In this document: piece by piece, positions 1 through 64,000 of the stretch | How the letters are laid out: each line of letters begins with the position of its first letter | Numbering within the stretch: position 1 is the stretch's first letter | NCBI GenBank assembly: GCA_964403695.1 | Contig: CAYOHF010000001.1 | Span: 38,181-102,180 of the forward strand | Direction: 5' to 3' | Source: an uncultured Woeseiaceae bacterium | GTDB lineage: Bacteria > Pseudomonadota > Gammaproteobacteria > Steroidobacterales > Woeseiaceae | Length of the DNA: 64,000 bases | Made by a program: the position numbers and the translations under genes | The notes under the pieces: model-generated | What the model was told of the DNA's origin: nothing | Seen by the model: only the letters and a program-made list of their open reading frames with translations | Databases searched by the model: none

Positions 1-1
1 T

Positions 2-193
2 GGCGAGAACCTGGGCTTCGATGCTGATGACAATGCGGTTGAAGTGTATTGGCGTGACGGTGAACACTCATTCCCGATAGCAACGAAGTCTGCTTTAGCC
101 GATGACCTCATCAAGTTGGTTTCTGAACGTTATCTGGAAAAACTAACGGCGGCGACGCAAACAGCATTGCCCGCCATTGCAGTCAGGGACTAA
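2..193 (+). CDS. coaBC: 3' end of bifunctional phosphopantothenoylcysteine decarboxylase/synthetase (CoaBC/Dfp), truncated by the window edge
   Basis: Frame 2 is open from the window edge to TAA at 191-193 ([44 protein letters not shown]...). This resembles the C-terminal tail of E. coli Dfp. coaBC-dut adjacency is the classical gammaproteobacterial arrangement. Confidence 0.7.
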
Positions 194-203
194 CGAGAAA
201 ATC

Positions 204-659
204 GTGCGATCAATTGAACTGAAGATTATGGATTCGCGAATCGGCGACTCCATCCCCTTGCCACACTATGCGACCAGCGGTTCAGCCGGTCTCGACATGC
301 GTGCTTGTATCGATGCAGCACTTACCGTCGAGCCTGGCGAAACAGTGTTGGTACCGACCGGGCTTGCCATTCACATTGGTGATGCTGACCTGGCCGCAGT
401 ACTCTTGCCCAGGTCCGGCCTGGGACACAAACACGGATTGGTGCTTGGCAACCTGACGGGCCTGATCGATTCCGACTACCAGGGACAGGTGTACATTTCC
501 TGCTGGAACCGCAGCAACACAGCATACGAAGTTCAACCGGGGGAACGCATAGCGCAGATGGTTTTCGTTCCGGTCGAGCAGGTACAGTTCGACGTCGTTG
601 AGGAATTTGATGATTCCAGCCGTGGGGAAGGCGGCTTTGGTCATTCGGGGCGTGCTTGA
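204..659 (+). CDS. dut: dUTP diphosphatase (dUTPase)
   Basis: The ORF track gives 177..659. The sequence [35 protein letters not shown]...[13 protein letters not shown]...[10 protein letters not shown] aligns from the first residues with E. coli Dut ([34 protein letters not shown]). I therefore prefer GTG at 204, which also avoids overlap with the coaBC stop. Confidence 0.93.
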
Positions 660-772
660 CGAGGGCAGTCAGTTTTAGATGTGGCAATCACGCCGCAGCA
701 ATGCGTAAAAAACGGGCCAAAAAAAACCGCTAATCATTTGCGGCTTTATTGGCTACCCGTCCTGGCTTATCG

Positions 773-1399
773 CTAATTCAAACCTTTCAATTTCTTGAAT
801 CGATTAATGTCGCCGTCAAAACGGGCGACGATGCCTTGCTGGTCGTTCAGGAAGCGCTGCAGGTTGGCCTGATGACGAGTAATCGTCTCTTTGGTCATCG
901 CAATGTCGTTCGAGAGGTCGGTGCCGATCATCTCTGCGTCAGGGTCGTCAGTGTAAGGCTGAAAGCCTGACGCTTCATCTTTCAGCTCTGACATGCGACG
1001 CTCGAGGTTACGCAAATACAATTCGGTCACCCGGGCCTGAGCTTCAAACAATTCGATGCGTCGATCACGATGCATGAGGATCTCGTCGATCGTCAGATAC
1101 GTTGCGAGCAACGCCTGATCAGCTCTTCGTTCCAGTTCGCGCTGCATGCGCAGGTCATCCTGATGTTTCTCTTCAGCGATTTCCTCTGCGGTCATCTTCG
1201 CGCGCAGCACATCTACGGTGATGCCATGGTTATTGACGATCTGTCTTTCAAGCTCGGCGTACTCCGCCGGGACGCTGTCGCCGTAATGTACGGCGCCGTC
1301 ACTGTCTATCCAGCGGTACATTTTCTGCGACTTCTGGGCGGCCGCAACAGAAATCGGTACAACGACCAACAGCAATAATGTGACGAGTAACTTTCTCAT
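773..1399 (-). CDS. DUF4124 domain-containing secreted coiled-coil protein
   Basis: The signal-like N-terminus MRKLLVTLLLLVVVPISVAAA is followed by the YRWIDSDGAVHYGD motif typical of DUF4124, then a charged coiled-coil region. The ORF-track start at 1417 is probably too far upstream. Confidence 0.7.
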   Translation of the reverse strand: MRKLLVTLLLLVVVPISVAAAQKSQKMYRWIDSDGAVHYGDSVPAEYAELERQIVNNHGITVDVLRAKMTAEEIAEEKHQDDLRMQRELERRADQALLATYLTIDEILMHRDRRIELFEAQARVTELYLRNLERRMSELKDEASGFQPYTDDPDAEMIGTDLSNDIAMTKETITRHQANLQRFLNDQQGIVARFDGDINRFKKLKGLN

Positions 1400-1514
1400 G
1401 GGCCAAATATCACACAAAAATCAAGCAGCGTAGAGGGACTGGTTCGCGGAATTTAAGCTTGGTCTTCATCGCTATATTTGTGTGCCTGACATATTTTCTT
1501 TGTTTATCAACTGC

Positions 1515-2162
1515 TTAGATGTCCGCGCCATATTTCCTTCGATAAGCCAGCACTGGTTCGAGATGCTGGTTCAATTCCGCGGAATCTTCAAGCATATCAA
1601 TGATGTCTTCCAGCCTGATGATGCCTGCTACCGGCATTTCCAGGGATTGCTCGAGCTCCTGAACGGCCGATCGTGAGCCCTGGCCGATCTCCTGACGATC
1701 GAGTGATATGACGAGCCCGGAAACTACCGCCCCCGCCGCCGTGATGATCTTGTGCGCTTCCCTGACTGCCGTACCAGCGGTAATGACATCGTCGACGATT
1801 AGCACTTTGCCGGTCAAAGGTGCGCCGACAATGCTGCCACCCTCACCATGGCTTTTTGCTTCCTTGCGGTTGAAAGCATAGGGCACGTCAATATCGTGAT
1901 GTTCGGCCAGTGCTGAAGCAGCGAGTGCTACCAGCGGAATACCTTTGTATGCCGGGCCGAACAACATGTCGAATTCGATAGCGGAATCTGCGATAGCGGA
2001 GGCGTAGTAGCGGCCAAGTTTGGCCGCGGCATAGCCGCTGCAGAAAAGTCCCGCATTGAAAAAATATGGGCTTTGCCGGCCGGACTTGAGTGTGAACTCG
2101 CCGAAGCGCAGAACCTCAAGTTCGAGTGCAAGGTCGAGAAATTCCCTTTTATAAGCGTGCAT
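1515..2162 (-). CDS. pyrE: orotate phosphoribosyltransferase
   Basis: Full-length similarity to PyrE ([35 protein letters not shown]), with the PRPP-binding motif [13 protein letters not shown]. Confidence 0.93.
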
Positions 2163-2326
2163 ATTGTTGGACTGGTCTTAAGCTTCTGTATGATGGCTCG
2201 CGTCGGTTTCGCGTCAATCTTTACCAGCGCGAAGCACAAGAGTATGACACACAGAAACGTGATTTTGCTTACAAAAAATAGCTTTCATGTGCAACATTTG
2301 ACCAGCTGGAAGAGAGGAGAACGTCT

Positions 2327-3097
2327 TTGTATCGTGTGATTAGCTTAAATGCCAATGGCATCCGCGCAGCGGCGCGCAAGGGTTTTTTTGAGTGGATGGA
2401 AAAACAAGATCCGGATGTCGTCTGCATCCAGGAGACCAAAGCACAGGTTCACCAGCTGACCGATGACTGTTTTTCGCCAGCCGGGTATCACTGCTACTAC
2501 GAAGACGCGGTAAAAAAGGGCTACAGCGGCGTTGCTATTTACTCGAAGCAAAAGCCGGATAAAGTCATACGCGGTTTCGGTATCGATGAATTCGACGACG
2601 AAGGCCGTTACATCGAGGCTCGCTTTGGAAAAATGAGTGTCGTGTCTGTTTACCTACCATCAGGGTCTTCGGGTGATATTCGTCAGGACGCGAAATACAG
2701 GTTCCTGGATGCCTTCACACCACATCTGCAGAAATTGCAGAGGCGCCGCTCCGAGTACGTACTTTGCGGCGATTGGAATATTGCTCACAAACAAATTGAC
2801 CTGAAAAACTGGCGACCGAACCGCAAAAACTCAGGCTTTTTGCCAGAAGAGCGCGCGTGGATGGACGATCTGTTCGGGCCGCAGAAGTACGTCGATGCGT
2901 TTCGGCAAATTAACGAGGAGGCCGATCAATACACGTGGTGGTCAAATCGGGGTCGGGCCTGGGACAACAATGTTGGGTGGCGTCTGGATTACCAGGTTGT
3001 TACGCCCGGACTACGTGAAAAAATTCTGCAAACCGATATCTATAAAGCCGAACGCTTTTCTGATCACGCACCACTAACGATGGACTACGATTGGTGA
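2327..3097 (+). CDS. xthA: exodeoxyribonuclease III (AP endonuclease)
   Basis: SLNANGIRAA...DVVCIQETK...GDWNIAH...RLDY...SDHAPL are the conserved ExoIII/EEP family motifs. The length (256 aa) is typical. Confidence 0.9.
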   Translation: MYRVISLNANGIRAAARKGFFEWMEKQDPDVVCIQETKAQVHQLTDDCFSPAGYHCYYEDAVKKGYSGVAIYSKQKPDKVIRGFGIDEFDDEGRYIEARFGKMSVVSVYLPSGSSGDIRQDAKYRFLDAFTPHLQKLQRRRSEYVLCGDWNIAHKQIDLKNWRPNRKNSGFLPEERAWMDDLFGPQKYVDAFRQINEEADQYTWWSNRGRAWDNNVGWRLDYQVVTPGLREKILQTDIYKAERFSDHAPLTMDYDW

Positions 3098-4416
3098 GTG
3101 ACGGGATCGCAGCAGACGGTCCTCAACCGAGTCCCGGCTGGCGCTACTACCTGCAGAAAAATGTCCTTGTCATATTTTTCCTCGGCTTTTCGTCCGGACT
3201 GCCGTTTCCGCTGGTTTACTCCACTTTATCCACCTGGCTTGCAAGTGCTGGTATTGAGCTTAGTACGGTCAGCACGTTTGCCTGGCTCGGATTCGCTTAT
3301 AGTTTTAAATTCATCTGGGCACCGATCGTCGATACGTTGCGGCTTCCCGTTCTGACCCGCCTGTTGGGCCGTCGCCGCGCATGGATGCTGTTTGCCCAGT
3401 TGTTGATCGGTACTAGTCTGTTCATTCTTTCCGGCATCGACCCGGTACAGAACATAGAGGCCTTTGCCCTTGTTGCAGCTGCGGTCGCTCTCTCGTCCGC
3501 CACGCAGGATATCGTCATTGATGCGTATCGAATCGAAAGCGCTGAGAGCAGAATGCAGGGCGTCTTGGCAGCGTCATACCAGTACGGCTATCGTGTAGCG
3601 ATGCTCGTCGGTGGAGCCGCGGCGATGGCCATCGCCCAGTTTTCTCCATGGTCAACAGCCTATATGGCTATGGCAGGGTGCACGATCGTCGGCATTGTGA
3701 CGACACTCTGGTGCAAGGAACCCGCCTCTCAGATCAAGCAGGCCGTTTACGCCGGTTCGAATGCGATCGAGAAGGCCACAAGTTGGTTTCAGCACGCAGT
3801 TGCCGACCCCTTTGCAGATTTTTTCAAACGATTTGGTCGATTCGCGATTGTAATGCTTGCCTTTATTTCCCTGTACCGCCTCAGCGATTATGTACTCGGC
3901 ATTATTGCCAATCCGTTTTATCTGGATATTGGTTTTTCTCTGCTGCAAATATCCGTCATCGCAAAGGGCTACGGACTCTGGGTGTCATTAGTGGGTGTCG
4001 GCGCGGGGGGCTGGGCTGTGGTGAAGTTCGGCATTGCCCGCTGCCTTGTCATCGCAACAATCCTGATCGCGAGCACGAACCTGTTCTTTGCGGTTATGGT
4101 CATCGTTGGCCCCGAACCATGGATGCTCGCGGTTACGATCAGCGCGGATAATCTGGCCCAGGGATTCTCCGGTACGGTGTTGATTGCCTACCTGTCGAGC
4201 CTGACAAACTTGTCATTCACCGCGACGCAATACGCGTTGTTGAGTTCGTTCATGTCACTGCTTGGCAAATTTTCTGCGGGCTACTCGGGAAATGTTCAGG
4301 AATCTATCGGCTGGCTGGGTTTTTTCCTCTATGCAGCGGCGCTCGGAATACCGGCAATCGTTCTGGCTGTGATTGTGGCAAGACGCCACGACGAGCTTGT
4401 TGGGTCAGCTCGATGA
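3091..4416 (+). CDS. ampG: AmpG family muropeptide MFS transporter
   Basis: Multi-TM MFS protein with an AmpG-like N-terminus (VIFFLGFSSGLPFPLVYSTLSTWLASAGIELSTVSTFAWLGFAYSFKFIWAPIVD). Confidence 0.85.
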   Translation: MVSDGIAADGPQPSPGWRYYLQKNVLVIFFLGFSSGLPFPLVYSTLSTWLASAGIELSTVSTFAWLGFAYSFKFIWAPIVDTLRLPVLTRLLGRRRAWMLFAQLLIGTSLFILSGIDPVQNIEAFALVAAAVALSSATQDIVIDAYRIESAESRMQGVLAASYQYGYRVAMLVGGAAAMAIAQFSPWSTAYMAMAGCTIVGIVTTLWCKEPASQIKQAVYAGSNAIEKATSWFQHAVADPFADFFKRFGRFAIVMLAFISLYRLSDYVLGIIANPFYLDIGFSLLQISVIAKGYGLWVSLVGVGAGGWAVVKFGIARCLVIATILIASTNLFFAVMVIVGPEPWMLAVTISADNLAQGFSGTVLIAYLSSLTNLSFTATQYALLSSFMSLLGKFSAGYSGNVQESIGWLGFFLYAAALGIPAIVLAVIVARRHDELVGSAR

Positions 4417-4766
4417 AAACAACCGAAATGGCCGTTGGGCCAGTCGATAATATTACTGATCCGGGATGTCGCGAATTTACGCTCGGTGATGGCGATTGGC
4501 CGTTCAAGGGTTTTATTGTGCGACAGGGAAATGAGATCTACGCCTATCAAAATTATTGCGTGCATGCGGGTCACCCGCTGAACTGGAAACCGGACAGTTT
4601 CCTGACACCCGATGGCAGCCAGATAATTTGCGCGTCACATGGCGCGGTGTATGAAATCAAAAGCGGTGTTTGTGTAGCGGGACCGTGTCCCGGAAAAAAG
4701 CTGCGGGCACTGGATGTGGAAATTCGGGATGGGACGGTGGTCGTTTGTGTGCCAGAGAATGGCTGA
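4413..4766 (+). CDS. Rieske (2Fe-2S) domain protein
   Basis: It has the two Rieske boxes CVHAGHP and CASHGAVY..G..C. The start overlaps the ampG stop by 4 nt (ATGA). Confidence 0.8.
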   Translation: MKTTEMAVGPVDNITDPGCREFTLGDGDWPFKGFIVRQGNEIYAYQNYCVHAGHPLNWKPDSFLTPDGSQIICASHGAVYEIKSGVCVAGPCPGKKLRALDVEIRDGTVVVCVPENG

Positions 4767-4860
4767 AAGACTTGGATTCACTGCTGTCCCACAAAGACGA
4801 GATTTCTGGCCGAGCGCTCAAGGGTTGGTGCAATGTTCCGGTATTTTTGCAGATTCGGGG

Positions 4861-4926
4861 CATCGCCCGCTGGGCGGGCTCCTACAATACCTATTAGAAT
4901 TGTAGGAGCCCGCCCAGCGGGCGATG
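4861..4926. repeat. REP-like palindromic element, family A (perfect 28-bp inverted repeat, 10-nt spacer)
   Basis: catcgcccgctgggcgggctcctacaat (4861-4888) is the exact reverse complement of attgtaggagcccgcccagcgggcgatg (4899-4926). The core gtaggagcccgcccagcgggcgat recurs at 11550, 14258 and, in partial form, 21548. Confidence 0.85.
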
Positions 4927-4949
4927 CGGGCGAATTGCGCCGCGCTTCC

Positions 4950-5243
4950 CTACTCTGTCTTGTCCAGGAAACTCAGTGGGTCGTGATAGCCGAGCGGAAT
5001 TTCGCCGCTATCCGTGCCCTGGTAGTCTTCTGGATCCATATCGACTGAGCCTGACCAGTCTTCAGGAGCGCCGACTTGCTCTATGAGCAACTTCGGCCAG
5101 TTTTCGAGATCGACTTCATCGATGGTTCCATCGAAGAACTGTATCTCGATCGTCGCATCTTGCTCGTCAATTGCGACCACTTCGAACAAATCTCCATCGG
5201 GGCGCCGGTACCAATGCCCGATGACCGGATATACGACTGCCAT
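4950..5243 (-). CDS. small acidic hypothetical protein
   Basis: 97-aa ORF in an otherwise empty interval, with coding-like composition (MAVVYPVIGHWYRRPDGDLFEVVAIDEQDATIEIQFFDG...). I recognise no catalytic motif. Confidence 0.5.
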   Translation of the reverse strand: MAVVYPVIGHWYRRPDGDLFEVVAIDEQDATIEIQFFDGTIDEVDLENWPKLLIEQVGAPEDWSGSVDMDPEDYQGTDSGEIPLGYHDPLSFLDKTE

Positions 5244-5387
5244 TGTTTCGTCCTCTGGTTGCTGTGTTCTCCACTTTCAGGTTCTCAATACCCCCTTTAT
5301 AGATCAATAAGAGAAAACCGCAAGGCCATTTGAGGGCGTTACTTGCCCCTGATTCGAGTCTTGCTGAGCAGTCGACTGATCGGTCAG

Positions 5388-6077
5388 CTAATTTCGAATG
5401 AAACGCCAGTCCCAGATTCGGTGCCCTTTCTTTAGTCCTCGGGTTTCGAACTTGGTGCCGAAGCGTTGCAGCGGTCGATCTCCTGCGTGTTCGCGTCTTT
5501 CATCGAGCCGAAACAGCCCGGACTCCACGATAATTTCGTCGATGTGCTCAGCATAATTTTGCCAGTCAGTGGCGATATGCAGCGTGCCACCCACAGCGAG
5601 CTTTCGCGCGAGTAGCTGCAGGAATCCATGCTGGATTATGCGGCGTTTATGGTGCCGCTTCTTCGGCCAGGGATCGGGGAAATAAAGATTAACGCGAGCA
5701 AGGGAGCCGTCTTCGATCTGTTGCTGTAACACTTCAATTGCATCATGCGCGATGACACGCAGGTTGCTGATCGCACAATCGCGAGCTTGAATAAGACAAT
5801 GCCCCACACCCGGCTCATGGACTTCAACACCCAGGAAATCAGCATCCGGATGCTCCTCGGCAGCGCGTACCAGGCTCTCGCCATTGCCATAACCAATCTC
5901 CAGGATTTTGTGTGCCGATCGATCAAAAACGGCATCAAGATCGAGCCGCTCTTCTGCATAGTCCAGTCCATATTGTGGCCACAGCTCCTTGCGGGCACGA
6001 ACCTGTGCCGGCGTCATGCGACCGGTGCGGCGCACGAAACTGCGTATGGTGCGCCTGGCTGGTTGAGAATCAGTCAT
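5388..6077 (-). CDS. trmB: tRNA (guanine46-N7)-methyltransferase
   Basis: SAM-binding ILEIGYGNGE and the TrmB signature LYFPDPWPKKRHHKRR are present. I prefer the MTDSQPARR start (6077) over the ORF-track start at 6131. Confidence 0.88.
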   Translation of the reverse strand: MTDSQPARRTIRSFVRRTGRMTPAQVRARKELWPQYGLDYAEERLDLDAVFDRSAHKILEIGYGNGESLVRAAEEHPDADFLGVEVHEPGVGHCLIQARDCAISNLRVIAHDAIEVLQQQIEDGSLARVNLYFPDPWPKKRHHKRRIIQHGFLQLLARKLAVGGTLHIATDWQNYAEHIDEIIVESGLFRLDERREHAGDRPLQRFGTKFETRGLKKGHRIWDWRFIRN

Positions 6078-6141
6078 GGGATCCTGATTACCCAACACCT
6101 GGAATGAACACAAGCATTCCGCGACCGGCAATTGACTGCAT

Positions 6142-7770
6142 TCAGGGCCGACTGCTGATCATTGCCGCAATACCGGCGGCAATCAATGCCCAGCCCGGTA
6201 CTACGGCTGACCCAAGGGTCAGTACCAATGTGCCGGATAACGCTGCAGTTGCGCCTATCGCCAACCAATATCTTTGTTTTTGCTGGGCGCCTAACTGCTC
6301 GCGAATCTGTTTGAGCTCTGGCGAGCGAAGGTTAAGTTGCAGGTCGCCCTGCGTAATCTGTTCGGCAAGATAATTGATGACGCCGGGTAATTCCCGCATG
6401 GCATCGCGTAGCTGTGGCAGGTCTTCGCGCAGACTGTTTATGATGGCCCGCCCGCCGACTTGCTCGTCCATCCACTGGCGCAAAATAGGGTGCGCTGTTT
6501 TCCAGAGATCCAGGTCGGGATACAGCTGTCGGCCCAGTCCCTCGATATTAAACAGAGTCTTTTGCAGGAGCATCAGCTGTGGCTGAATCTCCATATCGAA
6601 ACGGCGCGCGGTGGCGAACAGGCCGATCATTACCTGTGCGAACGATATCTGCGACAAAGGCTTATTGAAAATCGGCTCACAAACGGAACGCACTGCCGAT
6701 TCCAGTTCATCGATACGAGTCTCTGGTGGTACCCAACCGGAGTCGAGGTGCAGTTTTGCAATCTTGTGATAATCACGATCAAAAAAGGCCAGGAAATTAC
6801 CGGCGAGGTATTTCTGATCGTTCGGGCTTAATGTCCCGACAATGCCAAAGTCAACGGCAACGTATCTCGGCTGCTCCGGATCTTCAATCTGTACAAAAAT
6901 ATTTCCCGGATGCATGTCAGCATGAAAAAAGTTGTGTCGAAAAACCTGCGTAAAAAATATCTCAACGCCATTTTCTGCGAGTCTCTGAATATTCGTTCCG
7001 GCAGCCAGCAGGGTTTGCATGTCACTTATCGGTGTGCCGTAAATTCTCTCCTGAACCAGCACTTCCGGCCGACAGAAATCCCAGTAAACGTCCGGTACAT
7101 ATAACAGGTCAGAGCCCGCGAAATTGCGTTTCAATTGGGTGGTATTTGCCCCTTCACGCATCAGGTCCAGTTCATCGAATATGGTTTTCTCGTACTCGGC
7201 CACGAGTTCCAGCGGCCGTAGTCGTTTGCCGTGTTCCCAGTATTTGTCAGCCAGGCCGGCGAGTGCGTACATCACGTCGAGATCTTGCTCAATAAGATCA
7301 CGAATGCCCGGTCGCAGCAGCTTGACAATAACCTCTGTGCCATCGGGCAATGCGGCAGTGTGTACCTGGGCAATGGATGCCGCGGCAAATGGTTCCCTGT
7401 CAAAACGTGAAAACACATCGTCGACCGGCTTGCCATATATTTCTTCGAGCTTCGTGACCGCCTGTTCCTTGGGGAAAGGCGGGACGCGATCTTGTAATAG
7501 CGCCAGCTCATCAGCCATTTCGCTCGGCAAAAGGTCACGTCGCGTCGAGACCGTCTGGCCGAATTTCACAAAAATTGGTCCAAGTTCCTGCAATGCCAAC
7601 CGCACGCGTTTACCAAGTGGTTCAGATACGTCTTTGGCACGCGGAAACAGGTAGAAGAGATATCTCAATGGACGCAGTAAATGGGTCGCCGTGATCAACT
7701 CATCCAGACCGTGTCGAACCAGAACGCGCTGGATGCTCAAAAGTCTCAGGAGTGTCTTCTTACGCCACAT
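6142..7770 (-). CDS. ubiB: ubiquinone biosynthesis regulatory protein kinase UbiB (ABC1/ADCK family)
   Basis: ABC1 atypical-kinase motifs (PIFVKFGQ..STR.DLLP, AAASIAQVH, HADMHPGNIF, VAVDFGIVG), C-terminal TM helices, and a position downstream of ubiE-ubiJ. Confidence 0.93.
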   Translation of the reverse strand: MWRKKTLLRLLSIQRVLVRHGLDELITATHLLRPLRYLFYLFPRAKDVSEPLGKRVRLALQELGPIFVKFGQTVSTRRDLLPSEMADELALLQDRVPPFPKEQAVTKLEEIYGKPVDDVFSRFDREPFAAASIAQVHTAALPDGTEVIVKLLRPGIRDLIEQDLDVMYALAGLADKYWEHGKRLRPLELVAEYEKTIFDELDLMREGANTTQLKRNFAGSDLLYVPDVYWDFCRPEVLVQERIYGTPISDMQTLLAAGTNIQRLAENGVEIFFTQVFRHNFFHADMHPGNIFVQIEDPEQPRYVAVDFGIVGTLSPNDQKYLAGNFLAFFDRDYHKIAKLHLDSGWVPPETRIDELESAVRSVCEPIFNKPLSQISFAQVMIGLFATARRFDMEIQPQLMLLQKTLFNIEGLGRQLYPDLDLWKTAHPILRQWMDEQVGGRAIINSLREDLPQLRDAMRELPGVINYLAEQITQGDLQLNLRSPELKQIREQLGAQQKQRYWLAIGATAALSGTLVLTLGSAVVPGWALIAAGIAAMISSRP

Positions 7771-7773
7771 ATC

Positions 7774-8400
7774 TTATGCAGGGTCCTGCTGGTCGAGGTC
7801 CGATTCGGCCTGTTTCATCCGCGCCTCAAATCTTGCGACGTCATCGCGCAGCGTATCAACCTGGCCGCGAAAAACTTCTGCTTCATAGCGGCTGGGTACA
7901 GCGCGGCTTTCTTCCTGCAGGTATTCACTCGCGTTTTGTTGCAGTGTCGAACCAGCTTCCCGCCCCCATTGGCTGATGTTACGCACCAGTTCACCGATGC
8001 TGTGCGCGGCTGCGTCACCGACCAGCCCGGACAGTTCCTCCTCGAAGTCTGGCCGCGCATAGCGCAACAGTGTTTGAAATTTCCGGGCGAGTATCACGTC
8101 GCCGCCAAGCTCTACAGCATCGCCGCGAACGACCGTATCGCGAGCCGGACTTGCAAGTCTTGCCAGTGCGAGCAGAGAGCCGCTAATTACGACATCCGGT
8201 TCGTCGCTATACTCGCTGGAAAGAAATACCTGGTCAGGGCCGACGATGATATACATCGCTAATGCAGAGTTCGTGACCCGCAATGCCAAAACCCGGTCCT
8301 GCATTTCAGCACAAAGTTCTCGTGCCGGCGTTTTCGATTGAATCTGCCTGTTTAGCAATGCTGCAACAGGGCGAAGCATTGTTTCAAGCGCGTCCGGCAT
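7774..8400 (-). CDS. ubiJ: ubiquinone biosynthesis accessory factor UbiJ (SCP2 domain)
   Basis: It sits between ubiE and ubiB, the conserved yigP/ubiJ slot. It has an SCP2-like N-terminal half and a coiled C-terminus. The start was chosen at MPDALETM so that it abuts the ubiE stop. Confidence 0.7.
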   Translation of the reverse strand: MPDALETMLRPVAALLNRQIQSKTPARELCAEMQDRVLALRVTNSALAMYIIVGPDQVFLSSEYSDEPDVVISGSLLALARLASPARDTVVRGDAVELGGDVILARKFQTLLRYARPDFEEELSGLVGDAAAHSIGELVRNISQWGREAGSTLQQNASEYLQEESRAVPSRYEAEVFRGQVDTLRDDVARFEARMKQAESDLDQQDPA

Positions 8401-8402
8401 TT

Positions 8403-9146
8403 CTAGATCCTGTAACCGATGTGCAGTGCGACGATTCCGCCCGCCAGGTTGTGGTACCGGCAACGCTCAAAACCGGCATCGGTCATCATGTCGCGTAGCG
8501 TATCCTGATTCGGATGCATGCGAATTGATTCCGCCAGGTACTGGTAACTTGCTTGATCATTGGCGACCAGTTTTCCCAGTAGTGGCAGCACCTTAAAAGA
8601 ATAGAGGTCGTACGCCGGTTTGAGCGCCGCAGATGGCTTCGAAAATTCAAGGATCATCGCTTTGCCACCTGGTTTAAGACTCCGCAGCATCGATGCAAGG
8701 GCAGCGCCTTTATCGGTAACGTTTCTAAGGCCAAACGCCATGGTGATGCAGTCAAAACTTGCATTGGCGAACGGCAGGTTTTCTGCATCAACCTGGGCGA
8801 TTGACAGATTTCCGGCAACACCGGCATCAACAAGGCGTCGCCGCCCTTCCTGCAGCATGCTGGCATTGATATCGGCGAGCACCACGTGGCCACTCGAACC
8901 GACCTGGCCCGCAAATACCCTGGCCAGATCTCCCGTTCCGCCGGCAAGATCAAGCACACTCTGGCCGCGGCGTATGGCTGCCTGCGAGATTGTGAAGCGT
9001 TTCCAGATTCGGTGCAGCCCACCCGACATCAGGTCATTCATCACGTCATAACGGCTCGCGACAGAATCGAACACGTCTTTGATGCGCTGTGCCTTTTCCT
9101 GACGAGGCACAGTTTCATAGCCGAAATGGGTGGTTTCTTTGCTCAT
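8403..9146 (-). CDS. ubiE: bifunctional demethylmenaquinone / 2-methoxy-6-polyprenyl-1,4-benzoquinol methyltransferase
   Basis: [50 protein letters not shown]...[10 protein letters not shown] is near-canonical UbiE. The 60-aa N-terminal extension in the ORF track (to 9326) has no UbiE counterpart and overlaps the DUF971 gene. Confidence 0.93.
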
Positions 9147-9150
9147 GGAA

Positions 9151-9519
9151 TCAGCTGTCTGTAACAGGTTGACGAGCATACCCTGCTGCCTCAAGGCGGT
9201 CGAGATAAGCCTGCCAACGGGACTCCTGCTCGGCCCCAAGCTCGTAAAAGTGCTTCCAGGTGTACAGCCCGGTGTCATGCCCGTCATCAAATACCAGGCG
9301 TACCGCGTAGTGTCCGACCGGTTCAATATTTGTCACCTGCACATTTTCTTTGCCTTTTTGCAGGATTTCCTGCCCGGGGCCATGCCCCTGGACGTCAGCG
9401 GAGGGGGAATGAACACGCAGATACTCGAACGGCAATTCAAAATGACTGCCATCGTCGAAACTGATGCTGATTTGCCGCGACTTTTTCTGCAGCTTGATCT
9501 CGCTGGGTACGTGGTCCAC
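9151..9519 (-). CDS. DUF971 domain protein (gamma-butyrobetaine hydroxylase-like N-terminal domain)
   Basis: [25 protein letters not shown]...[25 protein letters not shown] matches the DUF971 pattern. Its location upstream of ubiE is common. Confidence 0.7.
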
Positions 9520-9565
9520 GCCAATACTCCTGTGCTTGCTTATTATTGGATTTGTATTCTGCGGC

Positions 9566-10906
9566 TCAGAGGATATATCGGCTCAGATCCTCGTCTCTTG
9601 CGAGCTCGGCCAGATGTTCATCGACATACCCGGCATCAACCTCAAGGCTGGTGCCACTTTTATCCGAGGCGTCGAACGATACCGTTTCAAGCAAACGCTC
9701 CATAACAGTATGCAAGCGTCGGGCGCCGATATTTTCGGTATTTTCATTGACCTGGAAGGCAACCTCGGCCAGTCGACGAACGCCACATTCGGTAAAAGTG
9801 AGCCCCACGTCCTCGGTGCCAATCAATGCAGTGTACTGCGAGGTAAGGGATGCATCCGGTTCAGTAAGGATGCGTACGAAATCCTCAGTTGTCAGGGATT
9901 TCAGCTCAACCCTGATCGGGAACCGCCCCTGTAGTTCCGGGATGAGGTCCGACGGCTTGCAAACATGGAAGGCGCCGGAGGCGATAAACAGGATGTGATC
10001 CGTTTTCACCATGCCGTACTTGGTATTGATGGTGGAGCCCTCGACCAGTGGCAGCAAGTCTCTCTGCACACCCTCACGTGATACGTCTGCACCTGTCGCA
10101 CCGGATTGTCGCGCGACTTTGTCGAGTTCGTCGAGAAAGACGATGCCATGCTGCTCGACGGCTTCGAGTGCACGTGACTTCATTTCCTCGTCATCCAGCA
10201 TTTTTGCGGCTTCTTCATCCGTCAACAATTTGAAAGCATCTTTAACTTTCAGCTTTTTTGTTTTCTGACGGTTGCCCGACATATTCTGAAACATGCCCTG
10301 CAACTGGCTGGTCATCTCCTCCATGCCAGGAGGCGCCATGATCTCAACACCGACGGGTATTGCCTGAACTTCGACTTCGATTTCCTTGTCGTCCAGCTTG
10401 CCTTCGCGCAACATCTTGCGAAATTTCTGCCGCGTGTCACCGTCTTTGCTGGCGGGTTCGTTGTCCGCTGTGAATCCGACGCCACGTGGCGGTGGCGGCA
10501 ACAGCGCGTCGAGGATTCGTTCTTCAGCAGCGTCTTCGGCGCGATGGCTGACTTTCGCCATTTCGATCTCGCGCGTCATCTTGACCGCGATGTCCATCAG
10601 GTCGCGAATAATGCTGTCTACCTCGCGACCCACATAGCCCACTTCAGTGAACTTGGTTGCCTCAATTTTGATAAACGGGGCGTTCGCAAGCTTGGCCAGG
10701 CGCCTTGAGATTTCGGTTTTGCCGACTCCGGTAGGACCGATCATCAGGATATTCTTGGGCGTGATCTCGCTTCTTAGTGGCTCGTCAACCTGCACGCGAC
10801 GCCAGCGATTTCTGAGTGCAATGGCTACTGCTCGTTTGGCTTCATCCTGGCCGATGATGTGTTTCTCGAGTTCCTGGACGATTTCTCTGGGTGTCATTTG
10901 TGACAT
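9566..10906 (-). CDS. hslU: ATP-dependent protease ATPase subunit HslU
   Basis: [34 protein letters not shown], Walker [20 protein letters not shown]. Full length, 446 aa. Confidence 0.97.
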
Positions 10907-10951
10907 TGTTTAATTCCGTTGCTTTTCGGTATTGGGTCGAATTCTGGCCGC

Positions 10952-11494
10952 TTACTTCGTGTCCGGTAATTCTTCGACAATAATGTTGTGGTTGGTAAAG
11001 ACGCAGATATCGCCGGCGATGCTCAGCGCCTTTTCGACAATCTCCCGTGCTTCCAATTCAGTGTTTTGTAAAAGTGCGAGCGCTGCCGCCTGGGCATAGG
11101 GTCCGCCTGAACCGATTGCCATGAGCTCGTGTTCCGGCTCGATCACGTCGCCATTGCCGGAGATCGTGAACGAAGTTTCCTCGTCAGCGACGCACAGCAA
11201 CGCTTCCAGACGCCGCAGGCGACGATCGGTTCGCCATTCTTTGGCCAGCTCGATCGCGGCCCTGGTCAGGTTGCCGTATTGCTCCAGCTTGCTTTCAAAC
11301 AGCTCGAACAAGGTAAATGCATCCGCGGTACCGCCGGCAAAGCCACCGATGACGCGGCCATTGGCCAGTCTGCGCACCTTTTTGGCGTTGCCCTTCATTA
11401 CGGTATTGCCCATGCTAACCTGGCCGTCGCCGCCGATGGCGACCTTGCCATTGCGGCGTACCGAGACGATTGTTGTCCCTCGAAATTGTTCCAT
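10952..11494 (-). CDS. hslV: ATP-dependent protease subunit HslV
   Basis: The [22 protein letters not shown]-terminal Thr-protease signature, directly upstream of hslU. Confidence 0.97.
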
Positions 11495-11546
11495 GTGATT
11501 GGTTCCTGGCGTATTGCTTCGATAATTCTTATGTTTCGATAATTGC

Positions 11547-11680
11547 TGTGTAGGAGCCCGCCCAGCGGGCGATTGAAGCCTGATGCGTGCGGCATAGCTT
11601 AATCGCCCGCTGCCACGATCGAAACCCGGATCCAGCTTTCGGACTAGCGTTTCTTTCCGTACGGGCTCCTACGATACTTT
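11547..11680. repeat. cluster of REP-like elements, family A (one intact core plus degenerate inverted copies)
   Basis: gtaggagcccgcccagcgggcgat lies at 11550-11573. It is followed by the degenerate complements aatcgcccgctgcc (about 11601) and cgggctcctacgat (about 11662). Confidence 0.7.
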
Positions 11681-11734
11681 GCTACAATTTTTGTTTTTCG
11701 AGTACGTCAAAATTTCGCCCGTTTCGAGGGCGCG

Positions 11735-12640
11735 CTATTTGTCCTTCAGCCGTGCCCTTGGGTGGGTTTTGTCGTATATCTGGGCCAGATGCTGGAAGTC
11801 AAGGTGTGTATAAATTTGAGTTGTACTGATATTGCTGTGTCCGAGGAGTTCCTGGACCGCTCTGAGATCATGGCTCGACTCCAGCAGATGGGAAGCAAAT
11901 GAGTGCCGGAACAAGTGCGGATAGACCTTGGTGTTAATACCCTGGCGCTTTGCCCAGTGATCAACCCGCGCCTGGACCGAGCGTTGGCTCAGGCGGCTGC
12001 CGCGGTTGCTGACGAATAAGGCCTTTTCGCCGAGCGCGGCCAATAGTCCCCGCTCAGTGTGCCACTGACGCAGGGCCGTGATGGCATGTCTGCCGACCGG
12101 CACGATACGGTCCTTGTTGCCTTTGCCGGTAACCCGCACCGTGCAATCCGCCATATCGACATCACCGATGTTGAGATCTGTTAATTCCGCTAGTCGCAGG
12201 CCGGATGAGTACAGCAACTCAAGCACGGCGCGATCACGGGCGACCAACGGTCCCTCGCCTGGAATGTCGAGTAGTTTTGCCATCCTGTCGGCATCGAGGT
12301 TTTCCGGCAGACGTTTGCCTGCCTTAGGTGCCCGGACCGTTTGCACCGGGTTCTTCTTCACATGTTTTTCACGTAATAAAAAGCGAAAAAACATGCGAAT
12401 CGCGGATAGCCGTCTTTGAATGCTGCGTGGCGCCAGTCCACGACGAAACCAGCCGGCCGATACAGATCGCAGATGATCGTCGTCAACCTGGTCCCATTTT
12501 TTGAGGTCAATGCTATCGCAAAATTCGCTTAGCGCGTTGAGGTCGCGGCGGTAATGCTTACAGGTAAGCTTAGACAAACGGCGCTCGTACTCGAGGTGCC
12601 GTATGAATTTGTCTATCCAGTCTGTTTCGCTCTCAAGCAC
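11735..12640 (-). CDS. xerC: site-specific tyrosine recombinase XerC
   Basis: Full-length Xer-type recombinase (RR.LSA...F; HLFRHSFASHLLE; LGHSNISTTQIYTH) in the conserved DUF484-xerC context near hslVU. Confidence 0.9.
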   Translation of the reverse strand: MLESETDWIDKFIRHLEYERRLSKLTCKHYRRDLNALSEFCDSIDLKKWDQVDDDHLRSVSAGWFRRGLAPRSIQRRLSAIRMFFRFLLREKHVKKNPVQTVRAPKAGKRLPENLDADRMAKLLDIPGEGPLVARDRAVLELLYSSGLRLAELTDLNIGDVDMADCTVRVTGKGNKDRIVPVGRHAITALRQWHTERGLLAALGEKALFVSNRGSRLSQRSVQARVDHWAKRQGINTKVYPHLFRHSFASHLLESSHDLRAVQELLGHSNISTTQIYTHLDFQHLAQIYDKTHPRARLKDK

Positions 12641-12683
12641 CTTGTCAGGCTCGATTGCCCGGACTATTCATTAATCGTCCGGG

Positions 12684-13388
12684 TTAGTAGCGTTTCAACG
12701 TCTCGGCAACGAGTTCGCCGAGGCGGGTCAGAAAGTCGATGCTCATACCGGGATGGAATCGATCTGCATCGCCGCTGCCGATGGCGAGAAAACCCATTGC
12801 CGATTTCTCCCCCAGGGGAATGAGCGCCGCAGAGCCGATTTCATCGGTCTCCTTGCCGAAGAGGAAATCCCGCTGGGCGTCGCGGACCTGTCCACAGCGA
12901 GGCCCGCTGCCGTTTAAAAATGTATTGAATGCTTTCACGCCATCATCGCTGCGTTCGATCGGCAGGAAAAATCGCCCGGCATTGATGTCTTTAAATAACT
13001 CAGGATTACCAAACAGTACCAGGATCGATTGATTGGCGTCGAAACCGGTACGCAGTGTTTCCTCGATGATGGTCAAAGTTGTACTCAGATCATCGGCGGC
13101 TATCAGGCTAAGGGCGAGGCCATGAATTTTCTCCGCCAACGAATCGTTCGCCCGCGCAACCTCGAGCAACTCCTTGAGTTGGCGTTCCAGTTTGAGGTCT
13201 TTTTGTCGTAAAACGGAAACCTGCCGCTCCACCAGTGATACGGCACCACCCGCTACATGTGGCAGTCGCAGCGAGCCCAGAAGGGCCCCATGCCGCTCAA
13301 AAAAATCGGGGTGTTCGCTCAGATAATCGTGAATGGCGCTTTCCGAAAGATCCTCATCGACGAACTCCGTTTTTCGTTGTGTGCTCAT
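12684..13388 (-). CDS. DUF484 family protein (YigA-like, GAF-type fold)
   Basis: N-terminus DYLSEHPDFFERH..LL..L.LPH...GAVSLVERQV..LR, typical of DUF484, immediately upstream of xerC as in many Gammaproteobacteria. Confidence 0.8.
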   Translation of the reverse strand: MSTQRKTEFVDEDLSESAIHDYLSEHPDFFERHGALLGSLRLPHVAGGAVSLVERQVSVLRQKDLKLERQLKELLEVARANDSLAEKIHGLALSLIAADDLSTTLTIIEETLRTGFDANQSILVLFGNPELFKDINAGRFFLPIERSDDGVKAFNTFLNGSGPRCGQVRDAQRDFLFGKETDEIGSAALIPLGEKSAMGFLAIGSGDADRFHPGMSIDFLTRLGELVAETLKRY

Positions 13389-13622
13389 AAATTCAGATTT
13401 CCCCTGCGTCCTGCTCTGCGGCTCAGCTTAACACGACTCAGTGACTCTGCAGTTCAGTGTCGACGAAGGCGAAAGCGACAGATAATGGGCCATTTTGATC
13501 ATGCGAAAAAACTCTGCCGTGTTTCCCGGGCAAGTTTAAGTGTTAATGGACATTTCGGTTCTGCGACGGTATTTTACATAAACCAATAACTACATAAAAA
13601 AATTCGTCTCCGGGGACAAAAA

Positions 13623-14261
13623 ATGCGACACATAATGGTCATGAACGCCAAGGGTGGCTGCGGCAAAAGCACTCTTGCAACAAATCTGGCTGCGTACTAT
13701 GCAGATGCAGGCTATGGCGTAGCACTTGCAGATTACGATCCGCAGCGAACGAGCCTCGACTGGCTTGAACGACGCCCGGACAGTCGGCCCAAAATTGCTG
13801 CAATCGCCGGGTTTGAGGACGGTCTGAAGCACGCACCGCGCCAGGCTGACTACGTGATTATCGATGCACCGGCACGCTCGCACGGTAAGGAGCTCACTGA
13901 CCTGGTGCGACATGCAGAGACGATAATCATCCCCGTCCTGCCATCGACGATCGACATGCAGGCATCGGACCGCTTCATTAAAGAACTCCAAGCGGTTGGC
14001 AAGGTTAATCGCAAACAAGCGAAAATTGGCGTGGTCGCAAACCGTGTGCGTGAATACACGTTGATTTATGAAGAGCTTGATGAGCACCTTACGGCAATGA
14101 GGGTGCCGTACCTGGCGTCATTACGCGAAGCGCAGAACTACGTTCGTGCCTATACGCGTGGACTGGGTATCTTCGAGTTGCCGGAATACCTCGCCTGGCC
14201 CGACTGGGAGCAGTGGGAGCCATTGACCAAGTGGCTTCGCAGCGTACGTAGCCAGCCGTAG
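13623..14261 (+). CDS. ParA/MinD-family P-loop ATPase (orphan)
   Basis: Deviant Walker A MNAKGGCGKSTLATNLA, then DYDPQ.TS and IIDAPA. No parB or replication gene is adjacent. Confidence 0.8.
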   Translation: MRHIMVMNAKGGCGKSTLATNLAAYYADAGYGVALADYDPQRTSLDWLERRPDSRPKIAAIAGFEDGLKHAPRQADYVIIDAPARSHGKELTDLVRHAETIIIPVLPSTIDMQASDRFIKELQAVGKVNRKQAKIGVVANRVREYTLIYEELDEHLTAMRVPYLASLREAQNYVRAYTRGLGIFELPEYLAWPDWEQWEPLTKWLRSVRSQP

Positions 14262-14483
14262 GAGCTCGCCCAGCGGGCGATAAAGCTCAATTTTCGTGAT
14301 TATCTGTGGTTTGCCAGGTGTGGCTTTCGTGCGGCTGTGGTTGGCTGTGCTTTGCAAATAATAAAAACCGGGGTCGAACCGAGGTTTTCAATCGACATCT
14401 GTTGATAGTTGAGATGAGGTGCTAGAAAACCTCGGTTCGACCCCGGTTTTTATTATTTGTCAGCCCGCAGGGCGCGCTCCTAC
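14258..14483. repeat. REP family A pair (one intact, one degenerate copy) flanking a nested long hairpin
   Basis: gtaggagctcgcccagcgggcgat at 14258-14281 overlaps the ParA-like stop codon. A degenerate inverted copy gcccgcagggcgcgctcctac lies at about 14463-14483. Confidence 0.65.
14355..14459. repeat. perfect 35-bp inverted repeat with a 35-nt loop (long hairpin; possible bidirectional terminator or miniature element)
   Basis: caaataataaaaaccggggtcgaaccgaggttttc (14355-14389) is the exact reverse complement of gaaaacctcggttcgaccccggtttttattatttg (14425-14459). It lies between the convergent ParA-like and SDR genes. Confidence 0.8.
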
Positions 14484-14569
14484 GGTACCTCGCTACAACT
14501 TTCTGGTTCCGGGTTGGTAACAGGCTTTGCCGGTTATTTGGTCAGATCGCCGTATCCGGGTCTGGCGAT

Positions 14570-15445
14570 TCATTGATTAGCCTGCTTTTTCAGCAGGTTG
14601 TCTTCGATAAGACTGGCCTTGATGCCGTCTTCCGCATTTGCATAGGTGGGCGAAAACTTCAGGGTCTCGCGCATTTTGGTCGCATCGAGTTTTCTGGATT
14701 CAGATAGAAACGAGAGTCGTGTAGCACTAAATGTTGCCAGTGCCTCCTCACGGGTAATTGCCGGCGGCGGATCGAGGCCGGCCATTCCAGCTACGGTGTT
14801 TGCGAACCAGGTTGGACTCCTGAAGTCGCCATCGGCGACATTGTAGATGCCTGGCGCCTTGCTGCTGGTCATCGCAGTAATGCAGCATGCCGCGAGGTCG
14901 TCGACATGAATGCGGTTGCCGGGATTAGACGCTGTCTCAGACAGAACCGCTTTTCCTGTACGAATTTTCTCTATTCCAAGCCGGCCAGGGCCATAGATTG
15001 CCGGTGTTCTGAGGATGAATAACTCGCACTCCCTTTTGCTGCACCATTGTTGCAGCATTTCTTCCGCAGCAAATCGCCGTCGTGCACGGTCTGTTACGGG
15101 CCTGGGGGAATCGGTTTCGCTCACCAGCCTGCCTGCACAATTTCCGTAGACGCCACTGGTGCTGACGTATACAAAACGCTCAGGCGATGGATCGAGCATC
15201 GCCAGAAAGCGCTCCAGCCGGGTGTCTTGTAACGAATCAGGAGACGGTGGCACCGTATAAAGTAATGAGAATCGGGGCGGCAATCGGAGTTCTGCTGCAT
15301 CGGCATGATCGAGATCGAGCACTACCAGCCGTTCATCCGCAAAATCAGCGTTGGGTGAGCGGTTTATCCCCAAAGCCCTCTCCGCCGGTAGTCTCGACAA
15401 GACACGTTGACCCGTGTAGCCAACACCGTTGACGATGAAATGCAT
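14570..15445 (-). CDS. NAD-dependent epimerase/dehydratase-type SDR family protein
   Basis: Rossmann-like N-terminus FIVNGVGYTGQRVL, Y..SSGVYG-type motif (VSTSGVYGN), 291 aa from MHFIV. The ORF-track start (15514) would overlap hemY. Confidence 0.65.
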   Translation of the reverse strand: MHFIVNGVGYTGQRVLSRLPAERALGINRSPNADFADERLVVLDLDHADAAELRLPPRFSLLYTVPPSPDSLQDTRLERFLAMLDPSPERFVYVSTSGVYGNCAGRLVSETDSPRPVTDRARRRFAAEEMLQQWCSKRECELFILRTPAIYGPGRLGIEKIRTGKAVLSETASNPGNRIHVDDLAACCITAMTSSKAPGIYNVADGDFRSPTWFANTVAGMAGLDPPPAITREEALATFSATRLSFLSESRKLDATKMRETLKFSPTYANAEDGIKASLIEDNLLKKQANQ

Positions 15446-15455
15446 TGGCGGACTG

Positions 15456-16664
15456 CTACTCGTCGTCCGCATCCGGTTCGAGGTGTGGAATGGCCGGGAT
15501 TGGTGAACGCGCAACCAGGCTCAAACCGGATCGATAAGCGTCTGCTGCGGCGTCGCCTTCACCCAGTTGATTCAGCAGCCGGCCGAATTCCTGATAGGCA
15601 TCCGGTGTCGGGCGAATCGCGATGACTGTCTCCAGGTAACTGCGTGCCTTGCCCCACAATTCATTGCGCAGGCACAGGCGCGCTGCAGCGAGCAACAAAT
15701 CGACGTCCTCACCATGATTCCTGAGCCAGCCTTCTGCTTTGTTGAGTTGCCGCGTCGGATCGTCGGCCTCAACGATGCCGTACAAACGCACCAGCGGGGG
15801 CCGCCACTCGCGGCGCAATTCGGCTGCGATCTCTTTCTCCGCCTGGGCATGCATGCCGGTTCGTATCAGGCTGGAAAAATAGGCCTCCAGCAGTTCAATA
15901 TCCTTTTTCTGTTGTTTGGGCAGTTTTTTCCAGACCAGTTGCACTGCAGCTCCGTCTGCAGCCGAGCGCAGGTGTTCCTGGTAGACACGCAGCGACCACT
16001 GGTGCAGCGTCGCCGCATCGATACGCCCGTGTTTGGTCAAACGGGGCAGCAAATCTGCCAGGTGTTGCCAATCGTTAAGGCGAAAATAGAGCCGGCCGAG
16101 GAGCACCAGCGCATGCGAGTGGTTTGGTGTGTTTTCCTCAATCTTGCGAAGCGTCGCGAGTGCAGGTTCATATTGCCCCTGGTCGAGTTGCAATTCGGCC
16201 TGCGTCAACAGCACTGCGTTCGCGGCCTCTGGAGATTGTTCGTAGGCCAGTCGCAACCAGCCATCACGCCGGTCATCCTGACCGAGCAGGTGGGCGGCAC
16301 GTGCCGCCTGCAGATAATTGAGCAGCGGTGCATCACTGATTCCGGCTGAGCGCGTCAGCAATCGTTCACCTTTCGCGAAGTTACCTTCGGCAACCTCGAT
16401 GATTCCCCGGGTGAGCCGCTGACCGGCACGACCGGCACGGTAACGGCCGGCAGCCTCCCCCAGTTTTCGCGGGGCGTGAAATAACTTAATGGTGAACCAT
16501 ATGGTAATCAGCAGCAGAACAAATATTGCCAGCAGAATCGGTACCGACATCTCCACCAGGTAGCCGCGAAAGCTAATGACGACATAGCCTGGATCCTGTA
16601 ACAACAGGCTGGCGGCCAGTGCACTGAGAATCAGCGCCACAATAAAGATGAGGCCGAATTTCAT
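15456..16664 (-). CDS. hemY: HemY-like TPR membrane protein (haem biosynthesis-associated)
   Basis: Two N-terminal TM helices followed by TPR-like repeats. It is last in the hemC-hemD-hemX-hemY order, and its start overlaps the hemX stop by 4 nt. Confidence 0.8.
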   Translation of the reverse strand: MKFGLIFIVALILSALAASLLLQDPGYVVISFRGYLVEMSVPILLAIFVLLLITIWFTIKLFHAPRKLGEAAGRYRAGRAGQRLTRGIIEVAEGNFAKGERLLTRSAGISDAPLLNYLQAARAAHLLGQDDRRDGWLRLAYEQSPEAANAVLLTQAELQLDQGQYEPALATLRKIEENTPNHSHALVLLGRLYFRLNDWQHLADLLPRLTKHGRIDAATLHQWSLRVYQEHLRSAADGAAVQLVWKKLPKQQKKDIELLEAYFSSLIRTGMHAQAEKEIAAELRREWRPPLVRLYGIVEADDPTRQLNKAEGWLRNHGEDVDLLLAAARLCLRNELWGKARSYLETVIAIRPTPDAYQEFGRLLNQLGEGDAAADAYRSGLSLVARSPIPAIPHLEPDADDE

Positions 16665-17941
16665 TGCTGCAGCTCTTCCTCTTGCTCTGGTTCCGGATCT
16701 GGCTCGACCTCGGTTTCATTAGCAGGCTGTGCCAGGGCCTCCGCGAGGCCGTTGAATTGTCGCAACGCGCGCAAAGAATGCGATATATCGGGTACGGCAA
16801 CGGAGAATACGCTACCGCGAATCTCAGTAATGGTCTCCTGAGCGCCTTGTACCGCAGTATTGCTGGTGTCGTAATATTCGTTCAGCCAGGCAGATGCATC
16901 ATCCAGGCTTTGTGAAAAAATCGCTTCCTCGCTCCTGAGCACGGCAAGCCTCGCGGCCTGCAATTGCAATGCGAGATTAGCCCGCAGAAAATATTGCGCT
17001 TCCGGTGCCATGAGCGGCTGCATGGACTCATCGATTCGCCGCACGGAGACCACGCCACCGAGTGCGTTCTTCAACGATGCGTAGGCACGATCGGCGCCGG
17101 TCAAATCCGGATCAAGCAGTGTGCTGTCAGCAGTCTGTACGACGACTTCCTGTCGTAGTGGCAGCGAGTCAACCACACTGGCAAGGCTTGCCAGCGTCAG
17201 CGTAATACCTTCTGTGTCGGGGCTTTCCATAACTTCCAGTGCGCGCAGTTCATTCGACAAAGCACGCCTGACTTCTGTCAGCCCCGGGTCCGCAAGCTGC
17301 AAGATGCGCTCATCGGCCAGCTTCAATGCGAGGCTTGCAAGTTCCGGATTGCCGGCGAGTTGTAGCTGCGCATTCGCAATCTGCATGTAGTATTCCGCTT
17401 CCGCCAGGAGCCAGGCGTCTCTGGCGCCGGTCGAGATTCCCTGTAGCGATGACACGGTTGCCTCAATGTTTGATAACCGGGCTGGCACGACTTCGAATTG
17501 GCGCAGACGGGAATTTAGCCGCTGTTCGATTGCAGCAATTTCGGCGTTGCCCGATGCCCTGGTTGTGCCGAGCGCTGCTACCTTTTGCTCCAGTGCGTCC
17601 AGCGCAGCCCTGGTGGCCCGTACTGATGCCGAGAATGTCGCTATGCTTGTGTCACTGTCGTTCATCGCCCCGGCAGCACCGCGATTCTGCAGATAAGTGA
17701 GCGCAAACGCTCCCAGCGCGGTGACAGACAGAAGCAGGGCGAGCCAGATGACCAGGCCATTGCCTTGTCTTCGGGCGGGTACAGTTGATGGGGTTTTTCC
17801 ATTTGACGACGCCAAGCCAATACCCGCCTCTGCCGATTCAGGCGTCCAGTCCTGTGATACCTCGGCTTCATCCGCGTTACCGACGTTGTCGGCTAAATCG
17901 CCCGTTTCTTCTGTCGTTTCAGTGGTCTTTTTCTTGCTCAT
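16661..17941 (-). CDS. hemX: HemX family protein (annotated in databases as uroporphyrinogen-III C-methyltransferase-like)
   Basis: An acidic N-terminus, a single TM helix (LVIWLALLLSVTALGAFAL), then a long alpha-helical periplasmic region. It occupies the slot between hemD and hemY. Confidence 0.75.
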   Translation of the reverse strand: MSKKKTTETTEETGDLADNVGNADEAEVSQDWTPESAEAGIGLASSNGKTPSTVPARRQGNGLVIWLALLLSVTALGAFALTYLQNRGAAGAMNDSDTSIATFSASVRATRAALDALEQKVAALGTTRASGNAEIAAIEQRLNSRLRQFEVVPARLSNIEATVSSLQGISTGARDAWLLAEAEYYMQIANAQLQLAGNPELASLALKLADERILQLADPGLTEVRRALSNELRALEVMESPDTEGITLTLASLASVVDSLPLRQEVVVQTADSTLLDPDLTGADRAYASLKNALGGVVSVRRIDESMQPLMAPEAQYFLRANLALQLQAARLAVLRSEEAIFSQSLDDASAWLNEYYDTSNTAVQGAQETITEIRGSVFSVAVPDISHSLRALRQFNGLAEALAQPANETEVEPDPEPEQEEELQQ

Positions 17942-18717
17942 TAATTCTGTCCGGATTGCCGTAGCGCGATCAATGCGCTGATTATATCGGCGGCCTGTGG
18001 TCCCGGTGCCAGTATTGTAGAAATACCGGGAATTGACTCCTCAGCTGTTTGTATCACACGAGTACTGGGCGCCACCAGTGGCGTTTCTACCAACAGCTCG
18101 CGACACGCCACCGGTAACAACTGCAGCATATTGTGCAGCGTTTCCACGCTCATTACAGTCACGCAATCGATCTCACTGCTGCTCCAGCATTTCTCGAGTG
18201 CAGCAAGCTCAGCTGCCGATGCGCAATGCAGCTGACGTTCGTAAACCGGCAGGTAATGAATCGTGGCGCCACGTGAACGCAGGATTCTTGCGAGCTTCTC
18301 ACGACCGTCCGCGCCGCGAACAATGACGATTGTCTTACCGGCGACGTCCTGCAGCTCGGGATGGGCGAGCAGTTGCTCACTATCGCTGCCCTGTTCAGGA
18401 ACGATATCGACATGCGTCCCGTTTTCTTCCACCGCTGCTTTGGTTGCCGGGCCGACCACAGCGATCAGTGAGTTGCCGGTGTCGATTGCGGCCAGGCCAT
18501 AAACGACAGCATTGCGACTGACGAATACGATGATGTCGGGCTGTGGCAATGCTGCGAATACGGTGCCGACGTCCCCTGCAGCGGCGCCGACGATATCAAT
18601 AACCGGAAAACGGATGGCACGACCACCAGCATCTGCAATTGCGTCCGCCAGCTCAGCGGACTGTCCAGCGGGACGGGTTACCAGCACCCCGTATCCGGCC
18701 AGCGCGGCTTCGCTCAC
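17941..18717 (-). CDS. hemD: uroporphyrinogen-III synthase
   Basis: 258-aa HEM4-type protein (LAGYGVLVTRPAGQSAELADAI...G..AIRFPVI). It overlaps the hemC stop by 4 nt. Confidence 0.85.
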   Translation of the reverse strand: MSEAALAGYGVLVTRPAGQSAELADAIADAGGRAIRFPVIDIVGAAAGDVGTVFAALPQPDIIVFVSRNAVVYGLAAIDTGNSLIAVVGPATKAAVEENGTHVDIVPEQGSDSEQLLAHPELQDVAGKTIVIVRGADGREKLARILRSRGATIHYLPVYERQLHCASAAELAALEKCWSSSEIDCVTVMSVETLHNMLQLLPVACRELLVETPLVAPSTRVIQTAEESIPGISTILAPGPQAADIISALIALRQSGQN

Positions 18718-19631
18718 TCGCCGACCTCTTCGAGCATTGCACCAGCGCCATTTTCGAGCAGGCGCGTTGCAACCTCAATACCGAGCAGCGCGGCATCTTC
18801 TGCACTGCCGGAGATCTGCTCGCGAAGTACTTTGCTGCCATCGGGCAATGCAACCAATGCCTCTATTGTTAAAACGTCAGCATCAATGCTGGCGAAACTG
18901 GCAACCGGCGACTGGCAATTGGCCTGCAAGGTCTCGGCGACGGCCCGTTCTGCAGTCGTCGTCATTTTTGTTGCAGCATGTTCGAGTGACGTCAATACCT
19001 CGCGTAAATCGCCGCGGTCCTGCAGGCATTCAATGCCAATGACACCCTGGGCCGCTGCGGGCAACATTTTTTCCGTGCTGAATTCTTCGGTGATATTTGA
19101 CTGCAGGCCCAGTCGCTGCAGCCCGGCGCTTGCCAGGATGATGGCATCGTATTGACCATCACGCAGTTTTTGCAGGCGCGTATTTACATTGCCACGTAAC
19201 GGCTGCACAACCACGTCAGGCCGTTGTGCTTTTAATTGCGCCTGGCGCCTGAGGCTGGAGCTGCCAATGCATGCACCGTGCGGCAGCTGCGTAAAAGTCT
19301 TGTCGGTAGCGGAGACAAAGGCATCGGCTGAGCTGGCGCGCTCTAACACTGCGGCAATACAAAACCCGGCGGGGATGTCCGCCGGCACATCCTTCATAGA
19401 GTGCACGGCAATGTCAGCCTCGCCAGCCTGCATAGCCACTTCGAGTTCTTTGATAAAGAGACCTTTGCCACCGATTTTTTGCAGGCTTTTGTCGAGAATC
19501 TCATCACCGCGCGTGGACAACGGCACCAGCACAACAGTTGCGACCTGCGGCAGCTCGCGAAGTTTTTCAGCGACATGCTCAGCCTGCCACAGTGCAAGCT
19601 CGCTTTTTCGCGTTGCAATTCGAATATCCAA
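18714..19631 (-). CDS. hemC: hydroxymethylbilane synthase (porphobilinogen deaminase)
   Basis: IRIATRKSELALWQAEHV...TRGD......IGGKGLF.KELE....G.ADIAVHSMKD and RGNV.TRL.KL are canonical HemC motifs. Confidence 0.95.
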   Translation of the reverse strand: MDIRIATRKSELALWQAEHVAEKLRELPQVATVVLVPLSTRGDEILDKSLQKIGGKGLFIKELEVAMQAGEADIAVHSMKDVPADIPAGFCIAAVLERASSADAFVSATDKTFTQLPHGACIGSSSLRRQAQLKAQRPDVVVQPLRGNVNTRLQKLRDGQYDAIILASAGLQRLGLQSNITEEFSTEKMLPAAAQGVIGIECLQDRGDLREVLTSLEHAATKMTTTAERAVAETLQANCQSPVASFASIDADVLTIEALVALPDGSKVLREQISGSAEDAALLGIEVATRLLENGAGAMLEEVGE

Positions 19632-19636
19632 CTTAT

Positions 19637-20389
19637 TTATCCCTTCCTGAGGCGACGCTTTACGTCCGTGAGGTGTCGGCGGCTGATGAAAAGATCATCG
19701 TCGTTATTGTCATCTGGCCTGGGGTCGCGAAGCTGGACCTGGGTTCGGCCATCTTGCGATTTTTGAAGTGACCTGATTCGGCCGACAGCGACGAGCGCGG
19801 CGCGATGAATGCGCACGAAAGTGTCAGCGAATTCATCTTCCAAAGATTTCAGCGAGTCATCAATCAGGTCTCGTCCACTCTCGTGCGCCACGCAGACATA
19901 CTTCTGGTCAGCAAGAAAGTAATGAATCTCGTTTACCGGGATGAGTTTTAGTTCACCCTGAATTCGGGCGCACACATGCTGGCGTTGCTCAGCAATACCG
20001 GACTGCTTTGCGACCTCGCCGAGCACGTTATGACTCAGGCGTGCGGCCTGGGCAAGCGCCTTCTCGAGGCGCTCCTTACGCACGGGTTTCAAAACATAGC
20101 CGATTGCGTTCGCATCAAAAGCGTCAATGGCGTACTCGTCATACGCTGTTGTGAATACCACGGCCGGTGGACTATCAAAACTGTTCAGGTGATGCGCAGT
20201 TTCAACCCCGTCGAGACCTGGCATACGAATATCCAGCAAGACGACGTCAGGGTTGAGTTTTCCGGCCAGATCCAGGGCCTCACGACCATTGCCGGCCTCA
20301 CCAACGACGATATGTTCGCCGGCATCCTCAAGCAGTTGTCGCAGGCGGTCGCGAGCGGGTGCTTCATCGTCGACGATCAGAACATTCAT
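19637..20389 (-). CDS. algR: LytTR-family response regulator (AlgR-like)
   Basis: Receiver domain (MNVLIVDDE...DVVLLDIRMPGLDG) plus a C-terminal LytTR DNA-binding domain. It sits upstream of hemC, matching my recollection of the Pseudomonas algR position. Confidence 0.85.
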   Translation of the reverse strand: MNVLIVDDEAPARDRLRQLLEDAGEHIVVGEAGNGREALDLAGKLNPDVVLLDIRMPGLDGVETAHHLNSFDSPPAVVFTTAYDEYAIDAFDANAIGYVLKPVRKERLEKALAQAARLSHNVLGEVAKQSGIAEQRQHVCARIQGELKLIPVNEIHYFLADQKYVCVAHESGRDLIDDSLKSLEDEFADTFVRIHRAALVAVGRIRSLQKSQDGRTQVQLRDPRPDDNNDDDLFISRRHLTDVKRRLRKG

Positions 20390-21444
20390 GCGCCAACCTC
20401 ATCGCAGGGAAAAACAAGCAGCACCGAGTACTCGATATCCGTTTCCTGCACACTCACTTTTGCGCGATGCCCATAGGCGAGCTCAAATCGCTGCAGGATG
20501 TTGGAAACGGCCATTTTATTGCCGCTTTTCTTGCGTCTCTGGTCTGATGAAACCGGATTTGTCATGCTGATTTCCAGGTTGTCATTGACTCGTTTGCCGC
20601 TGACCCTTACCTCGCCACCATCAGGCAACAGTTCTATGCCGTGGTAAATAGCGTTTTCGAGCAACGGCTGGATGGTCAGGCTCGGTATCAGCGCACGCAT
20701 CGGCAGCTCACTTACGTCCCAACGCACCTTCAGTCGATCTCCGAGTCGCAGTTTTTCAATACGCTGATAAATCGCGGCAACCTCAAGCTCCTCCTTCAAG
20801 GTCGTACGTTCCTTTTGTGCACCAAGGTTGACGCGCATCAGGTCTGCCAAATCTTCGATGGCTTCTTCAGCCTGCTGTGGATTACTTCTTGTGAGTGAGG
20901 CGATGGTGTTCATCGTGTTGAACAAAAAGTGCGGGCGAATCATTGCCTGCAGCGCACTAATACGCGCCTGCGCCTCAAGCACTATAGAGCGTCGCCACTC
21001 ACTGGATATGTACAGGTAACGCATGGCCAATGCGATGACGATGGAGCTGATGGCGAAAGTCCGCAACAGAAAGCCGCCATGCGTGCCGTCGATGATGACG
21101 GCTTCGGCGAAAATTCCGGTGAGCTGATAGCTAACTTCGGCAAGTAGCAGGCACAATGCCAGCAACACAACGAAACAGATAACGAATGCCTGCGTGTGGC
21201 CCTGTTTTTCTGCCCAGGGGCGAATCAGGCACAAACTCGCGTCGCCGAGCAAAGCGAGCCACAGCACGTACATCGACATTTTCGAAAGCTCGGTAAGAAA
21301 CGTGCCGGGAACGTACGCCGCTATCGTCAGTACAATAGCCACCAGCTCAGCAACCAGCAAAATTACCAGGACCGTACCGGCGGCACAGAAATCGGGCAGG
21401 TAAGCCTGAGATTGTTTGATGTTGACTTCAGGTGCTGAGGCCAA
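20386..21444 (-). CDS. algZ: LytS/AlgZ(FimS)-type sensor histidine kinase
   Basis: N-terminal multi-TM region and a His_kinase (PF06580-type) motif RPHFLFNTMNTIASL. It has a C-terminal ATPase domain and a 4-nt overlap with algR. Confidence 0.8.
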   Translation of the reverse strand: MASAPEVNIKQSQAYLPDFCAAGTVLVILLVAELVAIVLTIAAYVPGTFLTELSKMSMYVLWLALLGDASLCLIRPWAEKQGHTQAFVICFVVLLALCLLLAEVSYQLTGIFAEAVIIDGTHGGFLLRTFAISSIVIALAMRYLYISSEWRRSIVLEAQARISALQAMIRPHFLFNTMNTIASLTRSNPQQAEEAIEDLADLMRVNLGAQKERTTLKEELEVAAIYQRIEKLRLGDRLKVRWDVSELPMRALIPSLTIQPLLENAIYHGIELLPDGGEVRVSGKRVNDNLEISMTNPVSSDQRRKKSGNKMAVSNILQRFELAYGHRAKVSVQETDIEYSVLLVFPCDEVGA

Positions 21445-21618
21445 TCGTGATCCTCCTCACGAATGAAGCCGGCATTGTAACGCGAAGAGGACCCGGGAAC
21501 TGTGGCCAATTCACGCATTTTGAAGCCCAAAAACCGTAGCAAGCCCACGTAGGAGCCCGCCGTACGATAGATGCGCAGTCTTAACTCCGGAGACTCTCTA
21601 TCTATCTGCACGGGCGAC

Positions 21619-21660
21619 AAACAAATAAGGGCATGTCGCAAGACATGCCCTTATTTGTTT
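21619..21660. terminator. strong bidirectional hairpin (19-bp perfect stem, GCAA loop), likely the terminator of the DUF4124 gene at 21725-22186
   Basis: aaacaaataagggcatgtc-gcaa-gacatgcccttatttgttt. The stem ends are U-rich in both orientations. It lies 65 nt past the minus-strand stop at 21725. Confidence 0.65.
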
Positions 21661-21724
21661 GCAAAGCTCAACCAACCAAACCCGCTAAAAAAACTCGCCC
21701 TCCGGCGTCAGGCCGTACTACCCC

Positions 21725-22186
21725 CTAATTACAATATTCCTCCACCCGACTCACCGCACGTTCACGTGTCGCAGCCATCTCGGCCTCATCCATGTAAACC
21801 CGCTCGCCATTTTCGTCTTCGCGATATATACGGCGGTTGGTAAGAAATTTTTGTAGCTGGGCTTTATGGGCAGTGCACTGTTTAGCCCGTTCGTCTGCCT
21901 CCGCACGCAACTCATCTCGTGATGGACCAGCAGGTAAGTTAGCGGCCTCTTGCCGCTCCTGGTCCCTGGCATCTAAACGAGCCTGCGTCGTAGCCTGGAC
22001 TTGCGTGTTGTTGGTTGCCTTTGACCTGATAGCAAGGTGTTCAGATTGCGGGTCAACCGGGACATCGCTGTAATGCACGTTGCCCTCCGCATCGGTCCAC
22101 TTATAGATTTCACTTGCGAGGGCGCTGCCGCCGACGAGAAGCGTCAGCAAAGTGGTAGTAACAATCGCAATTGCTCGATTACGCAT
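21725..22186 (-). CDS. DUF4124 domain-containing secreted protein
   Basis: Signal peptide (AIAIVTTTLLTLLVGGSALA), then IYKWTDAEGNVHYSDVP. It is a paralogue in type of the 773-1399 gene. Confidence 0.7.
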   Translation of the reverse strand: MRNRAIAIVTTTLLTLLVGGSALASEIYKWTDAEGNVHYSDVPVDPQSEHLAIRSKATNNTQVQATTQARLDARDQERQEAANLPAGPSRDELRAEADERAKQCTAHKAQLQKFLTNRRIYREDENGERVYMDEAEMAATRERAVSRVEEYCN

Positions 22187-22292
22187 GATGACATTCCTTT
22201 GAAACCAGCTCCGGGTCTGTGCCGCCCGGTTACCTTAATATATATAAGGCAGTGCACGATAACCTATTAGATCACGCTGATTCCAGCATTGT

Positions 22293-22308
22293 TGTGATCA
22301 TGATCACA
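22293..22308. promoter_or_regulatory. perfect CRP/Vfr-type palindrome TGTGA-N6-TCACA
   Basis: tgtgatcatgatcaca at 22293-22308 is a perfect 16-bp palindrome whose half-sites match the CRP consensus. It sits in the 331-bp divergent intergenic region between the DUF4124 gene and the ubiK-like gene. Confidence 0.55.
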
Positions 22309-22517
22309 GCCCATTTTGTGCACTATTTGGCAATAAATGGCGGACTCACTCGCTACAGTCACAGTGATTGCGCCAATGCGCATTTGTCATAAAGCTGTCC
22401 GCGCCTGCAGCCTTTGCTGCCATTGGATTTCGCTGTCGGGCCATGAATATGTGAAACAGGCCAGTGCACACTGATTCACCACTGTTCTTTTCTTGTTGAT
22501 TACGGTATCAAGCTAAT

Positions 22518-22886
22518 ATGAGTAACGATTCGATAGATAACCTGGCACGGCTGCTTGCTGAAACTCTCCCGCAGGGATTGCGTTCGGCACGGGACGACCT
22601 GGAAAAAAACTTTCGTTCAGTGCTGCAATCAGGCCTGACGAAATTGGACCTGGTGACCCGCGAGGAATTTTCGGTTCAGGAAGCGGTCCTGGCTCGCACG
22701 CGCGAGAAGCTGGATGCACTGGAGCAGCGCCTGGCTGAACTTGGATCCAAAAAACCGGCAAAGAAAAAGGCTGCTAAAGAGGCGGCCCAAAAGGCTGCTA
22801 AAGAGGCGGCCCAAAAGGCTGCTAAAAAGTCTGCAAAAAAGACAGCGTCAAAAAAGAAGGTGAGCAAAAAGAAAACTGCTAAATAG
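22518..22886 (+). CDS. ubiK: UbiK/YqiC (BMFP) family accessory factor with a Lys/Ala-rich C-terminal tail
   Basis: The N-terminal about 75 aa (L......LP.G......D.EKNFR..LQS.L.KLDLVTREEF.VQ..VL.RTREKL..LE.R) fit the UbiK family. The tail is AKKKAAKEAAQKAAKEAAQKAAKKSAKK... Confidence 0.7.
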   Translation: MSNDSIDNLARLLAETLPQGLRSARDDLEKNFRSVLQSGLTKLDLVTREEFSVQEAVLARTREKLDALEQRLAELGSKKPAKKKAAKEAAQKAAKEAAQKAAKKSAKKTASKKKVSKKKTAK

Positions 22887-22951
22887 CTTTAGCAGAGATT
22901 TCATTGCCATGGAGCGGCGATGCTATTCGAACCAAATAAGATCGTGTTGCT

Positions 22952-24460
22952 GTGAGCCTGGCTATTTTGCACAGCAGGGCCCAGCTTGGCGTCGAAGCGC
23001 CTCCTGTAACCATAGAAGTTTTCCTGTCCGGTGGTTTACCGACTTTTCACGTTGTCGGCCTGGCGGAGAGTGCGCTGCGTGAGAGCAAAGATCGGGTGCG
23101 CAGCGCGATCCTGAGCTCGAAATTCGATTTTCCGCAGGAACGTATAACAGTCAATCTGGGTCCTGCAGACATGCGCAAGACCGGGGGGCGGTTCGATTTG
23201 TCTATCGCGCTTGGTATTCTCGCGGCCATGGGCGTCATACCGAAAGAGCTGTTCGCCACCCACGAGTTTTTCGGTGAGCTTTCCCTGAGCGGTGACCTGC
23301 GGCCGGTTCCCGGAATGTTGCCCGCAGCGATAAAGGCCGCGCAGGCCGGCCGAGCGATCTTCGTGCCGCAAGAGAATGGAGCGGAGGCAAGTCTTGCGAG
23401 CGGGGAGGTGTTTGTGGCCAATAGCCTGCTTGATGTTACGGCACAGATACGCGGCGTTCGCACTGCCTTTGTTGCCGATCCGCTCCGGCCTGAGTCCCGC
23501 GAATCAACCGGCCCGGATCTGGCGGACGTAAAAGGGCAGCAACTTGCCAAGCGCGCACTGGAGATTGCCGCATCGGGTGGCCACAACATCCTGTTCACAG
23601 GTCCGCCGGGAACCGGCAAGAGCATGCTGGCGCAACGATTACCCGGAATTCTGCCACCTTTAGCAGATGACGAGGCGATCGCGACGGCAGCCATAGATTC
23701 GATTCTTGGGCGGCCTGTCGACCTGACATGCTGGCGACGTCGTCCGTTTCGCGCGCCGCACCATACGGCTTCGGCGGCAGCACTGGTTGGTGGTGGTTCT
23801 GACCCGCGCCCGGGTGAAATATCGCGGGCCCACAATGGCGTCCTGTTTCTGGATGAATTGCCGGAGTTTAGTCGTCATGTGCTCGAGGTACTACGCGAGC
23901 CGATGGAAAGCGGCGAGATTACGATTTCCCGTGCCGGCCGGCAGGCCGACTTCCCGGCACGCTTTCAACTCGTCGCGGCGATGAACCCGTGCCCCTGCGG
24001 CTATCTTGGCGATATTCGCGGCGACTGCCGCTGCAGTGCCGAAAGCGTACGTCGTTATCGCGGAAAAATATCCGGGCCACTCCTGGATCGCATTGATATT
24101 CAAATGCAGGTGAACAGGCCGCCCCTGGACGTACTGCGCGGTGACGCACCCGCGGGTGAATCCAGCGCCATTGTTGCCGAACGAGTGCAAAGTGCGCGGC
24201 AAATTCAGCTGGATCGGTCCGCTGTTTGCAATGCCGAGCTAAGCGGGGGTGCGCTGAAAAAGGCTTTTACGGCTGATCAGCAATGCTGGTCGTTACTGGA
24301 TAAAGCGACAGAGAGTTTTGCACTGTCGGCACGTGCTTATCAGCGTGTGCAACGTGTCGCGCGAACAGTGGCCGATCTGGCCAGTGAGGAAACAGTAACG
24401 GCCAGGCATATGGGTGAGGCGCTGGGTTTAAGACACCTGGATCGGCGAATGGGGTCTTAG
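22952..24460 (+). CDS. yifB: YifB/ComM family Mg-chelatase-like AAA+ ATPase
   Basis: Lon-like N-domain (VEV.LS.GLP.F.VVGL....V.ESK.RVR.A), Walker A GPPGTGKSMLA, LFLDELPEF, and the Cys-rich CPCGYLGD....C.C insertion. Confidence 0.93.
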   Translation: MSLAILHSRAQLGVEAPPVTIEVFLSGGLPTFHVVGLAESALRESKDRVRSAILSSKFDFPQERITVNLGPADMRKTGGRFDLSIALGILAAMGVIPKELFATHEFFGELSLSGDLRPVPGMLPAAIKAAQAGRAIFVPQENGAEASLASGEVFVANSLLDVTAQIRGVRTAFVADPLRPESRESTGPDLADVKGQQLAKRALEIAASGGHNILFTGPPGTGKSMLAQRLPGILPPLADDEAIATAAIDSILGRPVDLTCWRRRPFRAPHHTASAAALVGGGSDPRPGEISRAHNGVLFLDELPEFSRHVLEVLREPMESGEITISRAGRQADFPARFQLVAAMNPCPCGYLGDIRGDCRCSAESVRRYRGKISGPLLDRIDIQMQVNRPPLDVLRGDAPAGESSAIVAERVQSARQIQLDRSAVCNAELSGGALKKAFTADQQCWSLLDKATESFALSARAYQRVQRVARTVADLASEETVTARHMGEALGLRHLDRRMGS

Positions 24461-24527
24461 GATGTTCGCTTTTGTGATTTCAGATCACGCAGCGGGACAA
24501 TGCGCACAGTCTCAGGAATGGGAAAGG

Positions 24528-24601
24528 CTGTGGGAGCGGCTTTAGCCGCGAATGGCTTGGCCGCAATCCTGGGCTATTCGCGGCTAAAGCCGCTCCCACA
24601 G
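24528..24601. repeat. REP-like palindromic element, family B (perfect 26-bp inverted repeat, 22-nt spacer)
   Basis: ctgtgggagcggctttagccgcgaat (24528-24553) is the exact reverse complement of attcgcggctaaagccgctcccacag (24576-24601). Confidence 0.85.
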
Positions 24602-24651
24602 GTAATCTCAATCAATTTCACTGCACCTGCAGGATGTCGCAATGTGAATGC

Positions 24652-25167
24652 CTAGTTCTGCACCTCGGAAACCATGTAATCCACGGCATCACGAACCTCT
24701 TCATCCGACAAATCCATGCGGCCACCTTTCTGCGGCATGAAGCCGGACGAGCCGGTAAAGCCTTCGATCGCGTGCAGGTACAGCGTGTCATTTCCCTGGG
24801 CGATGCGTGCCTGCCATGCCGCAGCATCACCAACCGTTGGCGCGCCGCCAATACCGCTGCCATGACAGGCTATGCAGGCTGCGTTATAGACCTGTGGCCC
24901 AGACATCGCGGTCGCAACCGGCTCTGAATGGGTCGCTTCAGCCACCTGTGGTGCAGCAGCGTTGGCTTCCTCACCCGGCAGGTAGACCTGGCCGACGGGA
25001 CGAAGCCGCTCCGCGACTGATGCCTGGTACTCCTCGGAATCGGTGGTGTACAGACCCTGCGTCAGGTCTGACATTTTCATAGCAAGTACGAGGACGGCCA
25101 CACTAAAAATGGCAAGGATGCCAATCACAATGGAATACATGTCAAAAAACTTCTGGTCGCGCTTCAA
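24652..25167 (-). CDS. membrane-anchored cytochrome c5-type monohaem cytochrome
   Basis: N-terminal TM helix, a linker, then CIACHGSGIGGAP...G...MP (c5-type haem site and distal Met region). Confidence 0.8.
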   Translation of the reverse strand: MKRDQKFFDMYSIVIGILAIFSVAVLVLAMKMSDLTQGLYTTDSEEYQASVAERLRPVGQVYLPGEEANAAAPQVAEATHSEPVATAMSGPQVYNAACIACHGSGIGGAPTVGDAAAWQARIAQGNDTLYLHAIEGFTGSSGFMPQKGGRMDLSDEEVRDAVDYMVSEVQN

Positions 25168-25250
25168 GGTGTTGCTCCGAAAAAATAAATATCAAACGGC
25201 CGGGGCCGCTCGCTGCGCATTATATATCAAGAGAATCTGTCTGCTGCACA

Positions 25251-25835
25251 CTATTCTAGATGTAGCATGAGCCATTCGTCATCGGCGCTGAAAGTCAGGC
25301 TGCGAACTTCGTCCCGGGTCGCCACATTGACGTGGTTGATTTGCCCGGGAAAAACGTCGCTCAGGATGGTGTCGCGGACCGCGATATTGGCAGGCAGGTC
25401 GCCCGCGTATTGTTGGTAGACGAGCACAAAATCGCCATCCAGTTCCGCACCAATCAGCTCCAGCGGCAGCCGCTGGCCGATTTCGCCATCAACCACCGGC
25501 GCAACACTGAATTGCTCTTCTACATAGAGGGCCAGGCGGGCGCGGCCAGCCAGTTGATCCAGCGTCAGTTGCCTCTCGCCGGTCAAAACCACCATGCCGA
25601 GCTCCGCATCATGAATATGCAGGCGGTGAATGATTTCGATGATGCCGGTTTCGGCGTTGGTCTTGATCGTCGATAAACTACCAGGCATACGGTGCGCAAA
25701 AGCGAACGCCGTGACGAAGATCGTCACGGCGCAGGCAGAAGTGCAAAGTCTGCGAAAAATTGGCGGCTTAATTATTGCCACTGGCAGGCTCAAGCGGCAC
25801 ATTTGCAGAGTCGCTGTCGCCGCCCTTGGCTTCAC
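25251..25835 (-). CDS. hypothetical secreted protein (possibly DUF6702-like)
   Basis: ORF immediately downstream of the M1 peptidase gene. A signal-like segment is followed by IEIIHRLHIHDAE. The start is uncertain: both candidate ATGs (25835, 25802) overlap the peptidase 3' end. Confidence 0.5.
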   Translation of the reverse strand: MKPRAATATLQMCRLSLPVAIIKPPIFRRLCTSACAVTIFVTAFAFAHRMPGSLSTIKTNAETGIIEIIHRLHIHDAELGMVVLTGERQLTLDQLAGRARLALYVEEQFSVAPVVDGEIGQRLPLELIGAELDGDFVLVYQQYAGDLPANIAVRDTILSDVFPGQINHVNVATRDEVRSLTFSADDEWLMLHLE

Positions 25836-28251
25836 GCAAGGTTCGCAGCATGTCAGACATCAGGTCGCGGGTTTCGTCCTCGTCCTTGTAGAGCTCAATG
25901 CGTGATTTATTGATCTGGCCCGGGTAGTGGTTATTCGAAAAATCAGCGTCCGCTGTTTCACGGCGTGGATCAACTTCGACAGATACAATCGGCTCATCGC
26001 GAATCAACATCTTGGTCACAGCCTGGCTGTTACGCCGCCAGATCTCTGCTGGAATCATCATGAACTCCACGCTGCCATCGGCATTCGTGATGTTCAGCGG
26101 CAACGGAGAAACCAGGCCGCCGATATTGCTGAAGTCCATAAAGTAGACGTAGTCATCATCTTCAGCCGCACGCAGCAGCGCTGCTAGTTCCCAGTCTTCA
26201 AGCCCATCAACGAGATCTGTGTACTGGTTTCGGTCAGCGTTGCTTACCGTGAACTCGTCGTTTTCATTGTAGAAGTCACCGAGTTCAGGAAAGCGCTCCA
26301 GCCGGGTTGTCCTACCTTCTTCGCGGTTGCGAATCTGGCCAAGTGTTTCAGGAACTTCGTCTGTATGTTCCTGACGATTCAACTCAAACTCAACCTCCGG
26401 GTTCGCAGTCGATACCTTGTATTCACGCATGTCGGTAATGGCGACATCGACGTGATCGGTAGAGTAGTACCAGCCACGCCAGAACCAGTCGAGGTCTACG
26501 CCGGAGGCGTCCTCGAGCGTACGGAACAAATCAGAGGGCGTTGGTCGTTTAAACTTCCAGCGCTGTGCGTATTCGCGAAAGGCGAAGTCGAACAGCTCGC
26601 GACCGAGGATCGTCTCACGCAGCACGACGAGTGATGCGGCCGGCTTGGTGTAGCCGTTGGGTCCGAACTGCAGTATCGAGTCTGACTGCGTCATGATCGG
26701 TACCTGGTTCTCGCTCACCATGTACTCGGCGACGTATTCGAGAATACTGTAATTATCGCGGTGGTTATGAAAATCTTCTTCCCACTCGAGCTCGGCCAGG
26801 TACTGCAGGAAAGAGTTAATGCCCTCGTCCATCCAGGTCCACTGGCGTTCATCGGAATTGACCGTCATCGGAAAGTAGATGTGGCCGATTTCATGAATGA
26901 TGACGCCGACCAGGCCATGTTTCGCTCGTCGCGAATAGGTGTTGGCCGGTTTTTCGCCAGCAGCGGCATCATCTTCATCAGGTTCAAAAGGCTCGGGACG
27001 GCGGCCGTTGAATGTGATCATCGGGTATTCCATGCCACCGCTTTCCCAGGCGTTCACTGATTGCGCGGTGGGATAGGGATAGGGGAACGAGAATCGCGAA
27101 TACACGTCCAGCGTGTGCACAACGGAGTGTGTTGAGTACTGTGACCAGAGCGGTTCGGCTTCGTTTGGGTAGAAGGACATCGCCAGCACTTCAGGCTGCT
27201 CTGCATCGTCCTGTTTGTGAATCATGCCGTCCCAGATGAATTTACGTGAGCTTGCCCAGGCAAAATCACGCACGTTGTCCGCTTTGAAAACCCAGGTCTT
27301 CGACTCTGTTGTGCCCTCTGCTTCATTCGCCAGGGCTTCTTCAGGCGTGACGATAAATACCGGTTTGTCGGCGTCGCGCGCCTGACTCAGGCGATTGCGT
27401 TGTTCACTGGTAAGCACGCTGGACGCATTTTGCAATTCGCCGGTGGCTGACACGATGTGATCCGCTGGTACGGTGATTTCAACTTCATAGTTACCAAATT
27501 CGAGCGTGAATTCGCCGCGACCGAGGAATTGCTTGTGTTGCCAGCCTGCATAATCAGTGTAGGCGGCCAGGCGCGGAAACCATTGCGCGAGGAAATAAAT
27601 ATAGGTGTCGTTTTCCGGAAAGTGGTCATAGCCACCACGACCGCCGATGATCGATTCCTCAATAATATTGAAAGACCAGTCGATGGAAAATGTCGTGCGG
27701 TCGCCACTGGCGAGCGCCTGCGGCAGGTCGATTCGCATCATGGTGTTGACGATCGTGTAAGCAAGGTCGCGGTCACGGCCATCGACCACACGTTCAATTT
27801 TGAAGCCATGCTCGACGTCGGCGAAACGCTGCTCTTTGGCAAGCGTGCCGTAACTCAACTGATCCTGGCCTTCTTCCTCTTCGGCTGTCTGCGTCAGTCG
27901 CTCAATCGAACCCTTCGCGAAACGGTTCTGGTCGAGCTGTACCCAAATATAGCGCAACGTGTCCGGCGAGTTGTTCGTGTAACGAATACTCTGTGATGCG
28001 CTGATACTGCGATTCTGTTCATCCAGCGTCACCTTGATGCTGTGATCGGCCCGTTGTTGCCAGTACTGCGTGCCGGGCGCTCCTGATGCTGTTCGATAGA
28101 CATTAGGTGTTGGCAGGTCAACGTCAAGCTGGCGGAAGGCGTCGTAGTGCTCGTTCTTGGTCTGGCGTATGGCATCGGCGAAAGCGACATCAACAATCAG
28201 GAGTACCGCTGTGAGCAGCAAAATCTGTGAACGCATAGTGGGCTCTCTCAA
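25768..28251 (-). CDS. M1-family zinc metallopeptidase (secreted)
   Basis: HEIGH followed exactly 18 residues later by E (HEIGHIYFPMTVNSDERQWTWMDEG), which is the gluzincin HEXXH-X18-E signature. It has an N-terminal signal peptide and is 827 aa. Confidence 0.85.
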   Translation of the reverse strand: MREPTMRSQILLLTAVLLIVDVAFADAIRQTKNEHYDAFRQLDVDLPTPNVYRTASGAPGTQYWQQRADHSIKVTLDEQNRSISASQSIRYTNNSPDTLRYIWVQLDQNRFAKGSIERLTQTAEEEEGQDQLSYGTLAKEQRFADVEHGFKIERVVDGRDRDLAYTIVNTMMRIDLPQALASGDRTTFSIDWSFNIIEESIIGGRGGYDHFPENDTYIYFLAQWFPRLAAYTDYAGWQHKQFLGRGEFTLEFGNYEVEITVPADHIVSATGELQNASSVLTSEQRNRLSQARDADKPVFIVTPEEALANEAEGTTESKTWVFKADNVRDFAWASSRKFIWDGMIHKQDDAEQPEVLAMSFYPNEAEPLWSQYSTHSVVHTLDVYSRFSFPYPYPTAQSVNAWESGGMEYPMITFNGRRPEPFEPDEDDAAAGEKPANTYSRRAKHGLVGVIIHEIGHIYFPMTVNSDERQWTWMDEGINSFLQYLAELEWEEDFHNHRDNYSILEYVAEYMVSENQVPIMTQSDSILQFGPNGYTKPAASLVVLRETILGRELFDFAFREYAQRWKFKRPTPSDLFRTLEDASGVDLDWFWRGWYYSTDHVDVAITDMREYKVSTANPEVEFELNRQEHTDEVPETLGQIRNREEGRTTRLERFPELGDFYNENDEFTVSNADRNQYTDLVDGLEDWELAALLRAAEDDDYVYFMDFSNIGGLVSPLPLNITNADGSVEFMMIPAEIWRRNSQAVTKMLIRDEPIVSVEVDPRRETADADFSNNHYPGQINKSRIELYKDEDETRDLMSDMLRTLREAKGGDSDSANVPLEPASGNN

Positions 28252-28419
28252 ATTGGACTTTGGTGGACGGGCCGTAATGTATCACTTCGTCATGCAGGGC
28301 AGGCAAAGCGTTACGGCTGATGCAATGGTTGATCGACTAGGACTGAAATCTGCGGCAAACAGCAATTGCATTGACCAACCCCGGGTGAGAAAGTTGCCGG
28401 TCGCTCACAGGGGAACCCG

Positions 28420-30201
28420 ATGTCACAAACGAAACACGTAATACTGGCAGCATCGCTTGCTGCGCTGCTAATGGCAGGCTGCAGCGATGCGTCAAAACAG
28501 GCTGAAGAGCCTGCTACAGCCACGGCAGCAACCGTTGCGCCGGCTGACCTCGTATTGCGCGGCGGCAAGGTCGCGACGGTCGATCCGGCGCTTGGCAACG
28601 CAGAGGCAATAGCCGTCAATGGCTACCAGGTTACTGCTGTGGGCAGTAACGACGAGATCTCAGCGTATATCGGGCCCGAAACCGAGGTCATCGAACTGAA
28701 TGGGCGTTTCGCGATGCCCGGGTTTATCGAAGGCCACGGGCACTATATGGGACTCGGCCGGGCCAAGCAGATCCTCGACCTCAATGACGTGGCCAACTGG
28801 CAAGAAGTCGTCACCATGGTTTCGAGCGCGGTGGACAAGGCGCAGCCGGGTGAGTGGATTTTCGGCCGCGGCTGGCACCAGGATAAATGGGACAGCGTGC
28901 CCGATGACGCCGTTGACGGCGTGCCGCGCAATGACACCCTGAGCGCAGTTTCGCCGGATAACCCCGTTTCCCTGGGGCACGCCAGTGGTCACGCGGCTTT
29001 CTTTAATAAAGCTGCGCTCGAAGCTGCGGGAATCACGGTTGATACCGAGGACCCGGCAGGCGGCACGATCGTGCGAGCACCTGATGGCCGGGCGACGGGT
29101 CTGATGCGGGAAACGGCACAGAGATTGTTGAACGAAGCCATTGGCGTCTATGAAGGTCGTTTAACGCCGGAACAGATGGAGCAGATTGATCGTGAGCGCG
29201 TCATGCTCGCGGCTGACGAATCGCTTGCTCATGGTGTTACATCATTCCAGGATGCCGGTTCTTCATTCGAGACAATCGATTTCCTGAAAAAGCTGGAGGA
29301 GGAGGGCAATCTTCCGATCAGGTTGTACGTCATGGTTCGCGGAGCGTCGAACGAACTGATGGCCGAAGGCTTGCCACAGTACAAAATGCTGCCCGAGGGT
29401 AATGATTTCCTGACCGTCCGTTCTATCAAACGACAGATCGACGGCGCGCTGGGCGCACATGGCGCCTGGCTGCTTGAACCTTACGTTGATATGCCAGAGA
29501 CAGCCGGCCTCGTACTTGAGGAGCCGGATGACATCGAGCGCACGGCAGAGCTTGCCGTCGAGCACGGCTTTCAGTTGAATACACACGCAATCGGTGATCG
29601 TGGCGTGCGTGAGACGCTCGACATCTATGAACGCGCATGGAAAACGATGGAGGTTGATGGCAAACCGTTGCGCTGGCGTGTCGAGCACGCCCAGCACATC
29701 GATCCACTTGATGTACCAAGATTCGGCAGTCTCGGTGTAATCCCTGCCGTGCAGGCGGTTCACGGTACTTCTGATGGCCCCTGGATTCCGAGCCGACTTG
29801 GTGATGAAAGAGCAAAAATTACCTCACAACCGTGGCGTGATCTCATCAATACGGGCGCGTTAATTACCAACGGTACAGATGTACCAGTGGAACGCATCAA
29901 CGCGTTGGCTTCTTATTATTCGTCCGTCAGCCGGATGATGATAAACGGAGAAAAATTCTATCCCGAGCAGGCACTGACTCGCGAAGAAGGGCTGGCCGCG
30001 TACACTCTGAACAATGCGATTGCCGCATTTGAAGAGGACATCAAAGGCACGCTGACACCCGGCAAGTATGCTGACATCGTCGTGTTATCGCAGGACCTCC
30101 TGACCGTCGACGAAGAAGCGATTCCGGATACGACTGTCGACATTACTATTGTTGGCGGAAAGGTGAAGTACACTCGCGCCACAGGCGGCAGCAAAAAATA
30201 A
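28420..30201 (+). CDS. amidohydrolase-family (Amidohydro_3 / YtcJ-like) metal-dependent hydrolase, lipoprotein
   Basis: Lipobox LLMAGCS. It also has FAMPGFIEGHGHY (the HxH metal site), NTHAIGD, and C-terminal GTD.PVE and YADIVVL motifs. Confidence 0.85.
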   Translation: MSQTKHVILAASLAALLMAGCSDASKQAEEPATATAATVAPADLVLRGGKVATVDPALGNAEAIAVNGYQVTAVGSNDEISAYIGPETEVIELNGRFAMPGFIEGHGHYMGLGRAKQILDLNDVANWQEVVTMVSSAVDKAQPGEWIFGRGWHQDKWDSVPDDAVDGVPRNDTLSAVSPDNPVSLGHASGHAAFFNKAALEAAGITVDTEDPAGGTIVRAPDGRATGLMRETAQRLLNEAIGVYEGRLTPEQMEQIDRERVMLAADESLAHGVTSFQDAGSSFETIDFLKKLEEEGNLPIRLYVMVRGASNELMAEGLPQYKMLPEGNDFLTVRSIKRQIDGALGAHGAWLLEPYVDMPETAGLVLEEPDDIERTAELAVEHGFQLNTHAIGDRGVRETLDIYERAWKTMEVDGKPLRWRVEHAQHIDPLDVPRFGSLGVIPAVQAVHGTSDGPWIPSRLGDERAKITSQPWRDLINTGALITNGTDVPVERINALASYYSSVSRMMINGEKFYPEQALTREEGLAAYTLNNAIAAFEEDIKGTLTPGKYADIVVLSQDLLTVDEEAIPDTTVDITIVGGKVKYTRATGGSKK

Positions 30202-30218
30202 TTTGGCAGGAGAAGAAA

Positions 30219-30461
30219 ATGACGGACTTCGACGATATCGTTGATGAAGTAAAACAAAAGCGTGACGAGCTGAGAGTGCAAATTCACCTGGCTTCGAAAG
30301 AGGTTCAGGAAGAATGGCATGAGCTCGAAGGCAAGATGGAGCACTTCAATAACAAAGCCAGCCTCGGCGACACCGGCGAGGGTGTAGGCAAGGCGTTAGG
30401 ACAGCTCGGACATGAATTGAAGCTGGGGTATGAGCGCATCCGGGATGCGATCAAGGATTAA
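30219..30461 (+). CDS. small helical hypothetical protein
   Basis: 80-aa ORF starting 18 nt after the amidohydrolase stop, preceded by ggcaggagaag (Shine-Dalgarno-like). Charged helical composition. I recognise no family. Confidence 0.5.
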   Translation: MTDFDDIVDEVKQKRDELRVQIHLASKEVQEEWHELEGKMEHFNNKASLGDTGEGVGKALGQLGHELKLGYERIRDAIKD

Positions 30462-30603
30462 TTCCAATACACAAGGAAGGACGCAATAAACCGCAGCATT
30501 GCGCCGACGCTTCAGCCCACGGCCAGAATACTCGTCTTTATGGGACAGCGGTGGGTCGTACAGAGCATCGTGTAGTGAGTTTGACACCCACGTTGTTGTG
30601 AAC

Positions 30604-30634
30604 AAAAAGCCCCGTGAGGGGCTTTTTGCTTTTA
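30604..30634. terminator. bidirectional rho-independent terminator
   Basis: aaaaagcccc-gtga-ggggctttttgctttt, a GC stem flanked by an A-run and a T-run, between convergent genes ending at 30461 (+) and 30652 (-). Confidence 0.75.
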
Positions 30635-30651
30635 GACATTAGCGTTGTGAC

Positions 30652-31344
30652 TTACAACACGGATTCCGGACATGAGCTATCCGGGCAAGGTGCAAAAATA
30701 GCAAATGCTGTGCTTACCGCAGGTCCGGCCATTGGAAAGTTGGTCGTCGTCAGATCGCCGATCCACGAGTCCATACCTGGCGTTATGTGTGGATGTTGGT
30801 CAACAACCAGAGCTACCTGTGCAGTGTATCCATTGTTGCGGCGCAGGCCGCCACCCTCTCCGACAAGGATGAACAGATCATTTGGCAGGTTACCGGCAAC
30901 AACGCTGAAATCGATGTTGACGACACCACCACTGCTGCCATCGGATGCACTGATAGCGCCGCTGGCGTTGAACACTGAACCGCCAACATCCGGGTTAGCC
31001 AGGTCCGGATCATCGCAGGGACCCTCGCAGGCAGCCGGGTTGTTGAATACGACGAACCAAAGCGTGTAAGGATCGCCAGCAGTCGGTACCTTAGTCATAA
31101 CGCGCCCGGTGATGCTGTTCTTCGAACGAATCATCCAGGCTGCACCTTTGCGCGTGCCTGGGCCGGACGCGCCGTCAAAAACGTTAGCGGTCTGATAGCG
31201 GCGCGGCAGATAAGTCGCCCGTTTTTGCAGTTTTTCGGCAAGGCGTGCCTGCGCACGCGCGTAACCGTTCGAGTGATCGGCTGACGCTGGTAAGGTCAAT
31301 AGTGCAAAGCTGAATATGACGGTGGTCATGAGTAGTTTCTTCAT
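30652..31344 (-). CDS. secreted hypothetical protein
   Basis: Signal peptide MKKLLMTTVIFSFALLTLPASA. Gly/Asn-rich, probably beta-rich, with paired Cys (ACEGPCDDPD and CPDSSCPES). I recognise no family. Confidence 0.6.
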   Translation of the reverse strand: MKKLLMTTVIFSFALLTLPASADHSNGYARAQARLAEKLQKRATYLPRRYQTANVFDGASGPGTRKGAAWMIRSKNSITGRVMTKVPTAGDPYTLWFVVFNNPAACEGPCDDPDLANPDVGGSVFNASGAISASDGSSGGVVNIDFSVVAGNLPNDLFILVGEGGGLRRNNGYTAQVALVVDQHPHITPGMDSWIGDLTTTNFPMAGPAVSTAFAIFAPCPDSSCPESVL

Positions 31345-31589
31345 GGTTTGCTTCCTCTGATTGTTGTCTGTTGTGGCAGTGCTGCGTCCCTGTCGGAATA
31401 CGGCATTGCCACAGTTCAGGCTATTGGAAGGCTGCGTGGAAGTAGTGAAACAACCATGAAAAAAGAACTAAAAATATCTGGAATCAATAACTTGCGAAGC
31501 TGGACAATCCGGCAGGCGGTTGTATAGGAGCTGCATCCCGATTCCAGCACCTGAGCTGCAGGCAGCGCATGCCAAAAGCCCGGCAATAC

Positions 31590-32336
31590 TCAATACTGCC
31601 TTACAGCATCCGGTGCCAGAATTTCGGAGCGCTCGGCGATATCTTTCAGGAAACGCAGTATTTGTGTCGATGTATATAGTCGTGCGGGCTCAAGTTCGCC
31701 ATCGTTAGTTGTACCGATGAGTGCGCCCGAGGGATCGTAAAATATTGCCACCGGAATGCCGCGGCCAAGGGTCACTCCCAGGTCCACAGCAACGTCGATA
31801 TTTCGATCGAATTCTCCGACATTGACATTGACGAATGTGAACCGGTCACTGCTGTACTCGATAACATTGTCGCTGCCGAGCGTGGCATACAGGGTGCGGC
31901 AATCGACGCACCAGTTGGCGCCAAATGTAATCATGAGAAACCGGTTGCTCTCAACGGCGGCCGCACGAGCTCTCGCTACCTCGGCCCGCGCATCAATGCC
32001 ATCTTTGTACGGAAAGACGAGAATGTTCCTGTTTGTGTCAGCAGATTCACGAACGCCGAACAGGTCGTCGGACAAAAGCCGATTATCCTCCCTGAGCGCC
32101 TCAATCAGTTCGAGCTGATCGGCAAGCGCTTGCTGGTCAATAAACGTTGCTCCGCTGATTAGCAGGATGGCGTGGTGCAATAGCGCTCCACCGAGCAGTC
32201 CGGCTAACAGAATGGATACTGAATTTCGGCCCGAATTGATCACATTAGCCCCATGACAGGCCGGTCCGGGCAGTGTCTGCGTCCACTGGGTTGCTTGTTT
32301 TGCATGGTTGCAAAGCAAATCATGATTCCCGGTCAA
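31590..32336 (-). CDS. membrane-anchored thioredoxin-fold protein
   Basis: TM helix (SILLAGLLGGALLHHAILLISG) followed by a thioredoxin-like domain with the active-site-like WCVDC (FGANWCVDCRTL). The start codon is uncertain. Confidence 0.65.
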   Translation of the reverse strand: MTGNHDLLCNHAKQATQWTQTLPGPACHGANVINSGRNSVSILLAGLLGGALLHHAILLISGATFIDQQALADQLELIEALREDNRLLSDDLFGVRESADTNRNILVFPYKDGIDARAEVARARAAAVESNRFLMITFGANWCVDCRTLYATLGSDNVIEYSSDRFTFVNVNVGEFDRNIDVAVDLGVTLGRGIPVAIFYDPSGALIGTTNDGELEPARLYTSTQILRFLKDIAERSEILAPDAVRQY

Positions 32337-32440
32337 TCGGTAGTGAATTCAGCAATTTTCACCGAAATTTCATTGCTGCATTCAGATGCGGTGTGCTAAA
32401 AATGGTTCCTCAAAACAAAAGTACTGACGCGAGGATCAGG

Positions 32441-32908
32441 ATGAAATTCTACCTATCAGTCTTATTGACAATTGTTGCTCTGGGCGGGTCCGCCTATACA
32501 TTCGCCTGTGGCGACAGTCTGTACCGGGTTGGCAAAGGCGTGTCCTACAGAACCTATTCGGCGCCATTGCCAGGGAACTTGCTGGTCTACGGCACGACAG
32601 AGGGTGCCAGGCAACTCGCCGAGGAACTCGCCCGATCCGGTCACGGCGTACAGGTTGTTGGCAGCGCTCAGGAACTAAATTCAGAGCTGGAAAAGGGTGG
32701 CTACGATGTCGTCATCGCACCGTTTAGCGAACGAGGTGCGATCGAGCAGCGGGCGAATTCCTCGGACGCATCATTTCTGCCGATCGCGATGAGCAGCGAA
32801 GAAGAGCGCCTGGCACGGCAATCCTACGAGAGAGTGATGGTGCCCGAGAAGCATGAGCTCAAGCACTATCTGAAAGAGATACACCGGGTTTTGAGAAGCA
32901 ACGGCTAA
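32441..32908 (+). CDS. secreted hypothetical protein
   Basis: ATG at 32441 is preceded by gaggatcagg, and the signal peptide is MKFYLSVLLTIVALGGSAYTFA. The upstream part of the track ORF (from 32273) overlaps the divergent gene and is not signal-like. Confidence 0.55.
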   Translation: MKFYLSVLLTIVALGGSAYTFACGDSLYRVGKGVSYRTYSAPLPGNLLVYGTTEGARQLAEELARSGHGVQVVGSAQELNSELEKGGYDVVIAPFSERGAIEQRANSSDASFLPIAMSSEEERLARQSYERVMVPEKHELKHYLKEIHRVLRSNG

Positions 32909-32955
32909 TGTTACTTTCAGACGAGGAACCGACGCATCCATGTATCCCGGCCAGA

Positions 32956-33858
32956 ATGACCTTCGCCGTATATCTGTCAACACTCTTCCTGATCGTTTTG
33001 GTCGTGCCATTTGCAGCGCACGCGGAGAAAGGAGATTTCAGTCTCGGCGTTGAGTATCAGTACGTTCGCACCGGGAAATTTGACAGCAGCGTCGGCGAAC
33101 TCGAAATCGGCAATACCGACTCGCATGTGATGATGATCTCTGGGGACTATGCGCTTAGCGACCGTTGGTCCATCAGCGCGAGCCTGCCTTACATCAAAAA
33201 ACGTCACACGGGCGCTTTGCCGCACAATCCAGCGGTTGATCTTACGGAATACCCCGAAGCGGATCAGTCCCTGATAGATGACGGCAACTATCACAGTGAC
33301 TGGCAGGATATCTACGTTGCTGTTTCCTACCGCGCGCGGGAAGGTCGCTTGTCCCTTTATCCTTTCATAGCCCTCGGCGTGCCAACGAATGACTATCCGT
33401 TCTATGCGCACGCCGCAGTAGGGCGCAATATCCAGCATGTACCGGTTGGAGTTGCGTTCAATTTTACGCCGTATTTTTCGGATTTCTCTTTGAGTGGTGA
33501 TATCGCCTACGTTTTCACCGAAAAATCATTGGGCGTCGACATCAGTCACTGGCTCATCAATCTGGACGCCAGCTACTATGTAACGCCAGGTTTTGCTCCA
33601 AAAGTGTTTTTATCGATCAAACACGGAACAAAAGGCCTGGATTTTCCGAACGATTTTGACGTAACAGCGCTTAACGACGAAGCCTGGTACTTTCACGATC
33701 GAACCATCAAGCACAACTTCGTGAACGGTGGTTTGGGCTTTGACTGGATCCTGAACGAGAAGTATTTGCTGTCCGGCAGCGTACTGACGATGCTGGTTCC
33801 TGATCAGGTGAACATCGTTGACTACGGGTTTTCTTTCGGTTTCAAACGATTTTTCTAG
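32956..33858 (+). CDS. predicted outer-membrane beta-barrel protein
   Basis: Signal peptide (MTFAVYLSTLFLIVLVVPFAAHA), alternating beta-strand pattern, and a C-terminal aromatic signature ...FSFGFKRFF. Confidence 0.6.
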   Translation: MTFAVYLSTLFLIVLVVPFAAHAEKGDFSLGVEYQYVRTGKFDSSVGELEIGNTDSHVMMISGDYALSDRWSISASLPYIKKRHTGALPHNPAVDLTEYPEADQSLIDDGNYHSDWQDIYVAVSYRAREGRLSLYPFIALGVPTNDYPFYAHAAVGRNIQHVPVGVAFNFTPYFSDFSLSGDIAYVFTEKSLGVDISHWLINLDASYYVTPGFAPKVFLSIKHGTKGLDFPNDFDVTALNDEAWYFHDRTIKHNFVNGGLGFDWILNEKYLLSGSVLTMLVPDQVNIVDYGFSFGFKRFF

Positions 33859-33893
33859 GGCGAGCAGGCCGGCCCACTCGTGAAATATTCGGG

Positions 33894-35975
33894 CTAAAGC
33901 TTAACGCCAAATTCCACCAGGGTCTCGGGCAGTTGTGCGCGCAGCAGCGCTCGTCGCTCATCAACCCTTTGTAGCATCGCCTGGTATTGAGGCTCGTTGA
34001 CGAATCGCTGCAGGCAGCGTGGGTCGCGAATGATACCGTCCCACGGTAAACGCGCACTTTCAGCAATAATGTCGAAACGTTTTTTCACTTCGTCGTCCTG
34101 GCCAAGCACAGCGTATGTACAGCCTTGGTATAAATTGCTCCACCAGGTGTCATTATTCACCCGTGGTCGTACATTCGCCATCCAGTGCGCGAGATCGTGC
34201 GCAGTCTCGGATTCACCGAGACCCTCGAGCGCATCAAACAGGTAGACATACGCCTCAATATCGGCCGACTGCTTGGTATTGGGCACAATGGAGTCCGGCA
34301 GACCGGCGGACCTGAGCATCCAGACAGCTTTCTCAAATTGACCCGTAGCGTTGTAACTGAAGGCCAGCAGGTAACGCAGCGTAATGTCTTCTGGTTCATC
34401 AATCATTCGCAGCTCACCTTCGTCAATGAGCTGATCGTAGTGGCGCATCTTGAATAACAGGCCAATACCATGCTCCGGTTCGAGTTGAATGGCTGTATCG
34501 AAGTCACCAATCTCGGCATAAAGCTCGGCCAGCATGCCGACGTTGGCTGGATTGTTCGGTTCCATGTCTCGCGCGCGCATTGCCCAGGCAATGCTCTGAT
34601 CGAGACGTCCCGATAACTCAAGTAATCGGGCAATGAGTCGGGCCGCCGTGGCGCCTTCAAATACATCCTCGATACGACGGGCGATTTGCAATGTTTCGGC
34701 AACTCGTCCGTCATAGCCATAGAAAATGCCCAGCGCACCAAACCTGGCTAAGGAAAGCGGATCAAGTTCGAGCGCTCGTTGGTACAGTGCAGCCGGCGTG
34801 ACGTTATCACCCTGCATCCAAAGCCAGTGGGCGTAGTCAGCGAGCGCATCCGCATTATTTGGATTCAAATCAACGGCATTTTTATAAGCGTTTGCTGCGC
34901 CAGGCAAACTGCGTTGCATGTAATACTCACCCAGGGTGTTTTGCACCTGGGATAAGTCAGGATCGATCGAGAGCGCCCGAAAAATGGGCGCCTCCGCACC
35001 AGGGATGTCGCCCGCATATAAAAGTGCGCTGGCGAGCTTACTGAACGCAAGGGCCGAGTCAGGATCGACTTCGGTAGCTTTTCTGTAAAGCTGGATGGCC
35101 TCTGCCAGGAGCTCGAAATCGACTTCCGGACGATCCCGAACCTGTTGCTCGAAATAACGCGCCTGAAACATTAATTCACTAGCTGATGAGCTTCTCGTCG
35201 ACGGGGTTGCGATAATCTCAACCGAATCCGGAAACATACGTTGAACAATTTCTTCAGCGATCGTCTGTTGCACCGCAAGTAACTCTTTTGAGCTGCGGTC
35301 ATAAGTTGCGCTCCAGAGCGCCAGTCCGGAACTGCCCTCGATCAGCTGCACCGATATGCGCAGCTCATTGCCGCGCCGCCGCATGCTGCCCTCGACGAGC
35401 ACCGCAACACCGAGGCTGCTGGACATGGATTTCGCATCCGAGGCGCGTTCCCTGACGGAATTGGAAGAAGATCGCGCTGCAATACGTAACCCGGAAACTC
35501 TGCCCAACTGGTCGCGCAACTCATCGCTGAGTCCTTCGCTCAGATAGTTGTCATCGGCATCCCGGCTCATGTTCTCAAACGGCAAAACGGCAATACTGTT
35601 TGGAATATTCCGGGATGAAAAGTCAGCGCCGCCGTGCCCCTGCGTGGCCGGCCTGATCAGCCAGAACAAACCGGCAGTGCAGACAATGAGAAGAGACATC
35701 GCAGCGAAGATGCTGGCCTTGCCGCGGCGACTGGTAAGCGTCGTTCTTTGTATTCCTTCCGGCGTGATATCGAATGTCCAGGCCAGGAACATCGCGATCG
35801 GGAAACCCACAACAAAAGCGATAACGGCCAGTGCCGATACCCAGTTGGGCAGGAAGAGTTGTTCCACGACCGTAACAATGATTTCGGTAGCGCCCCATGC
35901 GATGGCGCCATAAATTGCCGCGACTTTGATTACATGACGCTTTTGCAATTCCTCGATAAACGAAAAATCAGACAT
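33894..35975 (-). CDS. membrane-anchored TPR-repeat protein (paralogue of the adjacent regulator, lacking the DNA-binding domain)
   Basis: The N-terminal segment FIEELQKRHVIKVAAIYGAIAWGATEIIV plus further TM helices is followed by a TolB-N-like segment (SIAVLPFENMS...YLSEGLSDEL) and TPR repeats. The C-terminal about 450 aa align visibly with the 35990-38203 product. Confidence 0.7.
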   Translation of the reverse strand: MSDFSFIEELQKRHVIKVAAIYGAIAWGATEIIVTVVEQLFLPNWVSALAVIAFVVGFPIAMFLAWTFDITPEGIQRTTLTSRRGKASIFAAMSLLIVCTAGLFWLIRPATQGHGGADFSSRNIPNSIAVLPFENMSRDADDNYLSEGLSDELRDQLGRVSGLRIAARSSSNSVRERASDAKSMSSSLGVAVLVEGSMRRRGNELRISVQLIEGSSGLALWSATYDRSSKELLAVQQTIAEEIVQRMFPDSVEIIATPSTRSSSASELMFQARYFEQQVRDRPEVDFELLAEAIQLYRKATEVDPDSALAFSKLASALLYAGDIPGAEAPIFRALSIDPDLSQVQNTLGEYYMQRSLPGAANAYKNAVDLNPNNADALADYAHWLWMQGDNVTPAALYQRALELDPLSLARFGALGIFYGYDGRVAETLQIARRIEDVFEGATAARLIARLLELSGRLDQSIAWAMRARDMEPNNPANVGMLAELYAEIGDFDTAIQLEPEHGIGLLFKMRHYDQLIDEGELRMIDEPEDITLRYLLAFSYNATGQFEKAVWMLRSAGLPDSIVPNTKQSADIEAYVYLFDALEGLGESETAHDLAHWMANVRPRVNNDTWWSNLYQGCTYAVLGQDDEVKKRFDIIAESARLPWDGIIRDPRCLQRFVNEPQYQAMLQRVDERRALLRAQLPETLVEFGVKL

Positions 35976-35989
35976 GGCCTAAAAATTCC

Positions 35990-38203
35990 TCACAGCACGA
36001 CTGCATAGGCGCTCAGCGTTACAGACAATCGTTCCCGTAAATTCCGTCGCCGTGAATCGACCTGATCAAGTACTGCGAGGTACCGGGCTTCATTCTGGAA
36101 TCTGGCGAAACAGCGCGAGTCTTTTAAGGTTGTGTCCCACGGCAACCTGGGGCTGGAAGTGACCCGTTCAATACTCTGTAAGGCGAGTTCATCGCGACCC
36201 TGTACAGCAAGTGCACAGGCCCGATAAACATGAATCCACCAGTTGTCGCTCTTGGTGTGTCGCGCCGATTCAAACCACCTGGCCAATTCACTGGCCTGGT
36301 TCGATGCGCCACTTGCATCGAGCGCATCAACATAGGTAACGAATGCTTCAAGGTCCACGGGATGCTTGGCTTCGGCTCTTGCCGCATTGGGCTGACCGAT
36401 TCGTCGCAGTATCCGGATCGCGCCTTCCGAATTTCCGGTTGCGGTATAGGCGAATGCGAGTAGATGGTGCAGGTAGATATCGTTAGGTTCATCGATTGTT
36501 CGTAATTCGGCAATTTCAATCATCTCGTCATAGCGCCGCATCTTGTACAGCAGTCCTATACTTTGCTCGGGTGCAAGTTGCACCGCCGTATCAAAATCGC
36601 CAATTTCAGCATAGAGCTCTGCAAGCGCGGCGACGTGCTCGCCGTTGTCTGGTTGCCGATCCCGAGCTTTTATGGTCCAGGCGATACTCCGGTCGATTTC
36701 CCCTATGAGCTCATACAAGCGCGCGATAACCCGGTACGCGGCTGCGCTGTCGAATTGCCGCTTGATACGCTCCACGATCGCCTTTGTATCGCCCACTCTT
36801 GCTTCATTGGCATAAAACTCGCCCAGTGCAGCGTGTCTGGACAGCGACAGCGGGTCCAGTTCCATCGCACGTCGGAACATTTCCTCCGGTCTGTCGTCGT
36901 TGGCTTGCATCCAATACCAGTACCCGTAAGCAGAAAGCGCGTCGGCATTGTTTGGATTGAGGTCTATAGCTCTGTTCCACGCTGCACCGGCCCCGGGGAG
37001 TCTGGCTACCCAGTAATAGTCGCCAAGTGTTTTTTGTACGTCCGATATATTCGGATCGAGTTCGACCGACTTGAGAATTGGCTCCTCTGCGGCTGATAAC
37101 TGGCCTCCATACAATAACGCTCCGCCAAGGCGACTGTACGCCAGTGCTGAATTGGGGTCTGCCTGAATGGCGTCGCGATAAAGGCTGATCGCCCGGTCCA
37201 GCAGTTTCTGGTTAACCTCCGGACGTTCGCGGACGTCACGTTCCAGAAATCTTGCGAGAAACATCAGCTCATTTGCCGAAAAACTTTGAATCGCTGGCGG
37301 GTAAGGGCTCGCCTCGGCAGCGGGCGCAATCTTCAACAGGACTGCCTGAGCGATTTCGTTTTGCACGATGAACAGATTGTCCGCATGCTGTTCATATCGT
37401 TCTGACCAGATATTGGCGCTATTCGCCGTGTCGACCAGTTGCGCCGTAACAATCAACTGATCCCCGGTTCGGCGCACACTTCCCTCGAGAACATAAGTGA
37501 CGTTTAAGGTGTCACGAATGGTCTGGATGTCAGGCACCTTGTCAGCGAACGAAAATGAAGACGTTCTCGCAATGACCCGCAATTCTGAAGATCGTGCCAG
37601 CAAATTGAGAACGTCATCCGAAATTCCGTCACCCAGGTATTGTTGATTTTGCGACTCGCTGGTGTCGGCAAAGGGGAGTACGGCAACCGAATTTTTGAGG
37701 ATCGACGGAACTGGCCCCGCACGATTGAGGTTGATCAACCAGGCAAACGAGACCGCAATGACCATTGTTGTCGCGGCGATGGCGACGACCATACCTCTTG
37801 TGAATTGCCCTGGACCACGACGCGACTGTTTCTCCGGCGCCATGGACTCTTCGACCGTGCAAGGCGACTCAAAAATATATCCTCGCCTAGGGACCGTTCG
37901 AATGATTGATTTGTCCGTGTCGCTCAGCGCTTTTCTGATATCAAGAAGGCAATGGGTCAGCGAGTCGTCCGTGACGATCTTGCTGCCCCAGATTTCTCCT
38001 TGCAGATGAATCTTCGTGACCAGGCTGCCTTGCTGCTCCAGCAGGATTCTCAATACATCAAATGATTGTGGCCTTAACCTGATTTCCTCGCCATGCTTCA
38101 GGAGTGCGCCACGGCCGGTATCCAGCGAATAGTCACCGAACGAATAGACGAGCTGTTTTTGTTGCAGCGTGGTTGGCATGTGTATCCATACACGGTTTTG
38201 CAA
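35990..38203 (-). CDS. CadC/ToxR-like membrane-bound transcriptional regulator (OmpR/PhoB-type winged helix + TM + TPR)
   Basis: Trans_reg_C pattern YSFGDYSLDTGRGALLKHGEEIRLRPQSFDVLRILLE......T...L....W.......D.SL...L..IRKAL......IIRTVPRRGYIF. It has one TM helix (VVAIAATTMVIAVSFAWLI), SVAVLPFADTS...YLGDGISDDV, and TPR repeats. Confidence 0.8.
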   Translation of the reverse strand: MQNRVWIHMPTTLQQKQLVYSFGDYSLDTGRGALLKHGEEIRLRPQSFDVLRILLEQQGSLVTKIHLQGEIWGSKIVTDDSLTHCLLDIRKALSDTDKSIIRTVPRRGYIFESPCTVEESMAPEKQSRRGPGQFTRGMVVAIAATTMVIAVSFAWLINLNRAGPVPSILKNSVAVLPFADTSESQNQQYLGDGISDDVLNLLARSSELRVIARTSSFSFADKVPDIQTIRDTLNVTYVLEGSVRRTGDQLIVTAQLVDTANSANIWSERYEQHADNLFIVQNEIAQAVLLKIAPAAEASPYPPAIQSFSANELMFLARFLERDVRERPEVNQKLLDRAISLYRDAIQADPNSALAYSRLGGALLYGGQLSAAEEPILKSVELDPNISDVQKTLGDYYWVARLPGAGAAWNRAIDLNPNNADALSAYGYWYWMQANDDRPEEMFRRAMELDPLSLSRHAALGEFYANEARVGDTKAIVERIKRQFDSAAAYRVIARLYELIGEIDRSIAWTIKARDRQPDNGEHVAALAELYAEIGDFDTAVQLAPEQSIGLLYKMRRYDEMIEIAELRTIDEPNDIYLHHLLAFAYTATGNSEGAIRILRRIGQPNAARAEAKHPVDLEAFVTYVDALDASGASNQASELARWFESARHTKSDNWWIHVYRACALAVQGRDELALQSIERVTSSPRLPWDTTLKDSRCFARFQNEARYLAVLDQVDSRRRNLRERLSVTLSAYAVVL

Positions 38204-38397
38204 GGCGTAACTTATTGATTACAGGTTTTTATAGCACTTTTTCACCATTGTTTTGGCACTTCTTTTCCGTTACGGATTTCTCTACCGCGCAAGCTCCCGG
38301 TCTTCAGCATTTCGGCCTGCTTATGCTGGGGTTCTTGCCGATACGGATATCGACAACCGGGACGCCGCTGCCTCTGCTTCGAGTGGAACAGGCGTAA

Positions 38398-38556
38398 TCA
38401 GCGCGACTCAAGCACTATGTTAAACGGTGTCTCTGCGACCCGTCGCGTCTCGTCGAATCCGGCCTCCCGCATAACTTCTGCCATACGTTTCTCACCGGCC
38501 TGTGCGCCCAGAGCGAGTCCGACCACTTGTCCTGCAAATTGTTCAACCTTGCTCAT
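38398..38556 (-). pseudogene. possible remnant of the C-terminus of a SAM-dependent methyltransferase
   Basis: The short ORF ends ...AGEKRMAEVMREAGFDETRRVAETPFNIVLESR, which resembles the C-terminal tails of class I methyltransferases. No upstream catalytic part exists. Confidence 0.25.
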
Positions 38557-38643
38557 GGCAATATTTATTGTCTGACTCCTTGTATATGGTTTTCGATAAA
38601 TCGTAAATATCAACACTGGCTCGAAATGCGTGAGTGCAAAACG

Positions 38644-39744
38644 TCATGCCGCAGCCAGGAACTCTTTCCATACCCGGGCTATTACTTCACTTATTGCCGG
38701 GATGTCAGTGATGTCATCAACGCTCATGCCGGCATAAGCCGCCATCGCTTCGATGTCGCCGGTGTAGCTGGAACCGGGGGAGTTGATGCTGTAACGCTCT
38801 ACCCCGGTATCCGTTCCGTATACAGCGACCGTGTCTGATTCGCCCGGTCGCTTGCCAATGGCGGGACAGCCGGCGGACTCCCACATATCGAACGTGCTGT
38901 TTCTCAGGATTCGGTGTGTCGCACCATTCCAACCCTTATTCATACAAGTGGTGAAAACCGTATCTGCAGATCGCGCGTTTACCAATGCGCTTTTGTAGTC
39001 AGCGTGTGCCGCACATTCCTTTGTGGCGACGAAACGAGATCCCATGACGACACCAGCTGCTCCCAATTGCATGTACGTTCGCATCTTGTCGCCCGTTGCG
39101 ATCCCACCAGATGCAACGACTGGCACATCATTGGCGACACTCAAAACATTTTCCAATGCTCGTGCCAGCGGCCTTGACGCGTGCACATGACCGCCCGCCT
39201 CGGTGCCCTGGCAAACCAGGTAGTCGGCCCCCAGGGACAGTGCCAGCCTGGCGCTGGCCTTGCTGGTTACCTGTATACCCATGACCGCGTTTGCCGATCG
39301 AATCGCCTCGATCATTTGCCGGTCCGGCATGCCCCAGGAAAACTGGATAATTCGCGCTCCACTCTCGAGAGCAACGGCCAATGCTGCGGGATAGAAATTG
39401 AGCACGAAGTTGGCGAAAAATGACTTTTCTGTTTTCGCCTTGATTGCTGCAATTTGCCGGGCAGCAACGTCTGGCGAAGACCAACTAAGTGGTATCGCGC
39501 CCAGTGCACCACTATTCGCAACGGCAGCGGTCATCGCACTGCTTACTACACCACCGGTTGGCGCCTGGATGATCGGATACCTGATCTTTAACAACGACAG
39601 CAAACTTGCTGTCGTTGCTGACGGGTAACTGATTTGGGCTTTGGTCTCATCAACATCGAGATTGCTGGCTGCGATTGATGGCGAGGCCAGGCTGACGAGT
39701 GCTGCTTTGGTGACGAAGTCACGCCTTGAATACGTTGTTATCAC
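38644..39744 (-). CDS. nitronate monooxygenase (NMO / 2-nitropropane dioxygenase-like FMN enzyme) with a Tat-type signal peptide
   Basis: NMO motifs IRYPIIQAPTGGV, ...VCQGTEAGGH and VVASGGIATG. The N-terminus is MITTYSRRDFVTKAALVSLASPSIAA (twin-arginine motif SRRDFV + h-region + AxA). Confidence 0.8.
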   Translation of the reverse strand: MITTYSRRDFVTKAALVSLASPSIAASNLDVDETKAQISYPSATTASLLSLLKIRYPIIQAPTGGVVSSAMTAAVANSGALGAIPLSWSSPDVAARQIAAIKAKTEKSFFANFVLNFYPAALAVALESGARIIQFSWGMPDRQMIEAIRSANAVMGIQVTSKASARLALSLGADYLVCQGTEAGGHVHASRPLARALENVLSVANDVPVVASGGIATGDKMRTYMQLGAAGVVMGSRFVATKECAAHADYKSALVNARSADTVFTTCMNKGWNGATHRILRNSTFDMWESAGCPAIGKRPGESDTVAVYGTDTGVERYSINSPGSSYTGDIEAMAAYAGMSVDDITDIPAISEVIARVWKEFLAAA

Positions 39745-39780
39745 AGGGCTGTCCTCTGGAATTGTGCCGTTGACGAGTTG

Positions 39781-40386
39781 CTAGTCCGATCTACTTTTTC
39801 GCGAGGCCTCAAGTCTTGACGCTTCTGTGCTGCTCCAGACAGCTGCCGCGAACTGTTCGTCCAGACGAAGCTGCAATGCCGAATCAACGTAGTTGCTGAA
39901 TGTTTTAAGAGTGATACCCATCACCACTTCCATTATCTGTTCGCGCGAAAATCCGGCCTGGATGATTACGGCAACTTGCTCTGGTGTCGCGTGACCCCGG
40001 GCTTGAATCATTTGTCGGACAAACGTCTCTAAAGCGGCCAGCCGCGCATCTGCAACAGTGCCTGCGGATCGAATTGCGTTTATCGCTTGCTCTTGCATAC
40101 CAATCGAGCGGCCGAACAAGGTGTGCCCGGCGACGCAATAACGGCCGCTATTTTCGACACTGGCTGCCAGCAAAATCGTTTGCCGTTCGATCGGTGTCAG
40201 GCTGGTGTTCGTGAATGCAGCGTCGAGGCCGACGAATGCTTCAACAACGCCCGGTTGCTCTGCGAGCGTGGCGAACAATGCAGGTACGAAGCCTATTCTT
40301 TCGGCGATGCTATCGAGCACCGGCTGTGAGGAGGGTTGGGGAATTGCGCTGATATTCGTGGCTGAAGTTGGCATTACTGTCTCCAA
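39781..40386 (-). CDS. carboxymuconolactone decarboxylase (AhpD-like) family protein
   Basis: PALFATLAEQPGVVEAF......F....SLTPIERQTILLAASVENSGRYCVAGH is the AhpD-core/CMD pattern. It is divergent from a LysR gene. Confidence 0.75.
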   Translation of the reverse strand: METVMPTSATNISAIPQPSSQPVLDSIAERIGFVPALFATLAEQPGVVEAFVGLDAAFTNTSLTPIERQTILLAASVENSGRYCVAGHTLFGRSIGMQEQAINAIRSAGTVADARLAALETFVRQMIQARGHATPEQVAVIIQAGFSREQIMEVVMGITLKTFSNYVDSALQLRLDEQFAAAVWSSTEASRLEASRKSRSD

Positions 40387-40463
40387 ATGTCGGGTTGAGG
40401 ATTGCCAGACTATGGAGTTCAGTGATATAAATCTAATCGTATAATTCTATTTCTATTATAAAT

Positions 40464-41369
40464 ATGGCCGATATCAGAAACCTGGACCTGAACCTGCTGC
40501 GTGCCCTTAGCGTGTTGCTGGAAGAGCGCAATGTCTCGCGCACAGCTGAACGGTTGCATGTCACCCAGCCTACAGTCAGTGGCATGCTGTCCCGATTGCG
40601 GAATATATTTGGCGATCCACTGTTCGTGCGTACTCAGCGCGGCCTGTTACCAACGCCTCGTGCCGAGGCATTGGCGCCAGCATTACGACAATTGATCACC
40701 GATGCGATAGCGCTGGTTGACCCGGACGAGTTTGTTCCGCAGACCAGCACTGCAACACTATCGGTGTCAGTCAATGACTATATGCAGTCTGTGATGATTG
40801 TGCCGCTGGTCGCAGAGCTTCGACATTCGGCACCAAACATAAAGCTGGCGGTGCGCAACCTTGAGGTCGCAGCGCTCACATCAAAGCTGGCAAGTGGCGA
40901 CATCGACGTGGCTATTACGATTCCCGAGTTTGTCGATCCGTCTCTGCGTACTCAATTTCTGTACCGCGAAGAGTATGTCGCCGTTGTGCGAGAAGAGCAC
41001 CCGATCCGCGCGCGGCGCGTGTCACTGAAACGGTTCCTCGACTATGACCATGTCCTGGTCTCGCCCTCCGATGGATCCTTCGAAGGCCCAACCGATAACG
41101 TGCTCAGAGAACTTGGTAGCAGCCGGCGAGTTGCTCTTTCCGTGCCGAGTTTTTTTATCCTTACCGAGGTGTTGCAGGAAGATGATCTGATTGCGTTCAT
41201 GCCGCGACGCTTGTTCGCAAGGCGGTCGAAAAACCTGAGGATGATCGGAGCGCCTTTCGATGTACCTGGGTTCGATGTCATTGCTGCATGGCATCCACGT
41301 ACTGATTCTGAGTCAGCGCATGTCTGGATGCGCGGACAACTCGCAAAATTGGGCGAGTCGGTCACATAA
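40464..41369 (+). CDS. LysR-family transcriptional regulator
   Basis: The N-terminal HTH LDLNLLRALSVLLEERNVSRTAERLHVTQPTVSGMLSRLR is followed by a LysR substrate-binding domain. 301 aa. Confidence 0.9.
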   Translation: MADIRNLDLNLLRALSVLLEERNVSRTAERLHVTQPTVSGMLSRLRNIFGDPLFVRTQRGLLPTPRAEALAPALRQLITDAIALVDPDEFVPQTSTATLSVSVNDYMQSVMIVPLVAELRHSAPNIKLAVRNLEVAALTSKLASGDIDVAITIPEFVDPSLRTQFLYREEYVAVVREEHPIRARRVSLKRFLDYDHVLVSPSDGSFEGPTDNVLRELGSSRRVALSVPSFFILTEVLQEDDLIAFMPRRLFARRSKNLRMIGAPFDVPGFDVIAAWHPRTDSESAHVWMRGQLAKLGESVT

Positions 41370-42300
41370 CAAACTGAATAACCACGTACAGGATCGCCAG
41401 CGTAACCGCAAAAGCAACAGCGGCCAGGATGATGTTCCTGGTGTTGCCCGGTGGTTTAACTGCTTTGCTGACTCTCGTGGCGCTACCCAATTGATCCGGC
41501 GTCCTGAAGACACACTCAACAGGACCAAAACGAATTCGATCACCATTGTCGAGGTAGCTCATGTTGCTGCGTTTGCCATTGACGAAAGTGCCGTTCGCTG
41601 ACATTTGATCCGTTAATTTCCAGCGCGCTCCATCCTGGGTTAGCTTGGCGTGGACGCCTGAAACGCCTTGTTCTTCGAGCACGATATCGCGATCTGCGTC
41701 GCAGCCGATCGTCCACTCACCTTGCGTGCCTGCCGATTTCAGATTAATCCGGGCACCTGACATGGCGCCGGTTGAGACGATCAGGACAGGAACATTTACG
41801 TCGTCGGCCATTTCACTGACGCCCTGTTCTCCATCCTGCATCATCTGTTTCAGAGCTGCCGAATCGATAAACTCGGTTTTTGGCCCACCAGCCGATTTCT
41901 GATTCGGATCAATCCATGCCGGCCTTTCCCGGATGCCACTGCCATCGACGTCGATGTCCTCAAGTTTTCGCATCACCGTTTGCTGCGAATCGTTGCTGAC
42001 GGTTTGGTCGTAAGGAATCTTGTATTCGAATTCTTCAAGGTCAAAGCGAATCTTGTCGCCTGAGCGGAGCACGACCGAACTCTCGATCCGCTGGTCATTG
42101 ACGAACGTGCCGTTCGACGAACCCAGGTCTTCGAGTTTAAGCTCATTGCCGCTGATACTGAACTTGGCATGTTGCCGCGACGGATGTCCTTCAGTCAGCA
42201 CCAGGCCCGATTCCGCCAGGCGCCCGGCGATAAGGCCGTCGGTCAACACGGTTTCTTCGCCATTACTTGCTTTTTTAAGAATTAATTGTACGTCCGACAT
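41362..42300 (-). CDS. tail-anchored protein with two FHA domains
   Basis: FHA1 is canonical (GR...., SRQHAKF, SSNGTFVND, GDKIRF). FHA2 is near-canonical (IGCDADRDIVL, VSGVHAKL, SANGTFVNG, GDRIRFG). A C-terminal TM helix IILAAVAFAVTLAILYVVIQFV is present. Confidence 0.85.
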   Translation of the reverse strand: MSDVQLILKKASNGEETVLTDGLIAGRLAESGLVLTEGHPSRQHAKFSISGNELKLEDLGSSNGTFVNDQRIESSVVLRSGDKIRFDLEEFEYKIPYDQTVSNDSQQTVMRKLEDIDVDGSGIRERPAWIDPNQKSAGGPKTEFIDSAALKQMMQDGEQGVSEMADDVNVPVLIVSTGAMSGARINLKSAGTQGEWTIGCDADRDIVLEEQGVSGVHAKLTQDGARWKLTDQMSANGTFVNGKRSNMSYLDNGDRIRFGPVECVFRTPDQLGSATRVSKAVKPPGNTRNIILAAVAFAVTLAILYVVIQFVM

Positions 42301-42320
42301 ACTCGTTCCATATAGCCAGG

Positions 42321-43121
42321 CTATTTAACTGCCCACAGTATCAGGGCGAAAATAATTGCCAGTAGCGGCCCCACCACGAATGGCCACCAACGTGCGTTCA
42401 TGACCCGCCACAAATGGCCGAGTCCTTTTGCATCTTTGAATTCAATAATTATGACACTAGTGTTGTCGCGACCGCCATTAGTGATGGCCGCATCGACGAG
42501 TTCATCGACGGCCGACTGCACATGTTCACAGGATGCCAGTATTTCCGCGATTTCTGAATCTTCAAGTTCACCGTTCAGGCCATCGCTGCAGAGCAATATC
42601 CAGTCACCATAACGCAGTGGAACCTCTGTAATTGACGGCATCGGCTCACCGAGCCCCAGTGTTTGCGTGACCAGGTTGCCGCGCGGGTCCGCACGAATCT
42701 GTTCCTCGGTCAGGATATTTTGCGCGCGCAATAATTCATGGAAGGAATGATCGCGGGAAATTTGTGACAGGTCCTTTTTGCGCCACAAGTAGGCACGACT
42801 ATCGCCGACCCAGGATATCTCCGCCAGGTTATCCGCCAGTTTTGCGACAACAATGGTTGTGCCCATGCCTGACAGCGACTGGTCCTTGTCGGCGGCAGCG
42901 ATAATTGCCTCATGGGCGCCAACAATTTGTTCTTCCGTGGATTTATCCGGTGCAGGTTCGAGCAGGCTTTTGCTGGCGGTCTCGCTGGCGGTCTTGCCAT
43001 TGACGTGACCGCCCATTCCATCAGCGACAAACCAGAGTTTGCGCTCCTCATCCCAGCCGATCGAGTCCTCATTCTCGCCACCGCGGCTGCCGACGTCAGT
43101 TTTGGCTGCAAAATTAAGCAT
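42321..43121 (-). CDS. PP2C-family Ser/Thr protein phosphatase with a C-terminal TM anchor
   Basis: TDVGSRGGENEDS, FVADGMGGHVNG, GMGTT, LLCSDGL and GGRDNTSVI are PP2C motifs. The C-terminal helix is WWPFVVGPLLAIIFALILWAV. Confidence 0.88.
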   Translation of the reverse strand: MLNFAAKTDVGSRGGENEDSIGWDEERKLWFVADGMGGHVNGKTASETASKSLLEPAPDKSTEEQIVGAHEAIIAAADKDQSLSGMGTTIVVAKLADNLAEISWVGDSRAYLWRKKDLSQISRDHSFHELLRAQNILTEEQIRADPRGNLVTQTLGLGEPMPSITEVPLRYGDWILLCSDGLNGELEDSEIAEILASCEHVQSAVDELVDAAITNGGRDNTSVIIIEFKDAKGLGHLWRVMNARWWPFVVGPLLAIIFALILWAVK

Positions 43122-43124
43122 CGC

Positions 43125-44441
43125 TCAGAACTGTCCCTGCACGTCTTGTGCGGTTCGGCTGAAAGACGAAGGATTGAATGTCGAATCGTTTTCGACCTCT
43201 TTATATATTCGGTCGAGTGCAGCAGTTTTTTGTTGCCTGTCGCCCAGCGTGTAACTCAGGCTTTCAAGCCCAAGGTACAACTGTTCCGCTGCATTGAAGT
43301 CGTTCATATTTCCACCTGCTGCAGATTGTATGAGTGCACGTCGAACCGCAACAATAGTGTTCTTGTCGAACGGTCGAGTCGACCACTCACTCTTGCGGGT
43401 TTCAAGCCAGGTAATGAGTGCCCGGCTTGTTTGCCGGACACTCGCAATATTTTCCTGGCCTGAACGAACAAACGCAGCAGTGGCAGCGGTCATCTCTGTC
43501 TGTGCAGAGGTCGATTCAATAGTGCCGACGACGGTTTGCAGAATGATCAGGTGCTGATCCTGCAGCCGCGGTGAACCTGGCAATACACCAGGACCAGCTC
43601 GAGCCGGCGTCCAGCGTTTGTCATCCATTTCATGGTGACATCCGTGGCAGTCATATAGTGCGAGTTCCGGGTACAAGCCTTCATTGGGAACAAGCCTTTG
43701 CCCGACAAGATCGAGATAACGGCGAGCGGCTTCAACCTGGCCGGTGAGCCACAAATTGAACCCCGGTATCTCTCCTTTGCGTTGACGATAGTCTTCGTCA
43801 ACGTCGTAGTGAGCCGGCTGGTTGGTTGTGAACGCCTCCAGTTCAAAACTGAGTCGCGGGTGACCGGCACCCATGATGTCGTGACTGGCAAACTTTTCGG
43901 CCGTTCCCATGTGGCATGACAAACACAGCTCTGCCCGGTCGCCCGGTTTTTCGGTCGGATACATTCCTCGCGCAAGGTTGTCGGCGTGCGTTGCTCCTTC
44001 CGCTGCGTGACTCTTGATCCATTCTTCGGCACCACCGTGACAGGCCTCGCAGCCAACGCCATCACTAAGCTGAAACTTGGGGCCACGTTTTTCCCTTGCG
44101 ACGTTGTCCGTATGGCAATCGAGACAAACTTTTGCGGTAGTGGCGCTGCCGAGGCCAAGATAGTCCGCAATCCGTTTCGATTCGTCACTTGTCAGGGTGC
44201 GATACGCCTGCGAGTGTTTGTCGGCACTGGTCCAGATGCGATATTCGTTCAACCAGACATTGATGTCTTTTTGCCGATCCAGTTTTCCGTGACAAACACT
44301 ACTTGCACAACTAGCGGGGCCTAAGTGTATGTTTTGGTTAATTAATGTTTCATCTGCGAATACATTTTCAGCACTTACAGACAGTGCTGCAATCAAGCAC
44401 AGCAGTCGGCAAGTGGCCGTTTTGTAAGTCGCAGCATTCAT
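43125..44441 (-). CDS. periplasmic multihaem c-type cytochrome (cytochrome c554-like family)
   Basis: Signal peptide. Four CXXCH motifs (CLDCH, CEACH, CLSCH, CHGCH) plus one CX4CH (CASSVCH). The segment W.....DKHSQAY is typical of c554-like proteins. Confidence 0.8.
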   Translation of the reverse strand: MNAATYKTATCRLLCLIAALSVSAENVFADETLINQNIHLGPASCASSVCHGKLDRQKDINVWLNEYRIWTSADKHSQAYRTLTSDESKRIADYLGLGSATTAKVCLDCHTDNVAREKRGPKFQLSDGVGCEACHGGAEEWIKSHAAEGATHADNLARGMYPTEKPGDRAELCLSCHMGTAEKFASHDIMGAGHPRLSFELEAFTTNQPAHYDVDEDYRQRKGEIPGFNLWLTGQVEAARRYLDLVGQRLVPNEGLYPELALYDCHGCHHEMDDKRWTPARAGPGVLPGSPRLQDQHLIILQTVVGTIESTSAQTEMTAATAAFVRSGQENIASVRQTSRALITWLETRKSEWSTRPFDKNTIVAVRRALIQSAAGGNMNDFNAAEQLYLGLESLSYTLGDRQQKTAALDRIYKEVENDSTFNPSSFSRTAQDVQGQF

Positions 44442-44446
44442 TTCAT

Positions 44447-47400
44447 TTACTCACCAGCATCGGTCGTCGCGACATCTTCTGGCGCAGTTTCTTTTGCCGC
44501 GTCGTCAACAAACCATGGTTTCCCTGACTCGTCGAGATACAGGCGGCGCATTTCTTCGAGATTCAATGGTCGCGAACCACGTCTGCCGAACACGGCAACC
44601 TGGCCACCAGTTTCGTCAACGCCGCGATCACGTTCAAGGCCGCGCGACAAACTCAATGCCGTCTTCGACGTCTCGTAACTCGCAATGAGGTCAGGCACAG
44701 GCTCCGGACTAAAGCCATAGAACTTCGGCTGCAGATCCGGTGACGTAAGCTGCACTATCTTAATGCCATTTGCGCCATCGGCAACGTAAGCGAATAACGA
44801 TGCGTTGGTTGTTGCAACAACCACATCGCGTGCATCGTTCAATGCACCGTTTGCATCGAACCGGGTGAGCTCAACCAACGCTTCTGGTCGTTCTGCATCC
44901 ACGATAACCAAGCCGTCCGCTCCCGCAGCAATATAGGCATAAGTTCTGGCGACGAATACCTTGTGCGCATTTGAGAGCGCGATCGTGTTGTTTTCGATCA
45001 GCCTCGCGGAGCCAGGATCGGTGACGTCAATGACGCTAAGCCCTGCACCTGAAGTCACAAACAAATAGCGAAACTGCAATACGCTGGCTCTTGCGTCGTC
45101 CAACGCCACCGTCGCGATCAGTTCCGGGTGTAGTGGATCGTCGACACTAATAATTTTTACGCCGCTATCGGTTGTGATGTAAAGGTAGTAACCACCAACC
45201 GTAATGTGCCGTGCACCATTTAGTACGCCATCGGGGTTCCAGCTTAGCGCGCGCTCCAGGTCATTATTGCGTGGCTCACCATCGACCAGTGTGTTGACAT
45301 TGACCAGGATCAGCCCTTCTTCTGCGTCGATGATAAACGCGTAGTCGTAAAGCGGGTGTATTACCTGCTCGAGGTTATCTATCCGCATGAGGTCGCCCTC
45401 ATTGCGCGCCGGATTGATGTTCTGGTTGGTTGGCAGCGCAACACAGGTCGCGTTCTTCGTCTTGATATGGGTGTCCTGTCCTACCGCACTAAATGGTGAT
45501 GAGATGATGCGTTGGGATATGCCTTTATTGGCGATGCCCGCAACGTCATAGACATTGAACCCTTTCTTGCCTTCCGCCACGTACAGATACTCGCCACGTA
45601 ATTGCAGGCACTGCGCCGTGCCTGCGCCGTGCTGATAGGCTTCTTCGAGCTCAGCACCATTATCTAAGTGCTTCTGATAGAAATCCGGATACGCGTAGCG
45701 ATGCAGGTAGCTGCCAATGACCGCCTGCGGCTCTTCCCACTCGGTCACTGTTACCGCGGAAATTTCTCCCTGCCCGCCGACATAAGCATTGAAACCGATG
45801 AAATTGACGAAGTTGGTTCCCTGCGCCAGCAGTTGCGCCATGATGGCATTGTTATCGTTTTCACCCGAGAGATGGCAATCGACACAGGTCTTGGTCTCCG
45901 TCTTGCGTGCCGTATGCGGAAAATGCGGATTAAATGCCTGCGAACTGAAGCCGCTCGCTGAAATCGGTGGCTGCTGCACGTAAATTCTTTCGCGATTTGA
46001 ATTGGTTGAAGACAACACGAGTGCCGAGCTCGAGCGCACTGGCGCTATCTTGCCGCTTTTCGCTTCGCCGCGGCGACCGATGAGGAACATCTGGTCACGT
46101 GCAACCTGTGGATTGTAGGTGGCATAGTTTCTGGATTCGCCACCTTCATAGTGATGGCGGTCTGTCTTCCAGTTCGCCTCAATTGGTAAGTGACAACCAC
46201 CACAACTCGTGGTCCATGACGTATGGCAGGTGTAACACTCGATTTCGTCATTGGAGTGCGCGAGATTATCGGTCGACACATTGGTGCCCCATAGTTGGGT
46301 ACCGGTGTCCTTGCTCATGAGTTTCGCCCGGGCCGCTTTTTCGTTGTAATTCTCATGTCCCGGCGTAACCGAGTCTTTCACCAGGCTGAGTTGCCATTCC
46401 AGTTCCGGGTCGAGCATCGAGCGCTGATACAAAACGTCATTTTGCCATTCGAAGCGGCGTCTGCCGTCGGGCGTACGCAACGCTTCCAGATCAGCACCGC
46501 CGGATAGTGCAGCTGGCCCCGACGTATAAAGGTTTGGATACGACTGCGCGGTACCGTGACAATCTTTGCAATCGACCTCGACCGCGAGCGCTACTTCGCC
46601 GTAGATATGCCCGTTGCCGTGGTTGTCCTGCGAGAAATGACAGTCCACGCAGTGCATGCCGACATCCACATGGATCGACGACATGTGTACTGCCTTGGCG
46701 AATTTTTCCGGGTCCTCATCGCTGACGACTGCACCCTCATCGTCAAGCAGATTTCCTTTCCTGTCGCGCTTGAAAACCGCACGGAAATTCCAGCCATGGC
46801 CATGGTAGTCGGCGAACTGCGTGTCGTTGAGCTCGGAATTCATCTCCGAAACCCGTTTCAGAAATTCGACATCTGCCCAGTTGCCACGCACAGCAGCACC
46901 TTCCGGATTGCGGTCGAGGATTTCACGCTGTTCCGCAATCGTAGGGTACTGTTGTTCCTCCGGCCACATGGCCGGCGCATCCGATTCGTAATCCCACATC
47001 GTGTAGCCGAGGTAGCTGTTCATGAACATGTTCGGCTGATGCATGTGACAAACCATGCACTGGCTGGTCGGTACCGCGCGGGTAAATGTATGTTTCAACG
47101 GATGGCCCGACTCGTCCTTGTTGATGGTCGGATCTACAGTCTGGGTTTTGCCTTCATGACCGAACTGCGCATATACGCCGGAGTGGCGCGGATCGCGGTC
47201 GTTTGCGTAAACGCTGTGACACGATGAGCAACCGGACTGACGATAGTCGCCCGGCTGGTCGTTGGTGCCCATAAACCAGGTGAACGGATCGTTAAGCCGT
47301 GTCTTGGTAATGTTAATCAGAGGCACTGATATGCGTCCCCCCGTTCCCGGTCCACGATTGGATTGGCGAAAGTCCGGCCGGCCCGGTTCTTCGATGCGCT

Positions 47401-48247
47401 GCAACTGGCCGAGGGCATTTGGCAGGCCGGTTTCCGGGAACAGGTTGCTTATGTTGCGGCCACCACGTTCAAAGACCCTGAAAATGTCGCCAGGTTTGAC
47501 GGATTCCCACACCGGCAATGGGTATAAGGCCGGAATAATGCCGGCATCCAGCAGCGCTTGCTTGTGTGCGTCTGCCACGGTTGGTCCATGCAGGATGACC
47601 GGGTTACCATCCTCATCGTACGACTCGCCGAGGATGTAATTCTTGAAAGGCAGAATGCCGTTGTTATAGGCGGCACCGCCCCACAACATTGCGCCCGTCG
47701 CATGCATGCTGCGTATCGAAGCTTCAATTGTCGATTGATGACATGCGCCGCAAGCGTCATTCGCAACGCGGTAGTCCGATGGATTCATGAAGCGAACAAA
47801 CTCACGGCTTTCGCGATTCAGCAACGTATAAGTTCGCTCCGGGTTGGCACTGTGTGGCAGATGCCATGATTCCGGGTACAACGGCAACACGTGTGCTTGT
47901 TCGACTGCCGCCGCGTAATCCGGGCTGCCATGCGTAGTGCCGACGCTAATGGATACTGCGGCATTACCGCCATGGCAATCCGTGCAACCGAGTTGTACAG
48001 CAGGGCTAACATGCATGGACTTGCTGTCGGTCTCCGTGTGACAGGACAAACAACCCCCACTTTTCGCATCTGCGTCGGCTACGGTCTGGTTGGCTGGCGC
48101 CGGGGGCGTCTCTGCATAATCGCGCTTGACCGGTTTTTCACCTTCTGCGGCCGACGCGATCAGGGCGGAAAACAAAACTGACGCCAGTACAAAAGTGCAA
48201 ACCTGCAGCGACATTTTCGGCACACGTTTCATTATTGATCTTTTCAT
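44447..48247 (-). CDS. 1266-aa decahaem c-type cytochrome fused to a C-terminal LVIVD-repeat beta-propeller
   Basis: Signal peptide. Ten CXXCH motifs (CLSCH, CTDCH, CGACH, CSSCH, CMVCH, CVDCH, CKDCH, CYTCH, CGGCH, CVDCH) lie in the first about 830 aa. Six LVIVD-type repeats follow (YLYVAEGKKGFNVYDV, YAFIIDAEEGLILVNV, YLYITTDSGVKIISVDDP, YLFVTSGAGLSVIDVTDP, YAYIAAGADGLVIVDAERP, FAYVADGANGIKIVQLTSP). Confidence 0.85.
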   Translation of the reverse strand: MKRSIMKRVPKMSLQVCTFVLASVLFSALIASAAEGEKPVKRDYAETPPAPANQTVADADAKSGGCLSCHTETDSKSMHVSPAVQLGCTDCHGGNAAVSISVGTTHGSPDYAAAVEQAHVLPLYPESWHLPHSANPERTYTLLNRESREFVRFMNPSDYRVANDACGACHQSTIEASIRSMHATGAMLWGGAAYNNGILPFKNYILGESYDEDGNPVILHGPTVADAHKQALLDAGIIPALYPLPVWESVKPGDIFRVFERGGRNISNLFPETGLPNALGQLQRIEEPGRPDFRQSNRGPGTGGRISVPLINITKTRLNDPFTWFMGTNDQPGDYRQSGCSSCHSVYANDRDPRHSGVYAQFGHEGKTQTVDPTINKDESGHPLKHTFTRAVPTSQCMVCHMHQPNMFMNSYLGYTMWDYESDAPAMWPEEQQYPTIAEQREILDRNPEGAAVRGNWADVEFLKRVSEMNSELNDTQFADYHGHGWNFRAVFKRDRKGNLLDDEGAVVSDEDPEKFAKAVHMSSIHVDVGMHCVDCHFSQDNHGNGHIYGEVALAVEVDCKDCHGTAQSYPNLYTSGPAALSGGADLEALRTPDGRRRFEWQNDVLYQRSMLDPELEWQLSLVKDSVTPGHENYNEKAARAKLMSKDTGTQLWGTNVSTDNLAHSNDEIECYTCHTSWTTSCGGCHLPIEANWKTDRHHYEGGESRNYATYNPQVARDQMFLIGRRGEAKSGKIAPVRSSSALVLSSTNSNRERIYVQQPPISASGFSSQAFNPHFPHTARKTETKTCVDCHLSGENDNNAIMAQLLAQGTNFVNFIGFNAYVGGQGEISAVTVTEWEEPQAVIGSYLHRYAYPDFYQKHLDNGAELEEAYQHGAGTAQCLQLRGEYLYVAEGKKGFNVYDVAGIANKGISQRIISSPFSAVGQDTHIKTKNATCVALPTNQNINPARNEGDLMRIDNLEQVIHPLYDYAFIIDAEEGLILVNVNTLVDGEPRNNDLERALSWNPDGVLNGARHITVGGYYLYITTDSGVKIISVDDPLHPELIATVALDDARASVLQFRYLFVTSGAGLSVIDVTDPGSARLIENNTIALSNAHKVFVARTYAYIAAGADGLVIVDAERPEALVELTRFDANGALNDARDVVVATTNASLFAYVADGANGIKIVQLTSPDLQPKFYGFSPEPVPDLIASYETSKTALSLSRGLERDRGVDETGGQVAVFGRRGSRPLNLEEMRRLYLDESGKPWFVDDAAKETAPEDVATTDAGE

Positions 48248-48262
48248 AATTACACCAGCACT

Positions 48263-50140
48263 CTAGTAAGCCAGCACGAGATTCAGGAGGAAATAACCGG
48301 CGTCTTCATCCGGAAACAGGTCATCGAAGCCATCCTCGGCAATGAGTTGTGCGTACGAGGCACGAACTACAATGTTCTGTGACATGAGCGGTCGGTAGGT
48401 CAGCGACGCAGAAACATCATGACCAATGTGATCGTCGATCTCGGCTTGGTTGCGCGCCGCTTCCAGCACCTCGGTATGTACGAAAAAGAGGCTATTGAAG
48501 TTAAGCGACAAGCGCAGTTTTGGTGTCAGGTCCATGTCCGCACCAAGGCCGACAAGAATGACGCCCGGGTTGGTGAAGTTCGACTGCCCCTGTTCCTTGG
48601 AGGAACGCAAGCTATTCAATACGCCGTTACGACTCGACAATGCGACCCGACCACCACCGATCAGCGGTACAGCCTGACGAATCCAGTAGCTGGTGTCGGC
48701 ACCGGCGAACTGCGGGTTTTCGAAAATCGCGTCAAAACCTGTCGCTTTGTCGTCATACGGATCATCGTCGCCACTACCGTACAGTGCCGAAATGCGTGGC
48801 CGGAACCAGTCAAAGTCCATCGAAAACTCGAGCGCCGCGAAGCCTGCGCTAATTTCCACATCGTCGTCGACAAAAACGCCCGGTGAGATATCACCAAACG
48901 CGTAGTACAGGGACGTCGACATATTCAGGCGCCCAAAATGGCCATCGCCGCTGTAACCGACATAATAAACGTCGTAGTCACGCGGCGTTTCCCGGCCAAA
49001 CGATGCGGGCCTCTGGATGAAGTCGTTTTCATCGAAAAACGACCCCGACCCTTCCCGGTTGCGGTTATAGACAATGGTCGCCTGTGAGGTAAATCCGCGT
49101 ACCGGCATGTCCTGCCAGTAAAGGTTGGCAACGAATACATCATCGTCGCGTATATCCTCACTAACGTCATTCAGGCCACTGTTGGTATCTTTTTCAAGGC
49201 GCCGGAACCACGCGAGGTTGTACTGGAAGATATTGTTGTTCCGGGTGCCGAACAGGCGTACGCCCAGCTGGTTGTCCTGGAAAAGAAAACCGCGAAAATC
49301 GGAAGAGAACGGCTGGATGCCGATACGGATACTGTCGAAATCGTAACGTTCCGATACGTTGCGCAGATGTTTGTCGAAGAAGGCAGCCTGTATACCGACG
49401 TGATTGTCGCTGCGTGTCGTACCGTTTACCGGATTTGCGTTAAGGCCAAGAACTTCATCGATCGACGCATAATTGAAATTGAATACTGGCGTGAAACGAA
49501 ACTCATAGTCAGGTGGTCGGAATACGGTGTCGCCTTTGTAGTAGACAAACTCCGTTGCGAGGTTCTCGACCAGCGCATATTGATCGGCGCTGCCGAAAAC
49601 ATCGATACTGCCTGGCGCATTGGTGCTGCTGCCGCCAACCGGCGTAGGCACTTCGCGGACCTCGTAGACTGAATCCGAAATTATCGTAATGTTGAAAAAT
49701 TTGTCGTCCTTGACCGGCCTGTCGGCCTTGAGGATGTTGCGGTTGTACGGATCCCATATACTTTCGGTGTAGCCAATCGCATCGACTATGCGCCAGCGAT
49801 CGGGCAATGGCACAGAAGACACATAGTCGTTCATGCCTGGTCGTGGCACGGGTGAGGCAGCGTTTCTCGTTCGCTCCGGTCGACCGGCCTGCTCGCGTGT
49901 ATCAAGCGTCAGGTCTGCCCTGCGGCTTGCATCGGACACTTCCGGCGCCGCTGCGGCGTCCTCACCTGCCTGCGGTGCAGCTGGTGCAGGGCAGGGAACC
50001 TCGCTGTATCCGGGTCGGCGGCGGGTAACGATTCGACCATCGTCATCCTGGTAGCAGGTCTCCTGCGCGAGCGCACTCGGTGCTGCGATAAAGCTACTGC
50101 CGGTCGCTATGATGGCTGCTGCGAGAATGCGGTGAATCAT
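48263..50140 (-). CDS. large predicted outer-membrane beta-barrel protein
   Basis: Signal peptide from MIHRILAAAIIATGSSFIAAPSALA. A Pro/Ala-rich linker is followed by about 500 aa with alternating hydrophobic beta-strand periodicity rich in Y/F/G/D/N. The C-terminus is ...YFLLNLVLAY (terminal aromatic). The track start at 50290 would overlap the upstream gene. Confidence 0.6.
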   Translation of the reverse strand: MIHRILAAAIIATGSSFIAAPSALAQETCYQDDDGRIVTRRRPGYSEVPCPAPAAPQAGEDAAAAPEVSDASRRADLTLDTREQAGRPERTRNAASPVPRPGMNDYVSSVPLPDRWRIVDAIGYTESIWDPYNRNILKADRPVKDDKFFNITIISDSVYEVREVPTPVGGSSTNAPGSIDVFGSADQYALVENLATEFVYYKGDTVFRPPDYEFRFTPVFNFNYASIDEVLGLNANPVNGTTRSDNHVGIQAAFFDKHLRNVSERYDFDSIRIGIQPFSSDFRGFLFQDNQLGVRLFGTRNNNIFQYNLAWFRRLEKDTNSGLNDVSEDIRDDDVFVANLYWQDMPVRGFTSQATIVYNRNREGSGSFFDENDFIQRPASFGRETPRDYDVYYVGYSGDGHFGRLNMSTSLYYAFGDISPGVFVDDDVEISAGFAALEFSMDFDWFRPRISALYGSGDDDPYDDKATGFDAIFENPQFAGADTSYWIRQAVPLIGGGRVALSSRNGVLNSLRSSKEQGQSNFTNPGVILVGLGADMDLTPKLRLSLNFNSLFFVHTEVLEAARNQAEIDDHIGHDVSASLTYRPLMSQNIVVRASYAQLIAEDGFDDLFPDEDAGYFLLNLVLAY

Positions 50141-50177
50141 TTTGCAGTTGCCGAGCTCAAGGTTCATTCCGGCCCCC

Positions 50178-52229
50178 CTATTTCGCGTCGCAGACATTGT
50201 CGTCTCCCGTCGCAATAAATGGTGCTTGCGGACATTGCACGTAGCGCAAGCGAACGCCCTGCGGTGTGAGATTGTCCGCACGCCGGTCAATCGGCGCGTT
50301 ACCGACGCCGTTACCGAGTTCCAGACCTGCGTTGTGCAGTCCGAGGAAAGAAATCATGTCGTCCTGGTCGATACCGTCGCCGGATACGCCGATACCACCT
50401 ACCAACGTACCATTTCGATAAATGGGCACACTACCGGGGAAGATCTGCAGGCCATTGCCGACGCGGTTGTTCGTAACAGTCGGGGCGAAGGTCAGGGTAT
50501 TGGGATCAACCAGTTCAACGCCGGCGCAGATCGGCCCGACATCGGCAGCGATAATGCCAGCAGCAAAAAGTACATGCTGCAATACGGCGTTGTATGAGAC
50601 GTCCAGTTGCAGCCCGGTAGAAAACGGGCTCCACTGTCCTGCGGCTTTGCTCAACGGACCCGCTCCGTTGGTATCAATGCCATCCGGGTAGTAAGGCCGC
50701 GACAGGTTGCCGCCGGCACGGTCCGAAAAAGCTACCAGCCCATTGGTCAGTGCATCGGGGTCGCCGAGAAAAGCCTGCAGTGCAGTAACGTAGTCATCGA
50801 TTACAACCGGCAGTGAGAACGCCGGACCAGCATCGCTTGTCGTCAGGTAGCTGACGTCCGGCAGTGCGGTGAGAAAATCCGCTGCGGTCGCGGATGAGAA
50901 AAAAGTTGCTGTACGCGCTTTTTGTAATGAAACGTCGGCACCGAATACCGGCGCGTCGCGACTACGCACCATGCCAAGAATTTCACCCTCGGTGTCGACG
51001 ACTGAAATCGTAACTCGTGCAAAAGTGCTTAATGGCTGGCGAATTTGCGCGCGGGCCCGGGTCGCTACGTCGAGCGCATTGCGCAAGATTGTTGTTACGT
51101 CATTCTGCGTCAGTTCATCGCCTGCGAGCGCCGCGCCATCCGTGCCACCAATCGGCGGATAACGGGGTGTTCCTGCTGAATCGACAAAAACGAACGCATC
51201 CAGGCCGGGAAACAGGTTGGCAGCATCTGGTGCTATGCCAGAGGCGTTTGTGCCAAAAAGTGTTCCGTCACGAATAACACCATCGGTGTAACCGACCACG
51301 CTAAGCAAGGCGCCGGTCGCAACCGGAAGCGTGGCAAAGGCGGGCGCAGATGCCGGATCACTTGCGAGGTCTGAAAATCCAACATCACTAAAACGAAACG
51401 TCTTGCCCTCGACGGTAATCTGGTCGCCACGCCGGTCCTGCGGTGCGGCAAAGCCGAAGGTCGCAGCATAGGCGATCATTTCGTCAGCATCGCGGTCACT
51501 GTCGGTTATGACCGGATCAGCTCCGTAAACGCCATCGGCGATAACGCCGACGCCACCGACCACGGTGCCATCTTTATACAGCGGGAAGCCACCCGGATCC
51601 GCCGCCAGGCCCAGCGGTGATCTGTGAGGGCCTGCACTGACGCCAATACCGTCAAATGGCTGGGTAAAATCGGAACAAGCCAGCTGGCTGAACTGGACGC
51701 CAAACAAGGGTCCGCCAGGTTGAAACTGTTCTCCCGGATTGAAATGGTCCTGCACGATCTGGCTTGCGGTTCGGCTCGAAAACGCATTGCCCTCGGAGGA
51801 CAGGTAGGCACCGGTTACTGCTTTTGCGATTGCTGCGAGGTCATCCAGGTTTGCCGCAACCGGAGCAACCGGCAATAGGATGCCCTCCAGACCCGCGGTG
51901 ACCGGTGTCGCACCGCCGACGCCGGCTGTCGTTGATATCAGTACATCACGATTGGCGGCGTTGCCCATGCGATAAACCGCCAGGACATTGCCAACCCGGT
52001 CAACGACTGCCACGGTAGCTTCAACATTTTGTGCCTGTGCTTCGGCGACTGCTTGTGCAATTACCTGCTCGACATCGGCGACCAGCATTCCGGCAGCCGT
52101 CGCTGCACAATTGCCATCACAATTGTTTCCCGAATCGGTCCCCGCATCGCTACTGGTCGGGCTGCCACCCGAACACGCTGACAGAATAAGAATCCACAGA
52201 GGCAAAAACAGCTTATTGCGATTTTTCAT
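50178..52229 (-). CDS. lipoprotein with two GlcG/HbpS-like (DUF336, haem-binding-type) domains
   Basis: Lipobox LILSACSG. Two copies of the DUF336 pattern are present: (1) VAVVDRVGNVLAVYRM...GGFPLYKDGTVVGGVGVIADG; (2) ISVVDTEGEILGMVRSRDAP.FGADVSLQKARTA..F...GSVPIYRNGTLVGGIGVSGDGIDQDD. Confidence 0.7.
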   Translation of the reverse strand: MKNRNKLFLPLWILILSACSGGSPTSSDAGTDSGNNCDGNCAATAAGMLVADVEQVIAQAVAEAQAQNVEATVAVVDRVGNVLAVYRMGNAANRDVLISTTAGVGGATPVTAGLEGILLPVAPVAANLDDLAAIAKAVTGAYLSSEGNAFSSRTASQIVQDHFNPGEQFQPGGPLFGVQFSQLACSDFTQPFDGIGVSAGPHRSPLGLAADPGGFPLYKDGTVVGGVGVIADGVYGADPVITDSDRDADEMIAYAATFGFAAPQDRRGDQITVEGKTFRFSDVGFSDLASDPASAPAFATLPVATGALLSVVGYTDGVIRDGTLFGTNASGIAPDAANLFPGLDAFVFVDSAGTPRYPPIGGTDGAALAGDELTQNDVTTILRNALDVATRARAQIRQPLSTFARVTISVVDTEGEILGMVRSRDAPVFGADVSLQKARTATFFSSATAADFLTALPDVSYLTTSDAGPAFSLPVVIDDYVTALQAFLGDPDALTNGLVAFSDRAGGNLSRPYYPDGIDTNGAGPLSKAAGQWSPFSTGLQLDVSYNAVLQHVLFAAGIIAADVGPICAGVELVDPNTLTFAPTVTNNRVGNGLQIFPGSVPIYRNGTLVGGIGVSGDGIDQDDMISFLGLHNAGLELGNGVGNAPIDRRADNLTPQGVRLRYVQCPQAPFIATGDDNVCDAK

Positions 52230-53947
52230 GGCTGACTCGTTTCTATAGTGGCGGTGTAGTCACTGGCAAATGGATGATAGGAATGACAATCGATACAACT
52301 TGTCGTCACACGTTCCGGCGTTGGTTTATCGCTGTGGCATGCCAGGCAGGTATCGATGTCCGGAATAAGCAAATCGATGCTCTGCGACGATTGATCGGCG
52401 CCGTGACAAACCAGGCAAGCCGCGTCACCGGTCTTCTCATTCATTACCTGGTGGGAAAGGTGATCGAAGCGGCCCGCGGAAAAATAATCGGTGGCCAGTC
52501 GCACCGGGTGTACCTGGTAGCGCGCATAAATTTCACTGTTCACATGTTCCTCGACGATATGGCAGCTGACACACCCTCTTACCGTGAACTGCTCGCGAAT
52601 ATCCTCTGCCGCCGCCTGCGCTGCACAATTGAACGCGGTATCGACACACTCACGTGTGCTGTTGTCCTTATCGGGAATTCTGCGCCGTACGACGGCCTCC
52701 TGTGGCACGCTCGGATCGCTGAACTTACGCAAATACTGGCCCTCCAGCGCGAACATGACTTCTACCGGCTGACCATGTGGCAAGAGGCGATCCGGCATGG
52801 TCGGGTCAAACGTTAGTTCGTGACACTCAACACATTGCGTTTCCATTGTTATTGGCACGAAATGTTCCCGGTCCAGGGAAAGTTCGTGACAATTTCCGCA
52901 GCCAAGCGGGTTGCCATCGCGCAGGTCGGTAACCAGTTCTGCATCCAGGTGCGTGTCATGCGGAAACTTGAGGTTCGACATTTCTACCGCGTTGCTGACC
53001 GCTTCACTTTGTTCCTGCCACTCGAAAGACAGTCCGGTTCCGGCTCGACTGCTGACTGGTTTCAGCAACGTTGCGGCAAAAGCAGGATGATCGGTCTCGG
53101 AAAAACCTGATACCGACGCAATACTTCCGGCAACTGACAACTGATCGGAATCGATATGACAATCGGTACACAATGAATCCGCGCGAATGATCAGGTGTGG
53201 CTCGGGTTCATTGTGTTCCAGATGACAACTTGCACAGCGGGGCGTCGGCTCGAGTGTACTTATTGCCGCCATCGTGTCGGCATGCACATGATCATTGATG
53301 CGCTCGTGACAATTTAGGCAGGCTGTATCCTGCACGCGCTCGAAATTCTGCATGTGACACTGACGACAGTCATCGCCGATCGCAAGTGTATGTGCCGGAT
53401 GCAAAGGACCGCTGGTCCAGAATGCGTCGCTGGGAATCCAGGCCGTATCCGCAAAGCTGTCATCACCGCTACTTTTGAGAAACATTGGCAGCAGGAACGC
53501 GAGCACGATCAATAGACCCGAGATTGTCCAGGCGGCAGAGCGGATGGAGAACCAGGATTGGTAAAGGTCTGTGCGAAATGCGCTCTCGAAAACGCTGGCA
53601 TCGACATTCGCGTCGAGCTCGATCTGGATACCGTGGTCAAAACCCGCCGGTGCGTCTACGAGCATGAGCCGATTGCCACCGATTTCAATAACGTCCCCGG
53701 TTGACAGCGTTGCCGACGTAAGCTCTTCACCGTTGACCAAAACGTTGTAACCGCGGCGACATTTAATCGCCAGCCCGCCCGGCGCAGCCGTGAGCTCTGC
53801 ATGTTCCGCGCCGACGTTATTCCCCAGCACCTGGATCGAGCGGTCCGGGGCACTGCCGAGCGTAATCGTATCCGCGGAGACTTCGACATCGCGATATTCG
53901 GCAATGCCATCGGCGCTGGGTCTTATTTCTCTTAGCAGTACATCCAC
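52226..53947 (-). CDS. FHA-like domain / single TM / decahaem c-type cytochrome fusion protein
   Basis: The N-terminal about 100 aa have an FHA-like pattern (ITLGSAPDRSIQVL...GAEHAEL....GGLAI......VLVNGEEL....L..GDVIEIGGNRLML). The TM helix is WTISGLLIVLAFLLPMFL. Ten CXXCH motifs follow (CRQCH, CLNCH, CASCH, CTDCH, CGNCH, CVECH, CVSCH, CLVCH, CLACH, CIDCH). Confidence 0.8.
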   Translation of the reverse strand: MDVLLREIRPSADGIAEYRDVEVSADTITLGSAPDRSIQVLGNNVGAEHAELTAAPGGLAIKCRRGYNVLVNGEELTSATLSTGDVIEIGGNRLMLVDAPAGFDHGIQIELDANVDASVFESAFRTDLYQSWFSIRSAAWTISGLLIVLAFLLPMFLKSSGDDSFADTAWIPSDAFWTSGPLHPAHTLAIGDDCRQCHMQNFERVQDTACLNCHERINDHVHADTMAAISTLEPTPRCASCHLEHNEPEPHLIIRADSLCTDCHIDSDQLSVAGSIASVSGFSETDHPAFAATLLKPVSSRAGTGLSFEWQEQSEAVSNAVEMSNLKFPHDTHLDAELVTDLRDGNPLGCGNCHELSLDREHFVPITMETQCVECHELTFDPTMPDRLLPHGQPVEVMFALEGQYLRKFSDPSVPQEAVVRRRIPDKDNSTRECVDTAFNCAAQAAAEDIREQFTVRGCVSCHIVEEHVNSEIYARYQVHPVRLATDYFSAGRFDHLSHQVMNEKTGDAACLVCHGADQSSQSIDLLIPDIDTCLACHSDKPTPERVTTSCIDCHSYHPFASDYTATIETSQP

Positions 53948-53951
53948 GGCA

Positions 53952-54845
53952 TCACCAGTAAATGAACGTCGTGACGATATGAATCACGAGCGCTATGAGA
54001 AGTGCGACTGATATTGGGATATGAATCAGCAGCCAGATCCTGATCCGGCCACGCAGACGAATATCGTGAGAAACCCGGCGCAATACAGCCTGACGCCGGC
54101 AAAAAACTTCGAGAAGCTCCTGTAGTAATTCGGTTTCGGCAACTTTGTTGGTTTTCGGTAAGCGACCCGCAATGAAATCGATGACAGGTTGCTGGTCCCT
54201 GTTACTAACTGGCTTGCCACCGTCGGATCTCGCGCCGGACGATGGCCGTATAAAGAGTGACTGATCCTTGCCAACCAGTTGTGCGTATGCGCCACCGCCA
54301 ATTGCGGTGCGTTCTACGGCACTACGTACTGCCAGGTTGATGTCATCAGGACTTTTTGCGCCGAGTTCGCGGGCGCGATTGTCCAGTGAGAAAAGCTCCG
54401 CGAACAGTGCCGATCGCGACGACCCGGAGCGGTTGGCAGTCATCGAATGCGGGTAGTTGATATAGGTGTAAATGCCGTAGAAACCGCTAAAGATGACGAA
54501 ACACATCATCAGGTAGGCCAGCGAGTGCACGTTCCAGCCCAGCTGCCCGGCGCTGTGCAAAGTTGCGACGATAAGCAACGCAGTCCCGAGGTAAACATGG
54601 GCGGAAGTCCAGCCAGCCACCGAGCCAAGTGACGATGAGTAACTGCGTTTCCTGATGCCCAGCATCAGCAACCAGACAATAAGGAGCGCGCCAACAGTTC
54701 CCAGGACATACCCTTGCCAGGTGCCGCCATTCGCTGGCTGAAAGCCGCCCTGGGTCGAATAAAGTATTGCTGATATCACCACCAGCACCAGTGACCACCA
54801 CAAGTAGCGGTTGTTGGCGTAACGCAGAATGCCAACATGGATCAT
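53952..54845 (-). CDS. integral membrane protein with a di-haem-b-type His-X13-His pair on two helices
   Basis: About 5 TM helices. Helix 3 is SAHVYLGTALLIVATLHS and the last helix is LIHIPISVALLIALVIHI, each with two His exactly 14 positions apart. Its start overlaps the upstream oxidoreductase stop (ATGA at 54842-54845). Confidence 0.7.
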   Translation of the reverse strand: MIHVGILRYANNRYLWWSLVLVVISAILYSTQGGFQPANGGTWQGYVLGTVGALLIVWLLMLGIRKRSYSSSLGSVAGWTSAHVYLGTALLIVATLHSAGQLGWNVHSLAYLMMCFVIFSGFYGIYTYINYPHSMTANRSGSSRSALFAELFSLDNRARELGAKSPDDINLAVRSAVERTAIGGGAYAQLVGKDQSLFIRPSSGARSDGGKPVSNRDQQPVIDFIAGRLPKTNKVAETELLQELLEVFCRRQAVLRRVSHDIRLRGRIRIWLLIHIPISVALLIALVIHIVTTFIYW

Positions 54846-57397
54846 CGACGGCGTTCCTCGACCAGGTCAATAAATTGCGCAGGACCTATGCGCATTGCCG
54901 CACCGGTGGGGCATGCGGATACACAGGCCGGGCCACCTTTTTGCCCCACGCAGGCGTCGCACTTGGTGGCCTTCTTGCCTTTCTTTTTCGCCGCGTCTGA
55001 TACCTCGTAGTCGTCCTCCTGGCCAGGTCCGCTGCCGCTGCCAAACATCAGCCAACTGAACAAACCGGGTTTTGCCGGGGCGTCATAATTAAGGCTGATT
55101 ACCTTGTATGGACAATTGGCAACGCAGTTGCCGCAGCCGATGCAGGAGTCGTTGATATAAACCTCGCCACTCTCAGCCCTGCGAATGGCATTCGGCGGGC
55201 AGTCCTTCATGCAGTGCGGTTGCTCACAATGCCGGCAGGAAATTGGTATGTGCACTTCAGCTAACGTTGGGCCCTCTTTTCGGTTAAGCCTCGATATGCC
55301 GGCATGCGTTTCTGCACAGGCTTTTTCACAATTGTCACAACCAATACACAGTGACTCGTCAATGACGAGCACGTTGGTCGCCTCACCGAGACCCTCTGCC
55401 ATCAGGAATTCCATGACCAATCCCGATTCGGGTCGGACCGCCATGCGTGCTTTGTCAGTCACATTCTGGCTGACCGTTTCCTGGAGAACCTTTATCTGGC
55501 CCTCGTCCTTGCGCACCAACTCGATGAACTCCGGACGATTGACCTCAATAGTTTCGACGGCGACAGTCGCCCTGGCGGATTCGCGCCGGGTCGGATCACC
55601 CATGAGCGCCATGTCACCAATGCGCCGACCGCCGCGTACTTCACCAACCAGCACCGCTTCGCCATCGACCATGCGGGAGAGGGCGACACCGCCGGAGCGA
55701 ATGATGTGCAGGCTGTCACCTTGTTCACCTTCAGTGAAAATGATGTCGCCAGCCTTGAAACTGCAAACCTGCACCCGCGAACTGATGTTACGAAGTTCGG
55801 CAACGTTAGCGCGCGGGGCAAATTGTGCCTGCAACTCGCGGACCACAAATATCCACTCAATGCCTTCACGAACTGTATCGTTGGAGTTCATCAGTTTCAG
55901 CATCGTGCGGCGTGGGGACTCAACGACGATGCAACTTGCGCCGGCAACCGCCCGCTCCAGGCGTGGTCGCCCGGACAACAAACTCATCTCGCCGAAGAAT
56001 TCGCCACGCGACAGAGTTGTTTTATCAATGACACCAGCACCGTCTATGTCCCGTTCGAGAGAGACTTCGCCATCGACAATCGTGAAAAATGAGGTGCCGA
56101 ACTCGCCTTCCTCGTAAATTACATCGCCTTCGCGAATTACACGAGTCGTACGTGGCGGTTTGGTATTGGCGGCGAATTTTTCGGCAAGCAGATCGGCTTT
56201 TTTTCTTGCTTCCCCATACTCCGCACCATCGGGGTAGGAAACAATGATGTTGCTTTCGATAACCAGTTCCCTGAAGGCGAGAGCATTCAGCTCACCAAAC
56301 ATGGGTATGAGGCTTTGGAAGCGCTCGATCAGGTCGTCGACCTCGCGCTCATATGGCAAACCGTGAAACTGGTATTCGAGCAGCGGATGATCGGCTGGTT
56401 GTATGAAGTTGCCACCAATGAACTCGACCACGTCGTAGCCCTGGTTCATTGCCTGCTTGATCAGCGGATAACCGGCCAGTGAACCGATGATGTAAATACC
56501 GGGGCAATTGCTCTCGTAATGTCGTGACAGTTGCGGAATCGCATCGCGCTTGTTGCTGGGGAATTCCACGCCGATAGATTCAACAAATTTTCTCGGCGGG
56601 ATTGCGCCCAGTCGTGCAATGATCCGGTCGCAAGGCTGCTCGATCTCGCCCTCAGGCGTATCCAGTGTCGCAAGCAAAGCGTGTTCCGCACCATCGGTCT
56701 GTACGACCGATTTGATCGAAGTGGAATAGTGGCACTCGAGCCGTTCGTCGGGATTGCTGATAGCGGCAAGAATAGCGTTCAGGTTGCCCTCTTTTGCCCG
56801 GCTGAACTCATCGCGCCGGTTAAGGATCCAGACCTGGTTTTGCTCTGCCAGCGCAAGGGCATTTTCGATCGCCGCGTCACCGGCACCGACGACCAGAACC
56901 TTTTCTTCGTCATATTCTTTCGGGTCATCAAGCTGGTATTGCACCCGCGGCAAGTCCTGACCTTCGACGCCAAGCTTGCGCGGGTTTCCTTCCAGCCCGA
57001 TAGCCAGGACGACGGACTCTGCCACGATAGTAGAACCGTCAGTCAGCGCGATACTGAAATTGCCTTTGTCGCCCGTTATGCTTTTGACTTCTGCGCCAAA
57101 GCGAATATTGGCGCCGGTCTTTTGCAAATCCTCCTGCCATTGGCCGAGAATCTGTTCACGAGCACCGGCAGAAAAACGCATGTCGCTGCGCAGATCAAGA
57201 AAGCCAGGTTCGGCCATGACGTGCTTGCCTTTCTGGTATCGTTGCACGGTCTTGGCATGCACACCGAAACCTTCAAGGAGGATATGTGAAGGAGAGGCTG
57301 CGCCGGACTCAGCATCCAGTCGGGCAGCACGGCCTGCGGCACTCAGACCAGCCGGACCCGCACCAATAATGGCGATGCGATAGCTATCCGTCGCCAT
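54842..57397 (-). CDS. FAD/NAD(P)-binding oxidoreductase fused to two cyclic-nucleotide-binding domains and a C-terminal 4Fe-4S poly-ferredoxin
   Basis: Dinucleotide folds IAIIGAGPAGLSAA and VLVVGAGDAAIENA. Two cNMP-binding patterns (FFGEMSLLSGRPRLERAVA; IGDMALMGDPTRRESARA). Cys clusters CIGCDNCEKAC, CRHCEQPHCMKDCP, CIGCGNCVANCP and CDAC...CVSACP. No signal peptide. Confidence 0.85.
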   Translation of the reverse strand: MATDSYRIAIIGAGPAGLSAAGRAARLDAESGAASPSHILLEGFGVHAKTVQRYQKGKHVMAEPGFLDLRSDMRFSAGAREQILGQWQEDLQKTGANIRFGAEVKSITGDKGNFSIALTDGSTIVAESVVLAIGLEGNPRKLGVEGQDLPRVQYQLDDPKEYDEEKVLVVGAGDAAIENALALAEQNQVWILNRRDEFSRAKEGNLNAILAAISNPDERLECHYSTSIKSVVQTDGAEHALLATLDTPEGEIEQPCDRIIARLGAIPPRKFVESIGVEFPSNKRDAIPQLSRHYESNCPGIYIIGSLAGYPLIKQAMNQGYDVVEFIGGNFIQPADHPLLEYQFHGLPYEREVDDLIERFQSLIPMFGELNALAFRELVIESNIIVSYPDGAEYGEARKKADLLAEKFAANTKPPRTTRVIREGDVIYEEGEFGTSFFTIVDGEVSLERDIDGAGVIDKTTLSRGEFFGEMSLLSGRPRLERAVAGASCIVVESPRRTMLKLMNSNDTVREGIEWIFVVRELQAQFAPRANVAELRNISSRVQVCSFKAGDIIFTEGEQGDSLHIIRSGGVALSRMVDGEAVLVGEVRGGRRIGDMALMGDPTRRESARATVAVETIEVNRPEFIELVRKDEGQIKVLQETVSQNVTDKARMAVRPESGLVMEFLMAEGLGEATNVLVIDESLCIGCDNCEKACAETHAGISRLNRKEGPTLAEVHIPISCRHCEQPHCMKDCPPNAIRRAESGEVYINDSCIGCGNCVANCPYKVISLNYDAPAKPGLFSWLMFGSGSGPGQEDDYEVSDAAKKKGKKATKCDACVGQKGGPACVSACPTGAAMRIGPAQFIDLVEERRR

Positions 57398-57444
57398 CAG
57401 CTAATCCGTTTAGCATTGCCCGACCCCCCCCAGGACCACCTAAT

Positions 57445-58968
57445 CTAGAATTGGCCGCGTAGTCCCACCGAGAAAGTACTGCTGGACATGTGATCGCTAC
57501 CAACCAGGAAATCGAATACGCCATAGAGCTGAATTCGTTGTGAAAACACTGCTGCCAGGCCTACGCCGACCAAGCCAAAGTCGGTATCTATATTGTCACT
57601 GGTCGCCTGGAAGCAGGAGAAACACTGCGCCGTATCGAGGCTGAAAAATCCCGGGCCCGCAGCACCGACGAGGCCCTGATTGGCCAGCAGTTCTTCAACA
57701 GAATACTTGGCGATCAATTTCTGCGGATCGTCGCGGAACTCATGATGCCACTCAGCGCGAAACTGCGGGCTGAGGATGCCGAAACTCTTGCTGAATGCCC
57801 GACTAAATGAAACACCCAGGATAGACTTGAATGAATCCACTGTCTGGTCCGCATAACTCAGGGTCAGGCCGCCACCGGCAGGATCAACCTCAGTGTAGCC
57901 ATCGATGCCAATATCACGGTAGGAGAGGCTGAGTGACGTGGTGATATCCCAGTTGCTCTTGTTCACGTCGTATCCAACGGTCGCGCCGCCGGAAAAGAAA
58001 TCACCGCTTGTGCTGCCTAAAAGCCTCGCGTCAACGCCGGGGCAGGGCGTTGCGATCGGGCATGTATTGGCCGAGGTGTAAAACGCGCTACGATCGGTGT
58101 CACTGTCAAGGCTGCCAAACGACAGGATGCCGTCGAAGTACCAGTTGCCGCTATAAAAAGCGCCGAAAAGCGAACCGCTGGTGCTGTCAACATCGACGCC
58201 GCCACCATTAACATTCACGTTGGTGTCAAACTCCGCTTCGTAATTGTCGGTGCCGATTGATACGCCGATGACACCGGAATTCAGCATGTAATCCAGGCCA
58301 AGGGTGACACTGGTGGCGTCGAAATCGAAGCCGTCTTCGGCATCTGTCTGGTCACGATCACCGGTATTGAAACTGCCTTCGACGAACCAGCCGAGCCGAC
58401 TGCCGGCGACTTCATAGTCACCTGCCGCGCCACCGCCGCTGAGTGATACCTGGTTGTAAGTTGGTGAGTTTTTATCTGGATTGTCGTAGGGGTCAGAGTA
58501 GGCAACACGCCCACCGGCGCCCGCGCTGGTGCCGCCCAAGCGCAACGCGTTCAGCCGGCCTGCAATATTCGAGAACTGCGCATTGGTCACGCGCGTCGAC
58601 ATCGTGCTCTGGCTGAACAGTTCTTCACCGGCGACGTTTTGTACTGCTGAAAGAAGCTCCGGGCTGCTGAGACCGAGGTCGCGTGGTGGTCGATTGCCGG
58701 TAGGGTCTGTTTGCAATGCAACTGCGGTCTGTACCATTTCATTGCAGCGCAGGAACAGGTCGCCTTCCTGACCTTCCAGCGCAAAGCCGCCCTGGCCGGC
58801 AAGCGTTCCACAGGCCCGCTGCACAGCGTTGCCCGTCTGTATCTGAATGTCCGTAGCGCCGTTAGCCGGATCGTTGACGAAGTCCGCCAGGTTTTGAGAA
58901 TACGCTTGTGTCGCGAACATCGCGCAGCAAGAACCCATTATGAAACGGCCTGCCGTTATTATTTTCAT
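57445..58968 (-). CDS. autotransporter-type outer-membrane beta-barrel protein with a short passenger
   Basis: Signal peptide (...CAMFATQAYS), a passenger of about 150 aa, then an autotransporter beta-domain pattern (RLNALRLGG..., GWFVEGSFNTGDRD, ...TLGLDY). The C-terminus is FSVGLRGQF. Confidence 0.7.
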   Translation of the reverse strand: MKIITAGRFIMGSCCAMFATQAYSQNLADFVNDPANGATDIQIQTGNAVQRACGTLAGQGGFALEGQEGDLFLRCNEMVQTAVALQTDPTGNRPPRDLGLSSPELLSAVQNVAGEELFSQSTMSTRVTNAQFSNIAGRLNALRLGGTSAGAGGRVAYSDPYDNPDKNSPTYNQVSLSGGGAAGDYEVAGSRLGWFVEGSFNTGDRDQTDAEDGFDFDATSVTLGLDYMLNSGVIGVSIGTDNYEAEFDTNVNVNGGGVDVDSTSGSLFGAFYSGNWYFDGILSFGSLDSDTDRSAFYTSANTCPIATPCPGVDARLLGSTSGDFFSGGATVGYDVNKSNWDITTSLSLSYRDIGIDGYTEVDPAGGGLTLSYADQTVDSFKSILGVSFSRAFSKSFGILSPQFRAEWHHEFRDDPQKLIAKYSVEELLANQGLVGAAGPGFFSLDTAQCFSCFQATSDNIDTDFGLVGVGLAAVFSQRIQLYGVFDFLVGSDHMSSSTFSVGLRGQF

Positions 58969-59099
58969 TGCCCCTACACCCCTGATTTTCTAATTATTAT
59001 TCGAGTCAGTTACTTGCGCGTTTGTGTTGCAAGTACTGCAAATTTCTTATTCCTGGGCCTGGCTATCTGCAACCCCCGATCAACTACCGCTATTTCTTT

Positions 59100-61838
59100 T
59101 TATACGCTGTCCTGTGCGGTTGATGCCCGTGCAACCATCAATGGTTTCTGCACGGGAACAAAGAAGAAATCTCCGCCCCTGTGCCCGGCATCCTGTAGTG
59201 AAGTATATGACGGCGTTACGCGGTCCGGGTTTTCGGCTTTTTCGCGAACCCGCGATCCCAGCTCATATGAAAGCATCTCACCGCTAAGAACGTTCTCATT
59301 CTGCCGTAATATTTCCATGAAATATTTCGCGAACAGGGAATGTGTACGATCGCCGTTCTCGTCGCTAACTGGCACATTTGCGCCTGACGTTAGCACAACC
59401 CGGGATTTCAAGCTGGCCATCTGCTTGAAAATATTTGGATCCACACCCCGACCAAGTGCCGCCGACTTCGGCTGCACGCGTCGTCGTGAAAAACACGAGT
59501 CGGTCACGACGAGAATACGTTGCGCATCGATTTGTTTGATCTTGTCGCTGATATGCTCCGACAATAACCACGTATTACGCAGCTCGGGATCAGCATCAAC
59601 GCCCAGCCAGTAGGCGCGATCCGGCGGGCCGTCCGGCGTACTGCCGCGACCTGCGTAATAGACCATCAAATTGTCTTCGTCTGTCAGCGTATTGGAGTAG
59701 TCGTGCAGAGCTCGCATGATCATATCGTCAGTGGCGTCAGTTAATACCTGCACTTTAAAGCCGTAACGCGTGACCAGCAGTTTTTCAATGTCACGCACAT
59801 CGCGAATCGGTGTGCTTAGCCGCGGCATATTGACGTATGCCTCATTCGCAATCAGCAAAGCGTGAAAGCCTCCGAGGTTCGGATCTTCTTCCGCCGATTG
59901 CGCCATGCGCAGAACCGAAAGGGCCTTTGGCACTTCGATCGCCACCGTTGCTGTCTCACCTGCTTCGCTCTTAAGCGCGGCCAGGCTCGCAGCACCCTCA
60001 TCCGCCTGCTTTTCCAGCGCTGCAATTTGCAGGTTTTGCAAATTAATCGTGCTTTCGGCGGTGGCGACCTTGGCACGTAGCAATTCGAGCTCAGACTCGC
60101 TCGCATTGCTGGCAACGGCCATTTGCTCCTGAAGCTCAATCTGATCCCGCAGCAGCCCGGACTCAAGTGCGGATTTTTCTGCACCGGCATCCTCCAGTGC
60201 GCCGCGCAGGTTGACGGCTTTCTGCCTGGCCATCGCCAGGCTTGCCTGCATGCGCGCATTGCTCAGGTCGGACTGTTGCGCCTGGGCGCTTTGCTGCGAC
60301 TCGAGTTCGTTTACCCGCGCTCTGAGCTGCTCGGACTCGATTGCGAGTACGTCAATTTCACGCTTGCGGGCACCTAATTGGCTATCTTTGTTCGTCAGGC
60401 GCTGTTTCGATTCAGCATACAAAGTGTTGAGCTCTTGCTTGTCAGCAGAGTAATCCTGCTTGAGGCGCCCCTGATCGTTTTGCAATGCGGCGACGTCGTT
60501 GTCGTAGCGCACTTGCAATACAGACAATTCCTGTCGCAGACCGTCTGCTACCGCCGTGCTTTGCGAGCTGGCGAGCTGGCTTTTCATGTTGATCAGCTGT
60601 GCTTCAAGACTGGTGACGCGAGCTGTCCCGGATGCGAGCTCCGCTTCTTGCACAGTAATATAAGCGGCAGCGTCAGACTCTGAACGGGAGCGGGCCAACA
60701 GCATGCGTTCTCTTTGTGCAGCTACCTGGTCAGATTCCTCGCGAAAGGCGAGTTGCAGATCGCGAATTTCTTTGTTGGCGTGGATAAGCCGATTCTCGGC
60801 TTCGGCCAACTGCACAGTGACTGAGTTAGCATCCTGCTCGGCAAGCTCTGTTCTAGCGAGTAGCTCGCGTAACTCCATTTGAGTTGCCTGTCCTCCGGCC
60901 AGCTGCAAGGCAAGTGAAGAATCGGCAGTATTACGCTCGCGTTCCAGGTCGAGGATTGTTGCCTGGCTATGCTTAAGTTGCTGCGTAACGCTGGCCAGTT
61001 GTCCTTCAAGCTGCGTAATTTGCGGTGAGGATGCATTGGCCACACCGCGTTTTGCTTCTTCAAGGTCGGCGACCAGCCCGGTAATTTGCAGGTCTTGTTG
61101 ACGAGCGCTATTGCGGGCGGCGGTTAATCTTGCCTGCGTATCCATGAGCTCCAGCTGTGAATCAGCCAAAGCGCTATTTGCAGCATTGAGTTGAGTGGCG
61201 AGATTTGCCGCGAGAGCGTTCGCGTCGTCGATCTTGTAAGAATAGTCCAGAGCATCGCCAAGGCCGGACGCCTCACGTTGCAAATTCAACGCCTTTAAGG
61301 CGTCCTGCTCAACGCCAAGACCACGTTCATATAAATAGCCCAGTTCCTGCTTGGCCTCCGCATAGCCCTGGTCCGCAGCCAGTTGGTACCAACTCGCAGC
61401 CTCCGGGTAGTCGATGTCGACGTTATCCATGCCGTTGGCGTAGATACGCGCAACGTAATACTGGGCTTCGGCATCGCCGTCTTTGGCCGGCACCATCCAG
61501 CGCTGCAAGGACAATGTACCGCTGGCCAGATCACCGAGGGTGTATTCGCCACCACGTGTTCGACAGACAATAGCGGATGCTCTAATCAACCGGCCTGGTG
61601 TCAGGTAGTTGCGAGTGCCACCGAGTCTGCGCAATTTTCCCGGCAACTGACAATCGACGACAATCGCATCTTCCATGTTGGCAGCGGCGATGCGAATTCT
61701 CTCTTCAGTTTCTTCGCTTTCCTGTGCGCTTGCACACACGACCACCAGGCCAAAGCCCAATGCAACCATCGCGCTTCGCTGCCGTAGTTTCGAATACTTG
61801 GTCATCAAATTCATAGCATTATATTCCTGCCAACTCAT
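59100..61838 (-). CDS. secreted Sel1-repeat / long coiled-coil / caspase-like (peptidase C14) domain protein
   Basis: Signal peptide. Sel1 repeats (AEAQYYVARIYANG...; AASWYQLAADQGYAEAKQELGYLYERGLGV). About 480 aa are Q/A/L/E-rich heptad-like coiled coil. The C-terminal caspase-like fold reads FHALLIANEAY...P..D....L....GF.V..L.D.T...MVYYAGRGS....AYWLGVDAD...ILVVTDSCFS. Confidence 0.75.
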   Translation of the reverse strand: MSWQEYNAMNLMTKYSKLRQRSAMVALGFGLVVVCASAQESEETEERIRIAAANMEDAIVVDCQLPGKLRRLGGTRNYLTPGRLIRASAIVCRTRGGEYTLGDLASGTLSLQRWMVPAKDGDAEAQYYVARIYANGMDNVDIDYPEAASWYQLAADQGYAEAKQELGYLYERGLGVEQDALKALNLQREASGLGDALDYSYKIDDANALAANLATQLNAANSALADSQLELMDTQARLTAARNSARQQDLQITGLVADLEEAKRGVANASSPQITQLEGQLASVTQQLKHSQATILDLERERNTADSSLALQLAGGQATQMELRELLARTELAEQDANSVTVQLAEAENRLIHANKEIRDLQLAFREESDQVAAQRERMLLARSRSESDAAAYITVQEAELASGTARVTSLEAQLINMKSQLASSQSTAVADGLRQELSVLQVRYDNDVAALQNDQGRLKQDYSADKQELNTLYAESKQRLTNKDSQLGARKREIDVLAIESEQLRARVNELESQQSAQAQQSDLSNARMQASLAMARQKAVNLRGALEDAGAEKSALESGLLRDQIELQEQMAVASNASESELELLRAKVATAESTINLQNLQIAALEKQADEGAASLAALKSEAGETATVAIEVPKALSVLRMAQSAEEDPNLGGFHALLIANEAYVNMPRLSTPIRDVRDIEKLLVTRYGFKVQVLTDATDDMIMRALHDYSNTLTDEDNLMVYYAGRGSTPDGPPDRAYWLGVDADPELRNTWLLSEHISDKIKQIDAQRILVVTDSCFSRRRVQPKSAALGRGVDPNIFKQMASLKSRVVLTSGANVPVSDENGDRTHSLFAKYFMEILRQNENVLSGEMLSYELGSRVREKAENPDRVTPSYTSLQDAGHRGGDFFFVPVQKPLMVARASTAQDSV

Positions 61839-61866
61839 TGTGCCGCGTGTCTGTTAAAGCCGGGCT

Positions 61867-63228
61867 TCAGACTACTCCTTGTGCTGCCATCGCGTTGGCT
61901 ACTTTGACAAAACCAGCGATATTGGCGCCTTTCACGTAATTCACATAGCTGTCATCACCGTCAACTACTCCGTGCTCAGCACATCGATCATGGATCTTCT
62001 GCATGATCTCGCGCAGGAGCCGCTGTAATTCGTCTTCGCTCCAGGTGATTCTTGCTGAATTCTGGCTCATTTCGAGACCAGAAACAGCGACACCGCCCGC
62101 ATTTGCGGCTTTACCCGGCGCAAAAAGGACTCGCGCCTCCAGAATGTGTTCCATGGCTTCGGCACTGGTCGGCATATTCGCGCCTTCAGCGACGCCGCGA
62201 AGCCCGTTACCGATAAGCGTTCTGGCGTCGCTAATATCCAGTTCATTCTGTGTTGCACAAGGAAAGGCAAAATCGCAGGGGACAACCCAGGGTTTGGAGC
62301 CATCGCCATGAAATTCTGCGCCAAACTTGTCGGCATATTCGGAAATTCGTCCGCGACGGCCCGCTTTTAATTCCTTGATGAAGGCAAGCTTTTCTTCGTC
62401 AATGCCGTCCTTGTCGTAAATGAATCCGGATGAATCGCTTGCGGTAACCGGCTTGCCATGCAAATGCAGGATTTTTTCAATCGCGTGCTGCGCGACGTTT
62501 CCGGATCCGGATACCACGCAGGTTGAACCTTCGAGATCCTGACCGATGCGATCCAGCATCGACTCCATAAAATACACAGCGCCGTATCCGGTTGCCTCGA
62601 CGCGAATAGGGCTGCCGCCGAATTCCATCCCTTTGCCGGTCAAAATACCAACAAAGCGATTAGTAATCCTTTTGAACTGGCCGAACATGTAGCCAATTTC
62701 CCTGCCGCTCACGCCAATGTCGCCGGCCGGTACGTCAGTATCCTCGCCAACGTGACGGTATAGCTCGTTCATGAACGACTGGCAAAAACGCATGACCTCG
62801 AACTCGCTTTTGCCCTTGGGATTGAAATTGGAGCCGCCTTTGCCGCCGCCCATGGGCAGGCCGGTCAAAGCGTTCTTAAAGGTTTGCTCGAAGGCGAGGA
62901 ACTTGAGGACGCTTTGATTGACCGACGGATGAAAGCGCAGCCCGCCCTTGAACGGTCCTATAGAGTTGTTGTGTTGCACGCGATAACCGCGATTGACGCG
63001 AATATGACCCGCGTCGTCCTGCCAGGTCACTCTGAACGAGATCACACGTTCCGGTTCAGATATGCGCTCGAGCAACTGCAGTTCATTAAAGTGAGGATTC
63101 TGCTCGATGAATGGCAATACATCCGCCGCAACTTCTCGCACTGCTTGTATAAACTCAGGCTGGCCGGGATTGCGTTTTTCGACGCCAGCAACGAACTCGA
63201 TAAGACTGGGAACCTTTTCTCGTGACAT
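61867..63228 (-). CDS. gdhA: NADP-specific glutamate dehydrogenase
   Basis: GPFKGGLRFHPSVN..VLKFLAFEQTFKNALTGLPMGGGKGGSNF is the Glu/Leu/Phe/Val dehydrogenase active-site region. 453 aa, full length. Confidence 0.95.
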   Translation of the reverse strand: MSREKVPSLIEFVAGVEKRNPGQPEFIQAVREVAADVLPFIEQNPHFNELQLLERISEPERVISFRVTWQDDAGHIRVNRGYRVQHNNSIGPFKGGLRFHPSVNQSVLKFLAFEQTFKNALTGLPMGGGKGGSNFNPKGKSEFEVMRFCQSFMNELYRHVGEDTDVPAGDIGVSGREIGYMFGQFKRITNRFVGILTGKGMEFGGSPIRVEATGYGAVYFMESMLDRIGQDLEGSTCVVSGSGNVAQHAIEKILHLHGKPVTASDSSGFIYDKDGIDEEKLAFIKELKAGRRGRISEYADKFGAEFHGDGSKPWVVPCDFAFPCATQNELDISDARTLIGNGLRGVAEGANMPTSAEAMEHILEARVLFAPGKAANAGGVAVSGLEMSQNSARITWSEDELQRLLREIMQKIHDRCAEHGVVDGDDSYVNYVKGANIAGFVKVANAMAAQGVV

Positions 63229-63578
63229 GGGTGCGGTATCCTTTGCGCAGATTTCGTTATTATTATTATCTAAAGATCAGCAGACCTTCGCTTGTAGCTG
63301 TCAGCAATGTTTTTGCCTTACGCAAATGGGCTGGTTTTCCACTGCATGTGTGGACATGCCATGAATGCGGACCGGCTTGAGATTTATAGTTTTTTTAAGT
63401 TTGTCTCAAGCAGCCGAGAGCGGTGTCAGGTCGCGCCGTAGCTGACCCCTAAGATTAGTATTTCGGCGTCAAATTGCAAGGGCTTCAGCTATTTAGCCCT
63501 ATTCTGGCGTGTTTTTCGGCGATTTTGCCACGATGCCCGTGTTTTTGCGCATTTGTAGTCGCTCGATCAGTCATCCGG

Positions 63579-64000
63579 CTAACGAGCAACGATTGCCGAC
63601 CAATATTGTTTCCAGCCACTCGCGTGTGAACAGGACTGCACGATACGTCGCTCTGCATTCTTTGCGGTGGCAAAATATGCATCCGTAATCTGCGGCGGAA
63701 TAATGTGATCATCCCGGCACTGCCAATGGATTTCTGACATCAAACCAGGCAGGGCCGCTGCAGAGTCGAGAGGACCAAGATCATTGAGCGGCGAGTACTC
63801 ATGGAATTCTGTCCATGCCCGGGGATCCAGGTTGGCAGCGATCGTTGTAATTGCTACCAGGTGGTCAACGCATGAGCGCATGCCAACGACGATCGTGCCA
63901 CCACCCGAATAGCCGATTAGTTGCACGCTCTGTGCGCCGTACTGACGTGTAATCTCGTTGGCCGCGAGACACATGCTGTCGACGATCTCGCGTCCGTAGC
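63579..64000 (-). CDS. alpha/beta-hydrolase-like protein, 5' end beyond the window
   Basis: The reading frame stays open to the window edge (…YGREIVDSMCLAANEI…). A nucleophile-elbow-like G-Y-S-G-G (IGYSGGG) is present. The family is not resolved. Confidence 0.45.
   Translation of the reverse strand, partial: YGREIVDSMCLAANEITRQYGAQSVQLIGYSGGGTIVVGMRSCVDHLVAITTIAANLDPRAWTEFHEYSPLNDLGPLDSAAALPGLMSEIHWQCRDDHIIPPQITDAYFATAKNAERRIVQSCSHASGWKQYWSAIVAR

Follow-up and report, generated by a model that had tools for sequence, protein, structure and literature searches.

The nine-gene cluster

The window analysed here is a stretch of 64,000 nucleotides from an uncultured Woeseiaceae bacterium. Its minus strand carries a conserved nine-gene cluster of the porin-cytochrome type, and the genes are called A to I in this study. 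At the head of the cluster, gene A (54842..57397) encodes a protein of 851 aa and gene B (53952..54845) a protein of 297 aa. Both ORFs lie where an earlier note made from the sequence had placed them. Reading the junction confirmed the overlap reported there: the stop codon of gene A (...CGT CGA TGA) and the start codon of gene B (ATG A TCC) share the four nucleotides ATGA.

Gene C (52226..53947; 573 aa) typically follows gene B after a gap of 2-12 nt. It encodes a cytoplasmic FHA-fold domain, one transmembrane (TM) helix (residues 133-162) and a periplasmic decahaem cytochrome c, and it matches the Pfam families FHA, Yop-YscD_cpl and cytochrome c3/c7. The 10 CXXCH motifs lie behind the TM helix, and ten haem motifs are found in 69 of 74 orthologues. 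In an alignment, the FHA-fold domain appears to lack the canonical Arg and Ser that contact phospho-Thr, which suggests a docking role. Gene D (50178..52229; 683 aa) encodes a lipoprotein with an N-terminal lipobox (LILSAC) and three HbpS/GlcG-like domains, as indicated by three Pfam HbpS-like stretches and by EfgA/GlcG-like PDB matches. Gene E (48263..50140) encodes a porin-like outer-membrane protein of ~625 aa if Met51 of the listed ORF is taken as its approximate start. It has a weak NCBIfam match to an outer-membrane porin (E 5e-6), a C-terminal Tyr or Phe in 34/34 orthologues and no haem motifs.

Gene F (44447..48247; 1266 aa) encodes a secreted decahaem cytochrome c with a C-terminal LVIVD beta-propeller. 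It is the most conserved protein of the cluster (60-76% identity across families), with 10 CXXCH motifs in all 58 orthologues and no sequence relative in the PDB. Gene G (43125..44441; 438 aa) encodes a c554-like cytochrome with four CXXCH motifs and one CX4CH motif (E 0.0015 to the PDB cytochrome c554). Gene H (42321..43121; 266 aa) encodes a PP2C phosphatase (Pfam PP2C_2 and PP2C) with a C-terminal TM anchor, and is kept after gene G in ~20 metagenome contigs. Gene I (41362..42300; 312 aa), conserved after gene H, encodes two canonical FHA domains (Pfam FHA, two stretches, E 1.3e-34) and a C-terminal TM anchor.

Protein A combines flavin, cyclic-nucleotide-binding and iron-sulfur modules

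It had been claimed that protein A joins a thioredoxin-reductase (TrxR)-like module of two dinucleotide folds to two cNMP-binding domains and four Cys clusters. Domain searches bore this out. Pfam, NCBIfam, PDB sequence matches, Foldseek and motif conservation in 66 orthologues all led to an FAD/NADPH module, two cNMP-binding (CNB) domains and a ferredoxin-like domain for four [4Fe-4S] clusters. No signal peptide was found in protein A, and its sequence supports a cytoplasmic NAD(P)H/FAD/FeS protein.

The flavin module (residues 6-320; 56438..57382) matches Pyr_redox_2 (E 9.6e-28). Its motifs GAGPAG for FAD, and GAGDAAIENA and NRRDEFSRAK for NADPH, are conserved in the 66 orthologues, the last with the family pattern NRxxEFxRaK. 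The top sequence and fold matches of residues 1-340 in the PDB and Foldseek searches were 6gas, 6gar, 3lzw and 7a7b (E ~1e-21), and the Foldseek top matches are TrxR-type ferredoxin-NADP+ reductases (FNRs) and YpdA. The module is structurally closest to the TrxR-type FNRs. Like Bacillus cereus FNR1/2, B. subtilis YumC and the YpdA/Bdr proteins, it has no redox-active CxxC; C222 is its sole conserved Cys in the 66 orthologues. The natural partners of TrxR-type FNRs are FeS proteins. Protein A departs from these reductases in that it carries its FeS partner on the same polypeptide, C-terminal to two CNB domains, and is itself coupled to a predicted membrane cytochrome.

Two matches to Pfam cNMP_binding were found (E 8.1e-34; 115.9 bits against a cutoff of 27.5). 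Domain 1 (residues ~418-504; 55886..56146; Pfam and NCBIfam) has the phosphate cassette FFGEMSLLSGRPRLERA, whose Gly-Glu and Pro-Arg fall in register when it is aligned to PKA/PKG cassettes. Its pattern G.FFGEmsL.SGR.R is kept across the 66 orthologues. Domain 2 (residues 546-631, the best Pfam stretch; 55505..55762), which was also aligned to PKA, has the cassette IGDMALMGDPTRRESARA. In this organism, Asp replaces the usual Glu of domain 2; the family consensus is GEmalmG...R. Family-wide, Gly-Glu...Arg is kept in the cassettes, and the nucleotide-contacting residues on which the earlier note had made its proposal of nucleotide control depend are retained. Counting against cNMP gating, the cassette Arg of domain 1 is followed by Leu-Glu, where PKA and PKG have Ala, Ser or Thr. 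Ligands other than cNMPs can bind bacterial CNB domains.

The C-terminal domain (residues 677-850; 54848..55369) is spanned by Fer4 dicluster families. Its four Cys motifs are C684/687/690/694, C721/724/729/733, C752/755/758/762 and C813/816/825/829, and all 16 cysteines are conserved in 65-66 of the 66 orthologues. The best solved relative in the PDB sequence search was HycB of formate hydrogenlyase (7z0s_B, E 5.6e-18).

Is protein A mainly a sensor, not a bulk electron donor? Its FAD and FeS clusters might read the NAD(P)H/NAD(P)+ ratio or oxygen, its CNB domains might read a nucleotide, and, with the FHA and PP2C proteins, it might switch a B-C conduit conformationally. The cluster is unusually rich in conserved signalling parts (the two CNB domains of A, the FHA fold on C, the phosphatase H and the double-FHA protein I), and the apparent loss of the phospho-Thr-contacting residues in C fits such a role. 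On the other hand, four invariant [4Fe-4S] motifs in a row typify an electron wire rather than a sensor, and conservation is complete for both the NADPH motif and the FNR-type fold. I therefore consider a mainly sensory role very unlikely; electron donation and sensing are not mutually exclusive.

Protein B is a predicted di-haem cytochrome b

Hydropathy and the secondary structure of an AF2 model (pLDDT 76.6) gave five membrane helices in protein B (residues ~9-30, 43-65, 76-98, 106-129(+) and 267-296), in agreement with the five TM segments and two His-X13-His helices described earlier. TM3 (residues 79-99; 54549..54611) carries W79-x3-H83-x13-H97 and TM5 (residues 268-297; 53955..54044) carries W271-x3-H275-x13-H289, so that both His pairs are spaced 14 positions. 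In shuffled B sequences, two HX13H pairs arose in 1.2% of cases, and two WX3HX13H motifs in none of 200,000. TM4 carries the motif S120-G-x-x-G124 (54474..54488).

The conservation of the four histidines, which the earlier note had made the touchstone of its haem proposal, is clear: they are invariant in 69 relatives (31-60% identity) and 92-100% conserved in 123 representatives (median 37% identity), where gaps in truncated sequences account for nearly all of the exceptions. In the 69 relatives, W79 is kept in 68, S or T at position 120 in 68, and G121, G124 and W271 in all. He et al. 2017 (PMC5566968) described an 'IMP' class in the PCC3 and PCC4 porin-cytochrome clusters: proteins of ~300 aa with five TM helices, WX3HX13H on TM3 and TM5, and SGXXG on TM4. 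All these motifs are present in B and are 98-100% conserved; by its motifs and the published description, B matches the IMP class.

Protein B has no Pfam or NCBIfam match at threshold. Its 69 relatives give weak matches to Ni_hydr_CYTB (PF01292) in 59 cases (best 3.8e-8), to DUF4405 in 21 and, below threshold, to Ferric_reduct in eight. This weak but consistent signal points to a di-haem cytochrome b. PF01292, the closest Pfam family to B, comprises quinone-reactive cytochromes b. In hhalign, TM5 aligns to residues 152-174 of FdnI with H275/H289 on H155/H169, at an E value of 0.07 that is not significant alone. A comparison with MsrQ found nothing, no NarI/HdrE-type match was obtained, and no solved structure matched B significantly by sequence or by fold.

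Two stacked b haems are predicted to be held by B. Under the positive-inside topology, both His pairs lie at matched depths on parallel helices, and a conserved, basic loop of 135 residues is placed in the cytoplasm, where A would dock.

This arrangement recalls the NOX and ferric-reductase proteins, in which NAD(P)H reduces a flavin and then two stacked bis-His b haems with the His pairs on TM3 and TM5, in an electrogenic, outward transfer. In the MsrQ-Fre system of Escherichia coli, the flavin reductase is a separate protein. The split NOX-like pump proposed in the earlier note holds as far as an NAD(P)H/FAD/FeS protein is coupled to a predicted di-haem membrane protein, but the likeness is an analogy and the pump itself hypothetical. 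Membership of B in the NOX/ferric-reductase family was rejected: B has five TM helices instead of six, Ferric_reduct appears only below threshold in eight of 69 relatives, and A has a flavin module of the two-Rossmann TrxR type where NOX has an FNR-type dehydrogenase. Moreover, a wire of four FeS clusters and two CNB domains are interposed in A, and the acceptor here would be a multihaem cytochrome instead of O2 or MsrP.

Coupling of genes A and B

Gene A lies directly upstream of gene B in ~70 of 74 informative loci. The two genes overlap by 4 nt in 19 of 68 loci, and in about two-thirds the junction is within 20 nt; at least one protein, P0380, is an in-frame fusion of A and B. The tight coupling noticed in the window recurs in these genomes. 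A fused annotation was also reported in Oceanospirillum by He et al. The near-universal adjacency, the stop/start overlap and the fusion argue for a physical complex of A and B.

The adjacency is not absolute. In four Rhodanobacteraceae/Lysobacterales loci, B-C-D is not preceded by A (in one of them, the upstream gene is rimO), and PCC3 and PCC4 subgroup I carry a protein of the same motif class without an Fe-S gene (PMC5566968). Thus, B can evidently use another donor, for which quinol is the simplest candidate. A quinone-active cytochrome b was the explicit proposal of He et al. By their model, B would react with quinone as a di-haem cytochrome b of the kind of FdnI, HyaC or bc1 cytochrome b and connect the quinone pool with multihaem cytochromes in the periplasm; A would be accessory, as a regulated NADPH:quinone reductase acting via B or as a second, optional input. 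The family signal of B, which consists solely of PF01292, DUF4405 and Ferric_reduct, and the alignment of its TM5 His pair on FdnI agree with this model, which I regard as possible but doubtful. The tight A-B linkage and a portable core that includes A count against it, as does the large conserved cytoplasmic loop, which suits the docking of a soluble partner. No quinone-site motif was identified in B, and its histidines are arranged 2+2 on two helices. In FdnI/HyaC-type proteins, the arrangement is 1+1+2.

Distribution of the cluster

Gene B was found in at least 599 genomes, mostly gammaproteobacterial. The hosts are mostly heterotrophs, such as Steroidobacter, Halioglobus, Alcanivorax and Dokdonella; Zetaproteobacteria and Hyphomicrobium were not among the named matches. 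Most hosts are aerobes, which was counted against reading A-B-C as a wire. An alphaproteobacterial MAG has a minimal variant with A-B-C and a c554-like cytochrome alone, and two loci (L117 and L119) have A-B-C in a different gene order. L119 has two c554-like genes, a multihaem cytochrome, A, B and the FHA-decahaem gene, which fits the PCC4 description of He et al. A-B-C is the portable core of the cluster.

A model of electron transfer

I propose, with a probability of roughly 55%, that A-B-C is a three-subunit transmembrane electron-transfer module that is fed by NADPH, bypasses the quinone pool and is modulated by a cyclic nucleotide. Cytoplasmic A would oxidise NAD(P)H, probably NADPH, at its TrxR-type FNR module, and the four [4Fe-4S] clusters of its HycB-like domain would relay the electrons. 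With H83 and H275 as ligands near the cytoplasm and H97 and H289 near the periplasm, TM3 and TM5 of B would hold between them a transmembrane stack of two bis-His b haems, into which the electrons would pass. They would exit to the membrane-anchored periplasmic decahaem cytochrome C, whose gene follows gene B and which gives the electrons a destination. In this organism, the c554-like G, the lipoprotein D, the porin-like E and the decahaem/beta-propeller protein F may carry them to an outer-membrane or extracellular acceptor. The transfer would be electrogenic and outward, as in NOX, so that the membrane potential would assist it. Since the two CNB domains lie between the flavin and FeS modules, the flux could respond to a cyclic nucleotide, and the phosphatase H and the double-FHA protein I would add a phospho-threonine layer. 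If this is true, a widespread system is a regulated wire that carries electrons from the cell interior out to a chain of multihaem cytochromes.

No description of cNMP gating or direct NADPH input of such systems was found in the searchable literature. The main text of He et al. is silent on FAD, NAD(P)H input and cyclic-nucleotide domains ('cyclic' and 'FAD' both occur zero times). Their clusters share with the present one a neighbourhood of multihaem cytochromes and a porin. In PCC4 subgroup II, an Fe-S (pfam13247) gene lies directly upstream of the IMP gene and is sometimes annotated as fused to it; here, A matches PF13247, and P0380 is fused. In contrast, their systems were given a quinone-linked, inward, Fe-oxidising role. 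Classic PCC4 has 4-, 5- and 10-haem periplasmic cytochromes, whereas the present cluster combines two decahaem proteins, of which one has a beta-propeller, with an HbpS-like lipoprotein and PP2C/FHA genes.

In the Tmc and Hmc complexes of sulfate reducers and the NarH-NarI and FdnH-FdnI junctions, a soluble FeS protein docks onto a di-haem cytochrome b in the membrane, and the layout is completed by a periplasmic multihaem cytochrome c. A-B-C has the same three-layer plan, echoed by weak NCBIfam matches of C to TmcA and of A to HmcB, DsrO and FDH-beta. However, B belongs to another cytochrome-b family, and the FeS domain of A, which is joined to CNB domains and an NADPH flavoprotein, resembles HycB and is not of the CCG/HdrD type. 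The direction is probably opposite, and the hosts are aerobic Gammaproteobacteria.

Could the electrons flow inward also here? Tmc/Hmc complexes move electrons inward, and TrxR-type FNRs and FeS chains can in principle run in either direction. As in the iron-oxidiser reading of PCC-type clusters, the cytochromes would oxidise Fe(II), Mn(II) or reduced humics, and electrons would pass via B to the FeS clusters and FAD of A and reduce NAD(P)+. Such a flow was drawn by He et al. for the related PCC3/PCC4 clusters, which they had found in Fe(II) oxidisers. Inward flow is very unlikely for the present cluster: to reduce NADP+ (about -320 mV), electrons from Fe(II)-type donors would have to go uphill, they would move against the membrane potential, no energy-coupling subunit was found in the cluster by Pfam and NCBIfam, and the hosts are mostly heterotrophic.

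The outward reading of A-B-C is also in line with a survey of karst MAGs (FEMS Microbiol Ecol 2026; PMC13264449), which inferred electron export in heterotrophic MAGs. The survey is purely descriptive and does not analyse the membrane protein, the cNMP and FeS domains, the A-B coupling or the regulators. In its 'Group 1' porin-cytochrome clusters, mostly from Gammaproteobacteria and Acidobacteriota, a large decahaem gene adjoins a ~20-strand porin, and a 'ferredoxin-NADP+ reductase' gene is nearby in seven of 11 cases; F, E and A match this description.

The overlapping gene pair

An earlier note on this DNA had proposed that a cNMP-gated oxidoreductase is coupled to a membrane protein with two His-X13-His helices. 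Both ORFs are present on the minus strand, at 54842-57397 (851 aa, hereafter A) and at 53952-54845 (297 aa, B), and the ATGA overlap claimed for them is real: the junction reads ...CGT CGA TGA TCC..., with the ATG of B lying over the TGA of A by four bases. A 4-nt overlap between the stop codon of A and the start codon of B is shared by 19 of 68 homologous loci, and the distance is 20 nt or less in about two-thirds of them. The gap between B and the next gene, C, is usually 2-12 nt. I also found a protein of 1,110 aa (P0380, from a search of representative sequences) that appears to be an in-frame fusion of A and B, either genuine or due to a lost stop codon; its parts are a flavin module, two CNB (cNMP-binding) domains, an FeS domain and a B-like membrane domain. 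He et al. (2017, PMC5566968) noted that in Oceanospirillum (Oceanospirillum beijerinckii) a single fused gene is annotated in place of an Fe-S gene and the gene for an inner-membrane protein (IMP). A scan of positions 41000-59500 for promoters and terminators gave site numbers below or not above those of shuffled sequences, so the operon boundaries were taken from gene spacing alone.

A predicted NADPH-flavin-FeS protein with two CNB domains

The earlier note had described A as a composite of a flavin module, two cNMP-binding domains and FeS Cys motifs, and the Pfam matches agree with this make-up. Pyr_redox_2 covers residues 6-320 (E = 9.6e-28), cNMP_binding (PF00027) matches two stretches, CNB-1 and CNB-2 (E = 8.1e-34; 115.9 bits against a cutoff of 27.5), and 4Fe-4S dicluster families, PF13247 among them, span residues 677-850. 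Below threshold, the NCBIfam models that A resembles are those of YpdA, thioredoxin reductase, ArrB, AegA, NrfC, DmsB and HybA. A has no signal peptide, and the FAD beta-alpha-beta motif lies right at its N-terminus. Judged from its sequence, A is a putative cytoplasmic protein in which an NADPH-FAD module and its FeS partner are joined in cis through the two CNB domains.

The closest solved relative of the C-terminal part is HycB of formate hydrogenlyase (7z0s_B, E = 5.6e-18), followed by 7qv7_A (E = 4.1e-16). As in the HycB/DmsB-type proteins with 4x[4Fe-4S], there are four Cys motifs with 16 cysteines, homologous to solved four-cluster proteins. In a set of 66 orthologues taken from genome loci (45-69% identity), all 16 of these cysteines are kept in 65-66 sequences. 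The same set keeps both the FAD motif and the NADPH motif (GAGDaAIENA ... NRxxEFxRaK), of which the latter resembles HRRDxFRA, the 2'-phosphate motif of E. coli thioredoxin reductase.

What kind of flavoprotein is A? The AlphaFold2 model has a mean pLDDT of 71.8, with confident flavin and CNB parts and a poor FeS part, which was modelled without cofactors. In a Foldseek search, the best matches of this model were the TrxR-type ferredoxin/flavodoxin-NADP+ reductases and YpdA/Bdr (E of about 1e-21). The structures matched include 6gas, 8c3m, 3lzw, 3ab1 and 5ygq, with E from 1e-20 to 1e-21, and the reductases among the matches include those of Bacillus cereus (FNR1/2), Bacillus subtilis (YumC), Chlorobaculum and Rhodopseudomonas. 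The module fits a TrxR-type ferredoxin-NADP+ reductase, that is, a two-Rossmann FAD/NADPH fold with no CxxC; YpdA/Bdr scores equally, and thus the subtype may be either. No CxxC was found in residues 1-400, where C222, C256 and C298 are the only cysteines; thus, A is not a disulfide reductase. The candidate function of a thioredoxin-disulfide reductase was ruled out on this ground, and the TIGR01292 score of A is 67.5, far under the cutoff of 343.

In both phosphate-binding cassettes of the CNB domains, the Gly-Glu and the Arg are retained family-wide. The CNB-1 cassette of the window reads GE...PR and is in register with PKA/PKG in the alignment. The CNB-2 cassette reads GD...TR, while the family consensus is GE...R; thus, the Asp in place of Glu is a local substitution. 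The loss of the nucleotide-contacting Arg/Glu, which the earlier note had named as evidence against its own proposal, was seen neither in the alignment with PKA/PKG nor in the 66 orthologues. Bacterial CNB folds may bind ligands other than cNMPs. A mainly sensory role for A is in my estimation the least probable of the readings considered here.

A membrane protein with two W-x3-H-x13-H helices

B has five membrane helices, with an insert of about 135 residues before the last one, according to hydropathy and the AlphaFold2 secondary structure. Both the helix number and the 14-position spacing of histidines claimed earlier hold true, the pairs being His83/His97 and His275/His289. Two His pairs of this spacing occur in 1.2% of shuffles of B, and two W-x3-H-x13-H motifs occur in 0 of 200,000 shuffles. 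The residues W79/H83/H97 on TM3 and W271/H275/H289 on TM5 are kept in 68-69 of 69 relatives. On TM4, the motif S120-G121-F-Y-G124 has Ser or Thr at its first position in 68 of the 69 relatives and both Gly residues in all of them. The four histidines are invariant in these relatives, which have 31-60% identity, and are 92-100% conserved in 123 representatives with a median identity of 37%, where the exceptions are nearly all gaps in truncated sequences. Thus, the lack of conservation that would have spoken against haem binding was not observed in either set. The family is large: a word-indexed search gave at least 1,479 matches, and an exhaustive profile search gave at least 2,200 of the 50%-identity representatives.

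By the positive-inside rule, the N-terminus and the basic loops 65-78 and 130-267 of B are cytoplasmic. The loops 33-42 and 100-105 have no positive charge and are thus periplasmic. This topology makes TM3 and TM5 parallel, running from inside to outside, and would place H83 and H275 near the cytoplasmic face and H97 and H289 near the periplasmic face. It is the geometry needed for two predicted bis-His haems stacked across the membrane. Fourteen helix residues span about 21 A, which is comparable to the haem spacing in cytochrome b.

A fifth histidine, H107 (54525-54527), and N105 (54531-54533) lie at the periplasmic start of TM4 in the motif GWNVH. They are about 98% conserved in the B family, no less than the four histidines presumed to ligate haem. 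The two residues could be a contact or electron-exit site towards the cytochrome C, or they could be a ligand of something else.

At threshold, B has no match in Pfam or NCBIfam. Its PF01292 (Ni_hydr_CYTB) score is 12.9 bits, below the cutoff of 30.1. When the 69 relatives were scanned singly, weak matches to Ni_hydr_CYTB appeared in 59 (best E = 3.8e-8), to DUF4405 in 21 and to Ferric_reduct in 8, and a few B relatives have a precomputed PF01292 match. Thus, the sequence signal pointing to these families is weak but consistent across relatives. An hhalign comparison of B with FdnI gave a match of 23 residues, in which TM5 falls on FdnI 152-174 and H275/H289 on H155/H169, with an E of 0.07 that is not significant alone; the B profile gave no match with E. 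coli CybB or MsrQ. A Foldseek search of the PDB with the B model returned nothing at E <= 0.001, the top entries being unrelated helical proteins, and no meaningful match came from searching the PDB by sequence and by profile with alignments of B.

Comparison with known systems

Is the A-B pair a split NOX, as the earlier note suggested? The likeness does not extend to membership. Ferric_reduct (PF01794) has no match in the window's B at the gathering threshold, and the eight matches in relatives are sub-threshold (best E = 1.9e-4). The NOX/ferric-reductase domain has six helices, whereas B, whose His pairs likewise lie on TM3 and TM5, has five helices and the 135-residue loop before TM5. The dehydrogenase of that family is of the FAD_binding_8/NAD_binding_6 type, whereas A has Pyr_redox_2/3 with the TrxR-type FNR fold and is no FNR-type dehydrogenase of the NOX kind. 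B as a NOX/FRD member was ruled out by the helix number and the missing family match. In its working principle, the A-B pair is like a split NOX or MsrQ-Fre without being a member of either.

The layout also resembles Tmc/Hmc or NarH-NarI, and again the pair is a member of neither. Pfam and NCBIfam gave no match to a NarI/HdrE-type cytochrome b in B or to a CCG-domain FeS subunit in A, and there are only weak echoes of TmcA and HmcB, so that the likeness to Tmc/Hmc is an analogy. In summary, membership of FRD, PF01292, thioredoxin reductase or Tmc fails in at least one defining feature each.

The remaining genes of the cluster

The genes C to I are on the minus strand as well. C (52226-53947, 573 aa) has a cytoplasmic FHA-fold domain at residues 20-100, one TM helix and 10 CXXCH motifs, while D (683 aa) is a lipoprotein with three HbpS/GlcG-like domains and E is porin-like and ends in Tyr or Phe in 34 of 34 orthologues. 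F (44447-48247, 1,266 aa) combines 10 CXXCH motifs with an LVIVD beta-propeller; no other protein of the cluster is as well conserved (60-76% identity across families). G is a c554-like cytochrome, H is a PP2C with a TM anchor, and I has two FHA domains and a TM anchor.

The number of haem motifs is fixed: 10 in F in 58 of 58 orthologues, 10 in C in 69 of 74, and four CXXCH in G in 30 of 31. PDB sequence searches returned no relative of F, and weak c554 and GlcG-like matches for G and D, respectively. Under this degree of sequence constraint, F is more likely to be an enzyme-like terminal reductase than a passive wire.

Aligned to the FHA domain of Rv1747, the FHA-fold domain of C shows Ser and Gly at the two positions where canonical domains bind pThr with Arg and Ser, and it also matches the family of T3SS YscD cytoplasmic domains. 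Thus, it may be a phospho-independent docking domain. The two FHA domains of I look canonical by eye and have a strong Pfam score.

Relation to published porin-cytochrome clusters

A hypothetical IMP of about 300 aa is common to PCC3 and PCC4, the two candidate porin-cytochrome clusters reported by He et al. (2017, PMC5566968). Its features are five TM helices, a WX3HX13H motif on each of TM3 and TM5, and SGXXG on TM4, and it was proposed to bind two b haems and to react with quinone (PMC5566968). B, likened to it here by motif description, has all of these motifs, each 98-100% conserved. The IMP gene of PCC4 subgroup II is immediately preceded by an Fe-S (pfam13247) gene (PMC5566968). The present cluster likewise has the PF13247-bearing A upstream of B, multihaem cytochromes c and the porin-like E, with the order A-G conserved. 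Among the named matches, including those of a homologue search with the B-like protein of the variant locus L119, there were no Zetaproteobacteria and no Hyphomicrobium, and no Oceanospirillum was among the named matches. The main text of PMC5566968 makes no mention of FAD or of cyclic-nucleotide domains.

In a 2026 metagenome survey (PMC13264449), the "group 1" PCC has a large decahaem gene beside a porin of about 20 strands, and a "ferredoxin-NADP+ reductase" gene lies nearby in 7 of 11 cases. This group 1 PCC is the present cluster, which was noted there without analysis. No paper on the cNMP/FAD/FeS protein was found in the searchable literature. Relative to that literature, three points are new. 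The "Fe-S gene" upstream of the IMP gene appears to encode a complete NADPH-flavo-FeS protein in which two cNMP-binding domains are conserved; A, B and C form a tightly coupled portable triad, implying quinone-independent input; and PP2C/FHA regulators are carried by the module.

Distribution and variants

I surveyed genomes by a pattern scan with one genome per species, in which at least 599 genomes match, and the gene order was read in the best 80. The order A-B-C-D-E-F(-G) is kept in these best 80 of at least 599 genomes, which belong to Steroidobacteraceae, Halieaceae, Lysobacterales, Arenicella, Granulosicoccus, Alcanivorax, Thalassolituus, Wenzhouxiangella and Nevskiaceae and include one Myxococcales MAG. 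H and I follow G in about 20 metagenome contigs (contigs centred on G). In public databases, the Steroidobacter orthologues have generic or "hypothetical" annotations throughout. A JGI metagenome contig (L086, Ga0164315_10000134) carries the cluster most closely related to that of the window (88-94% protein identity), and the best species-representative genome match for B is Steroidobacter flavus, at only 59% identity.

Some loci differ. In L117 and L119, the order is a G-like gene, A, B and C, next to further cytochromes. A marine Rhodospirillaceae MAG has only A-B-C and a divergent c554-like gene, with neither porin nor F. Four Rhodanobacteraceae/Lysobacterales loci have B-C-D without A, and in one of them (L042) the upstream gene is rimO. 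From these three variants, A-B-C is the portable core and D-E-F are lineage-specific additions, and A is a near-universal but not obligatory neighbour of B. The loci with B and without A speak for the quinone model of He et al., in which B exchanges electrons with quinone, and so does the affinity of B for PF01292. I regard this model, the main rival of an input from NADPH through A, as unlikely.

The first gene of the L119 variant cluster (1908-4022 of that locus), upstream of the cytochromes, encodes a Pyr_redox_2 domain fused to AIR-synthase-related (SelD/ThiL-like) domains. This fusion protein is possibly among the 'other redox-active proteins' of PCC4.

A putative electron route from NADPH to the outside

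The most economical reading is a direct outward electron wire from NADPH, to which I would assign a probability of about 0.55. Electrons would pass from NADPH to FAD and the four [4Fe-4S] clusters in A, then to the haem b at H83/H275 and the haem b at H97/H289 in B, and from B to the decahaem protein C; in this organism they would go onward via G, D, E and F towards the outer membrane. As in NOX, such an export of electrons is electrogenic, with the membrane potential assisting it. Gating of the inter-domain electron transfer is plausible at the CNB domains, between the flavin and FeS modules. Electrons flowing inward would have to reduce NADP+ against both the redox potential and the membrane potential, in a cluster that lacks a coupling subunit; this direction is very improbable.

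I put forward more tentatively, as possible rather than probable, that the cluster represents an unrecognised class of redox export, in which a porin-cytochrome conduit receives electrons from a cNMP-gated, quinone-independent NADPH dehydrogenase, wired to it via four FeS clusters and a dedicated di-haem membrane protein. If true, hundreds of mostly aerobic Gammaproteobacteria would have machinery of this class, and in them cytoplasmic reducing power would be released or used outside the cell on a second-messenger signal. Its possible uses would be Fe(III)/Mn(IV) reduction, the production of extracellular reductant or superoxide, and redox balancing. In function it would be the prokaryotic and modular equivalent of NOX, under a cNMP and phospho-Thr control of its own.

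The known Gram-negative pathways of extracellular electron transfer draw on the quinone pool via CymA, ImcH, CbcL or NapC/NirT-type proteins, and they are not known to have a cyclic-nucleotide and Ser/Thr phospho-signalling switch as a control layer. A conduit fed by NADPH via a flavo-FeS protein and a private di-haem wire would link metabolism to the outside differently; it would be electrogenic, with help from the membrane potential, and not coupled to the respiratory chain. The species genomes with B, at least 599, come from soil, sediment and sea water, and many of the hosts are aerobic heterotrophs that are not regarded as electroactive. Thus, the module could matter for metal cycling and redox ecology. 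The direct wire would offer a concrete, testable function for the uncharacterised 'IMP' flagged by He et al. (2017), and the compact A-B-C module may be of use in synthetic bioelectrochemistry.

Neighbouring genes in the window

Directly upstream of A are genes for a 507-aa autotransporter beta-barrel protein (57445-58968) and a 912-aa Sel1-repeat/long coiled-coil/caspase (Peptidase_C14) protein (59100-61838). Weak homologues of both lie beside the cluster in L022-L024, L054, L099 and L105, which are Halieaceae and metagenome loci, and their presence is not general. A few kb downstream of the cluster, at 33894-38203, lie two adjacent paralogous genes whose products (693 and 737 aa) are large, TPR-rich and equipped with a membrane segment; the second has an apparent winged-helix (CadC/OmpR-type) DNA-binding domain at its N-terminus, and the pair are putative membrane-tethered regulators. 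At 15456-17941, HemY-like and HemX-like genes form part of a hemCDXY-type haem-biosynthesis operon, which is ordinary for Gammaproteobacteria. These genes are relevant here because each copy of the cluster demands about 25 c-haems in addition to b-haems.
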